Source: Candidatus Altimarinota bacterium (GTDB lineage Bacteria; Patescibacteriota; Gracilibacteria; UBA4473). Taken from it: a stretch of 64,000 nucleotides of DNA. Location of the stretch: contig OZ246423.1 of assembly GCA_965231215.1 (NCBI GenBank), forward strand, positions 256,001 through 320,000, written 5' to 3'. The notes under the pieces are model-generated. The model did not search any database, was not told where the DNA came from, and saw only the letters and a program-made list of their open reading frames with translations. How positions within the stretch are numbered: position 1 is the stretch's first letter; each line of letters starts with the position of its first letter. Positions 1 through 64,000 of the stretch are shown here, in pieces. The translations under genes were made by a program, and so were the position numbers.

Positions 1-429
1 CAGATAGATGTGGCTAAATATTTGAAAGTGAGCCCTTCTAGTTGTTTTGAAAGCATCCTCCGACTTATAAAAAAAGAGTTAATTACCCAAGATAACAGCA
101 AATGTTTAGCCCTGACCCCAGAGGGGAAAAAAGTACTAGCAGGCATTCAGCAGAACCAATACATTTTTGCTAGTTTTTTCCGTGAAGTGTTAGGCGAGTG
201 CTGCCAGGACTCAAAAAAGATAGCTTCTCAAATTGAACCCATTCTAGATTTAGACACCACTTTAACCATGTGTCGATTCAATAACTTCCTAGAACATATA
301 AAGGGGCGAAAAGTTGATTTTTGGAAAGAGTGGGCAGATTTTTGCCTAGACCCAACAAAAGATGAGCCCTGCTTGGAATGCGCTCACCGCGATCATTGCC
401 TAAAAACCAAAAAGCAAAAACCCGATTAA
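1..429 (+). CDS. DtxR/MntR-family transcriptional regulator, 5'-truncated by the window edge, with a Cys-rich C-terminal tail
   Basis: Frame is open from base 1 (QIDVAKYLKVSPSSCFESILRLIKKELI, winged HTH; ALTPEGKK; FFREVLG dimerisation-like helix). Confidence 0.75.
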   Translation, partial: QIDVAKYLKVSPSSCFESILRLIKKELITQDNSKCLALTPEGKKVLAGIQQNQYIFASFFREVLGECCQDSKKIASQIEPILDLDTTLTMCRFNNFLEHIKGRKVDFWKEWADFCLDPTKDEPCLECAHRDHCLKTKKQKPD

Positions 430-1238
430 TAATTACATAAGACCTCAAATCCAGCAGTGCTGAAAAAAGACGCTACTAGCCTGATTTCTTCTTTAGTGGG
501 GATCGCTATCTCATCAAATTCATAACGCTTTCCAATCTTTTCCCATTTGTCTTTCCCGGCTTTGTGATACGGCAAAATTTCTATTTTCTCAGCGCCAGAT
601 TGTTTGATTAACAGCACTAACTTATCCAGATATTGAGGGGTATTGGTTATCCCCGGTATCAGTACATACCGAATCCAAATTGGTTTTTTTTGAGTTGATA
701 ACCATTCAAGGTTTTCGAGAATAATTTTGTTGCTTACTCCCGTTAAGGCTTGGTGATCTTTATCTTCTAATTGTTTAATACTCACCAAAAAAAGATCCGT
801 ATAGGGGGTTATTTTTTCTAAATTTTGAAAACGACTAAAGAGTGAAGTATCCACCGCCGTGTGAATTTCATTTTTTTGACAGAGTTCAAGACATTTTTTA
901 AGAAAACAAGCTTGAAAAAGTGGCTCTCCACCACTGAAAGTAACTCCCCCACCAGAAGAGGTGAAGTACGACTTATTCCGTAGAATTTTTGTAACTAACT
1001 GTTCTGGAGTCATCCGGGTTCCGGTCTGAGGCACTGTTACATCAACATTATGACAGTATTTGCACCGCATAGGACAACCAGATAAAAACACCACCGTACG
1101 AATTCCTGGGCCGTCAAGTGTTCCCATCGATTCAATAGAATGCACAAAGCCATTTTTACAGCCTCCACAGCCACCACACTTTGAGGTAACTTTTTCTGGT
1201 TTTTTCTGCCGATCTCCACCAAGCATATAAAAAGCCAT
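426..1238 (-). CDS. pflA: Pyruvate formate-lyase activating enzyme (radical SAM)
   Basis: VHSIESMGTLDGPGIR, CPMRCKYCHN, GGVTFSGGEP; directly downstream of pflB. Confidence 0.95.
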   Translation of the reverse strand: MAFYMLGGDRQKKPEKVTSKCGGCGGCKNGFVHSIESMGTLDGPGIRTVVFLSGCPMRCKYCHNVDVTVPQTGTRMTPEQLVTKILRNKSYFTSSGGGVTFSGGEPLFQACFLKKCLELCQKNEIHTAVDTSLFSRFQNLEKITPYTDLFLVSIKQLEDKDHQALTGVSNKIILENLEWLSTQKKPIWIRYVLIPGITNTPQYLDKLVLLIKQSGAEKIEILPYHKAGKDKWEKIGKRYEFDEIAIPTKEEIRLVASFFSTAGFEVLCNY

Positions 1239-1240
1239 CT

Positions 1241-3484
1241 TTAGTGTTTAACGTGAAAGGTACGAGCCAGAACCTCTTCCTGCTGTAACTGATTCAAGCT
1301 AATAAACCGCACCGCATAACCAGATACTCGAATAGTGAGATTGGGATATTCTTCAGGTTTAGCCATAGCCTCACGTAGCATTGCTTCATTCAAGACATTC
1401 ACATTCAAGTGATGCGCCTTTTGACTAAAGTATCCATCCATCAAGGCAGTCAAGTTTTGGACACGCATGAGATTATCTTTTCCGAGCCCTTGGGGCGTAA
1501 TAGAAAAAGTATTAGAAATCCCATCAGTACAACATTCGTATGGCAACTTGGCCACAGAATTAAGCGAAGCTATAGCCCCAAATTTATCACGATTATGCAT
1601 CGGATTAGCTCCTGGTGAAAAAGCCTCCCTCGCTTTGCGACCATCAGGCGTTGCCCCTGTTTTGTGCCCATACATCACATTCGAAGTAATCGTCAGCACT
1701 GACAGCGTATGCTGAGCGTTTCGATAGGCCGGGTACTTTTTTAGAGCTCCATAAAATTTTTGTAAAACTTCGACCGCGATGTCATCTACTCGATCATCAT
1801 CTGACCCATAAGTAGGGAAATCTCCATTTACCTCAAAATCCACCGTTAGTCCTTTTTCGTTTCTGATTGGTTTTACCTGGGCGTGTTTGATGGCCGACAA
1901 ACTATCAACCAAAACGGAAAAACCCGCTACGCCAAAAGCCATGAGTCTCTCCACCTCTGGGTCATGCAATGCCATTTGACTGTTTTCATAATAATACCGA
2001 TCATGCGAATAATGAATAAGATTCATCGTCCCAACGTAACGCTCAGCGACCCAGTCCATAAATTTATATAAAAGATCCTTCACCTCTTCATAGTTCAGAA
2101 TTTGGTCCGTTTTTAGCGCGGGCACATCAGGGATTATACGCTCTCCATCTAATTCATCTTTCCCCTGGTTTAACACGAGGAGGAGCAGCTTAGCGAGGTT
2201 ACAACGGGCCCCAAAATATTGCATCTGCTGTCCTACTTTCATAGCTGAAACACAACAAGCAATAGCATAATCATCTTTAAAATCAGGTCGCATCAAGTCA
2301 TCATTTTCAAATTGTAGCGATGAGGTTTCAATCGAAACCTGACTAACATAATGCTTAAAATTATCCGGTAAGTCTTGCGACCACAGAACCGTCAAATTGG
2401 GCTCTGGAGAAGTACTTAAGTTACTAAGGGTATGTAGAAAACGGAAGGTCGTTTTGGTCACTAACGTTCTCCCATCTATTCCCATGCCGCCCAAAGCCAG
2501 GGTTACCCAGGTTGGATCTCCCGCAAAAATTTCATTGTATTCTGGCAGCCTGAGTTGTTTGACCAAACGAAGTTTGATAACTAAATCATCAATAATCTCT
2601 TGCACCTCTGATTCACTCAAAACTCCATCATGTAAATCTTTCTCAGCATAAATATCTAAAAAGGCATCAAGACGCCCCAAGCTCATCGCGGCTCCATCTT
2701 GTTCTTTTACCGCGGCTAAATAGCTAAAATAAAGCCACTGTACAGCTTCTTTAAAATTTTGTGCTGGCTTCGCTATATCAAAACCATAACTCTGCGCCAC
2801 CATTTTCATGTCCTCCAGGGCTTGTATCTGCCAACCAATTTCTTCTCTCAGCTGTATATTGGAAGTCTCTGGAAACGGTATTTTTTGGTTCAAATACTGC
2901 TGGCGATCTTCTATAAGTCGATCCACTCCATACAAAGCTACCCGCCGATAATCACCAATAATTCGTCCCCGTCCGTAATTATCGGGTAATCCAGTTATCA
3001 GGCCTTTTGAACGCAACATTTTACCCTCAGGAGTATAAAAATCATTCCAGTATTTGTAGAGCCCAAAAACACCATCATTATGGGTAGTAACGTAATTTTC
3101 AAAAGCCGATTTAACCTGTTTATCTAAAGCTTTCCCATAACTTTCACAGGCTCGGTCTACAAGCCGAATCCCCCCTTTTGGTTTAATAGCTCGCTTTAAA
3201 GGGCTATCGGTTTGCAGGCCCATAATAATTTCGTTGTTTTTGTCTATATATCCCGGTCTATGACTGGTAATAGTAGAAGGTATTTCTGAATCAATATCAA
3301 GCACGCCTCCAGCTTTGCGCTCTTGGGATTGCAAGTTTTCGAGTTTGGCATAAAGGGTTTTCGTCCTTGGCGTAGGAGGTGCCAAAAAAACACTATCCCC
3401 TTCGTAGGGGGTGTAATTTTGTTGAATAAAATCCACTACATTTATTTCTTTTTTCCACGTTTCACCAGCAAAATCGTGTTTCAT
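1241..3484 (-). CDS. pflB: Formate C-acetyltransferase (pyruvate formate-lyase)
   Basis: [22 protein letters not shown] catalytic Cys-Cys, [10 protein letters not shown] glycyl-radical motif. Confidence 0.97.
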
Positions 3485-3552
3485 AAAACTTTATAATGAG
3501 GCCTTTTCAAGGTAGTTAAATTTAAAGTATTTATCAAAATAAGAAGCTTGAA

Positions 3553-3566
3553 TTCGGTATACCTAA
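3553..3566. promoter_or_regulatory. DtxR/MntR-type palindromic operator upstream of pflB
   Basis: ttcggtatacctaa; 13/14 identical to the perfect palindrome ttaggtatacctaa at 34381. Confidence 0.55.
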
Positions 3567-3728
3567 TTTAGAAAAATTCGTGTAGGGAAATTATGCCTTA
3601 AATCTAGGTAAATAAGAAATAAATCATCTCTTCCTTCAAACACAAAAAAGTTTGGTTGGCCTTAGCGGTTTCATGTATGGGCGTGCACGAACTCTGCGAG
3701 TTCGCTTCTTGGCATTACATGCCACAAC

Positions 3729-3767
3729 AAAAAAACTCGCCAACCCTGACGGGCTTGAGAGTTTTTT
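3729..3767 (-). terminator. Rho-independent terminator-like hairpin after tRNA-Gly
   Basis: aaaaaactc...ccc-tgac-ggg...gagtttttt imperfect inverted repeat with A/T tracts. Confidence 0.55.
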
Positions 3768-3769
3768 CG

Positions 3770-3844
3770 TGGAGCGCGTAGCGAGAATCGAACTCGCGTC
3801 TCTGCCTTGGCAAGGCAATATAATAGCCACTATACGATACGCGC
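3770..3844 (-). tRNA. tRNA-Gly(GCC)
   Basis: Reverse complement GCGCGTA...TTGCC-TTGCCAA-GGCAG...GCGAG-TTCGATT-CTCGC-TACGCGC-TCCA forms a cloverleaf with encoded CCA. Confidence 0.95.
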
Positions 3845-3896
3845 AATGTGGCCGAATTCTATTAAAATTGACCTCAAAACTCAAGCCAAAATTCTA

Positions 3897-4424
3897 CTAA
3901 CCTCCGCATTGTTTTGTATCATAAAAAGAAATCGTATCGGTCAGCACAATATCATCAGCATTACCAAGAATGGCATCCGGTCCGGCTGAACGGAAGTTAT
4001 CTTTTCTACAATAATCTACCCCTGAATACTCCCCTTCGTTTTCATCTATAAGATAAACACTTCCCCAAGGATCCCGCATGTCTTCCGACCCCAAATCCAT
4101 ATTGGCCTGGGTGGCAATAAGTTCAAAAGCGGCTTTCATATTTACAATACAGGCATGCCCGTCAGCAAGCGTATTAATTTCCTCTCCAGTTCGGCAACTA
4201 CAATCACTACATCCTTTACTAGTAATATAAAATAATGGCCCATCTCGAAGTGTCCGTGCCATTTTTATAGCTCGGATAAGACTACTAGCCTCAGCCTCAA
4301 CCTTAGCTCTACGAGCCCTGTCAAAATAACTACTCAAAGTATACACCGAGAGCGTGCCCAGAATACCAATAATGACTATGACCACTAATAATTCTACAAG
4401 TGTGAAACCTCTGATTATTTTCAT
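3897..4424 (-). CDS. Type IV pilin / GspG-like prepilin
   Basis: RGFTLVELLVVIVIIGIL prepilin cleavage motif, DPWG..Y, SAGPD, paired Cys. Confidence 0.88.
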   Translation of the reverse strand: MKIIRGFTLVELLVVIVIIGILGTLSVYTLSSYFDRARRAKVEAEASSLIRAIKMARTLRDGPLFYITSKGCSDCSCRTGEEINTLADGHACIVNMKAAFELIATQANMDLGSEDMRDPWGSVYLIDENEGEYSGVDYCRKDNFRSAGPDAILGNADDIVLTDTISFYDTKQCGG

Positions 4425-4489
4425 ACTCTCCGCATTATACGAAAGTTAACGAAGTTATAAAAATTTTTGATTTAATCTACCCAAAAGCG

Positions 4490-7400
4490 TTATTTTTCAG
4501 AAGCTTCATCATTGGCTTCCATATCAGCCTCTACCTCAGCCAGGTCATCATCACTTGGCTCTTCGGTTTCAACTGCAGCTTCTTCGGTGGTCTCAGGCTC
4601 TGGAGGTTGTTCCTCTAGATTTGAAGCAGCCTCCCCATCTTCGGTATGAACCCCTGTGTCATTGTTTTCAACTTCATTCTGGTCCCCTACTTCAGCGTAG
4701 TCTTCAGACTGTTTTAGCAAAGACCGTTCTGTGTTTTCTTCAAAATCATCCATATCGGTAACTACACCTTCTTCTACTTGTCCATCTTTGAGGAGTTCTA
4801 CTTTGAGACAGAGTGATTGAAGTTCTTTCATCAATACATTGAAAGATTCTGGAATAGAAATGAGATCTACTTCTTCGTCTTTTACAATAGATTCATAAGC
4901 TTTGGCTCGGCCATGTACATCATCTGATTTGATGGTAAGCATTTCTTGTAGCGTATGAGCGGCTCCATAAGCTTCTAGAGCCCATACCTCCATCTCTCCG
5001 AAACGTTGACCTCCATTTTGGGCTTTCCCTCCTAAAGGCTGTTGCGTTACCAAAGAGTATGGCCCTACAGAACGAGCATGAATTTTATCTTCTACTAGAT
5101 GGATCAGTTTGAGCATATAGGTGGTTCCCACTACTACTTTGTGATCAAATGGTTCTCCCGTTTTTCCGTCAAAAAGAGTAAATTTACCATCGGTTGGCAT
5201 CTCATTGGCTTTCAAAAAATCTTGAATAGTATTCATTTTAATACCATCTAGAACTGGCGTTGCTACTTTGATTCCCATTTTTGAAGCGGCCATTCCAAGA
5301 TGCGTTTCAAGCACCTGCCCAATATTCATCCGTGATGACACCCCAAGTGGATTGAGAATAATATCTACTGGTGTTCCATCCTCCATATAGGGCATGTCTT
5401 CAGAAGGAACAATTTGTGAGATAACTCCTTTATTTCCATGACGTCCAGCCATTTTATCTCCAGCTTCTAGGTGACGCATTTGAGCCACTTCAACAATAAC
5501 TCGTTTAAGAACTCCTGTTGGTAAGTCATCCCCTTCACTTCGATCTAGAATTTCAACATTGATTACTTTTCCTCCTGAACCCCTAGGCAGGCGAAGCGAG
5601 CTGTCTTTTACATCATGAGCCTTTTCACCAAAGATGGCTCGAAGCAGTCTATCTTCTGCGGTTAGTTCCGTTTCTCCTTTTGGCGTTACTTTCCCCGCCA
5701 AGATGTCTCCAGCTAGAGCGGTGGCCCCAATTCTTACAATACCCCCTTCATCAAGATCTTTCAGTTTTCCAGCGGCCACATTGGGGATATCAGCGGTCAA
5801 CTCTTCTGGCCCCAGTTTCGTATCTCGGACATCCATTTCATATTTTTCAATATGGATAGAATTAAAAAGTCCTTCTCTCACAATCCGATCAGAGACAATC
5901 ACCGCGTCCTCATAGTTGTATCCGCCCCATGACATATAGGCTACTTTAAGGTTGCGTCCTAGAGCTAAATCTCCTTTTTCTACAGAAGCTCCGTCTACAA
6001 GGGTTTCTCCTTTTTTAACTTTGTCTCCAGTGAAAACTCTTGGTCTTTGAGAAATACAGGTAGATTGGTTTGTCCTTTCAAAAGCTTTTACTTCATAGGT
6101 GTATTTTTTACCAGATTTACCCACAAAAGTTACTTCACTACTGTCCGCATATTTTACTTCTCCGTCTTCTGGAGCTCGTGTTACTTCTTCTTCAGAAGTA
6201 ATATGTTCCATTCCTGTTCCAATCACTGGAGATTCAGGACGAACGAGAGGAACCGCTTGTCTCTGCATGTTCGATCCCATCAAGGCACGAGTATTATCAT
6301 CATGCTCTAGGAATGAAATAAGCGAAGTAGAAAGTGATACAATTTGTTTTGGTGACACATCAATATGTGTAATTTCTTCAGCTGAATACGAACCTGGCTC
6401 AAAGTTTTTACGAGCCGAAACATGATTGTTAATAAATTGACCTTTTTCATCTAACTTAGAATTGGCCTGCGCAATACACATATTTCTTTCATGTTCTGCT
6501 GGGTAATAATGGACTTCGTTTGTAATGTAGGGGCGGACTGAAATCTCTTTAAGATCCTTTATTTTAGCTAACGCTTTTACCGTCTTATCATCTAGGACTG
6601 TATCTTTTTTAACGGCCACTTTTTTGCCATCCATAACCTCTGAAAGAACTATATGTCCACTTCCAGATTTACCATCATTTTTAATAGTACTTTTAACAGT
6701 TCGGTAGGGCGTCTCAATAAATCCCATAGGGTTTACGCGGGCATATGAAGCTAAATGAAGCACCAGTCCAATATTCGGCCCTTCAGGCGTTGTTACTGGA
6801 CAAATCCGTCCATAATGAGAAGGATGCACATCCCGCACTTCAAATGAAGCTCGTTCTCTTGAAAGTCCTCCTGGTCCCATCGCCGAAATTCTTCGCTTAT
6901 GTTCTAGGGACGCCAAAGGATTGGTTTGATCCATGAATTGAGAAAGTTGCCCAGAAGCAAAAAATTCTCGCATAGCCGCCGTAATAGGACGACAGTTAAT
7001 CAGCTGGGTAGGCGTTACACTATCCAGTTCTACAATGGTCATTCGGTCTTTTACGATTCGTTCAGTTCGCAGAAGCCCCACTCGGAATTTGTTTTGTACT
7101 AGTTCCCCTACTCCTCGGACACGTCGATTAGAAAGATGATCAATATCATCATCACACACCTCAGTACCATTGTTGTACTTAATAAGCTGTTTGATCATTT
7201 CAATGAAATCTTCAATTCGGAATACTCGTCCTGCTTCATCATCCTTCGTCTTGAGTTCAAAACGTTGATTAATCTTGTACCTAGCAATAGGTCCAAGATC
7301 GTATTTTTTAAAATCAAAGAACATAGATTCCAAAAACGCTTTTGCATTTTCTGGAGTCGCTAAGTCTCCAGGTCGAATTCGTTTATATACTCCTTGCCAG

Positions 7401-8143
7401 GCTTCCTTGGCAGTCGTAGATTCATCTTTGTCAATGGTTTTAAGAATTGGGTTTTCTGTTTCATCCGTAATCACCTCCTTAAATAAATCCAAAATTTCTT
7501 GGTTAGATTCATAGCCAAAAGCTCGTAGGAACATCGTTACTGGGATTTTTCTTTTTCGATCTACCTTCACCCATACAAGCCCCCTTTTATCTGTTTCAGC
7601 CTCAAGCCAAGCCCCTCGTTTAGGAATCATTTTCGAAGTGTAGGTTCCCGTCACGGCTGTATTTGGTCCAAAGAAAATCCCAGGACTTCGTACAATTTGA
7701 GAAACAATAACCCGCTCAATTCCATTAATGATAAATGTTCCCGTTTCGGTGATAAGTGGCACTTGCCCAAAGTACACATCTTGTTCTTTAATCTCTCCAG
7801 ACTCAAGATTGGTCAAAGCCACATGCGCTCGGATCGAAGATTCATAAGTGAGTCCTTTTTTCTTGCAGTATGCAATCTCATGTTTTGGATCTTCTACCTC
7901 ATGAGAAAGAATCTCTAGACGCAGTTTTTTCCCTGTAGCATCTTCAATAGGATTAATTTCATCAAGCAGTTCTTGCACTCCTTCGCGCAGAAACCATTCA
8001 TACGAATTAAGCTGTACTTCAATAAGATCTGGAAACGGAAAATCCTTTCCGGTATCAGCTGTAAAAAAATGACGACCGTTGATCTCACCTTGTGGTTTTA
8101 ATGCGGCTGGGAAACTGGTTTTTTTGGTAGAAACTTTGGGCAT
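4490..8143 (-). CDS. rpoB: DNA-directed RNA polymerase beta subunit, with an acidic C-terminal extension
   Basis: GTFIINGIERVIVSQ, SQFMDQTNP, GDKMAGRHGNKG, GGQRFGEMEVWALEAYG. Confidence 0.99.
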   Translation of the reverse strand: MPKVSTKKTSFPAALKPQGEINGRHFFTADTGKDFPFPDLIEVQLNSYEWFLREGVQELLDEINPIEDATGKKLRLEILSHEVEDPKHEIAYCKKKGLTYESSIRAHVALTNLESGEIKEQDVYFGQVPLITETGTFIINGIERVIVSQIVRSPGIFFGPNTAVTGTYTSKMIPKRGAWLEAETDKRGLVWVKVDRKRKIPVTMFLRAFGYESNQEILDLFKEVITDETENPILKTIDKDESTTAKEAWQGVYKRIRPGDLATPENAKAFLESMFFDFKKYDLGPIARYKINQRFELKTKDDEAGRVFRIEDFIEMIKQLIKYNNGTEVCDDDIDHLSNRRVRGVGELVQNKFRVGLLRTERIVKDRMTIVELDSVTPTQLINCRPITAAMREFFASGQLSQFMDQTNPLASLEHKRRISAMGPGGLSRERASFEVRDVHPSHYGRICPVTTPEGPNIGLVLHLASYARVNPMGFIETPYRTVKSTIKNDGKSGSGHIVLSEVMDGKKVAVKKDTVLDDKTVKALAKIKDLKEISVRPYITNEVHYYPAEHERNMCIAQANSKLDEKGQFINNHVSARKNFEPGSYSAEEITHIDVSPKQIVSLSTSLISFLEHDDNTRALMGSNMQRQAVPLVRPESPVIGTGMEHITSEEEVTRAPEDGEVKYADSSEVTFVGKSGKKYTYEVKAFERTNQSTCISQRPRVFTGDKVKKGETLVDGASVEKGDLALGRNLKVAYMSWGGYNYEDAVIVSDRIVREGLFNSIHIEKYEMDVRDTKLGPEELTADIPNVAAGKLKDLDEGGIVRIGATALAGDILAGKVTPKGETELTAEDRLLRAIFGEKAHDVKDSSLRLPRGSGGKVINVEILDRSEGDDLPTGVLKRVIVEVAQMRHLEAGDKMAGRHGNKGVISQIVPSEDMPYMEDGTPVDIILNPLGVSSRMNIGQVLETHLGMAASKMGIKVATPVLDGIKMNTIQDFLKANEMPTDGKFTLFDGKTGEPFDHKVVVGTTYMLKLIHLVEDKIHARSVGPYSLVTQQPLGGKAQNGGQRFGEMEVWALEAYGAAHTLQEMLTIKSDDVHGRAKAYESIVKDEEVDLISIPESFNVLMKELQSLCLKVELLKDGQVEEGVVTDMDDFEENTERSLLKQSEDYAEVGDQNEVENNDTGVHTEDGEAASNLEEQPPEPETTEEAAVETEEPSDDDLAEVEADMEANDEASEK

Positions 8144-8390
8144 GGATTAAAAAAATTAAATTAAAAGTTATTTAAAAAGCTTAAAAACAAGACCTCCAAG
8201 AAAACCCAAAATCACCACCAAAAAGCGTATGTAGCAATACACAACTGAAGGCCTTTTGAATCTGACGAGAGAGTCCGTAGTTTTTTAGCATTTTAAAAAG
8301 AAATAAGCGACAAGACATACACCTTAAAACAAAGCCTTTGTCCTGCCCCATTCATCACTCATCTAAAAATCTTTGGGGAAATTCTCACGA

Positions 8391-8418
8391 AATATAGTTT
8401 CCTAGTGACTCATGTCAA
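8391..8418 (-). promoter_or_regulatory. Candidate sigma70 promoter for rpoB
   Basis: Minus-strand TTGACA-16 nt-TATATT about 250 nt upstream of the rpoB start. Confidence 0.45.
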
Positions 8419-8502
8419 CCTAAAAGGATCAAAAAAAACGAAGGGCAAGACAAAAGAAAAGCCCCTTAGGTAAACTGGATAGAAAGAGGAGGCAAAAAGC
8501 CT

Positions 8503-9141
8503 CTATTCAGCAAATTGAAAAGTTCCAAGCACCGTCTCTAATCCGTAGTAATTGATATCAAATTGATCTTCTGTAGCCGTATAAGTAACGACATACACTG
8601 TTCCATCTTTAATCGTAATAATTTGAGCTACCTTTAGCTCAGTCTCCTCTTGATCCATTGCGTAAGTAACCATTTTAGCTCTTTGGCCAGCTATTTCACC
8701 GTCCTCTTTTGAGAGCACTTCATAATCATCAAAGAAAGCCTCAAGCTCTGAAACAGATTTTTCAATATACTCATCCAGAGAAATATCTTTATTCGCTTCA
8801 TCTAAATTTTCTAAAACAATATTTACATTTTCTTGAAAATCATCAGCACTGCCAGATAAGGGGGAAAGGAACATCACTAAAGTGCCAAAGTGATTATCTC
8901 TTTTTTCCCAATTATCTGGGTAGTTGAAAGAAATACCTTCGTTGTTATAAGTACCCGCAACACCCGTATTGGTTTCACTTTCATCCAAAGCCTGATCTAT
9001 AGTTTCAGAAAGGTCTTGACTGAATTCTTCCACAGGGGGCCCTGGAAGTGTGTTTTGCTTCTCTTCTGGGGTTTTGGCCCTACAGGCGGATAAAGACAAA
9101 ATCAAAACAAAAGCGAGACCAAAAGTGTATAATTTTTTCAT
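8503..9141 (-). CDS. PsbP/DcrB-like lipoprotein
   Basis: Lipobox LSLSAC after MKKL plus a hydrophobic stretch; GISFNYPDNW and YVVTYTA are PsbP-like motifs. ORF track starts at 9162. Confidence 0.7.
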   Translation of the reverse strand: MKKLYTFGLAFVLILSLSACRAKTPEEKQNTLPGPPVEEFSQDLSETIDQALDESETNTGVAGTYNNEGISFNYPDNWEKRDNHFGTLVMFLSPLSGSADDFQENVNIVLENLDEANKDISLDEYIEKSVSELEAFFDDYEVLSKEDGEIAGQRAKMVTYAMDQEETELKVAQIITIKDGTVYVVTYTATEDQFDINYYGLETVLGTFQFAE

Positions 9142-9353
9142 CAGGCCAATTCTATGCTTCACTCAAAACAAACACAAATTTGATTTCACCATTTGCATTA
9201 ATAAACTTCGTTTAGACTTTTTAATACTTCCCAAAATCTTCACACAAAAACACAGAGCAGAAGCCCCCTTTTGTGTGAAAGAAAAGTAATGATGAAGGAA
9301 CGTGCCATTTTCTTTTAAAAAACAAACCAAACAAAAAAATCGAGTTAAAAAAT

Positions 9354-9443
9354 GGAGAGGTGACAGAGTGGTCGAATGTGCTCGCCTGGAACGCGGGTGT
9401 GGGGGCAACTCCACCGTGGGTTCGAATCCCATCCTCTCCGCCA
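9354..9443 (+). tRNA. tRNA-Ser(GGA)
   Basis: GGAGAGG...CTCGC-CTGGAAC-GCGGG, long variable arm, GTGGG-TTCGAAT-CCCAT-CCTCTCC-GCCA. Confidence 0.95.
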
Positions 9444-9653
9444 GAACATACACTAATGGCACCTGATTCCTTTCCACTCTAGTGGACAGTAATGAGGAGC
9501 TTTTGTGTATTTAAAGAATTTAAACCCTTTCTAGGATTGGTTCTAGTGTTTCAAGGGTAGTAGACCTATAACCATATCTAGAGTGGGCACTAAGGGCGAT
9601 TTCCAAAGAACAAAAAAGGCTCCAAATAAATCACTTGAAGCCTTGTCTTAACA

Positions 9654-9818
9654 TTACCTCTCAGTACCACTATAATCTTCATCTTCCCAATCTTCTTCAT
9701 CCTCATAAGATTGAATTTCAGTCATAATATCTCGAATGCTACGTCCACGTGTACGGAGTGATTTAAAAACGAACTTTGAATTTAAGTCGGAGTCGTTTTT
9801 ATATGTTAGATTTTTCAT
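9654..9818 (-). CDS. Small hypothetical protein (54 aa), basic N-half and acidic tail
   Basis: Hand-translated MKNLTYKNDSDLNSKFVFKSLRTRGRSIRDIMTEIQSYEDEEDWEDEDYSGTER; starts 12 nt after the upstream stop; below the ORF-track cutoff. Confidence 0.5.
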   Translation of the reverse strand: MKNLTYKNDSDLNSKFVFKSLRTRGRSIRDIMTEIQSYEDEEDWEDEDYSGTER

Positions 9819-9830
9819 GATTATTTAAGG

Positions 9831-10265
9831 TTAAAAGCTATGATCTAGCGACTTTTTGTCGATGACATCAAATTTATCGAGTTCTTTATAGTAGATAATA
9901 TAGATCAACAAGTTCGCTAGACTAAAACAGGCATACAAAATATTCACCCACAAGCTTTGGTCATTGATAGCAAAGATAACCTCTATGGCTGGCGCTATAA
10001 TGGCGATTTGCACCAGATATTTAATGCTTAGATTCTGATACTTAAAATAAAACACCATTATTTTGTACGCTTTTAAAAGCACAATGATGTAAGCAATGTT
10101 GTGAATAATGTTATTAAAGTCAGGTTCAAAGCTAGTCAACAAAAGGTTGAGTCCCATTCTAACGCTGTAAATTATCAACGCTAAAATTGTGATCATAATA
10201 ACTATCGTAAACACAAAATCGGTGTACTTCGTGATTTGTTCGATTCTGGCTTTAATATTTTTCAT
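9831..10265 (-). CDS. PsiE-like 4-TM membrane protein
   Basis: Four hydrophobic segments; IIVLLKAYKIMVFYF...IAIIA resembles the PsiE family. Confidence 0.5.
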   Translation of the reverse strand: MKNIKARIEQITKYTDFVFTIVIMITILALIIYSVRMGLNLLLTSFEPDFNNIIHNIAYIIVLLKAYKIMVFYFKYQNLSIKYLVQIAIIAPAIEVIFAINDQSLWVNILYACFSLANLLIYIIYYKELDKFDVIDKKSLDHSF

Positions 10266-10271
10266 ATTTTT

Positions 10272-12647
10272 TTAGGCCGTTAGTGTAAATTGTTTTTGGC
10301 GGTTTCTCAGCCAGCGGCGAACCAGTCCAAAAATGACAATCAAAATCGGCATGATAAGAACATTTGCCCAACGTATAGTGGCTTTAGCCTCATCTGACAT
10401 GAGTTTTATTGGACGATCGGTAATTTGTTTAGAACGGATAGAAATCAATGATTCTCCAATGGTTAGAGCATCAATAGCATTACTCATAAATACTAGATTT
10501 TCAGGAGAGTTTTGAATGAACTCTCGGGTGATGAATCGAGTATTGGGTACAAACAAGAATTTTCCTTCTCCCTCTCGCTGTGCCATAACCGCTAATGGAA
10601 GCGGTTCTCGTTCTTCTCGAGTGATTCCAAACTCCTGCTGAGGATCGAGTGAAATCATGGTATCTGTCCAGACTTCTTTCATTTCTGGCTCGGGAGTTTC
10701 TTCATTATTTTCTGCTTCTGAGTTTTCGCCACCCCCTTCAACTTCAGACTTTTCAGTAGATCCCTCAGGTTCTACTGGCACTTTGCTCAGTTGTTTTCCT
10801 GGAAGTTCTTGATAATACGGTGAAGTTTGAGCGAGTACTTCGATATTAACATCGTCTTTTTCAGTTACTTCAATCGGGCTTACCCAAGGGAACGTGACAC
10901 TTGGAAGATCCCCAGTAATAGCATTTTCTTTCGCTAGATCGACTGATTTTACCCAGAGAGGGTATGGAAGACTCATGCGAAAAAAACCTCCAGAAAAGCT
11001 CGCATTATCATTTACCGCATCAGCAATAAGGCTCGTTCGGATATTCAATCCGTAGTCCTCCAAAATATTGGCGAAGTCAGTAGAAGCATTCTGGGTGAAT
11101 GAACCAAGTACATTAATAGCATCCGTTAGAAAGATAATATTTTTACCCTCGGTTGATAAAGATTTCAGCTTTTCAGCCTCTTCATCCGTAAAATCCTCTG
11201 TAGCGCCCGCAATAATCAAAGTTTGCAGTTCCGAAAGATTTTCATCTTCTAGGGTTACACTTCGAACTTCATAGTTTTTACTCAAAACATCCTGCAATGG
11301 AATCTCATCTTCTCCACCTTCTCGGAATCTTCGTTCCAAATTACTCAGGGTTTTCGTTCCATGGTCGCTTAAAAAGCCAATGATCGGTAGTTTTTCCGTA
11401 GAAACTTTCTTTATGGCTGAGGTGAGTTGGTACTCAAAGTCACTCAAATCGGTAATCGCTGGTAAAGTTTCAAATTTAGTAAATCGTTCAGAAAATTCGG
11501 TTTTAGAACTATCTTCGGTGGTAACCGCCAATCCCAAATAAGCTTGTACTACTTGCTGTTGATCTCGTTCGATCACTTGTAATTGAAGGGGTAATACACC
11601 AAATTGATATACCCAATTTTGAGCGTCTTCATCTGTTTTTGGATCAAGAATTTCTAACTCAAGATGTCCACTACTTCGAGATTCATATTCATCAAGCATA
11701 TCTTGAACATCTCGAGATAAGCTTTGCATTTGAGCTGGAATATTGCTCGATATAAACGCTTTAATGGAAACTGGCTTTTCGAGTGTTTCCAAGATGTCTT
11801 TTGATGCGGTTGAAAGGGTGTAATTTTTATTAGCCGTTCCATCAAAACGTGCGAAAGCAAACTGACTCCCAATGTTGAGTAAAATAGCGACTAAAACCGT
11901 AACGGCTGTAGCACTTCGCCAGAAAAGACGCTTTGGCCAAAAGGAAGCGGACAAGAAAGCCATATTAGCCAGTAAAAACAAGCTTATAAAGCTGACATAG
12001 AAGATAATGTCTCGAGTATCAATAACTCCACGAATCATCGATTTATAGTGAGCGCCCAAACCAATTTGTCCTAAAATTTCTCCAATCACGCTCGGAAAAA
12101 AGATGGTCACAAAGCCTTCTCCAACAATGTAGAAAGCAAAACACACCAAGATAGAAATAAGAAAGGCGACAATTTGGTTTTTCGTAATAGCCGAGACGAG
12201 CAAGCCAATCGAAATGTACGCACACCCGAGCAGTAAGGCTCCCAGATAAGAAATCCAAACCACACCCCAGTCAAGGCTTCCAAGGGTTGAGACAGAAAAG
12301 GCAAATGGCAGCGTCAAAGCTAAGGCGAGCAGTAAAAAGAGTCCAATACTGGCGGCTTTGGCAAGCACGATTTTTATGGGGGATATTCCGCTGGTAAATA
12401 AAGTCTCAATGGTTCCAGACCTTGTTTCTTCCGCCCAAGAACGCATGGTAAAGCTCGGAATCAGGAAAAGGAATGTCCACGGCAGTAAGAGAAAAAAGTC
12501 TCTCATGTCAGCTTGTCCAAGTAGAAAGAACGTTCGAAAGAACATCCAACCACTAAAACTAAGAAAGACCGCTAAAAAGACATACCCAATAGCAGAGTTA
12601 AAGAATATACGAAATTCTTTCTGAATAATGGCTAAAATTGATTTCAT
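10272..12647 (-). CDS. GldF-GldG fusion: ABC-2 permease plus periplasmic GldG-like domain
   Basis: KEFRIFFNSAIGY, TMRSWAEETRSGTIETL, RGVIDTRDIIFY (GldF-like); RFDGTANKNYTLS, FEYQLTSAI, ISIRSK plus C-terminal TM (GldG-like). Confidence 0.85.
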   Translation of the reverse strand: MKSILAIIQKEFRIFFNSAIGYVFLAVFLSFSGWMFFRTFFLLGQADMRDFFLLLPWTFLFLIPSFTMRSWAEETRSGTIETLFTSGISPIKIVLAKAASIGLFLLLALALTLPFAFSVSTLGSLDWGVVWISYLGALLLGCAYISIGLLVSAITKNQIVAFLISILVCFAFYIVGEGFVTIFFPSVIGEILGQIGLGAHYKSMIRGVIDTRDIIFYVSFISLFLLANMAFLSASFWPKRLFWRSATAVTVLVAILLNIGSQFAFARFDGTANKNYTLSTASKDILETLEKPVSIKAFISSNIPAQMQSLSRDVQDMLDEYESRSSGHLELEILDPKTDEDAQNWVYQFGVLPLQLQVIERDQQQVVQAYLGLAVTTEDSSKTEFSERFTKFETLPAITDLSDFEYQLTSAIKKVSTEKLPIIGFLSDHGTKTLSNLERRFREGGEDEIPLQDVLSKNYEVRSVTLEDENLSELQTLIIAGATEDFTDEEAEKLKSLSTEGKNIIFLTDAINVLGSFTQNASTDFANILEDYGLNIRTSLIADAVNDNASFSGGFFRMSLPYPLWVKSVDLAKENAITGDLPSVTFPWVSPIEVTEKDDVNIEVLAQTSPYYQELPGKQLSKVPVEPEGSTEKSEVEGGGENSEAENNEETPEPEMKEVWTDTMISLDPQQEFGITREEREPLPLAVMAQREGEGKFLFVPNTRFITREFIQNSPENLVFMSNAIDALTIGESLISIRSKQITDRPIKLMSDEAKATIRWANVLIMPILIVIFGLVRRWLRNRQKQFTLTA

Positions 12648-13573
12648 TTTTGTTGTTGGGTTAAGTGTCTAAAGATGTCTTCTAGTGAAGCTTTTTGGAG
12701 AGAAAGACCGATCAAATCTAATTTTGCCTGAATAACTTTTCGAGCCACTTCCGCTCGACAGTCATTGTCCGCATGAACAAGAAGTATATGATCTGATTTT
12801 TCTACATGAGTTACTCCTTTTATGGCCTCAACAGCTTTTTTAGCTTTGGTTATATCAGACGCTTTACCGTCAATTTCTACCGCAATATGGAATTGCGCTT
12901 CACTACTCCCAAAAGATAGTTTTGATTTTTCACTTTCCTCGATCACTTGTCCGTTATTGATAACTATTACGTTATCAGCCATAGCTTCTACCTCTTGCAT
13001 GATATGGGTAGAGAGAAGGATCGTTTTGTCTTCTTTCCACGAAGCAATCAGCTCTCGGATTTCTAAAATCTGATTGGGGTCAAGCCCGGTGGTGGGTTCA
13101 TCCAAGATCAAAATCTCCGGATCATGAATGATGGCTTGAGCAAGTCCGACTCTTTGTTTATACCCTTTGGAAAGTTCTGAAATATCGAAGTAAAGTTTTT
13201 CACTTAAACCACAAGATTTAGCGACAATTCGAATGCGTTTTTCTCTCTCAGATTCAGGAATGCCATGTATTTTGGCACTAAAGTCTAAGTGTTCCCATAC
13301 ATTGAGTTCGGGATAGAGAGGCGCATTTTCAGGTAGATACCCGATATGGCTCTGGAGACGTTCTCGGTTTTTTTCGGTTAAGACCTCACCATCAATGAGC
13401 ACCTGCCCACTACTGGCCTCTAAAAAACCTGTAATTATCTTCATAGAGGTGGTTTTCCCCGCTCCATTTGGACCGAGGAGAGCGGTGATTTTTCCTTTTT
13501 CAATGGTGAAATTCACGCCGTCTAGAGCGATAAAATTTCCATAACGTTTTTGTATATTTTGGAGTTCAATCAT
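12644..13573 (-). CDS. ABC transporter ATP-binding protein (GldA-like)
   Basis: GPNGAGKTT, LSKGYKQRVGLAQA, LILDEPTTGLDPNQ; stop overlaps the next ATG. Confidence 0.92.
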   Translation of the reverse strand: MIELQNIQKRYGNFIALDGVNFTIEKGKITALLGPNGAGKTTSMKIITGFLEASSGQVLIDGEVLTEKNRERLQSHIGYLPENAPLYPELNVWEHLDFSAKIHGIPESEREKRIRIVAKSCGLSEKLYFDISELSKGYKQRVGLAQAIIHDPEILILDEPTTGLDPNQILEIRELIASWKEDKTILLSTHIMQEVEAMADNVIVINNGQVIEESEKSKLSFGSSEAQFHIAVEIDGKASDITKAKKAVEAIKGVTHVEKSDHILLVHADNDCRAEVARKVIQAKLDLIGLSLQKASLEDIFRHLTQQQK

Positions 13574-13584
13574 CTTATAGAGCG

Positions 13585-14154
13585 TTAATCGGTAGTAATA
13601 GGAATAACATCTGTTGAAGCTGGTTCAACTGATTTTTTTGGCAGAGTTATAGTAAGGGTTCCGTCTTTGTATTTTGCTTCTGTAGCTGATTTGTCTACAG
13701 GATGAGGCAGAAGGATTTGGCGGGCAAAGCTCCCACTTAATCGCTCTCGGTAGTAATATTTTTTATCATCTTTTTCTTCTGACTCCTGATTTTCTTTCTT
13801 TCCCTGAACCATGAGCCAGCGATCATTTTTAACTTCTACTTCAATATCTTCCAGATCAAAGTGTGGAATATCAATCGTAGCAACTAATTGATCTTCTTGT
13901 TCTTCTAAATCGAGGGGGTAGTTGTTCGCTATCGAAATTCTAGGAAAAGAAAAATCCCATAAGTTACTATTCCAACGATTCATAAAGTTTCGATGATAGG
14001 AAAAGAAAGGGTCATCAAAAAAGGGATCATCCCAAATATCTTGGTATCGATTATTGTTCGTTTCTTCATTTCGTTCCCACCAAAAAGCATGGGCTGTAGT
14101 GTGACTCAACAAAATAAGGCCGAGCAAAAAAACAGATATGATTTTTTTCATCAT
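13585..14154 (-). CDS. Hsp20/alpha-crystallin protein with a predicted N-terminal signal peptide
   Basis: MMKKIISVFLLGLILLSHTTAHA|F; ERLSGSFARQILLP, AKYKDGTLTITLPK, terminal VIPI motif. Confidence 0.85.
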   Translation of the reverse strand: MMKKIISVFLLGLILLSHTTAHAFWWERNEETNNNRYQDIWDDPFFDDPFFSYHRNFMNRWNSNLWDFSFPRISIANNYPLDLEEQEDQLVATIDIPHFDLEDIEVEVKNDRWLMVQGKKENQESEEKDDKKYYYRERLSGSFARQILLPHPVDKSATEAKYKDGTLTITLPKKSVEPASTDVIPITTD

Positions 14155-14220
14155 TAAAAAGGTTAGAAAATAATTAAGCATTCCCAGCCCCTAAGTTAAG
14201 AGACTGGGAATATAAAAGAT

Positions 14221-14700
14221 CTACTTCAGAAGTTTCACTTTTAGACTTTTGCGCTTACTTTCTTCCCTTTTGGGGATTTCGATCGTTAATACTCCGTTTT
14301 TAGAACTGCACTCTGCTTCTTCTAAATGAGCAGAAGCAGGAAATTGAAGTTTCTGATAAAAAGAACCACTCATACGTTCATTTCTGAGGTATTTACTAGA
14401 ATTTTCTTCAGAAGCAGATTCGCGACTTCCATGAACAATAAGAGCATTATCTTCGATTTCGACAGAAACATCGTCAGGATCAAATCCTGGCAAGTCCATC
14501 TGAGCGATAAATTTATGTTCTTCTTCACGAACATCCATTGCTGGGCTCATGTGGTGCTTAGTTGATCCATGTGTGTCAAAAAATGGATCTTGAAAAAATG
14601 GGGAAGTTCCCCAGAAATCTCCAAAAAAATTTCCTAGACTAGAGTCAAAAGGAGATGGAGAAAGCGTTTGTGGCCGATGCCGAACGATTCTTGTACTCAT
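14221..14700 (-). CDS. Hsp20/alpha-crystallin small heat-shock protein (cytoplasmic)
   Basis: PAMDVREEE, DLPG, ERMSGSF, KNGVLTIEIPK. Confidence 0.92.
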   Translation of the reverse strand: MSTRIVRHRPQTLSPSPFDSSLGNFFGDFWGTSPFFQDPFFDTHGSTKHHMSPAMDVREEEHKFIAQMDLPGFDPDDVSVEIEDNALIVHGSRESASEENSSKYLRNERMSGSFYQKLQFPASAHLEEAECSSKNGVLTIEIPKREESKRKSLKVKLLK

Positions 14701-14722
14701 GATGAATAAAGATTAAGAAATA

Positions 14723-14762
14723 TTAGCAGTCTCATTATAAGACTGCCAAAAAAGAGAGTCAA
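14723..14762 (-). promoter_or_regulatory. CIRCE-like (HrcA) operator overlapping a sigma70 promoter of the hsp20 cluster
   Basis: TTAGCAGTC-N9-GACTGCCAA (14723-14749) versus consensus TTAGCACTC-N9-GAGTGCTAA; minus-strand TTGACT(14757-62)-17 nt-TATAAT(14734-39). Confidence 0.8.
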
Positions 14763-14912
14763 GAAAACTTATATTGACAAAGTCAATTTCTTGAAATTTT
14801 GATAAATTTTTAAGGGTAAAAATGTGACCGATGCACTATGAGGATAGGGCTGGAGGATAAAACTAAGCTTGAGATCTTGTTGAGCTTTATGGGGATTGAT
14901 ACAGTTTTTGAA

Positions 14913-14940
14913 GTGGGTTCGAATCCCATCCTCTCCGCCA
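14913..14940 (+). repeat. 28-bp direct repeat of the tRNA-Ser 3' end (attR-like)
   Basis: gtgggttcgaatcccatcctctccgcca is identical to 9416-9443; a degenerate third copy lies at ~15059-15080. Confidence 0.9.
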
Positions 14941-14944
14941 TTTT

Positions 14945-14973
14945 AAAAATATCAGGCTTATGCCTGATTTTTT
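14945..14973 (+). terminator. Terminator-like hairpin after the tRNA-end repeat
   Basis: atcaggc-ttat-gcctgat followed by a T tract. Confidence 0.65.
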
Positions 14974-15196
14974 CAAGTAACTCGGAAGGTATGAGAACCC
15001 GTATCTGAAAGAGGGGTTCGATACACAGTCACGCTAAAAACTTTTCAAAAGCTTGAGTAATCCCTGTCTCTCCGCCAGAAAAACAGACCATAAGGCATTA
15101 AATTAATCTCGGCATACAGAAGATTGATCCCTCTCTTTTAGAGGTAAATTGAGTCAGTAACCCAATACTTATCTACCTAAACTTTAAAAAGAAAAA

Positions 15197-16030
15197 CTAT
15201 TTAATAGTTTGCCCTGGCAAAATAAGATCAAGAACTCCGTGCCCCATCCATTTTTTAATAAATTTGGCTACTTTTCCATCTAGGTTTGGCGTGTACCTTC
15301 TTTTAGGCGCACTACTTCGAGCTGCATGCAGCACCGCCTTGGCTATCGTGTCTGGGGATGCCCCGTTATCAACTCCTTTACTCCAGTGGGCCCGAAAATT
15401 TTTCATCTGCGTTTTATAAGGCGCGGCATTCGGATGTTTTTCACATTTATCAAGGTAGGGTAAACTGGCGTTATCAATATCCGTATCGATATACCCCGGC
15501 TCTATAAGCGATACCTTAATACCAAAGGCTTTCACCTCCATTCGAAGTGCATCTCCAAGCGCTTGTTGTGCATGTTTAGTGGCTGGGTACCAAGCCATAC
15601 CAGGCAACGAAACATGACCAGCACTTGAAGAACAGATAATAACTCGACCAAATTGTTGGGCTCTCATATGTGGTAAAACCGCAGTAAGCACCCTAGCATT
15701 CCCCAACACATTCACATCAAACTGGTAGCGCACATCTTCAATATCTTGCAGCTCTACTGGCCCCAAAAGACAAAATCCCGCATTGGCAAATAACGCATCA
15801 ATACGCCCTTCTTTTTCAATGATCGTATCCACCACTTTTTGCACGGCCTCATCATCGGTTACATCACAGTGCATAGCGATGGCTCCAAGAGCTTCTAAAT
15901 CTTTCATTAGTTCGACACGACGAGCCACACCATAGACTTTAAATCCATTTTCCTGCAGCATTTTTGCCGAAGCGTGTCCGATTCCAGTTGAAGCACCAGT
16001 AACCAGTGCAATTTTTTGAGAATTTTTCAT
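15197..16030 (-). CDS. Short-chain dehydrogenase/reductase
   Basis: VTGASTGIG, ANAG, YPATK (YxxxK). Confidence 0.92.
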   Translation of the reverse strand: MKNSQKIALVTGASTGIGHASAKMLQENGFKVYGVARRVELMKDLEALGAIAMHCDVTDDEAVQKVVDTIIEKEGRIDALFANAGFCLLGPVELQDIEDVRYQFDVNVLGNARVLTAVLPHMRAQQFGRVIICSSSAGHVSLPGMAWYPATKHAQQALGDALRMEVKAFGIKVSLIEPGYIDTDIDNASLPYLDKCEKHPNAAPYKTQMKNFRAHWSKGVDNGASPDTIAKAVLHAARSSAPKRRYTPNLDGKVAKFIKKWMGHGVLDLILPGQTIK

Positions 16031-16041
16031 GAAATTTTAAA

Positions 16042-16055
16042 TGAGTACTTACTCA
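16042..16055. promoter_or_regulatory. Candidate TetR-type operator
   Basis: tgagt-actt-actca palindrome; 13/14 identical to 51991-52004 upstream of the hydrolase-tetR pair. Confidence 0.5.
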
Positions 16056-16396
16056 CTTTGTAAATTATAACTTGGAAGTCAAATTAATTTTTTAACGCGC
16101 TAATGAACTCTCAATTCATTTAAAGCTCTAAAGTTTTTTCCAAATTTTTGATTTTTTAGAAATGGTTCTGAGTGAGCATTAACCCGTGTTTTTAGAAAAA
16201 TATTTTTTCATTGAAAATTTTTTTTGTCAATTAATTTTTTAGTTTTTAGTTTTTTACTTAAAGGATATCTTCACTTTTTTTTATCGTCTTTTTTTGAGCA
16301 CAAAAATAGTTCTTAATCTTGACTTAATATTCACATAGTAGAACTTTAGATAATTTTATGTTCCAATAAACAGGTACAAAAATGTGATTTTTTAAA

Positions 16397-19300
16397 ATGA
16401 ATCAAAAATTCCCTCATCGGTTGCTGGTTTCACTGTGTGTCGTATCTTTCGTATTTTTTAATAACGCCTCCCTTGCTCTGGCTGCCCCTGGGGGAGTGCA
16501 GACTGATCTGGGGTTGTGGCTCAAGGCTAATGCCGGCGTCTTCTCTGACGCGGGGACAACCGCCGCCACCGATGGAGCGGAGATTCAGGAGTGGCAGGAT
16601 CAATCCAGTGCCGGTATTGACGCGACAGAAGCAACCAATAGTAATCAGAGGCCGACTTTTCAGAGCGATGCAGCTAACCTGGTAAATTTTAATCCCTCCG
16701 TTCTCTTTGATGGGTCAAATGACAGATTTTTGCTGGATAGCAATAGTATAGCCCTGGGAAACACGAGCTATTCGTTTCGCGCGGTCAGTACGGTAGGAAC
16801 CAATAGCAATGGAAACGCCATTCTCGGTAGCGCCGGTACCGGTACTCGAAAAAGTACATTATTAGAGCTTAACGCGGGGAGTCCTCCGCAGGTGTTTTCT
16901 TTCTGGCAGGCTACTAATTTGAGCGCGGATGCCACCAATGTTGACAACGATGATATTGTGATTGTAGGAGATAATTATGACAATACGGTCGGGCGAACGG
17001 TTTTTTCCAATGGTCTGCAAATAGGCTCAAACGCAAATACTAGTCATAGTGCGACAGATGGGCTCATAAAAGTAGGAGAGTTTTCTACTACTGGGAGTAC
17101 CGCTGACCGGTTTACTGGGCGAATGATGGAAGTTATCGCGTATTCGAATACTAAAAGTTCAACCGAACTTAATAGGATAGATGCTTATCTGGCGCTCAAA
17201 TACGGAATCACTCTTGATCAAGCGGTCGCCACCGCCTACTTAGCCAGTGATGGTAGTACCAAGATGTGGGACGAGACGGTCAATGCTACCTATAACAACG
17301 ATATCTTTGGTATTGGGCGTGATGACGGATCGAACCTAGATCAAAGAGTATCAAAATCTCTAAATGATGATGCCATCCTGACGGTAGCATTAGATAATGA
17401 CTTTACCAGTGCCAATAATGACGCCAGTCGTACTACAGCCTTTGGTAGTGATTTAAGTTTTCTGATGTTTGCCAACAATAATGGGGCGGCCACCTTTGCG
17501 GTAGCCGGCACTAACCAAGTGCTTGACCGCGTGTGGCAAGTCCAAGAAGAAGGGACGGTAGGCTCCGTGCAACTACAGTTTGACATGGATGACGCGGACT
17601 TTGATATAGCAACGCTAGACAGATACGAGCTACTGGTTGATACCGATAACGATGCAGACTTTAGTGACGAAACCCCTGTCAGTATGACCAATACTACGGG
17701 GAGTCTCTGGAGCACTTCCTTTGATTTTACTGATGGGCAGCTATTTACGGTAGCCCTTGGAAACGCCGCTCCAACTGACATCGCCCTTGATGGAGGTAAT
17801 AGCGATACGATTATTGAAAATACCGTGGCCAACACGGATATTGGTACGCTCACCACAACAGACTCTGATGTTGCAGACACCCATACTTACAGTTTGGCCT
17901 GTAGTGTGGCTGGGGCTGACGACAGCCATTTCGCCATTGTTGGGGATAAACTGCAAAATACGACTGTCTTTGATTATGAAACGCCCGTAGACGCTAACAC
18001 GGACAATAGCTATGAAGTCTGTGTTCGTGTCACTGATTCAGGAGTGGGCAATGCGACCTATGATGAAATTCTAACGGTGGTGGTTCAAGATATTGTCGAC
18101 GAAACTCCGCCCGTGATCAGTGAAACCACCCCGGTCGATACCCCTACGAATGATAGCACCCCAAGCTACACTTTCACTACCGACGAAGCCGGGACTATCA
18201 CCTATGGAGGTAGCTGTAGTAGTGCCACTACGGCGGCCGTAGTCGGACCAAACACCGTTGACTTTAATACCTTAGCGGAAGGCCCCTACACCGATTGTAC
18301 AATCACGGTTACTGATGCCGCTAGTAATGTGTCTAATCAAATTACCGTTAGTAGCTTTACGATTGATACAACGGCGCCAACGACGACCCCACCAAGTCCA
18401 GGAGTAACGACGCCGAGCTCAGGACCGGTGAATGCAACCGTGACCATTCCTGCCGGTAGTTGTGGAGCCGATTACGCAAACGGAACGGCCCTTTGGAATA
18501 CGAATCCAGCCGGACAAATTAATCCTCACCCAACCACGGTGAGTCTCGATGCCAGTGGAGACTACCCTCAAACGGTACTCGATACTTCTGGGTCTTCTGG
18601 TTCCTTTGATCTCACCTTAACTTGTACAGACCAAGCCGGAAACCCTGGCCCTACTCTCGATCCAGCTGTCGGTTCCTTTACCGCTGACCATGTCGCCCCT
18701 GTAATAGCTATTGATTCCCCTCTCATGGGAGATGATATCTTTAATGCCTCTGAAGCAGGAACGGTCACCATCAGTGGTTCCACTGATGCCGAAGACGGCC
18801 AAACCGTTGCCGTTTCCGTCGGCACCGTTAGTGGTAACACGACCGCCTCTTCTGGAACCTGGTCACTCGTCTTAGACCTCTCTGGTGAAGCCAACGGGTC
18901 TTTGGCCATAACCGCAGACGTCAGCGACATCGCTGGTAATGCAGCTACTCAAGCAACCGCTTCTATTACTAAAGATGCGGCCGCCCCTACTACAACACCA
19001 CCTACTCCTGGAGTAACAACCCCTGCGGTAGGGCCAGTCGGCCCAACCGTAACCATTCCTGCCGGTAGTTGTGGAGCCGATTACGCAAACGGAACGGCCC
19101 TTTGGAATACGAATCCAGCCGGACAAATTAATCCTCACCCAACCACGGTGAGTCTCGATGCCAGTGGAGACTACCCTCAAACGGTACTCGATACTTCTGG
19201 GTCTTCTGGTTCCTTTGATCTCACCTTAACTTGTACAGACCAAGCTGGAAACCCTGGCCCTACTCTCGATCCAGCTGTCGGTTCCTTTACCGCTGACCAT

Positions 19301-22300
19301 GTCGCCCCTGTAATAGCTATTGATTCCCCTCTCATGGGAGATGATATCTTTAATGCCTCTGAAGCAGGAACGGTCACCATCAGTGGTTCCACTGATGCCG
19401 AAGACGGCCAAACCGTTGCCGTTTCCGTCGGCACCGTTAGTGGTAACACGACCGCCTCTTCTGGAACCTGGTCACTCGTCTTAGACCTCTCTGGTGAAGC
19501 CAACGGGTCTTTGGCCATAACCGCAGACGTCAGCGACATCGCTGGTAATGCAGCTACTCAAGCAACTGCTTCTATTACTAAAGATGCGGCCGCCCCTACT
19601 ACAACACCACCTACTCCTGGAGTAACAACCCCTGCGGTAGGGCCAGTCGGCCCAACCGTAACCATTCCTGCCGGTAGTTGTGGAGCCGATTACGCAAACG
19701 GAACGGCCCTTTGGAATACGAATCCAGCCGGACAAATTAATCCTCACCCAACCACGGTGAGTCTCGATGCCAGTGGAGACTACCCTCAAACGGTACTCGA
19801 TACTTCTGGGTCTTCTGGTTCCTTTGATCTCACCTTAACTTGTACAGACCAAGCCGGAAACCCTGGCCCTACTCTCGATCCAGCTGTCGGTTCCTTTACC
19901 GCTGACCATGTCGCCCCTGTAATAGCTATTGATTCCCCTCTCATGGGAGATGATATCTTTAATGCCTCTGAAGCAGGAACGGTCACCATCAGTGGTTCCA
20001 CTGATGCCGAAGACGGCCAAACCGTTGCCGTTTCCGTCGGCACCGTTAGTGGCAACACGACCGCCTCTTCTGGAACCTGGTCACTCATCTTAGACCTCTC
20101 TGGTGAAGCCAACGGGTCTTTGGCCATAACCGCAGACGTCAGCGACATCGCTGGTAATGCAGCTACTCAAGCAACCGCTTCTATTACTAAAGATGCGGCC
20201 GCCCCTACTACAACACCACCTACTCCTGGAGTAACAACCCCTGCGGTAGGGCCAGTCGGCCCAACCGTAACCATTCCTGCCGGTAGTTGTGGAGCCGATT
20301 ACGCAAACGGAACGGCCCTTTGGAATACGAATCCAGCCGGACAAATTAATCCTCACCCAACCACGGTGAGTCTCGATGCCAGTGGAGACTACCCTCAAAC
20401 GGTACTCGATACTTCTGGGTCTTCTGGTTCCTTTGATCTCACCTTAACTTGTACAGACCAAGCTGGAAACCCTGGCCCTACTCTCGATCCAGCTGTCGGT
20501 TCCTTTACCGCTGACCATGTCGCCCCTGTAATAGCTATTGATTCCCCTCTCATGGGAGATGATATCTTTAATGCCTCTGAAGCAGGAACGGTCACCATCA
20601 GTGGTTCCACTGATGCCGAAGACGGCCAAACCGTTGCCGTTTCCGTCGGCACCGTTAGTGGTAACACGACCGCCTCTTCTGGAACCTGGTCACTCGTCTT
20701 AGACCTCTCTGGTGAAGCCAACGGGTCTTTGGCCATAACCGCAGACGTCAGCGACATCGCTGGTAATGCAGCTACTCAAGCAACCGCTTCTATTACTAAA
20801 GATGCGGCCGCCCCTACTACAACACCACCTACTCCTGGAGTAACAACCCCTGCGGTAGGGCCAGTCGGCCCAACCGTAACCATTCCTGCCGGTAGTTGTG
20901 GAGCCGATTACGCAAACGGAACGGCCCTTTGGAATACGAATCCAGCCGGACAAATTAATCCTCACCCAACCACGGTGAGTCTCGATGCCAGTGGAGACTA
21001 CCCTCAAACGGTACTCGATACTTCTGGGTCTTCTGGTTCCTTTGATCTCACCTTAACTTGTACAGACCAAGCCGGAAACCCTGGCCCTACTCTCGATCCA
21101 GCTGTCGGTTCCTTTACCGCTGACCATGTCGCCCCTGTAATAGCTATTGATTCCCCTCTCATGGGAGATGATATCTTTAATGCCTCTGAAGCAGGAACGG
21201 TCACCATCAGTGGTTCCACTGATGCCGAAGACGGCCAAACCGTTGCCGTTTCCGTCGGCACCGTTAGTGGTAACACGACCGCCTCTTCTGGAACCTGGTC
21301 ACTCGTCTTAGACCTCTCTGGTGAAGCCAACGGGTCTTTGGCCATAACCGCAGACGTCAGCGACATCGCTGGTAATGCAGCTACTCAAGCAACCGCTTCT
21401 ATTACTAAAGATGCGGCCGCCCCTACTACAACACCACCTACTCCTGGAGTAACAACCCCTGCGGTAGGGCCAGTCGGCCCAACCGTAACCATTCCTGCCG
21501 GTAGTTGTGGAGCCGATTACGCAAACGGAACGGCCCTTTGGAATACGAATCCAGCCGGACAAATTAATCCTCACCCAACCACGGTGAGTCTCGATGCCAG
21601 TGGAGACTACCCTCAAACGGTACTCGATACTTCTGGGTCTTCTGGTTCCTTTGATCTCACCTTAACTTGTACAGACCAAGCTGGAAACCCTGGCCCTACT
21701 CTCGATCCAGCTGTCGGTTCCTTTACCGCTGACCATGTCGCCCCTGTAATAGCTATTGATTCCCCTCTCATGGGAGATGATATCTTTAATGCCTCTGAAG
21801 CAGGAACGGTCACCATCAGTGGTTCCACTGATGCCGAAGACGGCCAAACCGTTGCCGTTTCCGTCGGCACCGTTAGTGGTAACACGACCGCCTCTTCTGG
21901 AACCTGGTCACTCGTCTTAGACCTCTCTGGTGAAGCCAACGGGTCTTTGGCCATAACCGCAGACGTCAGCGACATCGCTGGTAATGCAGCTACTCAAGCA
22001 ACCGCTTCTATTACTAAAGATGCGGTGGCACCAACGACGACCCCACTCCCAACTACCCCAACAGCGACAGGGGTGGTTACCTCTCCAACAGCCATTGCAG
22101 GAAGTTGTGGTCTTGAAGCCGCCAATGGGACGGTGTCATTTACTACTACTCCAACTGGAGGACTTAATCCTGATCCGCAGGTACTTACACTAGACGGCAA
22201 TGGTGATTATAGTGGTACGCTCTCATGGGATGCCGGTAGTGATGGCAATAGCTATAGTCTCGATGTGACTTGTATTGATGCTGCCGGTAATATAGGGCCA

Positions 22301-24544
22301 ACAACTGGAGTGAGTCCTATAACCTCAGATTTAAGTGAGCCTACTCCACCAGTAGTATATCCCATCACTACGACGACCAACCCTATTAAAGGAACCAGTG
22401 AACCAGGTTCTGTTATTAATGTATCACCATTGACCTGTGATAATGCTCCTATAGTGACTGATACTTCAGGAAATTGGAGTTGTGATGTGACTTCATCTCT
22501 ACCAATCGCCGCGTTAACAACCATAGATGTGACCGCCACTGATTCAGCCGGGAATGTCAGTGATCCAACAATGACCACCGTAGTTGACCCCACTACAACG
22601 ACCGTACCACCAACCGTCGAGCCTACTGATGGAGATCCTGTAACCGGTACCGGAGAACCGGGGGCCCTGATTACCGTTAAAGACAACTTGGGAAATATTC
22701 TCTGTCAAACATCCGTTTTCCCAAACGGCACTTTCATCTGTAGTCCGGTCAGTCCGGCTCCAAGTCCTGGAGATACCCTTGAGGTGACTCAAAATATAGC
22801 TCCGAACGGCGAATCAGCGCCAACAGAATTGATGGTTATCGATCCAACAGCGGTTGTGTTACCGCCTACCGTCAGTCCAACCGACGGAGATGTAATAACC
22901 GGAACGGCAGAGCCAAATGCTACGGTGCGGATTATTAATCCAACTTCGGGACTAACGTTGTGTACGGCTACGGCGGATGGATCCGGGAACTTTAGCTGTG
23001 ATCTGAGCCCAGACCTTACTGATGGACAAACCGTCAACGTCACCGCCACCGTAGATGGAACCTCTTCATTGCCAACTACTATTACGGTTGATAGTAGTGA
23101 TTCTGATGGAGACGGAATAGATAATACTGATGAGATAGGGGCCATTAATGGCGGAGATGGAAATGGTGATGGGATGCCTGATGATGAACAAACCTCAGTC
23201 ACCTCTGTCATGAACCCCGTTACTAGCCAACCAGTCACTATGTCAGTCACGGGCGGAAACTGTCGTGTGATTGATGGTTATGATGTCGAGTTTGAAAGCG
23301 CTCAAACTACTCAAGATAGCGCCTTTGATTACCCGATCGGGCTGTTTGATTTTGAGCTTTATTGTACTAGCGTCGGGCAGAGCACAGACGTAACGTTCTA
23401 TCTAGATAAAGAGTACGATACCACGGGATGGGTCTGGAGAAAGATCAATCGGAGCGCGGGAGTTTATAGCACTTTTAATGAAACAGTTACCTATGGAACC
23501 GCCACTATAGGCACTGATACGGTGACAACCGTAAATATTGTAGTAGCGGACAATAATAGCGATGATGAAGATGCTACAGCTAATGCTCGTATTCTTGATC
23601 CCTCTGGACCGGCTTTGCCAGCACCTACTAGTTCCGGCTCCGGTGGTGGCGGAGGCAGTGCTCCGATTCGTCATATAATTACTATGTGTAGCTATGACAC
23701 AGGGAAGTGTGAAAATATTTTCCCTACGGGAAATGATGAAACTTATAAAACGTACCGAAAATGTTACCAGTCTGGGGTTAAGTCTGGGATAGAATGTGCT
23801 ACCGAATGGGCATTGGCCAAAAACTACGTAGCAGTAGAAGATTTTGCACCAGCCACCGATCAATCACAATCTAACGCTGAAGAGAGTTCCGCTTTGGTTC
23901 CAGAAGAAACGAAAACCGTCATTAGTGATGATAATCTTTGTGAAACCGTCATCTACCGACGTTATCCAGGCCGAAGGGGTGTTGGGGTCTCTGCTAATAT
24001 ATTTGGGGATACCCTTGAGACCCATTTAGCTTACCCTTACCTGGTAGACCTAAATGAACAAAACATTGTAAATGGTGACGCAAAAACCGGTAATGCTCGG
24101 TTGGATAATGAAATTAGTCGGGCGGAAGTGATGAAAATCATGACTATAGCTCGTCAAGATTCAATGAAGCAGGGAGAATGTGCTGAGTTAACCAGGTTCC
24201 CAGATGTTAATACAGGAGCTTGGTATCACCACTTTGTCCAAAACATGGAACAGCAAGATATAGTGCATGGGTATGGTGATGGCCTCTACCGACCTGGTAA
24301 AAACATTATTAAAGCCGAGATCTATAAAATTCTAGCCCTCTCCTTTGGCTACATTACCTATGATGAAGCAAATCAAATAGCGGTTGAACGTGGCGTTGAA
24401 TGGTATGTCCCTTATATTGAGGCTTTAGGAAAAAATATTGCTGTACCAAACGCCATAGCTGAGGCTGAACCGGATAAAGTGATGACTAGAGGTGAAGCCT
24501 TTACCCTGCTCTCATTAGTACTCAAAAACATTGACGGTCTCTAG
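16397..24544 (+). CDS. Giant surface protein/adhesin (2715 aa): signal peptide, LamG-like, cadherin-like, Ig-like repeats, Ca-binding DxDxD motifs, SLH-like domains
   Basis: ALA|AP signal; LWLKAN...WQDQS; NAAPTDI..FDYE cadherin-like; DxAGN Ig-like repeats; DSDGDGIDN; C-terminal ISRAEVMKI, FPDV..AWY, GYGDGLYRPG, MTRGEA. Confidence 0.85.
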   Translation: MNQKFPHRLLVSLCVVSFVFFNNASLALAAPGGVQTDLGLWLKANAGVFSDAGTTAATDGAEIQEWQDQSSAGIDATEATNSNQRPTFQSDAANLVNFNPSVLFDGSNDRFLLDSNSIALGNTSYSFRAVSTVGTNSNGNAILGSAGTGTRKSTLLELNAGSPPQVFSFWQATNLSADATNVDNDDIVIVGDNYDNTVGRTVFSNGLQIGSNANTSHSATDGLIKVGEFSTTGSTADRFTGRMMEVIAYSNTKSSTELNRIDAYLALKYGITLDQAVATAYLASDGSTKMWDETVNATYNNDIFGIGRDDGSNLDQRVSKSLNDDAILTVALDNDFTSANNDASRTTAFGSDLSFLMFANNNGAATFAVAGTNQVLDRVWQVQEEGTVGSVQLQFDMDDADFDIATLDRYELLVDTDNDADFSDETPVSMTNTTGSLWSTSFDFTDGQLFTVALGNAAPTDIALDGGNSDTIIENTVANTDIGTLTTTDSDVADTHTYSLACSVAGADDSHFAIVGDKLQNTTVFDYETPVDANTDNSYEVCVRVTDSGVGNATYDEILTVVVQDIVDETPPVISETTPVDTPTNDSTPSYTFTTDEAGTITYGGSCSSATTAAVVGPNTVDFNTLAEGPYTDCTITVTDAASNVSNQITVSSFTIDTTAPTTTPPSPGVTTPSSGPVNATVTIPAGSCGADYANGTALWNTNPAGQINPHPTTVSLDASGDYPQTVLDTSGSSGSFDLTLTCTDQAGNPGPTLDPAVGSFTADHVAPVIAIDSPLMGDDIFNASEAGTVTISGSTDAEDGQTVAVSVGTVSGNTTASSGTWSLVLDLSGEANGSLAITADVSDIAGNAATQATASITKDAAAPTTTPPTPGVTTPAVGPVGPTVTIPAGSCGADYANGTALWNTNPAGQINPHPTTVSLDASGDYPQTVLDTSGSSGSFDLTLTCTDQAGNPGPTLDPAVGSFTADHVAPVIAIDSPLMGDDIFNASEAGTVTISGSTDAEDGQTVAVSVGTVSGNTTASSGTWSLVLDLSGEANGSLAITADVSDIAGNAATQATASITKDAAAPTTTPPTPGVTTPAVGPVGPTVTIPAGSCGADYANGTALWNTNPAGQINPHPTTVSLDASGDYPQTVLDTSGSSGSFDLTLTCTDQAGNPGPTLDPAVGSFTADHVAPVIAIDSPLMGDDIFNASEAGTVTISGSTDAEDGQTVAVSVGTVSGNTTASSGTWSLILDLSGEANGSLAITADVSDIAGNAATQATASITKDAAAPTTTPPTPGVTTPAVGPVGPTVTIPAGSCGADYANGTALWNTNPAGQINPHPTTVSLDASGDYPQTVLDTSGSSGSFDLTLTCTDQAGNPGPTLDPAVGSFTADHVAPVIAIDSPLMGDDIFNASEAGTVTISGSTDAEDGQTVAVSVGTVSGNTTASSGTWSLVLDLSGEANGSLAITADVSDIAGNAATQATASITKDAAAPTTTPPTPGVTTPAVGPVGPTVTIPAGSCGADYANGTALWNTNPAGQINPHPTTVSLDASGDYPQTVLDTSGSSGSFDLTLTCTDQAGNPGPTLDPAVGSFTADHVAPVIAIDSPLMGDDIFNASEAGTVTISGSTDAEDGQTVAVSVGTVSGNTTASSGTWSLVLDLSGEANGSLAITADVSDIAGNAATQATASITKDAAAPTTTPPTPGVTTPAVGPVGPTVTIPAGSCGADYANGTALWNTNPAGQINPHPTTVSLDASGDYPQTVLDTSGSSGSFDLTLTCTDQAGNPGPTLDPAVGSFTADHVAPVIAIDSPLMGDDIFNASEAGTVTISGSTDAEDGQTVAVSVGTVSGNTTASSGTWSLVLDLSGEANGSLAITADVSDIAGNAATQATASITKDAVAPTTTPLPTTPTATGVVTSPTAIAGSCGLEAANGTVSFTTTPTGGLNPDPQVLTLDGNGDYSGTLSWDAGSDGNSYSLDVTCIDAAGNIGPTTGVSPITSDLSEPTPPVVYPITTTTNPIKGTSEPGSVINVSPLTCDNAPIVTDTSGNWSCDVTSSLPIAALTTIDVTATDSAGNVSDPTMTTVVDPTTTTVPPTVEPTDGDPVTGTGEPGALITVKDNLGNILCQTSVFPNGTFICSPVSPAPSPGDTLEVTQNIAPNGESAPTELMVIDPTAVVLPPTVSPTDGDVITGTAEPNATVRIINPTSGLTLCTATADGSGNFSCDLSPDLTDGQTVNVTATVDGTSSLPTTITVDSSDSDGDGIDNTDEIGAINGGDGNGDGMPDDEQTSVTSVMNPVTSQPVTMSVTGGNCRVIDGYDVEFESAQTTQDSAFDYPIGLFDFELYCTSVGQSTDVTFYLDKEYDTTGWVWRKINRSAGVYSTFNETVTYGTATIGTDTVTTVNIVVADNNSDDEDATANARILDPSGPALPAPTSSGSGGGGGSAPIRHIITMCSYDTGKCENIFPTGNDETYKTYRKCYQSGVKSGIECATEWALAKNYVAVEDFAPATDQSQSNAEESSALVPEETKTVISDDNLCETVIYRRYPGRRGVGVSANIFGDTLETHLAYPYLVDLNEQNIVNGDAKTGNARLDNEISRAEVMKIMTIARQDSMKQGECAELTRFPDVNTGAWYHHFVQNMEQQDIVHGYGDGLYRPGKNIIKAEIYKILALSFGYITYDEANQIAVERGVEWYVPYIEALGKNIAVPNAIAEAEPDKVMTRGEAFTLLSLVLKNIDGL
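18443..22025 (+). repeat. Intragenic tandem array of about 5.9 near-identical 609-bp (203-aa) units
   Basis: Units start at 18443, 19052, 19661, 20270, 20879 and 21488; only a few SNPs seen. Confidence 0.97.
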
Positions 24545-24573
24545 CATTCTCATCCAACTAAGAAGACTACTAC

Positions 24574-24643
24574 CAAAAAGGCTCCCGAATTACTTAATGA
24601 TTCGGAAGTCTTTTGATTTTTGAAAAAGTGGAGCCTTTTTTTA
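24574..24643 (+). terminator. Terminator-like structure after the giant gene
   Basis: aaaaaggctcc...ggagccttttt long inverted repeat with an inner hairpin and a T tract. Confidence 0.5.
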
Positions 24644-24784
24644 TTAGTATCTCACCTCAAAAAAAGAATCAAAATCTACTGAGATTTACATACACAATCA
24701 TAAATTAAAACAGGGTTATCCGCTCTTTTAATTTACTTTCTTTTTTACTTTATTTTACTAAAAACAGAGTGAACCTTAAAAAAA

Positions 24785-25603
24785 ATGAACTTTATCGCCG
24801 ATCCTATCCTAATTGCCTTCAGCCTCACCCTTTTTGCTGGTCTTGCCACTGGTATTGGAAGTTTATTAGCCTTCGCCGCTAAACCAACCAATGACAAATT
24901 TTTGTCTATAGCGCTTGGATTTTCTGCCGGGGTTATGCTGTATGTCTCCTTTGTAGAGATTTTTGTAAAAGCTCGAGCTTCACTTTCCGAAGCCACAGAT
25001 GAAACGACTGGGTACTGGCTAGCCACTATTGGATTTTTTGCAGGGATGATCATTATTGCCCTGATTGATAAGTGTATAGATTATGATCATGGAAATCCTC
25101 ATGAAATACACGATCCCAAAGAAATGGACAGTCAACAAGAAAAGCGCAAGCACAGGCTTTTACGCATGGGACTTTTTACAGCCCTTGCCATTGCGATTCA
25201 TAACTTCCCTGAGGGGCTTACAACCTTTTTAGCCGCTATGGAAGATCCCGCTTTAGGTGTCGCTATCGCTATCGCTATTGCGATTCATAATATCCCTGAA
25301 GGAATTGCGGTTTCTATTCCCATCTACCATGCAACCGGAAGCCGATTAAAAGCTTTCTGGTATTCTTTTGCTTCTGGAATCGTAGAACCTATAGGCGCTG
25401 TTTTAGGATACTTTTTATTGCTTCGGTTCTTTAATGATCTTACCTTCGGCATAGTCTTTGCCGCCGTTGGAGGCGTGATGGTCTTTATTTCGCTCGACCA
25501 GCTTTTACCAACCGCCAAAAAATATGGGGAACACCATCTTTCTATTTATGGTCTTATGGCCGGAATGAGCATTATGGCCTTGAGTTTATTGTTGTTTTTA
25601 TAA
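24785..25603 (+). CDS. zupT: ZIP-family zinc transporter
   Basis: [34 protein letters not shown], His-containing loop. Confidence 0.93.
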
Positions 25604-26662
25604 AATGCCTGAACTCCCCATACCAAGCAATCCAACAATCAAACCCACCGTTCCACATACACCTCCCAAAAGCCAGAACCGCATAACTACCTGAGTTTCA
25701 GACCACCCTTGGGCTTCAAAGTGATGATGAATTGGAGCAATGCGAAAGAGCTTTTTCTTAAATCGTTTTTTCCAGAAAAGCTGCAGTATTACGGAGATCG
25801 TTTCAAGTACAAAAATAAATCCAACAATGGCTAGCACCAGGACGGCATTAGTCAGCATTGCGATTACCCCTAATGTAGCCCCTAAAGCTAAACTCCCCGT
25901 ATCTCCCATGTAGATAGAAGCCGGAGGCACATTAAACCACAAAAACGCTAACAAAGCCGCTACCACAACCAAACAAAACGTGGCCAAAATCGGTAGACCT
26001 GCAAAATACGCAATCACTCCAAACACTCCATAAGCAATGGCCAAGAGTCCTCCAGCCAAACCGTCTAAACCATCGGTTAGGTTTACCGAGTTAGACACCC
26101 CCACTAAAATAAAAATAAACAGCGGAAAGTACCAAAACCCAATATCAAAGTCCCCTACTCCTGGCACATGAATAATCGACCACTCGAGCCGAAACACAAA
26201 CCACGCGGCGCCTACCACCGCAAATAACACCAACGTCCAGAGTTTAACTCGAGCCGATAGTCCCTTTTGAGCCGATTTTTCAGTGATGTTTAAATAATCA
26301 TCCATCACCCCAAGAGCTCCAACACAAATTAATGTCGCTAGAGGTAAATACGTTTCTCCGCGGTTAAGCAACGAATGATCTACAAGCCCAAAATAAGCCA
26401 GCACCCGAGAAATTAACACCGTCATGACCACCGCCAAAATAATCACTATACCGCCCATTGTGGGCGTGCCAGCTTTATGAGAATGCAGTTGAGAAAACAG
26501 TTTAGCCACCCCTCCCGAAAGCCCTTCAGAACGAATTTTTTGGGTTAACTTATAGTTAATAACAAACCGTATAAAGTAGGGAAAAAACAATACCGCTAAC
26601 AAAAAACTACACAGCCCATAACTGAATATATAAAACAAATTTTCTACGTGAAATGAAACCAT
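25598..26662 (-). CDS. mraY: Phospho-N-acetylmuramoyl-pentapeptide transferase
   Basis: [40 protein letters not shown]. Confidence 0.97.
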
Positions 26663-26704
26663 ATTTTGTTACTGTTATTAAATTTTTTAAGGGAAAAACA
26701 CAAA

Positions 26705-28027
26705 TCATTCTTCACAAATTTTTACCTCACTTTCCCACCTGCCAAACGCTAAAAATATAAAAATAAGTATCGCCAAAGGCGTCATATCCAAAATGGTGGC
26801 AAAATTCATTAACAACAAAAACACACTCGCCATACAAATCCAACGGAATGAAAACTTCAAATACAAGCTCCCCCAAAACATCACGGCTAAAAATAAACCA
26901 AGCCCCCCAAGCTGAGCAAAATAATCCACAAATACATTTTCAGCAATAGGCGCTTTATCATTATTATTGATCGCTAAATTTTTGGCTCTAGCCGCTGGCC
27001 CTAGTTCTCCTAAATTTCCAGTAACTGGATTTTCTAATCCCATATAAAAAGCCTGTATAGGTCTTGTAATATGATCTGAATCACTTATTCGAACAATTTT
27101 TTTGTTCAAGAAAGAAATATCCCCAGCAATAGGTTCTGAAAAGCCCAGTTTTGTCATAGCCAAAACACACACTAGCATCAACCAGACTACTACCCACGAC
27201 TCTATTTTTTTAAGGGATCCTCCATCAAATTTTACATATCGCCAAAACAGATTCGCTACTATCAAAAGCCCCGCCCCTAAAATTCCGGCTCGTGATCCAC
27301 TCTGAAAAATCCCTAACCCCAGAATCATAATAACGCCCCAGTCAAACCACTTAAACCTCCTAATAAAAAAGCACTGCACAAAAAGAGCTAAAAGCAGTAT
27401 ATGCGCAAATTCCACTGGACCAGAGGCCCCTCCCTGAATACGGATAAAACCTTCACTTGTCTGATGATACAAAGGCAAAGTCTGCCCTGGAACCCAAGAA
27501 GAAATTGTCTGGGAATAAAAATTTTTAAGTACTTCAAACCCACCTAAAAACTTTCCCCACAACCCAAAAATTGTGGATAAAACCGTACTCCAGACAAAAA
27601 ATGTGGAAAACTTTTTGAAGAATCTACAAAAATTTTTATGCCCACTTTTTCCAGGTTTGAGCAAACTTTTACAGATTAGATTGTGCAATACAAAGGCAAA
27701 AAAGCCTAATCCCAAATACCGGAAAGCCACCGCCGAAGTATAAGGATCAGCCTTTAAAAAAACCAATACACTTCCCCACCCTAAAAACAGTAAAGCCCAA
27801 AAATCAGGCGTCCGAAATAGCCGCCCAAAAGTCAGCTCATTTTGGCGGTTTTTAACGCTTGAATTTAAAAAATTCGACATATACCCCCACCCCACCAAAA
27901 TACCAAGCGCTAACAAAACAATTTCTTTCCAAAACCGAAATCCTTCCGGAAAAAAAACCGTAATCATACCATGCCAAGGCAATCCCAAGGCTAAAAGCAG
28001 GCACAAAGACTGAGTAAATTTAAACAT
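26705..28027 (-). CDS. O-antigen ligase/polymerase-like multi-TM protein
   Basis: Many TM helices; RIQG, SGSRAG, ENVFVDYFAQLGGLG resemble Wzy_C. ORF track starts at 28072. Confidence 0.6.
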   Translation of the reverse strand: MFKFTQSLCLLLALGLPWHGMITVFFPEGFRFWKEIVLLALGILVGWGYMSNFLNSSVKNRQNELTFGRLFRTPDFWALLFLGWGSVLVFLKADPYTSAVAFRYLGLGFFAFVLHNLICKSLLKPGKSGHKNFCRFFKKFSTFFVWSTVLSTIFGLWGKFLGGFEVLKNFYSQTISSWVPGQTLPLYHQTSEGFIRIQGGASGPVEFAHILLLALFVQCFFIRRFKWFDWGVIMILGLGIFQSGSRAGILGAGLLIVANLFWRYVKFDGGSLKKIESWVVVWLMLVCVLAMTKLGFSEPIAGDISFLNKKIVRISDSDHITRPIQAFYMGLENPVTGNLGELGPAARAKNLAINNNDKAPIAENVFVDYFAQLGGLGLFLAVMFWGSLYLKFSFRWICMASVFLLLMNFATILDMTPLAILIFIFLAFGRWESEVKICEE

Positions 28028-28090
28028 ATTTGTAACTATGATAACATAATTTTCTTGAATGAAAATTTGCAAAGTTTTATGGTGAATTTG

Positions 28091-28681
28091 ATGAAAAAAA
28101 TTTTCATGGCCATCGGAATATTATGTATGACCAATATAAGTGTCAGCTTCGCTGCCGACCTGATAGTTGAAAAAAGACTCATTACCCCTAAAACCCTTCC
28201 TAAAAATGCTATTAGAGTGCCTTTCTTAGAAGTGAAACTCTGGGCTCAAGGCGGAGCGGTAAATGTAAAGAGTTTCACGATCCAAAGAACGGGTCTCTCT
28301 ACCAATGAAGATTTTGGAAGAGTTTGGGCTGAAGCCGACAACTTTTTACGTTCTCGAAGCCGCAATATTAACAACGACGATTTAGTTGAAACCTCCTTTT
28401 ATCGTCCGCTCCATATTCCCAATGGTAGTAGCGCGACCGTTACTATTTATGCCAATCTAGAATTTGATTCTGGAGGTGGGAGAACCGCGGCCTTTAATCT
28501 GGTCGGCCTTGAAACCGACGCTGACAATACTCAGTTTGAAGATACGCGATCCATGAGCCAAATACTCGCCAAAAAACCGATAGCCGTTACCCAATCGCAA
28601 AACACCAACTCTAGATACGATCGAACTCGCTTCCGAATCAAATGTACTTATGGACGGTGTAAACTGGTACCACGAAATTAA
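28091..28681 (+). CDS. Secreted hypothetical protein
   Basis: MKKIFMAIG...SFA|A signal peptide; beta-rich body. Confidence 0.6.
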   Translation: MKKIFMAIGILCMTNISVSFAADLIVEKRLITPKTLPKNAIRVPFLEVKLWAQGGAVNVKSFTIQRTGLSTNEDFGRVWAEADNFLRSRSRNINNDDLVETSFYRPLHIPNGSSATVTIYANLEFDSGGGRTAAFNLVGLETDADNTQFEDTRSMSQILAKKPIAVTQSQNTNSRYDRTRFRIKCTYGRCKLVPRN

Positions 28682-28788
28682 ATTTTAAAATTCCTTTTCA
28701 ACCTCCCGTTTGAAATTAAAACTTCATGAACAAACTTAAGGTCTCGTGGTTTCCTTAAGTGAGTGAATACCTATTTTGAAAGGAGAAG

Positions 28789-28814
28789 CCTAGGGGAAAA
28801 TCTTTTCCCCTAGG
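28789..28814. terminator. Hairpin immediately downstream of obgE
   Basis: cctaggggaaaa-tc-ttttcccctagg perfect inverted repeat between convergent genes. Confidence 0.55.
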
Positions 28815-28817
28815 AGC

Positions 28818-30089
28818 TTATCCTCGATATTCGAGGAAGTTTTCTCCTATACGCAATTTATCCCCTGGAACCGCTCCTTGCTTTTGAAGTTCAGCAACCA
28901 CGCCCCATTTTTTGAGCACATCATAGATACGTTCTTGCGCTTCAATATTTTCCCAATCAGTCTGCCGAGCGATTTGAGATAATCGAGTGTTTACTAAATC
29001 CCACCAAAATTCACTCTTTTCAATATTCACCTTACGTCCGACATCCGCTTCCCCTGGTCTAAACTCTACCCTATCTGGGGCCTCTTTTTCTATTTCTGGA
29101 GGTAATACCTCTGGAATTTCATGAATCAAAAATTTCAAAAGTGTATCTATCCCCTCATGAGTGGCAGCCGAAACCCCAAAAGGTTTCATCCCAAATTTTT
29201 CTTCAAATTCTTCCCCCAAAAATTGTTCAAATTCCGCATCACTCACATCAATCTTGGTAAAAACCGGTACAAAAGGCTTTTCAGCCAACCTCGGTGAAAA
29301 AGTTTCGAGCTCCTTACGGATCACTTCAAAATCTTTAAGAGGGGTATCTGAATTGACATCAATCAACTGCAACACGTACCGAGCTCTCTCAATATGTTTG
29401 AGAAACTGATGCCCCAGTCCTTTTCCTTCATGGGCTCCTTCAATCAGTCCTGGAACATCTACAAAAACCAAATCTCTATCATCTATCTTGGCGACTCCTA
29501 AGTTGGGAACCAGCGTTGTAAAATGGTACTCCGCCACCTTTGGTTTGGCATTAGAGACTACCGATATAAACGTGGATTTTCCCACGCTGGGGTATCCTAC
29601 CAAGGCCACATCAGCTACTAATTTAAGTTCCAAATCTAGATCAAAAGACTCTCCTAAATCTCCTTTTTCGGCAAAGTTAGGCGCTTGGCGAATAGAGTTT
29701 ACAAACCCTGCATTTCCCTTGCCTCCAATACCTCCATGAGCTATTAACACTTGTTGATTTTCTCGAGTCAGATCAGCTAAAACCTGACCCGTGTGTTGAT
29801 CACGAATAATAGTACCTACCGGTACTTTGATAATGAGATCTTCACCATTTCGTCCCGTCCGGTTACACTTATCGCCTGGTTGTCCATTTTCTGCCTGAAA
29901 CTCTTTTTTATACCGAAAATCAGACAAAGTATGTAGATTATTTACTGCCACAAATAAGAGATCGCCCCCTTGTCCTCCGTTTCCTCCATCTGGTCCTCCT
30001 TTAGGTACATATTTTTCCCGGCGGAAATGGGCACACCCATCACCTCCTTTACCAGCGGAAACTGAAATTTTAGCTTCATCTACAAACAT
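28818..30089 (-). CDS. obgE: GTPase ObgE/CgtA
   Basis: MFVDEAKI..GKGGDG, FRREKYVPKGGPDGG, GYPSVGKS, YHFTTL, DVPGLIEGA. Confidence 0.98.
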   Translation of the reverse strand: MFVDEAKISVSAGKGGDGCAHFRREKYVPKGGPDGGNGGQGGDLLFVAVNNLHTLSDFRYKKEFQAENGQPGDKCNRTGRNGEDLIIKVPVGTIIRDQHTGQVLADLTRENQQVLIAHGGIGGKGNAGFVNSIRQAPNFAEKGDLGESFDLDLELKLVADVALVGYPSVGKSTFISVVSNAKPKVAEYHFTTLVPNLGVAKIDDRDLVFVDVPGLIEGAHEGKGLGHQFLKHIERARYVLQLIDVNSDTPLKDFEVIRKELETFSPRLAEKPFVPVFTKIDVSDAEFEQFLGEEFEEKFGMKPFGVSAATHEGIDTLLKFLIHEIPEVLPPEIEKEAPDRVEFRPGEADVGRKVNIEKSEFWWDLVNTRLSQIARQTDWENIEAQERIYDVLKKWGVVAELQKQGAVPGDKLRIGENFLEYRG

Positions 30090-30122
30090 CAGACCGAATG
30101 TAGGGAAATTCTGATTTAGCGC

Positions 30123-30148
30123 AAAAAAAAACGGCCGAAGCCGTTTTT
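30123..30148 (-). terminator. Rho-independent terminator after rplT
   Basis: A9-cggc-cgaa-gccg-T5. Confidence 0.8.
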
Positions 30149-30172
30149 AGTTAACTCTTAGTATTTAAGTTC

Positions 30173-30526
30173 TTATTTTGCTTTCTTAGCAATATCAGCA
30201 ATCTTATCAAATACCTTTGGATAGTGAATAGCCATTTCAGAAAGGTTTTTTCGGTCTACTTCCATCTGGGCATGAAGCCAAGCATTTTTAGCTCGAGAAT
30301 AGGTAAGCCCTCTTTCTTTAAGCGCGGCAGAAATACGACCAATCCATAAGGCCCGCATGTCTCGTTTTTTTTGCTTTCGTCCTTTGTAAGCATTTTGACC
30401 CGCTTTCATAACCGCTTGCATAGCCAAGCGAAAAACTGAGTTTCTTTTACCTCGATATCCTTTAGCGGCTTTCACCACTTTTTTATGTCTCGCTCTGGCT
30501 GCCGGTCCTCCTTTTACCCGTACCAT
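30173..30526 (-). CDS. rplT: 50S ribosomal protein L20
   Basis: [30 protein letters not shown]. Confidence 0.97.
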
Positions 30527-30723
30527 TATTTACTGATTTTAAGTAGTCTAGAAAGCATTTTCATGTGCCCTTTCGGAGCCACAACTCCGTTTCTGTCGCC
30601 TTTGAGAGCTCGTTTGTTTTTAGAGCTAAGAAGATGGTTTTTACAAGACTTTTGAAAAACTACCTTCCCTGAACCCGTTACACGAGTTCTTTTTTTGGTT
30701 CCAGAATGGGTTTTTTGCTTCAT
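30526..30723 (-). CDS. rpmI: 50S ribosomal protein L35
   Basis: [23 protein letters not shown]; lies between infC and rplT. Confidence 0.95.
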
Positions 30724-30936
30724 AGTAATTTGTATAGCCGCCGGAATTTAGAGAAATTGGAAAACTTGTCAAACAAATATTTGTCCAATAACAAAGAAGC
30801 CAAAAAGGTTTACATAAGTTTTCAGGAAATGTTTTTGAACGAGGCGGCAAAGAAAAATTTTAATAAGTCGTAGTGCTCTCCTACGACGCATGAATTTTTC
30901 TGCAGCAAACAAAGTTCAAAGCATTTACCGGGAACT

Positions 30937-31506
30937 TTATCCTTTCTTTTGGGGCTTTAGAACCGCAATAATCTGAAACCCTCCCAATTTCGGCTCTTGT
31001 TCAACAATTCCAAATTCAGAGAGAGAGGCCAAGAAAGCTTTCATTTTTTCAATCGCGAGGTCTTTGTGGGCTTTTTCTCGTCCACGCATTACCATTTGAA
31101 CTCTCACAGGATGGCCTGTAGTCAAAAACTCTTCTGCACGGACTCTTTGCCGTTCTAAGTCTCCTACCCCAATCCTAAAACTCAGACGAATTCCCTTCAT
31201 CTCGTAACCCTTTGAAGCTTTTTTCTGAGCCTGATCTTTCTTTTTTTGTTCGTACAAAAACTTACCAAAGTCGATAATTTTACACACAGGGGGGTCGGCT
31301 TTGGGTGAGATTTCCACTAAATCTAGTTCGAGTTCTTTCGCTTTTCCAAGCGCTTCTGCCGTACTCATAACGCCAAGCATCTCACCGCTATCGGTAACTA
31401 CTCGCACCTTGGGAGCTCTGATACGTTCATTGGTTCTTTCTTTTGGCTGGAACTTCGGTCCCCGCTTTCCTTTATTTCTCCGACCGCCACGAAATGAGAT
31501 TGCTAT
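30937..31506 (-). CDS. infC: Translation initiation factor IF-3, non-canonical start (ATA 31506 or ATC 31500)
   Basis: LDLVEISPKADPPVCKIIDFGK; the conserved NERIRAPKVR lies upstream of the track's GTG, with no ATG/GTG/TTG in frame before the TGA at 31531-33. Confidence 0.93.
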   Translation of the reverse strand: MAISFRGGRRNKGKRGPKFQPKERTNERIRAPKVRVVTDSGEMLGVMSTAEALGKAKELELDLVEISPKADPPVCKIIDFGKFLYEQKKKDQAQKKASKGYEMKGIRLSFRIGVGDLERQRVRAEEFLTTGHPVRVQMVMRGREKAHKDLAIEKMKAFLASLSEFGIVEQEPKLGGFQIIAVLKPQKKG

Positions 31507-31618
31507 GGTAAAGTAATAATTTAAAAATCCTCAGGATTGTATTTCCTAACGGCCTTTTGTCAAATTCACCAAGCACAATACTAGACACTCTGCTCTCGTG
31601 TCTATAAACTTAAAGGCG

Positions 31619-32281
31619 ATGCTAAAAACACCTATTTTCATTACCAATTTTAAAAATTATGAGCAAGCCACAGGCAATAACGCTGTAAAACTAGCGCTTA
31701 TTCACCAAAAAGTGGCGGAAGATACTGGGGTCTCTCTTGGGGTAGCGGTCTCTAGTTTTGATCTACATAGAGTCAGTCAAGCCGTTTCTATCCCCGTTTT
31801 TGCTCAACACCTGGATCCTATAGATTACGGGAGTTTCACTGGACATAACTTGGCTCAAAATGCCAAAAATTCTGGAGCTATTGGAACCCTGATTAATCAC
31901 TCAGAACGACGTGTTGAAACCGACATTATGACCAACATTTTGGCTTGTGCTCAAAAATCGAGTCTCATGCGAATAGTCTGTGCCGAAGATCCAGAAGAGA
32001 TTGAAACCTTCGCTCAGCTCGACCCAGACTTTCTGGCCTTTGAACCCCCTGAACTCATCGGAAGCAGTGCTAAATCTGTAGCCACAGAAGAGCCTAAATC
32101 TATTGCCGAATCGGTAGAAGTCAGTGGTGGCATTCCCCTCCTTGTAGGCGCTGGAATCAGTACGCCAAAAGACATTGAAGTCAGCCTTAAACTCGGAGCC
32201 AAAGGCTTCCTTGTAGCCAGCGCGGTAGTAAAGGCAAGCAACCCACAAAAGAAGCTTAGAGAACTCGTAGCCGCCTTTTAG
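31619..32281 (+). CDS. tpiA: Triosephosphate isomerase, short archaeal type
   Basis: NFKNY, FAQHLD, LINHSERR, AFEPPELIG, LVGAGI, LVASAVVKA; about 220 aa. Confidence 0.93.
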   Translation: MLKTPIFITNFKNYEQATGNNAVKLALIHQKVAEDTGVSLGVAVSSFDLHRVSQAVSIPVFAQHLDPIDYGSFTGHNLAQNAKNSGAIGTLINHSERRVETDIMTNILACAQKSSLMRIVCAEDPEEIETFAQLDPDFLAFEPPELIGSSAKSVATEEPKSIAESVEVSGGIPLLVGAGISTPKDIEVSLKLGAKGFLVASAVVKASNPQKKLRELVAAF

Positions 32282-32323
32282 GAAGCTAAAAGAATTTATT
32301 AGCACATTAACAAACTAACTCTC

Positions 32324-32650
32324 ATGAAATCCAAAGCTCAAAAATTCACCTCCCAAAACGCCTGGCTCTACTATATCTTTGGTGGCAGTGTGCTGGTGTA
32401 TTTTTGGCTGACTAAAGAGTTTATTATCTGGACTCTCAATTACGGAGATACCGACAGCACCATCCAACTCTACATGTACACCATCGGAGTCATCTGGCTA
32501 CTATCTGTATTCTTTAACTGGATTGAACTTAAAAAATTCCTCAACACCTGGTGGCCAGGGGTGTTACTAGCAATATTCCCACTCCTCATAATCCCACTAG
32601 TTCTCCTGGTTCTCTTTGGGCTTCATTTAGTAGAAATCTGGCTTCAGTAG
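32324..32650 (+). CDS. Small membrane protein (3 TM)
   Basis: Hydrophobic segments; ATG start after tpiA. Confidence 0.55.
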   Translation: MKSKAQKFTSQNAWLYYIFGGSVLVYFWLTKEFIIWTLNYGDTDSTIQLYMYTIGVIWLLSVFFNWIELKKFLNTWWPGVLLAIFPLLIIPLVLLVLFGLHLVEIWLQ

Positions 32651-34302
32651 ACTACGTCTAATTTTATCTGATCAGTCAGATGCGGAAGATTATTCACCCA
32701 GAATGGGGTAATCGTCATTTTTACCACTGATTCAATTTCTGGATGATTGACAAGCATACCTCGAGCTTCACTTGCACTTTTCCCTAAGATTTCTTTTTTC
32801 AGCAACTGCTGCCAGTCTCGAGCAAACTGGTTTTGAGCTTCAAAGTCCAGGGTCTCTACTCCGCCCATAGTCACCGACAACTTCACCCATCCCTTTTCCA
32901 CAAAATCTTCCGTTTCTAACACTCTATATTCAACGGTATTTTGGTCTATTTCAATAATCTTCTTACGGTGGTCTTGGTTTTCTTTTATTTTTTCAGACAG
33001 GATTTTAACAATTGCAGACTGATCAAACACCAACCCCGACATTTTCAAAGCCCCCTTGACTTCAAATGCCTGCAGGGGTTGTCCGGTTTGCGTATCATCA
33101 TATTCATAAGACAGTAACTCTGAAGTGAGCAACTCCCCTTGCTCTAACAATATATAAGCCTTGTCTTCACGATCACTTCGTTTGGCCAGTTCTTCTTTCA
33201 GATTTTCGGTCGCTCGAATTCTAAACGAGTCTTCTAATATCGGTTGGGCTAGTTCTGCATCCGTCTCCCCTACAAAATAATTCGTGAGCGTTGACCCTCC
33301 TACTAGTGGCCCCTGGTTGGCTTTGGCATAATAGAGTTCCCGAGTTTCTTTACGGAGTGCCGGGAAATAGAGTTCTGTTCCCGCATCAATATTTCCACGC
33401 GATCCAATGGGTTTTTCATCGGCGTCATACTCAAATGCTATGACTTCTACTGTCGCTTCACCAGGCTTCCCTTCAACTCGAGGTGGCACCGTCACATCTC
33501 CCTGCATCTGCAAAATCACTCCATCTTCAGACGCTAAGCGTGAAGGCAGTAAGTATTTGGGTTCTTCGGTTTCATTAAAGATCGTCACCTTTCCCCGAGC
33601 ATTCGTTAGTTCATAGGTTCTTCCCGTCGAAGGGAAAGTTTGCGTATCGCTCACTTCAGTCTCTACTCTGATCCCCTGGATCTTTGGCAGGTTTTTATCA
33701 CTCGACGCAAACTGGGCATCTGGTAGTCCTACCACAATGTTTTGGGTTACTTCTGAAGTAGATATCCGAGGTTTGATCACAATTTCTGCCTGAGGCGAAA
33801 TAACAAAAAACACACTCCCCAATCCTCCAATAATAATCAGTAACACAAAGAAATACACTCCCCTCAGAGACTTTTCCTGCGTGAGGTTTTCAATCTTACG
33901 GGTCAAAAATTGAGGTTTGGACGTGTTTTGAACCTTGGGTTTGGCGTCTATTTTTTTGGCTTCAAACACATTCTTTTGCGCCTCTATTTTTCCAAAAAAA
34001 TGACTCAAACTTTGCCCCTCAACCCCCTCATATTCCTCGGGTTCATATCCCTGAACGGTAAATTTATGCTTATTAAGACACTGGTGAAAATATGTTTTTG
34101 GGGTTACGAAGATGATATTCTTTTTAGATTTCAGAACCGCTTGCCGTAACCGTTTCAAAAAAACCAATTCAGTAATGAGTAAAAAATCCCTATCCACTAT
34201 AAAACATATATCGGTACTTTCAGTAGTTTTCAAAAATGTCAAAACATCCGCCGCGGTATTACCCGACTTGAGGTGAATTTTGAGTTTTTGATTTTTTTTC
34301 AT
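32644..34302 (-). CDS. Membrane-anchored protein with a baseplate-J-like extracellular region
   Basis: Single TM then PQAEIVIKP, ARGKVTIFN, GNIDAGT, ITPFWVNNLP; resembles chromosomal CPR baseplate J/gp47-like proteins. Confidence 0.55.
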   Translation of the reverse strand: MKKNQKLKIHLKSGNTAADVLTFLKTTESTDICFIVDRDFLLITELVFLKRLRQAVLKSKKNIIFVTPKTYFHQCLNKHKFTVQGYEPEEYEGVEGQSLSHFFGKIEAQKNVFEAKKIDAKPKVQNTSKPQFLTRKIENLTQEKSLRGVYFFVLLIIIGGLGSVFFVISPQAEIVIKPRISTSEVTQNIVVGLPDAQFASSDKNLPKIQGIRVETEVSDTQTFPSTGRTYELTNARGKVTIFNETEEPKYLLPSRLASEDGVILQMQGDVTVPPRVEGKPGEATVEVIAFEYDADEKPIGSRGNIDAGTELYFPALRKETRELYYAKANQGPLVGGSTLTNYFVGETDAELAQPILEDSFRIRATENLKEELAKRSDREDKAYILLEQGELLTSELLSYEYDDTQTGQPLQAFEVKGALKMSGLVFDQSAIVKILSEKIKENQDHRKKIIEIDQNTVEYRVLETEDFVEKGWVKLSVTMGGVETLDFEAQNQFARDWQQLLKKEILGKSASEARGMLVNHPEIESVVKMTITPFWVNNLPHLTDQIKLDVVY

Positions 34303-34380
34303 CGCGTCATTCAAGGTAATAAAGTGGTCTGAAATTGCAATGGCTTGAGATGATAATTTTTTTACACATTTTTACTTGAC

Positions 34381-34394
34381 TTAGGTATACCTAA
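34381..34394. promoter_or_regulatory. DtxR/MntR-type operator within a promoter spacer
   Basis: Perfect palindrome ttaggtatacctaa immediately at/after TTGACT (34376-81). Confidence 0.65.
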
Positions 34395-34426
34395 AAATAA
34401 GGTGTGCACATAAGTTCAATAAAAAT

Positions 34427-34441
34427 TTGCAACTCAGTTGC
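34427..34441. promoter_or_regulatory. Candidate Zur box
   Basis: ttgcaactcagttgc, identical to 39649-39663 in front of COG0523-zur. Confidence 0.65.
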
Positions 34442-34485
34442 ATTTAACTATTTTCTTTCTGAATTTTTTAAATCTTATTCCAGCC

Positions 34486-35034
34486 ATGACTAACATTTCT
34501 GTTCCATGTACAAATAGCTGTGACGCAGCTACAAACTGCCCAGTAAAAGCTTTAAATTCCTTCAAACCTTTAGATCCTGATAAAGAAAGCGTTGTTTTGG
34601 GAATGCTATCTACTACAGAACAAATTCATTCACTGCTTGAAGAAATGGGCCAAGACCCTGAGCATGGTGATGAAATTCAAGTTTTACTATCTAAACCTTG
34701 CTCTGGCACTAATTCTTGCGGTCATAAATGTGATGCACATGAATTAGGTCATCATGGAGATGCCGTTAAAGTTGATGAACGTTCTGAACATATCTGCGAT
34801 CCAGAAAGTCTTCAAGAATTAGCTGATGCTATTGGTAGAATTATAGCTAACTGTACTGACCACGATCATGTACACCAATTAAAAACATCCCTAGACAGTT
34901 TAAGAAGCTTCATTTCTCAACTTAGAGCTATTCGTGAATGCACAAGAAAATTATGTGCATATGCTAAAGATCCAGGAGACCCTTTTCCATCTGCCCCAGA
35001 ATTTAGTGCTAGTCAGCTTCCTAAAGATTTCTAA
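34486..35034 (+). CDS. Cys/His-rich hypothetical protein (possible metal-binding)
   Basis: CTNSC..C, CSGTNSCGHKCDAHELGHHG, HIC, CTDHDHVH; ATG at 34486 (track start 34438). Confidence 0.65.
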   Translation: MTNISVPCTNSCDAATNCPVKALNSFKPLDPDKESVVLGMLSTTEQIHSLLEEMGQDPEHGDEIQVLLSKPCSGTNSCGHKCDAHELGHHGDAVKVDERSEHICDPESLQELADAIGRIIANCTDHDHVHQLKTSLDSLRSFISQLRAIRECTRKLCAYAKDPGDPFPSAPEFSASQLPKDF

Positions 35035-35048
35035 TTTTAACTTAAAAA

Positions 35049-38000
35049 GTGGGACTAGATAACCCAGAAGTCAAAAAGGAAAGTCTAACGATCATCCTTG
35101 ACGAAACTTTGAATAAAGGTAAGCATTTTTCATTGAAAAATGTTTATGAAGCCGTTAAAGAAAAAGATGGCAAGACTCCAAACGCAGAAAGATGTTTAGC
35201 TGCTATTCCGTTCTTTATTAATGGACTAAATTTCAAAGGACGTTTAGGTGATGTTTCTGGTAAAGAACTAGCTTCATTTATAGAAGAAAATCCTGATTCA
35301 GTTCTTAGCAAATTTGTCAGTCTAGGCGCTATTGATACAAAGGAAGAAACTCCACAAGAAAAAATCCAAGAATTCTATGCAAAAGAGCTTGAAGCTATCT
35401 ATAAAATTGTAGCCAAACAAAAACAAGGGGGGGAAAGGGTTAAATCTAAAGATATTGCAGAATATTTACGAAGTACAAGAGACCCAGAAAAAATTGCCTT
35501 AGCTGAACTACTAGAAAAAGAAGAAGCTATAAGCAAACCTAAATGGTTAGCTTTTTCGACTCAGAAAGAAGTGCAGTACAACCAAAAAGAAACTCTTTCT
35601 ATCACTGCGTTTTCCGGCTCTATCGACACCAAATATCCAGGACTATGGAACAACATTACAGAGCTAGTAACCCAGTTCCAAAAAGATCATCCAGAATACG
35701 GTCATCCCACCAAAACAGAGTACTTTATCAAAAAATTCACCGAGATTAAAAAATCTCGTGAAGCTGAATACAACGCGGCAGAGACCCGTGCTATTGATAC
35801 CTTCCTTACAAACCTTCCAGATAACCTCTGGGGAGATTTGGATAAAGCCGTAGCCGAATTCCAAAAAAATAATCCCCGCTTCACCGGCCCTAAACAAGCC
35901 GAGTATTTTAAACGCGTCATGCAAGAGCGCATTGATAAATACAATGCCGAAGAAACCAAAGCTATTGATGACTACTTAAATAATCTAGCGGTTGATGATC
36001 CACTCTGGAGTGACCCAGAAAAAGCCGCTCAAGCCTTCCATGCGGCCAACAGCAAGTTCGCTGGCAAACACAAAGTAGACTACTTCAAAGAACGATTAGA
36101 AGCCGCCAAGCTCAAAAACCGCGAAGCCTTCAACACCGCTGAAAACAAAAAACTAGATGCCTTCTTTGACACCCTAAGTGTAGAAGAACAAGACCAGCCA
36201 AACCTAGTCCTACAAAAATTCCAAGCCCTCAATCCAGAATACAGAGATGCAAATAAAGCTCAGTACGTCAAAAATCGTCTAACCGAATACAGAAAATCAA
36301 AAGAAGCACTCTTTAATGCGGAAGAAAACCAAGCTATTGATAGCTTCCTTTCCAACGCAGAAAGAAGCAATCTTTCACTCTTTGATAATCCTGAGCAAGC
36401 CGCAAACCAATACCAGTCTCAGACCAAATTTAAAGGCGCCGCTAAAGCCCAGTACTTTAAAACCAAGCTTGAAGCCAAGCGCAAAGAAGTCTTTAAATCT
36501 CAAAGTGAAAGCTTTGCCAGCATAGCCAATTCTCTAGGTGATCCAGAGATCAGCGCCGCTATGATCGCCTCATTTGAGTTTGTAAATTCATTAGAGGTTC
36601 GAGGTAATTACCTCAACGGGCAAGGCAGCGAAAGTATTAAAGCCAAAGTCGCCCAATACAAACCACTCATCGGCAAAATCAAAGCCCAAGAGCCAGAGCT
36701 ACTGGAGCGCAGTAAAGCCTTCCCAGAGCTGGCCCAAATGCTCACCCAAGAAAGCACCCAATACCAAAACGGTAAAAAGGTTTATAACAGCAGCTTCTAT
36801 TCTCCACGAAAGTATGCGGAATTCTTAGACCAATTCCAGGCTCAACTCACCGCCAAAGAAACCTTAGAAAACCAAGAAAAAACTCAAGCCCTCAGTATTA
36901 TTTCACAAAAGAGTCTCAAAGACGCTCCACAAATCCGCCTTCAAAATCCTACTTACGAAGCTTTTACCGGGCAGCTCAAAAAGGCTGGGTTTTATGGCCT
37001 CAAAAAAGAACTCTACCAAGATCCAGAAATCAGGCAGGCCATCGCCAGTAAAAACCGAGAAATATACCAACACTGGCTTAGTGAGCAAGAAAAACACATT
37101 GATAAAAATAAAGTTCAGGAAACCAACGAAACCAAAGCCGCCGTTAGCATCGTCAACCGTAGAACCCTCAAAGATATCCCAGATATTCCGGCTGGCACTA
37201 AAATGGACTACAACCAGTTTAGAGATCATCTGAAAAAGAATCGGTTCTACAACATCAAACCCGAACTTTACGAAAAAGAAGCCGTCCGCAACGCTATCGC
37301 GGATAAAAATAGAGCCCTCTTTCTCGAATGGCGAAAAGACCACGAGGTCAATACCAAATTTGGGATGGCTCAAATCCAAAAAGCCCAACTCCCAAAGAAC
37401 CTCCCCCAAAATCTGGATAAACAAGCCTTTATCAAAACCCTTGGCATTGATAAAAACTTTTATGGTATCCCAGATCATGTCTATGACCTTCCAGAAGTCA
37501 AAGCCACAGCCTGGGCCAGAACCGATCAACTGTTTGCCCTGTATGAAGCCTCAAGTGACCAACCAACTCCAGAAAATGTCCTAGACCAACAAGCCCTTAA
37601 CGATCATCAAAAATTTGTGAACACCGTTGATCAGTTTGGACGAGCCGCACTCCAAAAGCCTACTGAATTCACTACCTACGAAGACTTTGAAAAAGCCTTC
37701 TTCTTGGCGCATCCAGACCAAAAAGCCCTATTCCTTGACCCTAAAACTTATAAAGAATTACTCCAAAAACAATGGAACATCATTGATAACCTCAATGCCA
37801 AATCTGACCTAGAAAAAGCCCGACAAGAAGAATCAGAAACGGCTCTTGAACTTGAGAATCTAAGTCCTGAAGACACCGAAAATCCGGATAAATACGAACC
37901 TATACCAGATCAATACAACGTTAACTGGAGACGATTTGGCCAAAGACTTTCGCCCCAAGAACAGATGAAAGGGATGGATAGATTTATGCGTATTCATAAC

Positions 38001-39632
38001 AGACCAGAGACCGGCCTGCAAAACCTAATGCAGCACTTTCACCAACCCCTAGCTGGGTTTATTTTGGAAGCTTTGGCCGTCATCCCTCAAGACAAATTCG
38101 ATATCCTAATGCAGAAGATGAAAGAAACTTCTGTCCGTTCAGGCAGTCAAGAAGACGCCCAAAACTGGCTACACGTATTCTGTGAAAATATTGGTATGAG
38201 CTACCTAGCCAAAGAAACACCAGAAGCCTTTACAGAAATGAAGCAAAACTACCAAACACGATTCAGCAGTAGCTTTGAAAACGATGCCAAATCTAGAACC
38301 GAAGAAGCCGAAGCTGAAGACGAAATAGTAGATATAGCGCCTGAAAATGAAGAAGCTGATCTAGAAGCCCTAGAAGATGAAATTGTACCAGAAATACTGG
38401 ACGAAGACGCAGATGATCTAGAGGCTCCAGCAGATGAATTAGATCCAGAGATTGATGAACCTATACTTGATGAAGATAGTGAAGCACTTGAAATCCCAGA
38501 ATCCGAAACCCCTGATCTAAAAACACCAGTCGAAGAAATGGCAGATGAAGAATTAGATAAAGTTGAAGGTGAAATCCTCACCCCAGAAACCGATCACAAC
38601 ATCATTGAGCCAAACCTGACTGAATTTGATCATGAAGCACAAGAACTCCAAACCGACGAGCAAATTGAAGACGTTGATATCATGGAAGACGCTGAAGTGG
38701 AAGCTGACAGCATCCTAGAGGACGATGAAATAGAAACTCTACTCGAAGAAGAACTCGCTGAAGGTGAAGACATCCAAGACCAAGACAGAGAAGCAATGTC
38801 TGAAATCCTCAATGATGAAATGGAAGCCGAAGAAGCCCTCACCGATGACACTGAAAGTGCAGACATCACCGATGAAGCACCAGTAGCCGATCTAGAAACT
38901 ATAGATGAAGATCTAGCCGACCAAGCACTTGAAGCTCAAGATAATGAAACCGAAACTGTAGACCAAGAACCAGAACTCATTGATGAGGTGGAAGAAACAC
39001 TAAAAGCCCAAGAAGAAGCCGCTCAAGCCGTTGAAAAAGCAGAACAAAGACGAAAAGAAATTATTGCTCAGGCCTTTGATAAATTCTTAGAAGAAAACTG
39101 GCAGCAACAAGCCGCAGAGCGAAATAGTACTCTTACTCGAATGCAGGTAGCCGAAAACATGCGATTCCAAGAAGAAATAGAAGCACCACAAGAAACCGCT
39201 ACCCAACTTAAAGAATCTGAAACCAGCGAACGTCCAGTTATGACCGACCCAATCGCTCAGATTAGGCTACAAACGCACATGCGTCAGTTCTATGCCATGA
39301 ATGAAGAACAAATGCACTTCTACACCAATCTGTTTGTTGAAATGCACTTCCAAGGCGACTACCAACAAATCGGCAAACTACTCCAAAAAACTAAAAGCTA
39401 CGCCCAATTCGCTCTAAACTTAGGCATTAAATTAAACATTGATCCATCCATTTTCCATCAAGAGATTACCGGTGACTCAGCCAGAGAAATCTTTAACGCA
39501 ATAGTCTCAGAGCTACATAAAACAAGAGCGAAAAAAGGTATTTTGATTACCGCTAAACCAGGAGTAATAACCTTAAACATCGGAAGTCAAAAGAGCCAGT
39601 ACACATTTAAAGCCGAAACCTTAGAGGCTTAA
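35049..39632 (+). CDS. Large hypothetical helical-repeat protein with an acidic region (1527 aa)
   Basis: Long open frame; five ~60-aa repeats, three ~70-aa repeats and a D/E-rich segment. Confidence 0.75.
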   Translation: MGLDNPEVKKESLTIILDETLNKGKHFSLKNVYEAVKEKDGKTPNAERCLAAIPFFINGLNFKGRLGDVSGKELASFIEENPDSVLSKFVSLGAIDTKEETPQEKIQEFYAKELEAIYKIVAKQKQGGERVKSKDIAEYLRSTRDPEKIALAELLEKEEAISKPKWLAFSTQKEVQYNQKETLSITAFSGSIDTKYPGLWNNITELVTQFQKDHPEYGHPTKTEYFIKKFTEIKKSREAEYNAAETRAIDTFLTNLPDNLWGDLDKAVAEFQKNNPRFTGPKQAEYFKRVMQERIDKYNAEETKAIDDYLNNLAVDDPLWSDPEKAAQAFHAANSKFAGKHKVDYFKERLEAAKLKNREAFNTAENKKLDAFFDTLSVEEQDQPNLVLQKFQALNPEYRDANKAQYVKNRLTEYRKSKEALFNAEENQAIDSFLSNAERSNLSLFDNPEQAANQYQSQTKFKGAAKAQYFKTKLEAKRKEVFKSQSESFASIANSLGDPEISAAMIASFEFVNSLEVRGNYLNGQGSESIKAKVAQYKPLIGKIKAQEPELLERSKAFPELAQMLTQESTQYQNGKKVYNSSFYSPRKYAEFLDQFQAQLTAKETLENQEKTQALSIISQKSLKDAPQIRLQNPTYEAFTGQLKKAGFYGLKKELYQDPEIRQAIASKNREIYQHWLSEQEKHIDKNKVQETNETKAAVSIVNRRTLKDIPDIPAGTKMDYNQFRDHLKKNRFYNIKPELYEKEAVRNAIADKNRALFLEWRKDHEVNTKFGMAQIQKAQLPKNLPQNLDKQAFIKTLGIDKNFYGIPDHVYDLPEVKATAWARTDQLFALYEASSDQPTPENVLDQQALNDHQKFVNTVDQFGRAALQKPTEFTTYEDFEKAFFLAHPDQKALFLDPKTYKELLQKQWNIIDNLNAKSDLEKARQEESETALELENLSPEDTENPDKYEPIPDQYNVNWRRFGQRLSPQEQMKGMDRFMRIHNRPETGLQNLMQHFHQPLAGFILEALAVIPQDKFDILMQKMKETSVRSGSQEDAQNWLHVFCENIGMSYLAKETPEAFTEMKQNYQTRFSSSFENDAKSRTEEAEAEDEIVDIAPENEEADLEALEDEIVPEILDEDADDLEAPADELDPEIDEPILDEDSEALEIPESETPDLKTPVEEMADEELDKVEGEILTPETDHNIIEPNLTEFDHEAQELQTDEQIEDVDIMEDAEVEADSILEDDEIETLLEEELAEGEDIQDQDREAMSEILNDEMEAEEALTDDTESADITDEAPVADLETIDEDLADQALEAQDNETETVDQEPELIDEVEETLKAQEEAAQAVEKAEQRRKEIIAQAFDKFLEENWQQQAAERNSTLTRMQVAENMRFQEEIEAPQETATQLKESETSERPVMTDPIAQIRLQTHMRQFYAMNEEQMHFYTNLFVEMHFQGDYQQIGKLLQKTKSYAQFALNLGIKLNIDPSIFHQEITGDSAREIFNAIVSELHKTRAKKGILITAKPGVITLNIGSQKSQYTFKAETLEA

Positions 39633-39648
39633 TTTCAATAATATCGCC

Positions 39649-39663
39649 TTGCAACTCAGTTGC
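39649..39663. promoter_or_regulatory. Candidate Zur box
   Basis: GCAAC-N3-GTTGC palindrome upstream of the COG0523 GTPase and zur. Confidence 0.7.
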
Positions 39664-39700
39664 TTTTAAATATAAATTTTACAAAAAATATTTATTGTGA

Positions 39701-40894
39701 ATGAATAAAAAACTACCCGTAACCGTACTGTCTGGCTTTTTAGGCGCTGGGAAAACCACACTTCTAAACCATATTTTAAATAACCGAGAAGGCCTAAAAG
39801 TCGCTCTAATCGTTAATGATATGTCAGAAGTAAATATTGATGCTTCCCTCATTAAACAAGGAGAAGCGAACCTCTCTCGAACCGAAGAAAAATTAGTAGA
39901 AATGAGTAATGGATGTATCTGTTGTACCCTCCGCGAAGACCTATTAATTGAAATAAAACGCCTGGCCCAAGAAAACAAATTTGATTATCTCGTAATCGAA
40001 TCTACCGGAATTTCTGAGCCTCTGCCCATAGCTGAAACCTTTACCTTTGATGATCAATCAGGTGAAATTTTGTCTGATTTTGCAGAGCTTGACACCATGG
40101 TGACCGTGGTGGATGCGGCCAACTTTTTGGATAATTTTAGATCTACAGAGTTACTACAAGATCGAGGAGAATCCCTCGGCGAAGAAGACGACCGAGACAT
40201 AGTAAATCTACTGACCGACCAGATTGAGTTCTGTGATGTGCTGATTCTAAATAAAATAGATCAAGTCTCTGAAGACGAAATTACAAAAATCAAAAAAATC
40301 ATTAAATCACTCAACCCTGTCGCTGAAATTATTGAAACCACCCACAGCCAGGTACCACTAAAAAAAGTAATCAATACCGGAAAATTCAGCTTTGAGCGAG
40401 CCGCGCAAGACCCTATGTGGCTCAAAGAAGCCAGAGGCGAACACGTTCCAGAGACTGAAGAATATGGCATCAGCAGTTTCGTCTATAAAGCCAATCGCCC
40501 ATTCCATCCTCAGAGATTTTGGGAATATTCACAAGAAAGCTGGCCCGGAGTGGTACGAGCCAAAGGGTACTTTTGGCTCGCTTCACGTTGGGAATATGTA
40601 GGCGGTTTTTCTCAAGCGGGAAAAATGCGTAAGTTAGACTGTGCCGGTAACTGGTGGGGAGTTTTGGACGTAGAAGACTGGCCAGAACAAATCAAGTTAT
40701 TGGCTGAAAAAAATAACTGGGACAAACGCTACAAAGATAGACGCCAAGAAATAGTCATCATTGGAATCAAACATAATAAAGAAGAAATAACCGAAAGACT
40801 CAACCAGTGTTTAGTTACCGATAGTGAGTTCGAAGCGGGCCTAAACGAGTGGCAAAAATTTGAAGATCCTTTTCCCGCCTGGGAACTAACCTAA
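39701..40894 (+). CDS. COG0523 (CobW/ZigA/YciC-like) zinc metallochaperone GTPase
   Basis: [43 protein letters not shown]. Confidence 0.95.
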
Positions 40895-40926
40895 ACCTAA
40901 GTGTCTTTTTGTTAATCATAAATCCG

Positions 40927-41307
40927 ATGCGAGAAACCCCCCTACTCAAAACCGTTATCAATATCCTTGAGACTCAAGACCGACCGCTTTCTGTGCCAGA
41001 ATTAACCAGACTGCTCAAATCAAAAAAATTAGCGCCCAACAAAACGACCCTTTATAGACTACTGGAAAGACTCAAAGAACAAGCGCTCATTCAGGAAGTT
41101 TTACTCAATAATCGGGTAACCCATTACGAGCTCAAAAAGAAACACCATCATCATTTTGTCTGTAATCAATGCGATTATGTAAAGTGTATTGAAGACAAAG
41201 AACTCGAAAATAAAATCCATCAACTCAAAGACCAACTCAAAGACCAAGGCTTAGACATTAACCAACACCAATTTTCTTTTTCTGGTTGCTGCCCAAACTG
41301 CCAGTAA
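40927..41307 (+). CDS. zur: Fur-family regulator, probably Zur
   Basis: TTLYRLL, HHHHFVCNQC, C-terminal CPNC; adjacent to COG0523. Confidence 0.8.
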   Translation: MRETPLLKTVINILETQDRPLSVPELTRLLKSKKLAPNKTTLYRLLERLKEQALIQEVLLNNRVTHYELKKKHHHHFVCNQCDYVKCIEDKELENKIHQLKDQLKDQGLDINQHQFSFSGCCPNCQ

Positions 41308-41422
41308 CCCTCAGAGCGCTGTTGATAAAACTCAGCTTTAAATCCCAGCACAAGGCCGAAAAATAATGGATAATAAAGTTTTTAACTTTGCCCTTTAAAA
41401 TTCCAACTCTACACTTTATCCG

Positions 41423-43213
41423 ATGCTTTTTTGCAAAAACCTCACTAAATCTTTTGGTTCTCAAACCCTCTTTTCCGAAGCTGATTTCCAACTCAATTCA
41501 GGCGAAAGAGTGGGAATTGTAGGACGGAATGGATCTGGAAAATCCACGCTATTTCGGCTTATCCTAGGTGAGGACAGTGTGGACGAAGGGACTATTTCTT
41601 TTCCTGATACCTACACCATTGGAGGTCTAGACCAGCATCTTAAATTTGAAAAACCCACCATTGTTGAGGAAGTTTCCCAGAGCCTAAGCAAAAGCCAGGA
41701 ACATGAAATCTGGAAAGCCGAAAAACTGCTCTCTGGTTTAGGATTCGCTCCTACAGACTTTAATAAACCCGCTTCCGATTTTTCTGGAGGGTTCCAGATA
41801 CGGGTAAAGTTGGCGCAATTACTGCTTTCTGAACCTAATTGTCTCCTACTCGACGAGCCTACCAACTACTTAGATATCGTGACCATCCGATGGTTGGAAC
41901 GATTTTTCAAATCTTGGTCTGGAGAACTGATTTGTATTTCACATGATCAGGCTTTTTTGGAACGCATCTGTACTCACACTATGGCCGTACATCGACAAAA
42001 GTTCAAAAAAGTAAAAGGCACTCCCAAAAAATGTTTTACCCAAATCGCTCAAGAAGAAGCCCTCCATGAACGCACTCGTCTTAACGATGAAAAGTCCAAA
42101 GCTAAACAAGAAAAATTTATCCGTGAATTTCGAGCCGGTGCCAGATCTGCCGGGCTTGTACAATCTCGGATCAAAATGTTAGAGAAAAAAGAAACCCTCA
42201 AAGCCCTGCCCCCTATCCCGCCTATCAAGTTTCACTTCAGTGAAGCCGAATTCACAGGCGCAAAATTGTGTGAAGCCCACAATCTACAATTTGGATATGA
42301 ATCTGGCCAGGACCTTCTTAAACGCCTCAGCCTTGAAATTTTTCCAGGCGATCGTATTGGGATTATTGGGGCAAACGGAAAAGGAAAAACCACACTTTTG
42401 CGTATTCTCAACCAAGAACTCCCTCCAAACGCTGGCACCCTAAAAACGCATCCAAATACCCACACAGGATACATGGGACAGTCTAACATAGACCGGCTTG
42501 AACCGGGGAAAAACATTGTCGAAGAACTCCAATCTCTTCACGGTGTAGAGCCACAAGAAGCCCGAAGCATCGCTGGGAATTTACTGTTTTCCGGAGACCT
42601 CGCCTACAAACCTATAAAAGTCCTTTCTGGAGGCGAAAAAGCTCGCGTAAACTTGGGCAAAGTACTACTGACCCCCGTTAACCTCCTACTCCTAGATGAA
42701 CCCACCAATCACCTCGATTATGAATCCATCCAGGCCTTCATTGACGCAGTGAAAACCTTTGAAGGCGGAACCGTTTTTGTCTCCCACAACGAAGCTTTTT
42801 TAGAAGCTGTAGCCGATAAACTCATTGTGTTTGATGAGAATGAAGTTTTCTTCTACCCCAACGATTACCAAACTTTTTTGGCCGAAAAAGGGTTCCAATC
42901 TGAAGTGGAACAACTTTCTACTCGAGAAAAAAGTATAAAACACCGAAGTGACAAATCCGAAGACTACAACAAAAAAAAAGAACGAGAACGTTTACTGCGC
43001 CCTCTCAATAAAAAGTTAAATGAAATAGAAAACAAAATTTTAAAAATTGAAGAGGCTCAAAAACAGAATGTTGAAAATTTCAAAACCGCCGAACGCCAAG
43101 GCAATCGCCTAAAAATGGAAACCCTCGGCATCCAATACCAAGACCTACAAAAAGAGCTGGAACATCTATGGGAAAAATGGAATGAAGTAGCTAGAGCAAT
43201 TCAGAAAATATAA
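41423..43213 (+). CDS. ABC-F family ATPase
   Basis: Two NBDs (GRNGSGKS, FSGG, LLLDEPTN; GANGKGKT, LSGGE), no TM, C-terminal coiled coil. Confidence 0.93.
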   Translation: MLFCKNLTKSFGSQTLFSEADFQLNSGERVGIVGRNGSGKSTLFRLILGEDSVDEGTISFPDTYTIGGLDQHLKFEKPTIVEEVSQSLSKSQEHEIWKAEKLLSGLGFAPTDFNKPASDFSGGFQIRVKLAQLLLSEPNCLLLDEPTNYLDIVTIRWLERFFKSWSGELICISHDQAFLERICTHTMAVHRQKFKKVKGTPKKCFTQIAQEEALHERTRLNDEKSKAKQEKFIREFRAGARSAGLVQSRIKMLEKKETLKALPPIPPIKFHFSEAEFTGAKLCEAHNLQFGYESGQDLLKRLSLEIFPGDRIGIIGANGKGKTTLLRILNQELPPNAGTLKTHPNTHTGYMGQSNIDRLEPGKNIVEELQSLHGVEPQEARSIAGNLLFSGDLAYKPIKVLSGGEKARVNLGKVLLTPVNLLLLDEPTNHLDYESIQAFIDAVKTFEGGTVFVSHNEAFLEAVADKLIVFDENEVFFYPNDYQTFLAEKGFQSEVEQLSTREKSIKHRSDKSEDYNKKKERERLLRPLNKKLNEIENKILKIEEAQKQNVENFKTAERQGNRLKMETLGIQYQDLQKELEHLWEKWNEVARAIQKI

Positions 43214-43220
43214 TTTTTTA

Positions 43221-44003
43221 TTATTGAGTTTCCTGCATTTCTCGAACCTGTTTGAGCATCATTTTTTTCGGCATAAAAGGAATCGCCCACATCATAAACT
43301 TTTGCCCAAAAGTGAGTCCAGAAACTACATCTATTTTGCCTTCGAGCATCCCATTATACCCATCCTCAGCAACACTACGGGCTGAAACTGTTTTTTGAAA
43401 TAGATTGGTTTTATCCATGCCTGATCTGCTCGCAAACCCTGTATTGGTAGCCCCTGGCATGAGATTAGTCACTGTAATATCAGTATCATAAAGTTCTTCG
43501 GCAATGGCATTAGAAAAGAATTGAAAATAAGACTTAGTTCCAAAGTAAACCGCTTGCAAGGGGCCAGGCATATAACTCGCCGTTGATGAAACATTCAAAA
43601 TTTTCCCAGAATTTCGCTTCACAAAATCGGGCAAAAACAATCTACATAAATGCGTAGGCGTAATCATATTCACCTGCATCATAGATCTATCTTTTGCCCA
43701 TTCACGTTCATGAAATTTTCCTTGTCCTCCAAACCCCGCGTTGTTGATAAGGTAATCAATCTGAATTTTTTTATGTTTAAGCGCTTCATAAATTTCTTGC
43801 GGTGCCGCTTCATCGTCCAAGTCTTTAGCCAAAACCGTTACTTTTATACCGTGTGCTGATTCTAGCTCTTTTTTGAGAGCCTTGAGGGCCTCTTCTCGCC
43901 TCGCTACTATCACTAAATCGCCTCCCCCTTCAGCATGTATATGCGCTAATTCCTTTCCAATACCTGAAGACGCTCCCGTAATCAAAGCCGTTTTATTTTT
44001 CAT
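43221..44003 (-). CDS. Short-chain dehydrogenase/reductase (DltE-like)
   Basis: ITGASSGIG, NNAG, YFGTK; ATG at 44003. Confidence 0.9.
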   Translation of the reverse strand: MKNKTALITGASSGIGKELAHIHAEGGGDLVIVARREEALKALKKELESAHGIKVTVLAKDLDDEAAPQEIYEALKHKKIQIDYLINNAGFGGQGKFHEREWAKDRSMMQVNMITPTHLCRLFLPDFVKRNSGKILNVSSTASYMPGPLQAVYFGTKSYFQFFSNAIAEELYDTDITVTNLMPGATNTGFASRSGMDKTNLFQKTVSARSVAEDGYNGMLEGKIDVVSGLTFGQKFMMWAIPFMPKKMMLKQVREMQETQ

Positions 44004-44294
44004 AACTTTATTTTCTACTGTTACTAGGTTTTGGTCAAAATTTTTTTGTAAAAAAATTGAATACTTTTTGTGAGCAAATAAAGGTTTGGTTCTAAAAATC
44101 GAACAAAAAATTTGCACCAAAAAATTTCCTGGGTTTAATATAAGTTTAGCTTACGTTAACGAAATCAAAAGATTCCGGAACAGTCAGCATTCGCCCTCAT
44201 GAAAATTCTTTATTTCTATTCCCTTGCTTAGGCCTCGGTTTGAGTGCCTAAGGGTCTTTGCTTTTTTTAAAAATTAATCCCTAAAACCAAAAAC

Positions 44295-46223
<1,929 letters not shown>

Positions 46224-46334
46224 AACTCAAAAGCCTACTCACCTCAAAATTTATCTATCAAACGTTAGTTTTTTAACCTTAGGGTCATAACAAAAGAAAA
46301 GAATCTATTGGCCCGTGAACTAAGCCCCAAATAA

Positions 46335-46348
46335 TTCGGCCTACCGAA
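46335..46348. promoter_or_regulatory. DtxR/MntR-type palindrome upstream of nrdD
   Basis: ttcgg-ccta-ccgaa, same pattern as the boxes at 3553 and 34381. Confidence 0.45.
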
Positions 46349-46369
46349 TAACATTAAAAACACTTGAAA

Positions 46370-46385
46370 GTACTATATATTGTAT
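46370..46385. promoter_or_regulatory. NrdR-box-like site
   Basis: gtaCTATATATTGtat versus consensus acaCwAtATaTwGtgt, upstream of nrdD. Confidence 0.55.
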
Positions 46386-46410
46386 ATTAGGATATTTTAA
46401 CATACTAAAT

Positions 46411-48546
46411 ATGGAAATCATGACTATTAAGCAAATCCTAAAACGAACCGGCAAAACCGTAATTTTTCAACCTCAAAAAATACAAAAAGCCATCATCGCT
46501 GCCATGAAAGAGGTTCATGAACAAAACCCGAAAAAAGCGATAGAAATTACCGAGACCATCGTACAAAAATTAGAAGCCAATAAGGAAAAATCGCTTCCGT
46601 CTGTTGAAACCATCCAGAACTTAATCGAAAAAGAACTTATCAAGGCTGACCTCGACCAAGTCGCTAAAGCCTTTATTATTTACCGACAACATCGAGCCGA
46701 AAGTCGTGCCGACAAAGAAGTCGTGGTCCATGTAGAAAATACAATTAGTGAATATTTAGAGAAAATTGATTGGCGGGTAAATGCCAATTCCAATCAAGGC
46801 TACAGCCTTGGAGGATTAATCCTCAATACTTCCGGGAAGGTCACCGCCAATTATTGGCTCTCTCATATTTACCCACCAGAAGTCGGTCAAGCGCATCGTG
46901 ACGGAGACTATCACATCCATGACCTCGATATGTTTTCTGGCTACTGTGCCGGGTGGAGCTTGAGGGTCTTGCTTGAGGAAGGGTTTAATGGGGTTCCGAA
47001 CAAAACCGAATCAAATCCCCCCAAACATCTCTCGACCGCTGTGTCTCAAATGGTTAACTTTTTGGGGACGCTTCAAAACGAGTGGGCCGGCGCCCAAGCT
47101 TTTTCCAGTTTTGACACTTACCTGGCCCCTTTTGTAAAAAAATATGCACTCGAGAAAACGGCAGAAATAAAATCAATTCATCCAGATATAGAAGCGGAAA
47201 AACTAGAAAACTACATACAAGAAAAAACCTACCAATACGTACGACAAAACATCCAGGCTTTTGTTTTTAATTTAAATGTGCCTTCTCGCTGGGGGACCCA
47301 AACGCCTTTTACCAATATTACCCTGGATTGGACTTGTCCCAAGGATCTACAAAATAAGAAGTTGAAATTAGGAGGAACGGATTTCCAATATACCTTTGGC
47401 GAACTTCAGCCTGAAATGGATTTAATCAATCGTGCCTACATGGAAGTTATGACTGAAGGGGACGCTAAGGGGCGAGTGTTCACATTCCCCATTCCTACCT
47501 ACAACATCACCAAAGATTTCGAATGGGATAACCCCAAAACGATCCCGCTGTTTGAAATGACCGCCAAATACGGCATGCCTTATTTTCAGAACTTTATTAA
47601 CTCCGACATGGACCCGAATCATATCCGGTCTATGTGTTGCCGGCTACAACTCAATATGGACGAGCTGCTCAAACGCGGCAACGGCCTGTTTGGCTCAGCA
47701 GAAATGACCGGCTCTATCGGAGTTGTGACCATCTCAGCCCCGCGTTTAGGATACCTTCATAAAGGGAAAAAAGAAGATTTTCTAACCCAAATAGAATACC
47801 TGATGGAGTTGGCCAAAGTTTCGCTCGAGATTAAAAGAAAAGAAGTCCAAAAATGGATGGATCAAGGCCTTTTCCCTTATTCCAAAAGATACCTTGGACA
47901 CCTGAACAATCACTTTTCAACTATTGGCATCAATGGACTCAATGAGGCTATCCGAAATTTCACCGATGACGCAGAAAATATCTCTACCTCCTGGGGGCAA
48001 GACTTTGCCGAAGAAGTCCTCCTTTTCATGCAGAAAAAACTAAAAGATTTTCAGGAGGAAACCGGTAATCTCTACAACCTAGAAGCCACTCCCGCTGAAG
48101 GAACGACCTATCGTTTTGCCAAAGAAGACAAGGCTCGTTTCCCCGATATCCTGCAAGCCGGTACCGAAGAAAATCCCTACTACACAAATTCTTCGCAACT
48201 GCCCGTTGAGTACACCGAAGATGCTTTTGAAGCTTTAATGATGCAGGATCGTCTCCAAACAAAATACACGGGCGGGACCGTACTTCATTTATATATGGGC
48301 GAACGAATCTCTGATGCGATCGCTTGCCGCAGCTTAGTCCGAAAAGTGCTCACGCAGTTTCATCTTCCTTACATTACCATTACCCCCACTTTTTCCATCT
48401 GCCCACACCATGGTTATTTAGCGGGAGAACATGATTTTTGTCCGATCTGTGACCAAGAAATTGGGTATGAAGGGGAAGTACAAGACTCCGCATTACGCCG
48501 TCACTATGACTCACGAAAAAAAGGACTTCCCGTCCTGACTGATTAA
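46411..48546 (+). CDS. nrdD: Class III (anaerobic) ribonucleotide reductase, main part lacking the glycyl-radical C-terminus
   Basis: N-terminal ATP cone, HIHDL, YCAGW, SMCCRL, EATPAEG, CPHHG...CPIC; no RxxGY motif. Confidence 0.93.
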   Translation: MEIMTIKQILKRTGKTVIFQPQKIQKAIIAAMKEVHEQNPKKAIEITETIVQKLEANKEKSLPSVETIQNLIEKELIKADLDQVAKAFIIYRQHRAESRADKEVVVHVENTISEYLEKIDWRVNANSNQGYSLGGLILNTSGKVTANYWLSHIYPPEVGQAHRDGDYHIHDLDMFSGYCAGWSLRVLLEEGFNGVPNKTESNPPKHLSTAVSQMVNFLGTLQNEWAGAQAFSSFDTYLAPFVKKYALEKTAEIKSIHPDIEAEKLENYIQEKTYQYVRQNIQAFVFNLNVPSRWGTQTPFTNITLDWTCPKDLQNKKLKLGGTDFQYTFGELQPEMDLINRAYMEVMTEGDAKGRVFTFPIPTYNITKDFEWDNPKTIPLFEMTAKYGMPYFQNFINSDMDPNHIRSMCCRLQLNMDELLKRGNGLFGSAEMTGSIGVVTISAPRLGYLHKGKKEDFLTQIEYLMELAKVSLEIKRKEVQKWMDQGLFPYSKRYLGHLNNHFSTIGINGLNEAIRNFTDDAENISTSWGQDFAEEVLLFMQKKLKDFQEETGNLYNLEATPAEGTTYRFAKEDKARFPDILQAGTEENPYYTNSSQLPVEYTEDAFEALMMQDRLQTKYTGGTVLHLYMGERISDAIACRSLVRKVLTQFHLPYITITPTFSICPHHGYLAGEHDFCPICDQEIGYEGEVQDSALRRHYDSRKKGLPVLTD

Positions 48547-48579
48547 ATTTTAAACTTATTTCTTATCTTTTTACACACT

Positions 48580-48747
48580 ATGAACACTCCTAACCAAGGC
48601 CGAACTCGTTGCGAAATCTGGACACGAGTCATGGGCTATCATCGTCCAGTCTCTCACTACAATCCAGGTAAAAAATCAGAACACTACTCCCGACAGCATT
48701 TTGAAGAAAAAAACAGCTTTAACTCTCAATTCTGCAAAAAATACTAA
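48580..48747 (+). CDS. Stand-alone NrdD glycyl-radical peptide (55 aa)
   Basis: Hand-translated MNTPNQGRTRCEIWTRVMGYHRPVSHYNPGKKSEHYSRQHF...; RVMGY glycyl-radical motif; missing from the ORF track. Confidence 0.9.
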   Translation: MNTPNQGRTRCEIWTRVMGYHRPVSHYNPGKKSEHYSRQHFEEKNSFNSQFCKKY

Positions 48748-48749
48748 AC

Positions 48750-49007
48750 ATGCACTACATTTTATTTACCACAACGGTTTGCCCCAAATGCCCGGCTTTT
48801 AAAGATTTGATTGAAAATCAAACGACCCTTGAGGGAATGATACTCAACGAACAAAACTCCGAGTTTGCAACTCTGGTAAGTAAGTATGGCCTCAGCCAGG
48901 CTCCGACACTGTTAATTTTTGATGAAAATGACCAAATTCAACTGCAAACCAGTGACTATGCTGAAGCTGACAAATTTTTACAAACCCTCGAGCCGGCAAG
49001 CGTTTAA
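48750..49007 (+). CDS. Thioredoxin/glutaredoxin-like protein
   Basis: FTTTVCPKCP, cis-Pro motif QAPTL; inside the nrd operon. Confidence 0.8.
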   Translation: MHYILFTTTVCPKCPAFKDLIENQTTLEGMILNEQNSEFATLVSKYGLSQAPTLLIFDENDQIQLQTSDYAEADKFLQTLEPASV

Positions 49008-49031
49008 ACAAAAATTAACTCCAAAACTAGC

Positions 49032-49730
49032 ATGTTAATCGGTGGGATTCAGACGCTGACCTTAGTGGACTATCCAGAAACAGTCGGGGCGATTATTTTT
49101 ACCGCTGGCTGTAACATGCGCTGTGGCTACTGCCATAATGAAGAATTGGTGCTGCCTGATAAAATCAAGTGTCGCCGAGATTTTATTCCTCCCAAAAAAG
49201 TACTTAATTTCCTCAAGACACGGCAGGGCTTTTTGGAAGGCCTAGTCATTTCTGGTGGTGAGCCAACGGTCCAACCTGATTTGTTAGATTTTATGAGAGC
49301 GGTCAAAGCACTGAAATTTAAGGTAAAGCTTGATACAAACGGCACAAATCCTGTGTTGGTAGAACAAGCTCTCAACGAGAACCTGATTGACTATTTAGCG
49401 CTAGACATAAAAACCACTCCCAATGATTACAATCACCTAACCCAAGCCAATATTGATTTTCCGGCCATTACCAAGACCCGAGCTTTGGTAAGCCAAGCAG
49501 GCATTGACCATGAACTCCGGACGACACTCATCAAAGGCTATCACACGCCAGAAAAATTGTTAAAAATTGCCCAATTGGTGCAAGGAAGCCCGCGCTGGAC
49601 ACTGCAGACTTTTCGTCCCCAAAAAACTCTCGATGCTTGTTTTTCTAACTACAGCAGCTTTTCCCAAGAAGAAATGCAGGATATCAAAAAAGAATTGAAT
49701 CAATACGTAGAAAACATCCACCTCATTTAA
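49032..49730 (+). CDS. nrdG: Anaerobic RNR activating enzyme (radical SAM)
   Basis: GCNMRCGYCHN, VISGGEPT, KLDTNG. Confidence 0.92.
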   Translation: MLIGGIQTLTLVDYPETVGAIIFTAGCNMRCGYCHNEELVLPDKIKCRRDFIPPKKVLNFLKTRQGFLEGLVISGGEPTVQPDLLDFMRAVKALKFKVKLDTNGTNPVLVEQALNENLIDYLALDIKTTPNDYNHLTQANIDFPAITKTRALVSQAGIDHELRTTLIKGYHTPEKLLKIAQLVQGSPRWTLQTFRPQKTLDACFSNYSSFSQEEMQDIKKELNQYVENIHLI

Positions 49731-49785
49731 TCCCTCTGAGTTGGAATTGGCTAAGATTGCGCCGTATCACAGCTTTTTAGAAAAA

Positions 49786-50337
49786 CTAGGCCTGTTTTAA
49801 AACTTTATAATGATTCTGCACAAATCCACAGTTAAGTTTTTTTGAGTCTAATAATTCTAAATCAATATCTTCATTGATTTCACCAAACAGACGTTTCCCG
49901 TCTCCGAGCAATAGGGGAATAATAGTTAGAGTTATTTCTTCCACTAATCCGGCCCTTAGAAAAGACTGCACCACCAAACCACCATCAACATAAACCCGCT
50001 TTAAACCCTTAGCAAAAAGCTCTTCCATAAGTACGTTGGGTTCAGCAGAGGTTACCTGAACAGTGGAACGCAAATTTTCTGGTATATCATCGTTTGTCAT
50101 AGAGTGGCTCATTACCATGACCGGTTTTTTATAAGGCCACGCTTCAAAGCCTAAAACTTTTTTAAATGTACCGCTCCCCATAATCATTACCTCTATTTTT
50201 TCTACAAAACCATCATACCCTTGATCTTCTCCTTTGGTATCATACTTCATCAACCAGCTAAGATCATTGTCTTTCCTGGCCACAAAACCATCCAGGCTCA
50301 TAGCCATAAATACATATCCTTTTGCTCTGTCTTTCAT
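49786..50337 (-). CDS. Dihydrofolate reductase-family (RibD C-terminal-like) protein
   Basis: AMSLDGFVA, IMGSGTF, VYVDGG, LLLGDGKRLF; ATG at 50337. Confidence 0.88.
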   Translation of the reverse strand: MKDRAKGYVFMAMSLDGFVARKDNDLSWLMKYDTKGEDQGYDGFVEKIEVMIMGSGTFKKVLGFEAWPYKKPVMVMSHSMTNDDIPENLRSTVQVTSAEPNVLMEELFAKGLKRVYVDGGLVVQSFLRAGLVEEITLTIIPLLLGDGKRLFGEINEDIDLELLDSKKLNCGFVQNHYKVLKQA

Positions 50338-50366
50338 AGACTTATTGTACAGAACAAAAGTGAGGC

Positions 50367-50453
50367 GTCTACCTACCCACATCAAAAAAGCCAAGCTAGA
50401 ACTAGCTTTTAATCGTTTCTGCGATCAACTGACTGTACTAGACCCTACTTCAC
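50367..50453 (+). repeat. Cassette-boundary element copy A (left arm plus degenerate core)
   Basis: tctacctacccac..aaaaaagccaa.ctaga..tagcttt..ctgcgatcaactgactgtactagaccctacttcac; homologous to 57053-57149. Confidence 0.75.
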
Positions 50454-50998
50454 TGACCAAGCGCTTCCCAAATGACTTCTAAATCAGAACGCTTAACTTG
50501 TTTTTGCTTTTGTTCATGTAGGTTTCGAATAAAAGCACTTAAAATGCCCCACCAAATATCCATAAGTAGTTGTGTATCCAAAGACTTCAAAGCCCCTTCT
50601 TTCTGCCACGCTTTAATAAGCTCAACTGACTGTGCCGCCTCTTTTTTATAGAGTTTTCGCGCCTGAGCAGAAATTACCGGCCCTTTTTCTAACATCTGAA
50701 AAAACTGAAACTCTTCAAAATGTTTCAAATAATAACCAACCATAAACTCTGAAGATTTAAACACTACCGTTTTAGCTGGCTCAGAGTAGTCGAGGTTTTC
50801 ATGCATGGACGCGAAGGCTTGCTTCTTTTTTTCAAGATAAATAGTGTCAATCAATTCTTGTTTGGTTTTAAAATGCACAAACAGACTTCCAGAAGCTATT
50901 CCCACTTCTTTACAGATTTGGCTCGTGGAGGTTTTATGGATACCTTGAGCAACAAAGAGTTTTAAAGCCGCTTGGATTATTTTATCACGGGTTTTCAT
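50450..50998 (-). CDS. TetR/AcrR-family regulator
   Basis: IIQAALKLFVAQG, ICKEVGIASGSLFVHFKTKQEL. Confidence 0.92.
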   Translation of the reverse strand: MKTRDKIIQAALKLFVAQGIHKTSTSQICKEVGIASGSLFVHFKTKQELIDTIYLEKKKQAFASMHENLDYSEPAKTVVFKSSEFMVGYYLKHFEEFQFFQMLEKGPVISAQARKLYKKEAAQSVELIKAWQKEGALKSLDTQLLMDIWWGILSAFIRNLHEQKQKQVKRSDLEVIWEALGQ

Positions 50999-51972
50999 GG
51001 AGTTTTAGCACTTAAACTATTTTTGGATAAAAATTGACTCGCTCGCTCCACGATGTCATCAACAAACTCAGGCTTATAGTACAAATCAAAGTGCGTTGCA
51101 TTTTTGCAAATTAGCAGGTCTTTTTTGTCTGCTGGGATAGCGTCGTAAAACTCTTGAATCTTTTCCGTCGAATATCCCCCATCGGCATAGGCCATAAAAA
51201 AGGGTTTGTTTTTGTATTTTTTGATAAAATTAAAGGGATTGTACTTCCCAGTCATGATGTTACTGGCCCGATAAAAATTACCTTTATTTTTCCAACTGGG
51301 GCTCGCTCCGGGTTTATCACCGTAACCGTAGTACTGAGGCATATCAGCTTGCGTTGGCGTCGCCGGGATGTAAGTCATCCATTTTTTAAGCGGTACAATA
51401 GGAATATAAAAATAAATACCAAACTTGTGAAATAGGTTTATAAATGGATTAGAAATTCCCATCATAATCTGAGTTAAGAGTTTGCCACCAAAGGCTTTAG
51501 GATAATCAATGTGTGAGGTTAGGTATGGACTAATAGCCAGAACCGCTTTAACTTTCTCATTATCTGAACCTGCCGCCATGGCATGACCGGCTCCCATACA
51601 GATACCCGCACTGATGATTTTATCCGCATCAACCTCTGACAACGATGCTAGATACGCAAAAGCGTTTTTATTATCGGAAATAATAGAAAAAGGATCTTCC
51701 ATTTGCGGCACGCCTTCACTCCCACCAAACCCCTTTACATCAAAAGCGAGAGCCATATAGCCTTGTTCTGAAAATTTTTCGGCATAGAGTCCAGCCGTTT
51801 GCTCTTTCACGCCTGAGGCGGGGCGAGTCACCACTATCGCCGCTCGTTTTTCTCCCTTTTTATAATCCTTAGGGATAAATAGGTGTCCTTCTAGTTGGCA
51901 GCCGTCGCTGTCAAAGTAGATCGTATTTTTACCTGGTTTTAGTTTTTTGTTCATGATGTTTTTATGTGCCAT
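50995..51972 (-). CDS. Alpha/beta hydrolase (YcjY-like)
   Basis: GVKEQTAGLYA, GGSEG, GICMG nucleophile elbow, THFDLY. Confidence 0.88.
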   Translation of the reverse strand: MAHKNIMNKKLKPGKNTIYFDSDGCQLEGHLFIPKDYKKGEKRAAIVVTRPASGVKEQTAGLYAEKFSEQGYMALAFDVKGFGGSEGVPQMEDPFSIISDNKNAFAYLASLSEVDADKIISAGICMGAGHAMAAGSDNEKVKAVLAISPYLTSHIDYPKAFGGKLLTQIMMGISNPFINLFHKFGIYFYIPIVPLKKWMTYIPATPTQADMPQYYGYGDKPGASPSWKNKGNFYRASNIMTGKYNPFNFIKKYKNKPFFMAYADGGYSTEKIQEFYDAIPADKKDLLICKNATHFDLYYKPEFVDDIVERASQFLSKNSLSAKTP

Positions 51973-51990
51973 GATTTAAATTTCAAAAAG

Positions 51991-52004
51991 TGAGTACTCA
52001 CTCA
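51991..52004. promoter_or_regulatory. Candidate TetR operator
   Basis: tgagt-actc-actca upstream of the hydrolase-tetR operon. Confidence 0.6.
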
Positions 52005-52057
52005 TTATTTATTAAAAACAAATATAAATCAAGGAAATTCATAAAAAGAGTTTTGCC

Positions 52058-52117
52058 TCCACCCACCTCCCTTATTCCAAAAGGGTTAATCAAAGACTAG
52101 CTTTCAAGCGTGGGGGG
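52058..52117 (+). repeat. Element copy B, left part
   Basis: 60 bp identical to 60725-60784. Confidence 0.92.
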
Positions 52118-52123
52118 GAGAGA

Positions 52124-52906
52124 TTACTTTATGTTCGGGGAGATCAATTCAGGCTGAAAGTGATCGACATACAAAGCGTGTCCTTCATAAAAGAATCGGA
52201 GAACCTGATCGAGCCGAGCCCTCAAATGACGGGATAATTTTTCACACTCCCTCAAAAATTCATCGGTTTCATAACGCATTCGAGTTCTAGTACTTGCACC
52301 ATTCACACTCGATATATCCATCCATCCTGTTTGATGATAAAGACTTAGATTGGTAACGGCTCCACTTGGTTCTAAAACTCTCATAACAAGACGTTTTTGT
52401 CGGTGATGTAGTTCTTGGTCATCAAGGCTTGGGAGTTCAGTAAGAGCTTCTGATAAGTCATAGGGGTAAGTATGAATTTCTTTATACCCACCTTCAGGAG
52501 TCAAACCTAAGAGCGTAACCTCAAAAGAAGTTACTCCTGTTGGTTTTAGCAGAATTTTACTTGATTGCTCATCCTGAAAAGGATGGGCGGGTACACTAAC
52601 ACTTTCTCGCTTTTCTAGAGCTTTATCAATGTTGATTGGCTCTATGTGCATTAAAAACGGATCAATGTAAAAATTATTTTTTCTGTCTGAACAAACAATA
52701 GCATAGTGCAATATCCCCCCCTCTGTTACCGACCTCAAAAATTTTACCTTATAGCCTTCCGTTTTTAAAAGTTCTGATAACTGTTTACACTGTTGAACAC
52801 AGTTACCACCAAAATTTTCAGGGTAGATCATTCCCGAATTTACAAGAATTTTCCCAAAAGAATTATAGGGAGTAGTTTCTACAATTTGACTCAAGGCTTC
52901 TTTCAT
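52124..52906 (-). CDS. Hypothetical protein with a possible Cys-His-Asp (N-acetyltransferase/transglutaminase-like) triad
   Basis: FGGNCVQQC...ILHYAIV...FYIDP order and spacing resemble NAT GGxC / H / D. Confidence 0.55.
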   Translation of the reverse strand: MKEALSQIVETTPYNSFGKILVNSGMIYPENFGGNCVQQCKQLSELLKTEGYKVKFLRSVTEGGILHYAIVCSDRKNNFYIDPFLMHIEPINIDKALEKRESVSVPAHPFQDEQSSKILLKPTGVTSFEVTLLGLTPEGGYKEIHTYPYDLSEALTELPSLDDQELHHRQKRLVMRVLEPSGAVTNLSLYHQTGWMDISSVNGASTRTRMRYETDEFLRECEKLSRHLRARLDQVLRFFYEGHALYVDHFQPELISPNIK

Positions 52907-52956
52907 TTTTTAATGCATATTAGAAATGTAAATAAAAATAGTCAAGGGTTTTCACT

Positions 52957-53085
52957 CTCATTTCCTCATATCGAACCCTGGGCTTGGGTTCAAAGCCCAA
53001 CTCCAAAATATATTTTAAAAAACAGACTCAAGGTCTGTGTTTTTAAATATGGCTGGCTTGTGTGGATGAAGTTAGGAAGATTATT
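52957..53085 (+). repeat. Element copy B, right part including core
   Basis: About 100 bp with ~3 mismatches to 60836-60935; contains hairpin aaacagac..gtctgtgttt and core tggctggcttgtgtggatgaagttaggaagattatt. Confidence 0.92.
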
Positions 53086-53113
53086 TTAGAGTCCAAACAA
53101 CATCTATTATTTC

Positions 53114-56100
53114 TTAGGAGCTTGAAATTACAGTAAAAGGAATTTGATATGTCTCTTGCAAATAAGACTCAGTTACTCCTAGCAATGACAAACAAGTATT
53201 TCCAATATTAGCTTTAGATATACCTGGTTGCACCACATAGATGTACATTTCAACATCTAGGTAATCTTCAGACTGTCTTTGCAATATTTGAGCAAGGTCA
53301 GTATCGCCAACTTCAAAGCCATTAACTCCAGTTGTCTCAGACCTGCGAATCATATGGTGGAAAATTTTTGGAACATTTGTTCTCCACTGAATACTTTTTT
53401 GGGCTTGCCCACAAACATTATAAAGATCGCCAACTCTATCTCCGGGAGAATCTCCAGATGAGAATTTGCAGTGGTAAAATTCAATCCGTAGCACATTATC
53501 GTCTTTTTTAATTGCTATGATATCCGCCATTTCTCCGGCTCTATCATCATCAAATATGATGTCATAGCTTTCTGACTTTAATTTCTCAATAACCTTAAAT
53601 TGAATAGATGTGGGATCTTTCTCATTTCCTTGAGATTCTTTTCTAATATTTACGCCAGTCCAATCCCAAGCAGATATTTTTTCTTGATTGTAAAGAGTGA
53701 CGTCTGCTCTTGGTTTAGCTAAAATACTTCCCTCCAACAATGATCCATCAGAAAATCTTATAACTGGTGGATTGTCATGAAAATAATCAACTAAATTTTG
53801 GCCTTGTGAATTAAAGAATATCTTTAAGGGTGGGCTACTTTCTTCTGTAAAACTTACAGTACTCATGTCTCCTTCTGGCGAAAGTTGTAAGGACATCGAA
53901 TAGGTAGACTCAAAATCTGTAGTAAAAACTTTGAACTTTATTGCTTCTGAACTTTTAGAACTTATTTCAATTCCCACTTCATCAATTGGTATTTTAGAAG
54001 TTCCGTGCTGAATCCATATTGCAGTTTGAGTGTCAGTATAAATGGATTCGTCCCATTCGATCGTTACCGGCTCACTTTCCGGAATAGACAATGCAGTTTC
54101 CGTAATTAGTGAGTTTTTTAGGAAATCATAAGCTTCTATACTTTCATCCAACAACTTTGCCCCTAAATGCTCACACCAAAGCTTAAAGTCTCTAATATTT
54201 GTCACTTGTCTTGACCAAATCCTGCCTTTATAAGAACAGCCTAAACTAGTTTTCTCGCCTGCCTCAAAGCCTAACCCGAATAAATTAGATTTTATCTTTG
54301 TACTAGTTTGGGGATCGCTAAGCCCCTTTTCAACATCAACCCCTGAGTACATTGTATATCGGATTGCTTTACCCCAATTAGATCTCAGGCCGATGTTTTT
54401 AAATATGATTCTTTTCAAATCGTGAAAAGCTCTAAAAATAGTTTCTCCTTCAACTATATGAGCTTCACCCGAAGAAAGTGCCTTAGCTACATTTTCATGG
54501 AGGCTGCCGTTGTTTGAGCTATTTATAAATAATAGATTTTTTTCTCTATCCCAATAAATCAAATATAAGTCCCACTCTAAATTTCTTATGTGTTTAAAGA
54601 ATCCCCATTCCACATATTTTTTGCTACCTTCAACTACAACTAATACATTCTCTCTTTCACTATGAGTGTATTTAATAATTTTCTTTTCTGAGGTTTTACC
54701 AAATATCTCAATAACTGCATCTTCATTAGACAGGTCAACATCACCACTGATTTTAAACACAACTGTACTCATTTTTGGCCTAATGTTTTGAAGGCCAATA
54801 GATTCATTTTCTGTATCGAAGCTTTGAATAAAATCATTTAATGAAATCTGTCGTTCAATTTCATTTTCACTCCAAACTTGGAGTATAAGATTCCAATCTG
54901 GGTTAGCAGAATATAGCTCTCTCAAAATCTTACTCGAATTAGGACTTGTTATATCAGCTATTACTTGTGCTTCTCCTAAATTTAAATCATGAGAATAACG
55001 AGTAAAACGACCAACAAACTGCAATGTAATCGGCAGACTTTTATGAATATCATGTATTGCAGCGATTTTAAGCTCAGGTAGATCAAAGCCCTCACCAAGC
55101 ATGTCTACACAGACTACAATTTTTGACTGATGCGACTTTAGCTGCTCAAATGCATAATTTTTTTCAGCTGGAGACAACTCGGAATGAATAATTACAGGAT
55201 TCAAATCCGAAGCTAGGTCTTGATATATTCGAAATACATCTCTTGAGCGAGGGATTGTTTTTGTACGTACCATCATTAAATGATCTAGATTCCTCTCATC
55301 TAAATCTCTTCTGAGAATCTCAGTAGATTTCTCTGCAATTGCTCTATCTACCTTGCTTTCGTCCCACTCTCGGATTCCGGTGAAATTTATCTTCTTAAAG
55401 TACTCATCTTCAAAAGCATCTTTTAATTTATAATTAAATATTGTTCTGCCATCAACATGCTCACCATCATTGCGGAATGGTGTTGCAGTAAATTGCATCA
55501 CAGGCTTATGTCTTTTGACGAAACCTTTTTTAATTTTATCCCAAGTTTTAGCCGTAACATGATGTGCTTCATCCACGAATAAATGTGTAAAGACGGTAGA
55601 TAGATGTTCAAGAATAGCCTCATCGCACCGACCTAAACTGCTTGGGGTTGCTATTACTATGTTTGAGTGTGAAACAATTTCGTTTATTTCAGAGAGCGAC
55701 TTAGGTATGTGTTCAATGACTCCAACTGAAGGTAGCATCGTTTGTTCATTAAAACCTTCTAGTCTGGATATAAATCCCAAGGATTTAAACTTCCGAAAAG
55801 TTTGTTCTCTAAGGGGAACTGAAGGAACAAGGATCAAAACTTTTTTACATTGATTCAGGAGTATTGATCCAATCATAGTCTCTGTTTTTCCTGTTCCAGT
55901 CGGCATGATTATATTTACAACTTCGGTAGAGCAGGTTAAGTACCCTAATATTGAGAACATTGCACCTCTTTGAGGACGCCTGAGTACTTTGTCATTTTCA
56001 TTTACCTTTTCACGAAATGGGTCAAAACAGTTTTTCCAACTAGAAATTATCTGCTCGAGGGGTGCTTCGGGGTTATCAAATAAGCCATCATAAATAGCAT

Positions 56101-56170
56101 TGCACTCAACTTTTCCAAGCTGAACTTTTTTACTTATTCCACTGAACCCCATGCTCGATTGATCGCTCAT
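53114..56170 (-). CDS. SF2 DEAH helicase fused to a C-terminal putative PD-(D/E)xK-like nuclease; candidate defence protein
   Basis: MPTGTGKT, DEAH, TAT, GEGFD, QFVGR; C-terminal DDRAGEMADII...EFYHCK. Confidence 0.8.
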   Translation of the reverse strand: MSDQSSMGFSGISKKVQLGKVECNAIYDGLFDNPEAPLEQIISSWKNCFDPFREKVNENDKVLRRPQRGAMFSILGYLTCSTEVVNIIMPTGTGKTETMIGSILLNQCKKVLILVPSVPLREQTFRKFKSLGFISRLEGFNEQTMLPSVGVIEHIPKSLSEINEIVSHSNIVIATPSSLGRCDEAILEHLSTVFTHLFVDEAHHVTAKTWDKIKKGFVKRHKPVMQFTATPFRNDGEHVDGRTIFNYKLKDAFEDEYFKKINFTGIREWDESKVDRAIAEKSTEILRRDLDERNLDHLMMVRTKTIPRSRDVFRIYQDLASDLNPVIIHSELSPAEKNYAFEQLKSHQSKIVVCVDMLGEGFDLPELKIAAIHDIHKSLPITLQFVGRFTRYSHDLNLGEAQVIADITSPNSSKILRELYSANPDWNLILQVWSENEIERQISLNDFIQSFDTENESIGLQNIRPKMSTVVFKISGDVDLSNEDAVIEIFGKTSEKKIIKYTHSERENVLVVVEGSKKYVEWGFFKHIRNLEWDLYLIYWDREKNLLFINSSNNGSLHENVAKALSSGEAHIVEGETIFRAFHDLKRIIFKNIGLRSNWGKAIRYTMYSGVDVEKGLSDPQTSTKIKSNLFGLGFEAGEKTSLGCSYKGRIWSRQVTNIRDFKLWCEHLGAKLLDESIEAYDFLKNSLITETALSIPESEPVTIEWDESIYTDTQTAIWIQHGTSKIPIDEVGIEISSKSSEAIKFKVFTTDFESTYSMSLQLSPEGDMSTVSFTEESSPPLKIFFNSQGQNLVDYFHDNPPVIRFSDGSLLEGSILAKPRADVTLYNQEKISAWDWTGVNIRKESQGNEKDPTSIQFKVIEKLKSESYDIIFDDDRAGEMADIIAIKKDDNVLRIEFYHCKFSSGDSPGDRVGDLYNVCGQAQKSIQWRTNVPKIFHHMIRRSETTGVNGFEVGDTDLAQILQRQSEDYLDVEMYIYVVQPGISKANIGNTCLSLLGVTESYLQETYQIPFTVISSS

Positions 56171-56176
56171 TTTCTT

Positions 56177-56404
56177 CTACAGAGTAGGCAACCATATTAA
56201 CCCTTGACCCTCTTTTCTCAAAATTGGTTTATCACATATCTTAAACATTTCTTCATCGTGGTCAGAATCACCAATCGCCCAACTCTCATGTTGAGGGTAA
56301 TTCGTTAGTAAATCAGTTACAATGGCTCTTTTCCCTTTCGTTGGACATATGTCTCCAGAAACAGAAATATCTGCCGTCAGGGTATTGGAGCAGAACTTGT
56401 TTCT
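56177..56404 (-). pseudogene. 3' fragment of a HAD-family hydrolase, cut at repeat core C
   Basis: Hand-translated ...DICPTKGKRAIV...WAIGDSDHDEEMFKICDKPI...*; has the HAD Lys and GDSxxD motifs but no start and no motif I. Confidence 0.7.
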
Positions 56405-56441
56405 ATGGCTGGGAACGATTGACTGTATTAGAACTTACTTC
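56405..56441 (+). repeat. Element copy C (core only)
   Basis: tggctgggaacgattgactgtattagaacttacttc, near-identical to the core of copy D. Confidence 0.85.
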
Positions 56442-56473
56442 GTAAAAAATGATTTTGATGATACCATCCAAAG

Positions 56474-57046
56474 GTGAAAACAAACAAAGTGACTACCAAA
56501 TATTTTACTAACAGAGATGAATGGAGGGCCTGGCTTCAGGTCAATTTTGAAACCCAAGACGAAATTTGGCTTGAATACCCTCTAAAAAAAACCGGCAAAG
56601 CCAGAATCCTGTATAATGACGCTGTGGAAGAAGCCCTCTGTTTTGGTTGGATAGATAGCACAGTAAAGTCGTTGAATACTAACACTACTATTCAGCGTTT
56701 CTGTAAGAGGCGGAAAAACACTTCGTTTTCTCAACCAAATAAAGAGCGGCTAAAATTACTTTATATAATGAAGCTAATCCATCCATCTTTGATTCAAAAT
56801 ATTAAAGAAGTAATTTCAGAAAAATTTGTTTTTCCTGAAGATATTTTAGAAAAGCTAAAACTAGAAAAAATGGTGTGGGATAATTATCAATCTTTTTCAG
56901 AGCCCTATAAACGGATTAGGATCGCTTATATAAACGATGCAAGGAACAGACCGGAAGAATTTGAGAAGCGTTTAGCCAATTTTGCAAGCAAGACCAAACA
57001 CAATAAACTAATAAAAGGCTTTGGTGGGATCGATAAATACTATTAG
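56474..57046 (+). CDS. YdeI/OmpD-associated family protein
   Basis: F...EWRAWL, YNDAVEEALCFGWIDS, S..NKER, AYINDAR...KRL. Confidence 0.88.
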   Translation: MKTNKVTTKYFTNRDEWRAWLQVNFETQDEIWLEYPLKKTGKARILYNDAVEEALCFGWIDSTVKSLNTNTTIQRFCKRRKNTSFSQPNKERLKLLYIMKLIHPSLIQNIKEVISEKFVFPEDILEKLKLEKMVWDNYQSFSEPYKRIRIAYINDARNRPEEFEKRLANFASKTKHNKLIKGFGGIDKYY

Positions 57047-57052
57047 TTAAAA

Positions 57053-57149
57053 GGTTCTACGTCTACCCACTATTAAAACAAAAAAGCCAATCCTAGATTA
57101 GCTTTCAAGGGTGGCTGCGAACGATTGACCGTATTAGAACCTATTTCAC
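57053..57149 (+). repeat. Element copy D (left arm plus core)
   Basis: gtctacccac..aaaaaagccaatcctagattagctttcaagggtggctgcgaacgattgaccgtattagaacctatttc. Confidence 0.85.
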
Positions 57150-57225
57150 AAAAATAGACTAAACAAAGTTTTTGTGTTGAAAAATATTTACTGATTACTA
57201 TTTTGTTTCAGAATAATATTTTTTC

Positions 57226-60200
57226 ATGCCAGCTAATTCAGTAGATAACTTTCGGCCTTTATTTGATGATTTGGATGTAATGTCACTGTCTTCAGCTGAT
57301 TTAGGTGAAGAGGCGTTACAAAGCAGAGTAAGGAAGCTAATCGAATCTGGCCATTTACCACAGCCAGAAAATACTACTCCTTGGGAAGAGTTGTTAGTTA
57401 CTAATCGACTACCAAACCTAGAGGAGAATGAGAAAGCAGCTTTGGTAGATTTAATACTTGATGGTGGTGAAATTAATCGTAATTCTGTTCAAGGGGTTCT
57501 GAGCAACTGGCCAATTGTTCAACTTGAAGCTTTAAGTTTAATTCTCAATAAAGAAAGAGTATTAGCAGATGTTGAATTTGACGCTTTACTACCTGAATTT
57601 CCTTTCCCGATATTGCGGGGAAACCTTTTTGGTCGTTATATTTCTAAAAAAGCACCAGATATAACGAGAGCTACTGCTTCTTTAAAAGCTGCCATTCCTT
57701 TTTTCATAGCCGTTAGGCAGATTCTAGATGTCTTACAAGATGACCGTAATAACTGTATTATCTTAGATTTAGACAAAGACCGCAGTGCTAGTGGGTCTCA
57801 AGGAGTTGAAAAGGCGGCGATTGGAGAAGCTCTAAAAGGGCTTGAAGACATAATTATGAGCCATGCTAGATCTTTTAATAGAAGTGAAAAATTATCTAGC
57901 ACAGAAAGCCAAAGAATGGTTGAATTGGTAATGAAAGCTATTGAGAATAGCCATGATCTTAGTGCAAGTAGTACGAAGGGTATCAGAACCGTGATGTTAC
58001 CACTTTATAAAGAAACTCGAGCTTTCTTTGATTTTCGAAAATTTGCCACAGAAGCAGCATTACAATCTTCCGAACTAGCGCGTGTGAAACATCTATTTGG
58101 GTTAGATGAAGAACTAGAAGTTGATAAAGACTTAGAAACTGTAGAGCCAAAGAAAAAGAAGAAGAAAAAAAAGAAAAAGAAGAAGAGTCCGACTAAAATG
58201 AAATTAAGAGAGATCTTAGATTTCTTTGATGCTGATGACTTAGAACGTTTTAAAGCTGAAATTGCAGAAGCAAAACAAGATAACCAAAGGGTTTTAATTT
58301 TAGACGATCGAATTGATCCAAGACTTAGAGATTCAAAAGCTTCAACTATCTATCCACTAATCGAGGGCGTTTACAGATCTGGTGATGTTTCAGAAGAGGG
58401 ATTGCCAGCAGCTTCTGATGTTGCCTTTCTTACTAAACCAAGGACTGGTTACTACGATATTGCCGTTGAAGGTATGGAAGGAGCGACTTTTGAGCATAGA
58501 TTTAATGAATTTACACTTACTGATGCCGACACGCCTGACGTGTTAGATGACATCTTTGCTACTCTCGAACCAGACAAGCCAGTTGAAGCTTTACAATTTG
58601 CGGATGATCTTGTTCAGGAATTAGGAGTTGATGGAGCTAGTGTTGATTGGCAAGTAATTAGAAGAGCTGAAACACGCTACGGATCAGCCAGTAAGTTAAA
58701 CATTTTAAGGTATGTATTAGAGAGTGTTAAGAGTCTAAGCGAAGTTGACTTACGTTATGTTTTTTCTGTGCTATTAAGCCATGGAGTTTATGAAGTGCCA
58801 GAAGATTTAATTACTACTATGGTCAAGCGCTTTGGTGTCCCCGTCAGGCTTTGGGAGCAATACCACGCGTTTACAAAAAACTACCAACCACAAACTTTTG
58901 GAGAGAGTCCTGATACTTTTGTGCAATTAACGACCCTCAACGCTTACGCTAAATGCCGGCTTGACGCAGAAGGCGTACCAGCTGAAACTGATCAATTAAT
59001 TAAGCATCTTCATGATGGTAGAGTAGTTGTTTTGACTGATGATACTCGGTTTTCTGGTCAAGCTAATGCTGACTTAGAAGGTGTAGGTGAAAGTTCTGAA
59101 GAAAACGGTCAACCAACTATTCGCCCGAGTAGTAGAGTGCTTTACTCACTCATTGAAAGAACGGTGCAGGGTGAAGTCCCAGAAGATATGAAAGGTGCTT
59201 CTGTTGTTTCTATTGCCCCTAATGCCGTTTATATTTGGGGAGAGCGTTACACTTGGCCTAAAGATTTTAGTAAAGTCCGTGCCGAGCTAGCCAAACTAGT
59301 TATGCACAACCCTAATACCGTTGTTATTTTAGAGCCTGGAAACATTGATAGACCAGAGCAATTCAGAGAAGTGATTGATATTATTGGTGAATATGGATTA
59401 CGGCTTGTCATTAGAACCAACCAGTCTGTTTCGGATTTTCCGCAAGTTAATGTTGTACCCATCTTAGATGAAGAAATTGTTGACCGCCTTTACTACAGTC
59501 CAACGCTTCAACAAAAACTCGAACTGAGTGAACCGGTTGATAAAAGAGTTTTGAAGTACTTAAGCGAAGTCATTTCTCGGCGCTCCCCAGACCAAGATCC
59601 TTTAGTTTTAGCTTTGAATATACTAGATATTGCAGCAGCAAATATTAAAGCCGTTGGAGGTGACACCATTAGTCTTGGTGATATAACATTAGCAGCACCT
59701 TGGGCATTGGGAACCCCTGATCCATCAGCGTTGGAGCGTGGTAAAGAAAGAATCTTAAGAGCTGGAGAGAACATTAAAGGCCATCTTTCTGGTCAAGATA
59801 AAGCCATTGATATGGTAGCCGAATTAATGGTGGCTAAACTACAAGGGACAATGGATGACACTAAGCCTTGTGCCATTGTAATGCCCGGGCCCTCTGGAGT
59901 AGGTAAAACCGAGACTAGCTGCAGACTTGCTAGGGCTGCCGGGTTTAAATTTATCCCCCTTAACGGAAATATGTTCTCTGAGCCGAGTGCAGTACGTGAA
60001 CTATTTAAATCTGATGGGGTGTTTGCTAAAACTATTGCTGCAAATAAGAACGGTATTTATTTCTATTTAGATGAAATTGATAAAGCTGATATTTCACTCT
60101 TTCAAGCTATCCTACAGCTTGCAGATAGTGGTGCTTTTTACACAAGTGATGGTAAGGTAATTTATAATCCATCAGTAATTTTAGCACTCCCTACGAATGC

Positions 60201-60714
60201 TGCCGCAGACAAAGTATGGAAAGGAGCTGCCGATGAAGACATTAGAAACGCGCTAGACGAGAGTATGGTTCATAGAAATGGGAATAAAATTATTGGGGCG
60301 AGTAACCGTTTTTATGTTGTTCCGTTTACTGGTGTTGATAAACAATCATTTGAGCAAGCTATTGAAAAAGCCCTAATGGATACTAGTAACTATCCTGGCT
60401 TAAGAATGGCTGGTATTGATGTCACGGAAGTCACTCCGGCGGCTGTCGAATTGGTTTACAATTTCTGTGAAGAATCATGTCTTCGAGGCGGAACGAATCA
60501 AGGTGTAGGGTTTATTCCCCAGAGTCAGCAAAAAGCTAATTCCGAAACAGCAGAATATGAAAATTTACGACGCATTGGCTACGCTATACAAGCTTTAGCC
60601 AAAGACTCTTTTTCTAAAACTGTTAACGAAAAAGGCGGTTTAAAGTCAGTATTAAAAGGACGAAAAATGAAGTTATGTGCACAAGATGAGAAATTAGTCC
60701 TAATTGATATTTAA
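57226..60714 (+). CDS. Large protein with a C-terminal ClpA/B-like AAA+ domain and a 12-Lys tract
   Basis: GQDKAI, GPSGVGKTE, YLDEIDKA, LQLADSG match Clp NBD2; the preceding region looks like a degenerate NBD1; N-terminus not recognised. Confidence 0.75.
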   Translation: MPANSVDNFRPLFDDLDVMSLSSADLGEEALQSRVRKLIESGHLPQPENTTPWEELLVTNRLPNLEENEKAALVDLILDGGEINRNSVQGVLSNWPIVQLEALSLILNKERVLADVEFDALLPEFPFPILRGNLFGRYISKKAPDITRATASLKAAIPFFIAVRQILDVLQDDRNNCIILDLDKDRSASGSQGVEKAAIGEALKGLEDIIMSHARSFNRSEKLSSTESQRMVELVMKAIENSHDLSASSTKGIRTVMLPLYKETRAFFDFRKFATEAALQSSELARVKHLFGLDEELEVDKDLETVEPKKKKKKKKKKKKSPTKMKLREILDFFDADDLERFKAEIAEAKQDNQRVLILDDRIDPRLRDSKASTIYPLIEGVYRSGDVSEEGLPAASDVAFLTKPRTGYYDIAVEGMEGATFEHRFNEFTLTDADTPDVLDDIFATLEPDKPVEALQFADDLVQELGVDGASVDWQVIRRAETRYGSASKLNILRYVLESVKSLSEVDLRYVFSVLLSHGVYEVPEDLITTMVKRFGVPVRLWEQYHAFTKNYQPQTFGESPDTFVQLTTLNAYAKCRLDAEGVPAETDQLIKHLHDGRVVVLTDDTRFSGQANADLEGVGESSEENGQPTIRPSSRVLYSLIERTVQGEVPEDMKGASVVSIAPNAVYIWGERYTWPKDFSKVRAELAKLVMHNPNTVVILEPGNIDRPEQFREVIDIIGEYGLRLVIRTNQSVSDFPQVNVVPILDEEIVDRLYYSPTLQQKLELSEPVDKRVLKYLSEVISRRSPDQDPLVLALNILDIAAANIKAVGGDTISLGDITLAAPWALGTPDPSALERGKERILRAGENIKGHLSGQDKAIDMVAELMVAKLQGTMDDTKPCAIVMPGPSGVGKTETSCRLARAAGFKFIPLNGNMFSEPSAVRELFKSDGVFAKTIAANKNGIYFYLDEIDKADISLFQAILQLADSGAFYTSDGKVIYNPSVILALPTNAAADKVWKGAADEDIRNALDESMVHRNGNKIIGASNRFYVVPFTGVDKQSFEQAIEKALMDTSNYPGLRMAGIDVTEVTPAAVELVYNFCEESCLRGGTNQGVGFIPQSQQKANSETAEYENLRRIGYAIQALAKDSFSKTVNEKGGLKSVLKGRKMKLCAQDEKLVLIDI

Positions 60715-60724
60715 AAGTTCTGAG

Positions 60725-60935
60725 TCCACCCACCTCCCTTATTCCAAAAGGGTTAATCAAAGACTAGCTTTCAAGCGTGGGGGGATTACTCGCTTCGCTC
60801 ATGACTTCGTATCGAACCCCGCCCTTCGGGCTTACGGGTTCGAAGCCCAACTCCAAAATATATTTAAAAAAACAGACCCAAGGTCTGTGTTTTTAAATAT
60901 GGCTGGCTTGTGTGGATGAAGTTAGGAAGATTATT
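60725..60935 (+). repeat. Element copy E: intact ~210-bp element (left arm, tRNA T-arm-like hairpins, terminator-like hairpin, core)
   Basis: Contains both halves of copy B contiguously; tcgaaccc...gggttcga inverted repeat. Confidence 0.92.
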
Positions 60936-61036
60936 ACTAACTTCAAGGCAGAATTAGCCTATAGTCCTTTGAATACACCTACTACAATCTCAATAGTGAG
61001 CTAGACAGCAAGGTCATGAGGATTGAATGAACGTAC

Positions 61037-61066
61037 AAAAAAGCCAGACCTTACAGCCTGGCTTTT
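61037..61066 (-). terminator. Terminator after the 61098-62492 gene
   Basis: A6-gccag...ctggc-T4. Confidence 0.6.
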
Positions 61067-61097
61067 AACTTTTTTACTAAAATAAAGAAACTAGCCA

Positions 61098-62492
61098 TCA
61101 AGACGTGCGTGCCATTACGGCTTGTGGTAGTTTATCTGCAATACATTTCATAGCCTCCTCAATTTCATCATTTGAAAATTCTGGATAACTTTGTACTAAG
61201 CTTAGAATCCGAACAATCTCATCTTCCATAGTAAAGACACCATCTTGCAGACGAGTAAAGCTTGTGCCAGATTCATCATTTAGAGCTTCCGAAGCTACTG
61301 AACCGGCATCTCTTAGGGCCTGAGCGAAGGCTCTCATTTTTACGTCTTCAAACATATTCCCAGATGGACCAGCTCCAAGCGCCGTCATTTGATTTTCTGC
61401 TAATTTTTGAGCGTAAACTGCTAAATCTACCCCATGTTTACTTTCTAAGTTGGTGAGATATTCTTCAATAAACGCTTCTGCTCTCTCTTCGACACTTTTT
61501 TCACTTTCTGCTTCGTCAACAGATGCAGCCGGTGCCGGCTTTTCGTGACGATTCAGGCTAATGCTTCCATCCTTACCTATAATGGCTGCCTTTCGCATAG
61601 CCGTAGTAATGGCCGTTGCTATTTCTTGTACGGTCCCTACTAAGGCTTGATTGGCCGCTCCACGAAGAACAAACACTTCTTCCCCCTCACCACGGGCAAG
61701 ATAAAAAGTTTCAGCACCGACAGTAACCGTAGAAAAAGTCTTAGGCCCTAGGTGTAATGATTTGTTAAAATCAGTATCTCCAGCATCAAAAGCTACCGCC
61801 AAAGCAGCACTACTTTTTCCCACTCCATATGTACCACGCTTTTTTAGGGTTACTTGAGCTGACGGTTTGGTTTTGTTAGTAATTACATTATCAATAGCTA
61901 GACGAACTCCAGGAGCGGTTAAGGCTACAGGCCTGCTTAGTTGCAATTCGTTGTCACCGCTGGCTTCTAATAGTCCAGAAGCTTCTTGCAATTTTATGGC
62001 TGGCACTGGTTTATCAGTTTCAATAATGGCATAAGTTGAACCTTCTCCTATAAGATACCAGTTAGGAGCGCTCACCCCCGAAGCTTCATGCGCATAAGGG
62101 TGAACCATTTGCGGTTGATCAGCTGTCTGAAGCATGACTTGAGCCCGATCGTAAGCATCTGCCACCATAGCGCCATTGGCGTATAAATCAGAGGTTTGAA
62201 TGCCGTCTTTACTAGAATCCATAACATGCCCGCCATCACGAACTACAAAAGCACGATAGGCCTTTAAGAATTTACCACCATCAGTTAACAATGGAAGCAA
62301 AGCTGTAGCACTACCGCCATACAGAGGCACAACTCTCTTAACTGAAATATTTTCAGCACCATCTTCACCATTAAACAACTGCTCAATGGACGTTGCTAGA
62401 GTTTGATCTTCTAGAAGCCCCAAATCGACTTCAGCAGCAACTTCCGCGGAATTTTCTTCAGGCACTTTAGTTGAGTTTTCATCTTCTGACAT
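61098..62492 (-). CDS. Hypothetical protein (464 aa)
   Basis: Long ORF with ATG start and a terminator; no recognised motif. Confidence 0.7.
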   Translation of the reverse strand: MSEDENSTKVPEENSAEVAAEVDLGLLEDQTLATSIEQLFNGEDGAENISVKRVVPLYGGSATALLPLLTDGGKFLKAYRAFVVRDGGHVMDSSKDGIQTSDLYANGAMVADAYDRAQVMLQTADQPQMVHPYAHEASGVSAPNWYLIGEGSTYAIIETDKPVPAIKLQEASGLLEASGDNELQLSRPVALTAPGVRLAIDNVITNKTKPSAQVTLKKRGTYGVGKSSAALAVAFDAGDTDFNKSLHLGPKTFSTVTVGAETFYLARGEGEEVFVLRGAANQALVGTVQEIATAITTAMRKAAIIGKDGSISLNRHEKPAPAASVDEAESEKSVEERAEAFIEEYLTNLESKHGVDLAVYAQKLAENQMTALGAGPSGNMFEDVKMRAFAQALRDAGSVASEALNDESGTSFTRLQDGVFTMEDEIVRILSLVQSYPEFSNDEIEEAMKCIADKLPQAVMARTS

Positions 62493-62639
62493 ATTAGTGA
62501 GTGGGTTAATAAATCATCTACAAGTTATACAAAAAAACATTACTGATTCAAAAAAAATATTAAATATAACAAAAAAACAATTGCGATTATTTGTTTTTGT
62601 TTTAAAAGTGTAAATGATTATAGAGTAACCTAATAAATA

Positions 62640-64000
62640 GTGTCGCCACGAGAACGTCCCATAAAAATCGATGAACTTAACCCACGTTCTTTTGAAGAGA
62701 GCAGAACTGAGTTAGCTTCAGTAGGAGCTGCCCTTAGATCAATTGAAGATGGGTTGCCTAAAAGTGGTTCTCGGCAAGATGTGTACAACTTGACACGCAG
62801 AGGGGTAGCTGCTGCCATTTGTGATCCCTTGTTTCTAAGTTACTTGCGCTGTTCTCCGATGCGAGAAATAGATTTAAATATGGCGACAAAGGGTTTAGTT
62901 AATGATGCCAAAGTTGGCAAAATGTCTAAAAGACATAAACATCATGCCCCAGATAAACAGGCGGTAGCTCGTATGGCTCAGTTCTGGGAAGATGTAGCCG
63001 CTATGCCACAGCAAACGATTGAAGAACTTACCCAATCAAATTCTGATAGAGTTGCCGTAGCCATAGGTATTGAAAAAGGTATTGGAGTAAAAACGAGCCG
63101 TTATTTTGGCCGTTTGCCTGATGAAATCAGTACCTTTACCCGTTTGGCAAATGCAGGCCATCAACAAGAAACTATCTTAGACGTTGAACAGTGGGTTGAT
63201 CAGTTTGATCTTTCTCGTTTTAAATTTAAAAATGGGGCTATTAATCGAGCTGAGATGAGCTCTCGCTTGAGAACTTTAGAATTGCATGAAATCGATTGTT
63301 TAAAAGCGGTACACGACCTAACGGTCCAGTTGGGACCTCAATATCACATAGATAGCCGCCGAATCATCGCGATTGCGAAGCTGAACGACCGCGCTTTTAT
63401 AGACGCGTTGAGCGCCTTTTTACAACGGGGATTTAAAATTACTTTTCCGGAAGTAAAATTATCTGATAAACGCACTGCTAATTTAGGTCGAGGCGTTAGT
63501 ACAAATGATTTAGAAGCCTTTGCTCGAGTGTTCAGTGATGGCCTACCTTACCCAGTTAGGCTACAGTGTGTACGTGGTTTTTCAGTGATCCCAACACAGG
63601 ATCGAGAAGCTGAGTTAGGGACACTTAGAAAGGTGGCGGCTCGTTATTGTGACGATAATTGGCTTATTCCTGAAAACAGGGCTAAACACGAAGCCGATAG
63701 TTCACTACTGGCTTATATGCAGACCGTTTACCAGGAGGTTATTGATTTATCCGTAGAGAAAGGAGCTGCCGTACCCACTAAAAGGCAAGCCGCTCGTATC
63801 GGTGAAATCCCCCCAACCAATTTAGAGCGAGTAAAAGCTCGAATTAGTACTGGTGAATCACTGGAGATAGTGCTGCTTGATCCAGTCACTCATACGTTGA
63901 TGACAGAAGAAGAATATGATCGCTTTTTTGCTCAAGCCCCTCTTACACAAGCCAGGTTTAGCTCGGGTAAGGATATTCAGGAAAAAGCCAAAAAATTAGG
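62640..64000 (+). CDS. Hypothetical protein, 3'-truncated by the window edge (>450 aa)
   Basis: Hand-read frame from GTG 62640 (MSPRERPIKIDELNPRSFEES...) is open to base 64000; absent from the ORF track because it has no stop. Confidence 0.75.
   Translation, partial: MSPRERPIKIDELNPRSFEESRTELASVGAALRSIEDGLPKSGSRQDVYNLTRRGVAAAICDPLFLSYLRCSPMREIDLNMATKGLVNDAKVGKMSKRHKHHAPDKQAVARMAQFWEDVAAMPQQTIEELTQSNSDRVAVAIGIEKGIGVKTSRYFGRLPDEISTFTRLANAGHQQETILDVEQWVDQFDLSRFKFKNGAINRAEMSSRLRTLELHEIDCLKAVHDLTVQLGPQYHIDSRRIIAIAKLNDRAFIDALSAFLQRGFKITFPEVKLSDKRTANLGRGVSTNDLEAFARVFSDGLPYPVRLQCVRGFSVIPTQDREAELGTLRKVAARYCDDNWLIPENRAKHEADSSLLAYMQTVYQEVIDLSVEKGAAVPTKRQAARIGEIPPTNLERVKARISTGESLEIVLLDPVTHTLMTEEEYDRFFAQAPLTQARFSSGKDIQEKAKKL

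Follow-up and report, generated by a model that had tools for sequence, protein, structure and literature searches.

A 64,000-nucleotide stretch of the genome of a Patescibacteria-type bacterium (the window; genome G000) contains short repeats with unrelated genes between them. What are these repeats, and do they mark a site of gene capture? A sequence-only reading of the window had proposed an integron-like array delimited by five co-oriented ~36-bp cores, four of which were said to follow a shared arm.

The repeats are decayed copies of a tRNA-Gln 3' end

A repeat search of the window confirmed the positions and the plus-strand orientation of all five copies (A, B, C, D and E), but the copies do not represent a single sequence. 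The 36-mers of B (53050) and E (60900) are identical at 36/36 positions and sit inside a 100-nt repeat with 97% identity (52986-53085 and 60836-60935). C and D have 32/36 bases in common, and A matches each of them at 27/36. Only 11-16 of 36 bases match between B/E and A/C/D, which is the chance level, and 28,621 genome positions match the C core at 16/36 or better. The proposed five-copy core is thus two different 36-mers, and these two families have little in common beyond an opening TGGCTG. Raising the threshold to at least 24/36 leaves only four positions matching the C core on both strands of the whole genome. The fourth of these is probably the repeat at G000 324654, beyond the window.

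The arm was confirmed as a repeat (families D3 and D4; MAFFT alignment), but it lies immediately before the core only in A and D. The arms of B (52046-52117) and E (60713-60784) lie ~930 nt and 116 nt, respectively, ahead of the cores proposed for them, and each is followed by a different homolog of the A/C/D core. Copy C has no arm. A further weak copy (Z), absent from the earlier reading, was detected with nhmmer. The seven arm/core copies identified by this search occur at window positions 49734-60822 and at genome position 324654, all on the plus strand. They are co-oriented within 19 kb downstream of tRNA-Gln, and none was found elsewhere in the 1.33-Mb genome.

The codon-like conservation of the cores (W-L-x3-D-x2-R) had been interpreted as the C-terminus of a recombinase gene. 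We rejected this coding interpretation on the basis of open-codon counts and a six-frame scan. The six array copies of the pattern have only 1-35 open codons upstream, and of the 37 six-frame matches to the pattern across the genome, none terminates a frame of at least 100 aa. The W-L of the pattern is TGG CTG, the reverse complement of the ...CAGCCA end of tRNA-Gln.

ARAGORN detected no tRNA at the repeats. Their origin can be traced to a tRNA-Gln(TTG) gene on the minus strand at genome 349805-349879, 29.8 kb beyond the end of the window. All copies lie on the 3' side of this intact gene, in its orientation. The gene ends in ...CCACCCCAGCCA, and the reverse complement of this end opens with TGGCTGG, as in B, C and E. 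The hairpin that precedes the B and E cores is the terminator that, in other genera, immediately follows either complete tRNA-Gln genes (loci L021 and L030) or tRNA-Gln tail fragments (L022, L023, L024, L028 and L029). In G014, the shared arm leads into a 19-nt tRNA-Gln tail that we read as carrying 2 differences.

These parts belong to a larger unit that we call the tRNA-trailing element (TTE) and that lies behind many tRNA genes of this bacterial family. In order, a TTE comprises a terminator, a hairpin whose end reads GGTTCGA, the structured insert X and a repeat of the final 18-19 bases of the tRNA that it trails. The tRNA-Gln TTE has an additional downstream arm with a second terminator-like hairpin. 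In the MAFFT alignment, the A/C/D cores face the stretch made up of tail, X and GGTTCGA in both copy E and the tRNA-Arg TTE. Copy E is 82% identical to the tRNA-Arg element (E 4.4e-14). Partial tRNA 3' ends are found at unit boundaries, with TGGCTGG and the native terminator at B2 and E2 and degenerate tails in A, C, D, Z and F. The repeats are decayed copies of the tRNA-Gln 3' end, its terminator and its TTE, read on the opposite strand. The sequence-only reading had named IS ends, REPs and attC as matches that would count against it. The repeats match partial-tRNA att scars, which are matches of that kind in spirit. Table 1 lists the features of the array.

Table 1. Repeat copies and cargo genes of the array, in window coordinates
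Feature	Position	Strand	Description and evidence
Copy Z	49734..49786	+	Weak degenerate core at distal array end; nhmmer E 1.6e-5; holds left boundary (49777) of block common to G016 (boundary alignment)
RibD_C-domain (DHFR-like) cargo gene	49786..50394	-	Pfam PF01872 E 1.9e-21; 99% identical in G016
Copy A	50355..50458	+	Arm with hairpin, then reverse complement of degenerate tRNA-Gln tail, short insert, T-loop-like half-site; nhmmer E 1.1e-20
TetR regulator and alpha/beta (dienelactone-type) hydrolase cargo	50450..51972	-	Pfam; 99% identical in G016
Copy B1	52044..52135	+	Arm and reverse complement of tRNA tail, ending at insert X junction (..GATTAC); D3 repeat, 94% to E1; G016 counterpart adjoins G016 tRNA-Gln
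260-aa ORF in insert X of copy B	52124..52906	-	No Pfam match
Promoter-like site of 260-aa ORF	52945-52917		TTGACT-17-TAATAT
Copy B2	52957..53085	+	Rest of TTE: insert end, hairpin; conserved tRNA-Gln terminator 53022-53038; TGGCTGG 53050-53056; 29 nt common to E2
ResIII/DEAD helicase cargo, 1018 aa	53114..56170	-	Pfam; long C-terminal extension; strain-specific
Copy C	56371..56448	+	Core alone, without arm; E 2.2e-11
YdeI/OmdA-family cargo gene	56474..57046	+	Pfam PF13376
Copy D	57046..57155	+	Arm and core (57112-57141); E 5e-27; terminator-like hairpin in arm 57082-57106, - strand; G016 has an 83% identical copy
1162-aa cargo protein	57226..60714	+	C-terminal AAA ATPase domain; Pfam
Copy E	60709..60935	+	Contiguous TTE: arm, tail fragment 60778-60787, 24-nt insert, hairpin, tRNA-Gln terminator 60872-60888, TGGCTGG 60900-60906, then start of 33-kb proximal island; nhmmer E 3.1e-14

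Cargo, exchange with a sister species and recombinase genes

The cargo between the copies is accessory and variable. Pfam supported six of the assignments made in the sequence-only reading (RibD_C, TetR, dienelactone-hydrolase-like, ResIII/DEAD helicase, OmdA/YdeI and AAA ATPase). For the remaining one, a NAT-like 260-aa ORF, a weak Atlas lead to arylamine N-acetyltransferase was all that was found. The helicase gene occurs in 0/42 other family genomes, and relatives of the AAA gene are only 24-28% identical and come from three other genera. The helicase has weak PADLOC matches to PbeA and PDC-S71, and the AAA protein matches DolB (PADLOC, 1.5e-12). The 33 kb between the window array and tRNA-Gln carry DRT3, methylases, a terminase and a large serine recombinase, and part of this proximal region recurs in another genus at about 79%.

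Part of the array is nearly identical in a sister species (G016). Window positions 49777-52052 correspond to G016 1175799-1173524 with 99.25% identity over 2276 nt. This 2.28-kb block spans two cassettes. The flanking genes of the two genomes are 62-83% identical as protein and about 74% identical as DNA. Both block ends lie at TTE junctions, inside repeats, and the left neighbors of the block differ between G000 and G016. G016 has only three copies, and the block sits directly behind the G016 tRNA-Gln TTE. We conclude that the block was recently exchanged between the sister species and that it ends at TTE junctions. Two proposals of the sequence-only reading are borne out by these data, namely that the locus is a gene-capture hotspot and that the repeats lie at cargo boundaries.

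We also examined contigs from three DNA runs. In run X1, the depth over 49777-52052 is doubled; a circular form of the block was considered and rejected because a co-resident G016-like organism explains the signal. A joint from 57130 to 49777 (with CGTA between) and a loose end at 57079 match the G016 arrangement. Among the parts of the array covered by these contigs, no deletion joint was found at the repeats. The contigs of run X3 contain one back-joint, from 60724 to 52058, which may be an assembly path because it crosses a 60-nt exact repeat.

A second comparison was possible at tRNA-Ser(gga). The G016 tRNA is followed by the flank, whereas in G000 the same flank is separated from the tRNA by a 5.5-kb island, then a 28-nt tRNA repeat and finally a TTE of 137 nt. 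The distal tail copy in G000 is of the Ser-tga type, which would place the Ser(gga) crossover in the last 10 nt and not in the T-loop. Deletion between repeats in G016 would account for the 'empty' Ser(gga) site equally well.

The window cassettes contain no recombinase gene. In the family, large serine recombinases of 510-630 aa have a tRNA gene within the fetched flank at 10/11 loci, and a G000 gene of this class ends 3 nt from tRNA-Lys. The sequence-only reading had likened the cores to the C-termini of CPR serine recombinases. This has a basis insofar as genes of the 510-630-aa class lie directly beside tRNA genes in the family, but the cores are not recombinase C-termini. There is also a TTE junction motif with a hairpin 9 kb beyond the tRNA-Lys recombinase gene, but it is not followed by a tRNA-Lys tail copy (up to 4 mismatches). 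The serine recombinase of the proximal island belongs to a different class of ~430 aa, which has a tRNA within 1.5 kb at 0/20 family loci, including G000's own; one contig with this class (G017) ends before a tRNA could appear.

The window probably contains the distal part of a genomic-island array that is anchored on the 3' end of tRNA-Gln(TTG) and carries att-type scars. How the array grew, through which intermediates and by which enzyme, is inferred as follows. Circular DNAs carrying a tail copy would enter by site-specific, Campbell-type recombination that targets either the end of the tRNA or a tail copy already in place. With every entry, cargo and one further copy would be added, and older cargo would be displaced away from the tRNA. 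The likeliest enzymes would be tRNA-adjacent large serine recombinases, acting from an island or in trans. B and E have the whole 223-nt TTE and a further 29 nt in common. A simple att core would be shorter, and homologous recombination or segmental duplication may therefore also have played a part.

The tRNA-trailing element across the family

The TTE is not restricted to tRNA-Gln. The same architecture is present at tRNA Arg, Ser-gga, Ser-tga, Trp and Ala in the same genome. Its junction motif occurs in 27/43 family genomes, with 63 matches compared to 6 for a reversed control. A same-strand tRNA lies 24-139 nt upstream in 17 of the 30 junction-motif loci read, and 11 of these 17 tRNA-linked loci have a tail copy after X (perfect in 8/11). 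Named metagenome-assembled genomes gave a similar picture: 6/7 matches in Patescibacteria, the label carried by named relatives of the host family, lie 122-138 nt after a tRNA, and in 5/6 the tail copy is perfect. The tRNA-specific part of the element is the 18-19-nt tail copy alone. For the hairpin 5' strand with GGTTCGA, the gene's own tRNA is strictly the best match in 5/22 cases. We dropped the idea of a split T-arm duplication, since the mean match to the own tRNA (10/17) resembled that to other tRNAs (9.1/17). The tail copy starts at T-loop position 58/59, so we also considered tRNA-primed reverse transcription. This idea was set aside because the only reverse transcriptases are the DRT3 pair, which nothing ties to TTEs. 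Viral contigs gave 0 matches to two X patterns, exact or degenerate (an exact-match scan is a weak test), and so offered no evidence that X is a phage attP.

Could the repeats instead be a small non-autonomous mobile element, either the TTE or X, that spreads alone and is only incidentally linked to cargo boundaries? A possible route is a single-strand HUH/Y1 transposase whose insertions follow a short target, for example TTCGA or CCA. X lies between GGTTCGA and the tail copy with no duplicated target, and it is a conserved hairpin with compensatory changes at 9/20 pairs, compared to 2.7 +/- 1.3 in shuffled and 1-4 in slid controls. Hairpin ends and a lack of target duplication would be expected of IS200/IS605-type miniature elements (PATE) or REP/RAYT, together with a Y1 HUH transposase that acts on them. 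X is able to hold an entire gene, as in copy B. The Ser-tga-type TTE behind tRNA-Ser(gga) indicates that the unit can move. The genome also has one RAYT-like Y1 gene; however, this sole Y1 gene is linked to recF, has no TTE nearby and is unlinked to the array. TnpB and IS110 guides were rejected as agents because no TnpB or IS110-type gene was found. Instead of being scattered, the Gln-type arm/core copies all fall within one 19-kb array, a 4-5-nt target rule does not explain the 18-19-nt match between tail and local tRNA, and the 99% block spans the interval between elements, not a single one. We consider this explanation quite unlikely.

An equally improbable view is that the TTE is a functional non-coding RNA that is made with or after the tRNA and mimics its 3' end, the array copies being relics or duplicates with no role in recombination. 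X is highly conserved in sequence across genera and behind at least 14 tRNA species, its covariation is accompanied by G-U pairs on the tRNA-sense strand only, and terminator-like hairpins flank the element on both sides. On this view the TTE would be comparable to the RtT repeats (RF00391) behind E. coli tyrT, each unit of which carries the last ~19 nt of the tRNA. The TTE likewise lies downstream of a tRNA gene and carries the tRNA's last bases, but it differs in having a conserved hairpin X of its own and in trailing many different tRNAs. Its match to RtT is below threshold (17.7 bits at the tRNA-Arg TTE versus a gathering cutoff of 45, E 4.9; nothing in the window). No family reached threshold when the repeat region, the entire window or the tRNA-Arg TTE locus was searched against Rfam. 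The window copies are truncated or decayed, for example with a 4-nt deletion in the tail and X cut to 7-8 nt, which is at odds with selection for an RNA. Block exchange that ends at junctions is also left unexplained.

A further idea about the element concerns the island array itself. The TTE might be a new kind of recombination site, a folded hairpin module that carries the last 18-19 bases of its target tRNA, although we regard this as unlikely. The TTE appears to be undescribed; our literature search, which was not aimed at the features of the TTE itself, found no description of it.

Relation to known gene-capture systems

Mobile integrons (IntI/attI/attC) place unrelated genes between repeated, partly palindromic sites with variable centers and exchange cassette blocks. 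The array resembles an integron in its unrelated genes between repeated, variable-center sites and in its block exchange. Nevertheless, a true integron-like platform, in which a dedicated recombinase captures promoterless cassettes via folded single-stranded sites, is very improbable: it would account for the co-oriented sites at cargo boundaries, their hairpins with variable centers and the block swapped between species, but the array begins at a tRNA gene with no attI/Pc, its sites are heterogeneous tRNA tails, and the only Phage_integrase (PF00589) matches, at G000 818248-818751 and 883210-883737, lie more than 500 kb away with no IntI adjacent. Cargo genes run in both directions (RibD_C, TetR, hydrolase, 260-aa ORF and helicase on the minus strand; YdeI and the AAA gene on the plus strand), and promoter- and terminator-like signals occur within the cargo units, each of which may comprise several genes. 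The exchanged block also differs from integron cassettes in ending at different site positions, X/tail on one side and GGTTCGA/X on the other. The integron-likeness proposed in the sequence-only reading is therefore not upheld.

The tRNA-anchored island array is closer to the tycheposon islands of Prochlorococcus. Passages of the paper describing them report successive integrations at one tRNA-adjacent site, where newcomers push older elements inward, with partial tRNAs and degenerate remnants scattered among adaptive or defensive cargo (bioRxiv 10.1101/2020.12.28.424599). The integrases named in the same passages are mostly tyrosine recombinases, with some large serine recombinases. Stacked tRNA-adjacent islands, partial tRNAs, remnants and defense-type cargo are found here as well. 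In contrast to tycheposons, the window cassettes lack an integrase or replication module, and the partial tRNA lies within a structured hairpin and X, an arrangement not found in those passages. The hosts also differ, ours being a Patescibacteria-type organism with a 1.3-Mb genome.

The array is also comparable to the islands at ssrA in Dehalococcoides, which reportedly lie in tandem, are bounded by ssrA 3'-end repeats and depend on a serine recombinase. We know of no trailing structured element at these islands. Serine recombinases are mentioned in the paper on these ssrA-specific islands (PMC3146451). Their target is tmRNA, whereas the array described here uses a tRNA. Pipolins are another tRNA-flanked system. 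These integrative elements are described as reservoirs of defense genes (PMC11551731). The array has no PolB hallmark in its annotated parts, and its structure differs from that of pipolins.

Gene gain through island arrays at tRNA genes is already known, and the hotspot is therefore a new example, not a new principle. It shows a 1.3-Mb genome stacking and exchanging accessory and defense genes (DRT3, helicase, ATPase), with one block at 99% identity to a co-occurring sister species. The seams of the array are built from a conserved structured element that is found behind at least 14 tRNA species and in 27/43 family genomes, with no Rfam match. If the TTE is a recombination site, bacteria with reduced genomes would insert, stack and swap integrase-less cassettes behind their tRNAs, using recombinases in trans. 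The tail copy would then act as a reiterated pseudo-attachment site, and the array would represent a tRNA-anchored functional analog of the integron.

Repeat copies of a probable tRNA-Gln-anchored island array

The repeats across 50.3-60.9 kb of the window are best read as att-type scars of an island array anchored at tRNA-Gln. The sequence-only reading had described five copies of one core, each in the same orientation, in an integron-like array. A repeat search of the window confirmed co-oriented repeats. By direct count, the 36-mers of copies B and E are identical (36/36), C and D share 32/36 positions and A shares 27/36 with either, whereas B/E and A/C/D share only 11-16/36. A whole-genome count found 28,621 positions in the host genome (G000) matching the C core at ≥16/36 and only four at ≥24/36. 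The copies therefore represent two sequence families. The shared arm directly precedes the core in A and D only; in B and E it lies farther upstream, and a different sequence comes after it. An HMM scan restricted arm and core copies to seven places, all on the + strand, and found none elsewhere in the 1.33-Mb genome. The arms of B1 and E1 carry a 34-35-nt insertion (window 52050-52084) that is missing from the sister species G016 and from a contig of sequencing run X2, and that includes an exact 9-nt match to the sense tRNA-Gln tail.

Coordinates of the repeats and associated features
Feature	Position	Strand	Remark
100-nt repeat pair	window 52986-53085 / 60836-60935		97% identity
72-nt repeat pair	window 52046-52117 / 60713-60784		94% identity
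43-nt repeat family	window 50416, 56406, 57112		65-100% identity
71-nt repeat pair	window 50383 / 57079		75% identity
Arm/core match, copy Z	window 49734-49786	+	weak
Arm/core match, copy A	window 50355-50458	+	
Arm/core match, copy B1	window 52044-52135	+	
Arm/core match, copy C	window 56371-56448	+	
Arm/core match, copy D	window 57046-57155	+	
Arm/core match, copy E1	window 60709-60822	+	
Arm/core match, copy F	G000 324654-324694	+	outside window
Hairpins ahead of B and E	window 53022-53038, 60872-60888		
tRNA-Ser(gga)	window 9354-9443		
28-nt tRNA-end repeat	window ~14913-14940		
137-nt tRNA-trailing element	window 14941-15077		
Sole tRNA-Gln gene	G000 349805-349879	-	ends ...CCAGCCA
DRT3 pair	G000 326962-330301 (L043:10962-14301)		outside window
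tRNA-Ala(ggc) locus	G000 483914-484222		outside window
RAYT-like transposase	G000 605284-605889		outside window
tRNA-Lys island	G000 812156-821500		outside window
Serine recombinase frame	G000 812233-813825		
Tyrosine recombinase	G000 818215-819204		

The integron-like model fails on integrase and cassette orientation. The accompanying idea that the core overlaps the C-terminal end of a recombinase gene found no support in a six-frame scan of the genome, by which the cores are non-coding: none of the 37 matches to [WF]L...D..R ends an open frame of ≥100 aa, and the six array copies are preceded by just 1-35 open codons. Long ORFs under table 11 indicate that G000 uses the standard genetic code. 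The nearest described systems are the tRNA-side islands of Prochlorococcus, with successive tycheposon integrations and scattered partial tRNAs (bioRxiv 10.1101/2020.12.28.424599), and the ssrA islands of Dehalococcoides (PMC3146451).

A tRNA-trailing element

The part that known systems leave unexplained is a tRNA-trailing element (TTE), a conserved structured module with a tail copy behind many tRNAs of the family. At several G000 loci the order in tRNA sense (window minus strand) is complete tRNA, terminator, hairpin, insert X and tail copy. The 3' strand of the hairpin terminates in GGTTCGA; X opens with TAC, includes GTCACG and closes with GAGT; and the tail copies the last 18-19 nt of the tRNA at the same locus. 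X ranges from 24 nt in copy E to about 100 nt elsewhere, and in copy B it encloses an entire 260-aa ORF and a TTGACT-17-TAATAT site. Behind tRNA-Ala(ggc), a tandem unit of ~152 nt repeats the tail copy, terminator and hairpin with a different insert.

Allowing at most one mismatch, the junction motif GGTTCGATACGAGG was found in 27 of the 43 family genomes, representing 18 of 25 genera, with 63 matches vs 6 for a reversed control. Outside the family, in a phylum sample of 401 genomes (including the unpublished G195, on which no result depends), we found only single one-mismatch matches, and the control motif matched in a roughly comparable number of genomes. Thirty family junction loci were examined. 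A same-strand tRNA lies 24-139 nt upstream in 17 (Val, Gly x3, Leu x3, Gln x2, Ser, Trp x4, Lys, Ala and Tyr), and a tail copy follows X in 11 of these, free of mismatches in eight. About six more loci are TTE-like with no tRNA called within the stretch examined, and seven are chance matches inside coding sequence. An exact 19-mer of X was found at 56 places in named genomes, 49 of them apparently unrelated matches in genomes of 54-74% G+C. The remaining seven come from MAGs that carry the label Patescibacteria, Peribacteria, Gracilibacteria or Altimarinota; six lie 122-138 nt past a tRNA (Trp, Gly, Trp, His, Ala, Gln), five with a perfect tail copy.

RNAalifold predicted one long hairpin from 15 long-form X copies, starting inside GGTTCGA, in which 92.7% of cells pair. 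Both-sided changes occur in 9 of 20 pairs, compared with 2.7 +/- 1.3 in shuffles (0/500 reach 9) and 1-4 in slid controls, figures that overstate independence because the copies are mutually related. At one position the pair is G-U in 11 of the 15 copies, which fits a model in which X would fold on the tRNA-sense strand, as RNA or single-stranded DNA. An Rfam search returned no family matching the TTE or X, and full-text searches of a limited literature collection, none of them keyed to the element's own features, gave no description of it.

Derivation of the copies and probable movement of units

Copy E (60713-60935), searched with BLAST against G000, matched a 74-nt stretch beside tRNA-Arg(tcg) (82%, E 4.4e-14); this stretch opens with the final 19 nt of that tRNA in reverse complement. 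Reverse-complemented, the tRNA-Gln 3' end begins with TGGCTGG, the heptamer that opens the B, C and E cores and is all that the two island junctions have in common. The hairpins immediately ahead of B and E scored as terminator-like on both strands. In other genera this hairpin immediately follows the 3' end of complete tRNA-Gln genes at two loci (L021, L030) and of tRNA-Gln tail fragments at others (L022, L023/L034, L024, L028, L029), and it is missing at the 3' side of the G000 gene. B2 and E2 are therefore the displaced native 3' flank of tRNA-Gln with the last 7 nt of the gene.

When A, B1, C, D, E1, Z, two copies from G016 and the tRNA-Arg TTE were aligned with MAFFT, the arms fell into register and the A/C/D core lay opposite tail, X and GGTTCGA. 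In A/C/D the tail is that of tRNA-Gln with a 4-nt deletion, only 7-8 nt of X are left, and the half-site has the sequence TTAGAAC. In another genome, G014, this arm recurs (86% to D), and after it come a tRNA-Gln tail of 19 nt, a long X, hairpin, terminator and second tail copy, which together make a tandem pair of TTEs.

In the complete G016 genome, tRNA-Gln is followed directly by a TTE and then by hydrolase, TetR, A', RibD_C and D'. Window 49777-52052 is 99.25% identical to G016 over 2276 nt, vs 62-83% protein identity for neighbouring genes and 74.5% DNA identity for one aligned flank. One end of this block lies 3 nt inside X, beside the tail copy (..GATTACT), and the other exactly at a GGTTCGA-type half-site (between GTA and TTAGAA), past which G000 has NrdG and G016 an unrelated 339-aa ORF. 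Depth over the block is about doubled in sequencing run X1, which also contains contigs arranged as in G016, so both species live in the same sample. G000 thus carries additional units between tRNA-Gln and the shared block, as expected if new units insert on the tRNA-proximal side of the array.

Behind tRNA-Ser(gga), G000 has a 5.5-kb integrase-less island, then the tRNA-end repeat, a TTE and the flank that in G016 directly follows the tRNA. The terminator and hairpin of this TTE are identical to those of the TTE behind tRNA-Ser(tga), and its tail copy is likewise of Ser-tga type, differing from Ser-gga at three positions. This combination suggests that the unit moved as a whole, with a crossover in the last 10 shared bases. 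Alternatively, the empty site in G016 may have arisen by deletion between the repeats. Near this TTE, window 15059-22046 has 93% DNA identity to G016 and 22328-24544 has 89% (ordinary flank, about 74%); the high-identity stretch (15059-24544) begins exactly at the TTE end and includes 609-bp tandem coding repeats at ~18.4-22 kb.

Read evidence came from Logan contigs only, in which no deletion joint at the repeats was seen. One contig of run X3 joins 60530-60724 (the end of the AAA gene) via the arm to 52058-52196 (the 260-aa ORF), as expected if the 8.7-kb B-E segment were present as a circle or in tandem. The joint has low depth and spans an exact repeat of 60 nt, so it may be an assembly path and counts only as a hint.

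Recombinases and island cargo

G000 has two Phage_integrase genes (818 kb and 883 kb), two large serine recombinases and one RAYT-like Y1 (IS200-type) transposase directly upstream of recF. We found no TnpB (one sub-threshold Zn-ribbon match), no IS110-type gene and no RT besides the DRT3 pair in this genome. One large serine recombinase gene stops 3 nt from tRNA-Lys; it belongs to a 9-kb island behind this tRNA that also includes a tyrosine recombinase. The far end of this island (~821409) has the TTE junction motif and hairpin, with ACCA and a terminator ahead of them; beyond them, no tail copy of tRNA-Lys turned up at ≤4 mismatches. Among family loci retrieved with the recombinase of the tRNA-Gln island as query, the 510-630-aa class has a tRNA gene within about 1 kb in 10 of 11 cases (loci L119 and L121-L129: Ala, Ser/Val, Arg, Asn, Trp, Ser, Gln, Asn, Gln, Ala). 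For the ~430-aa class, no tRNA was found in the examined flanks of 20 loci, G000's own included.

From tRNA-Gln toward lower coordinates, the proximal 33-kb segment holds two ORFs without assigned function, a large serine recombinase, a terminase, two methylases, efflux genes, the DRT3 pair, a kinase-like gene, copy F, a Macro-domain gene and two large unknown genes. About 6.8 kb around its recombinase recurs at about 79% in another genus. The distal order is E, AAA gene, D, YdeI, C, helicase, B, hydrolase and TetR, A, RibD_C and Z, followed by the core-like NrdG and NrdD. Relatives of the AAA gene, in three other genera, are only 24-28% identical; the gene contains a run of 12 lysine codons (window 58141-58194), at which run X1 contigs are apparently cut. 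A query with the helicase gene gave no match in any of the 42 other family genomes.

The adjacent RTs of the proximal segment match Drt3a (1.4e-107) and Drt3b (1.2e-210) and make up a DRT3 defence system located within the tRNA-Gln island, in a small genome whose named relatives carry the label Patescibacteria.
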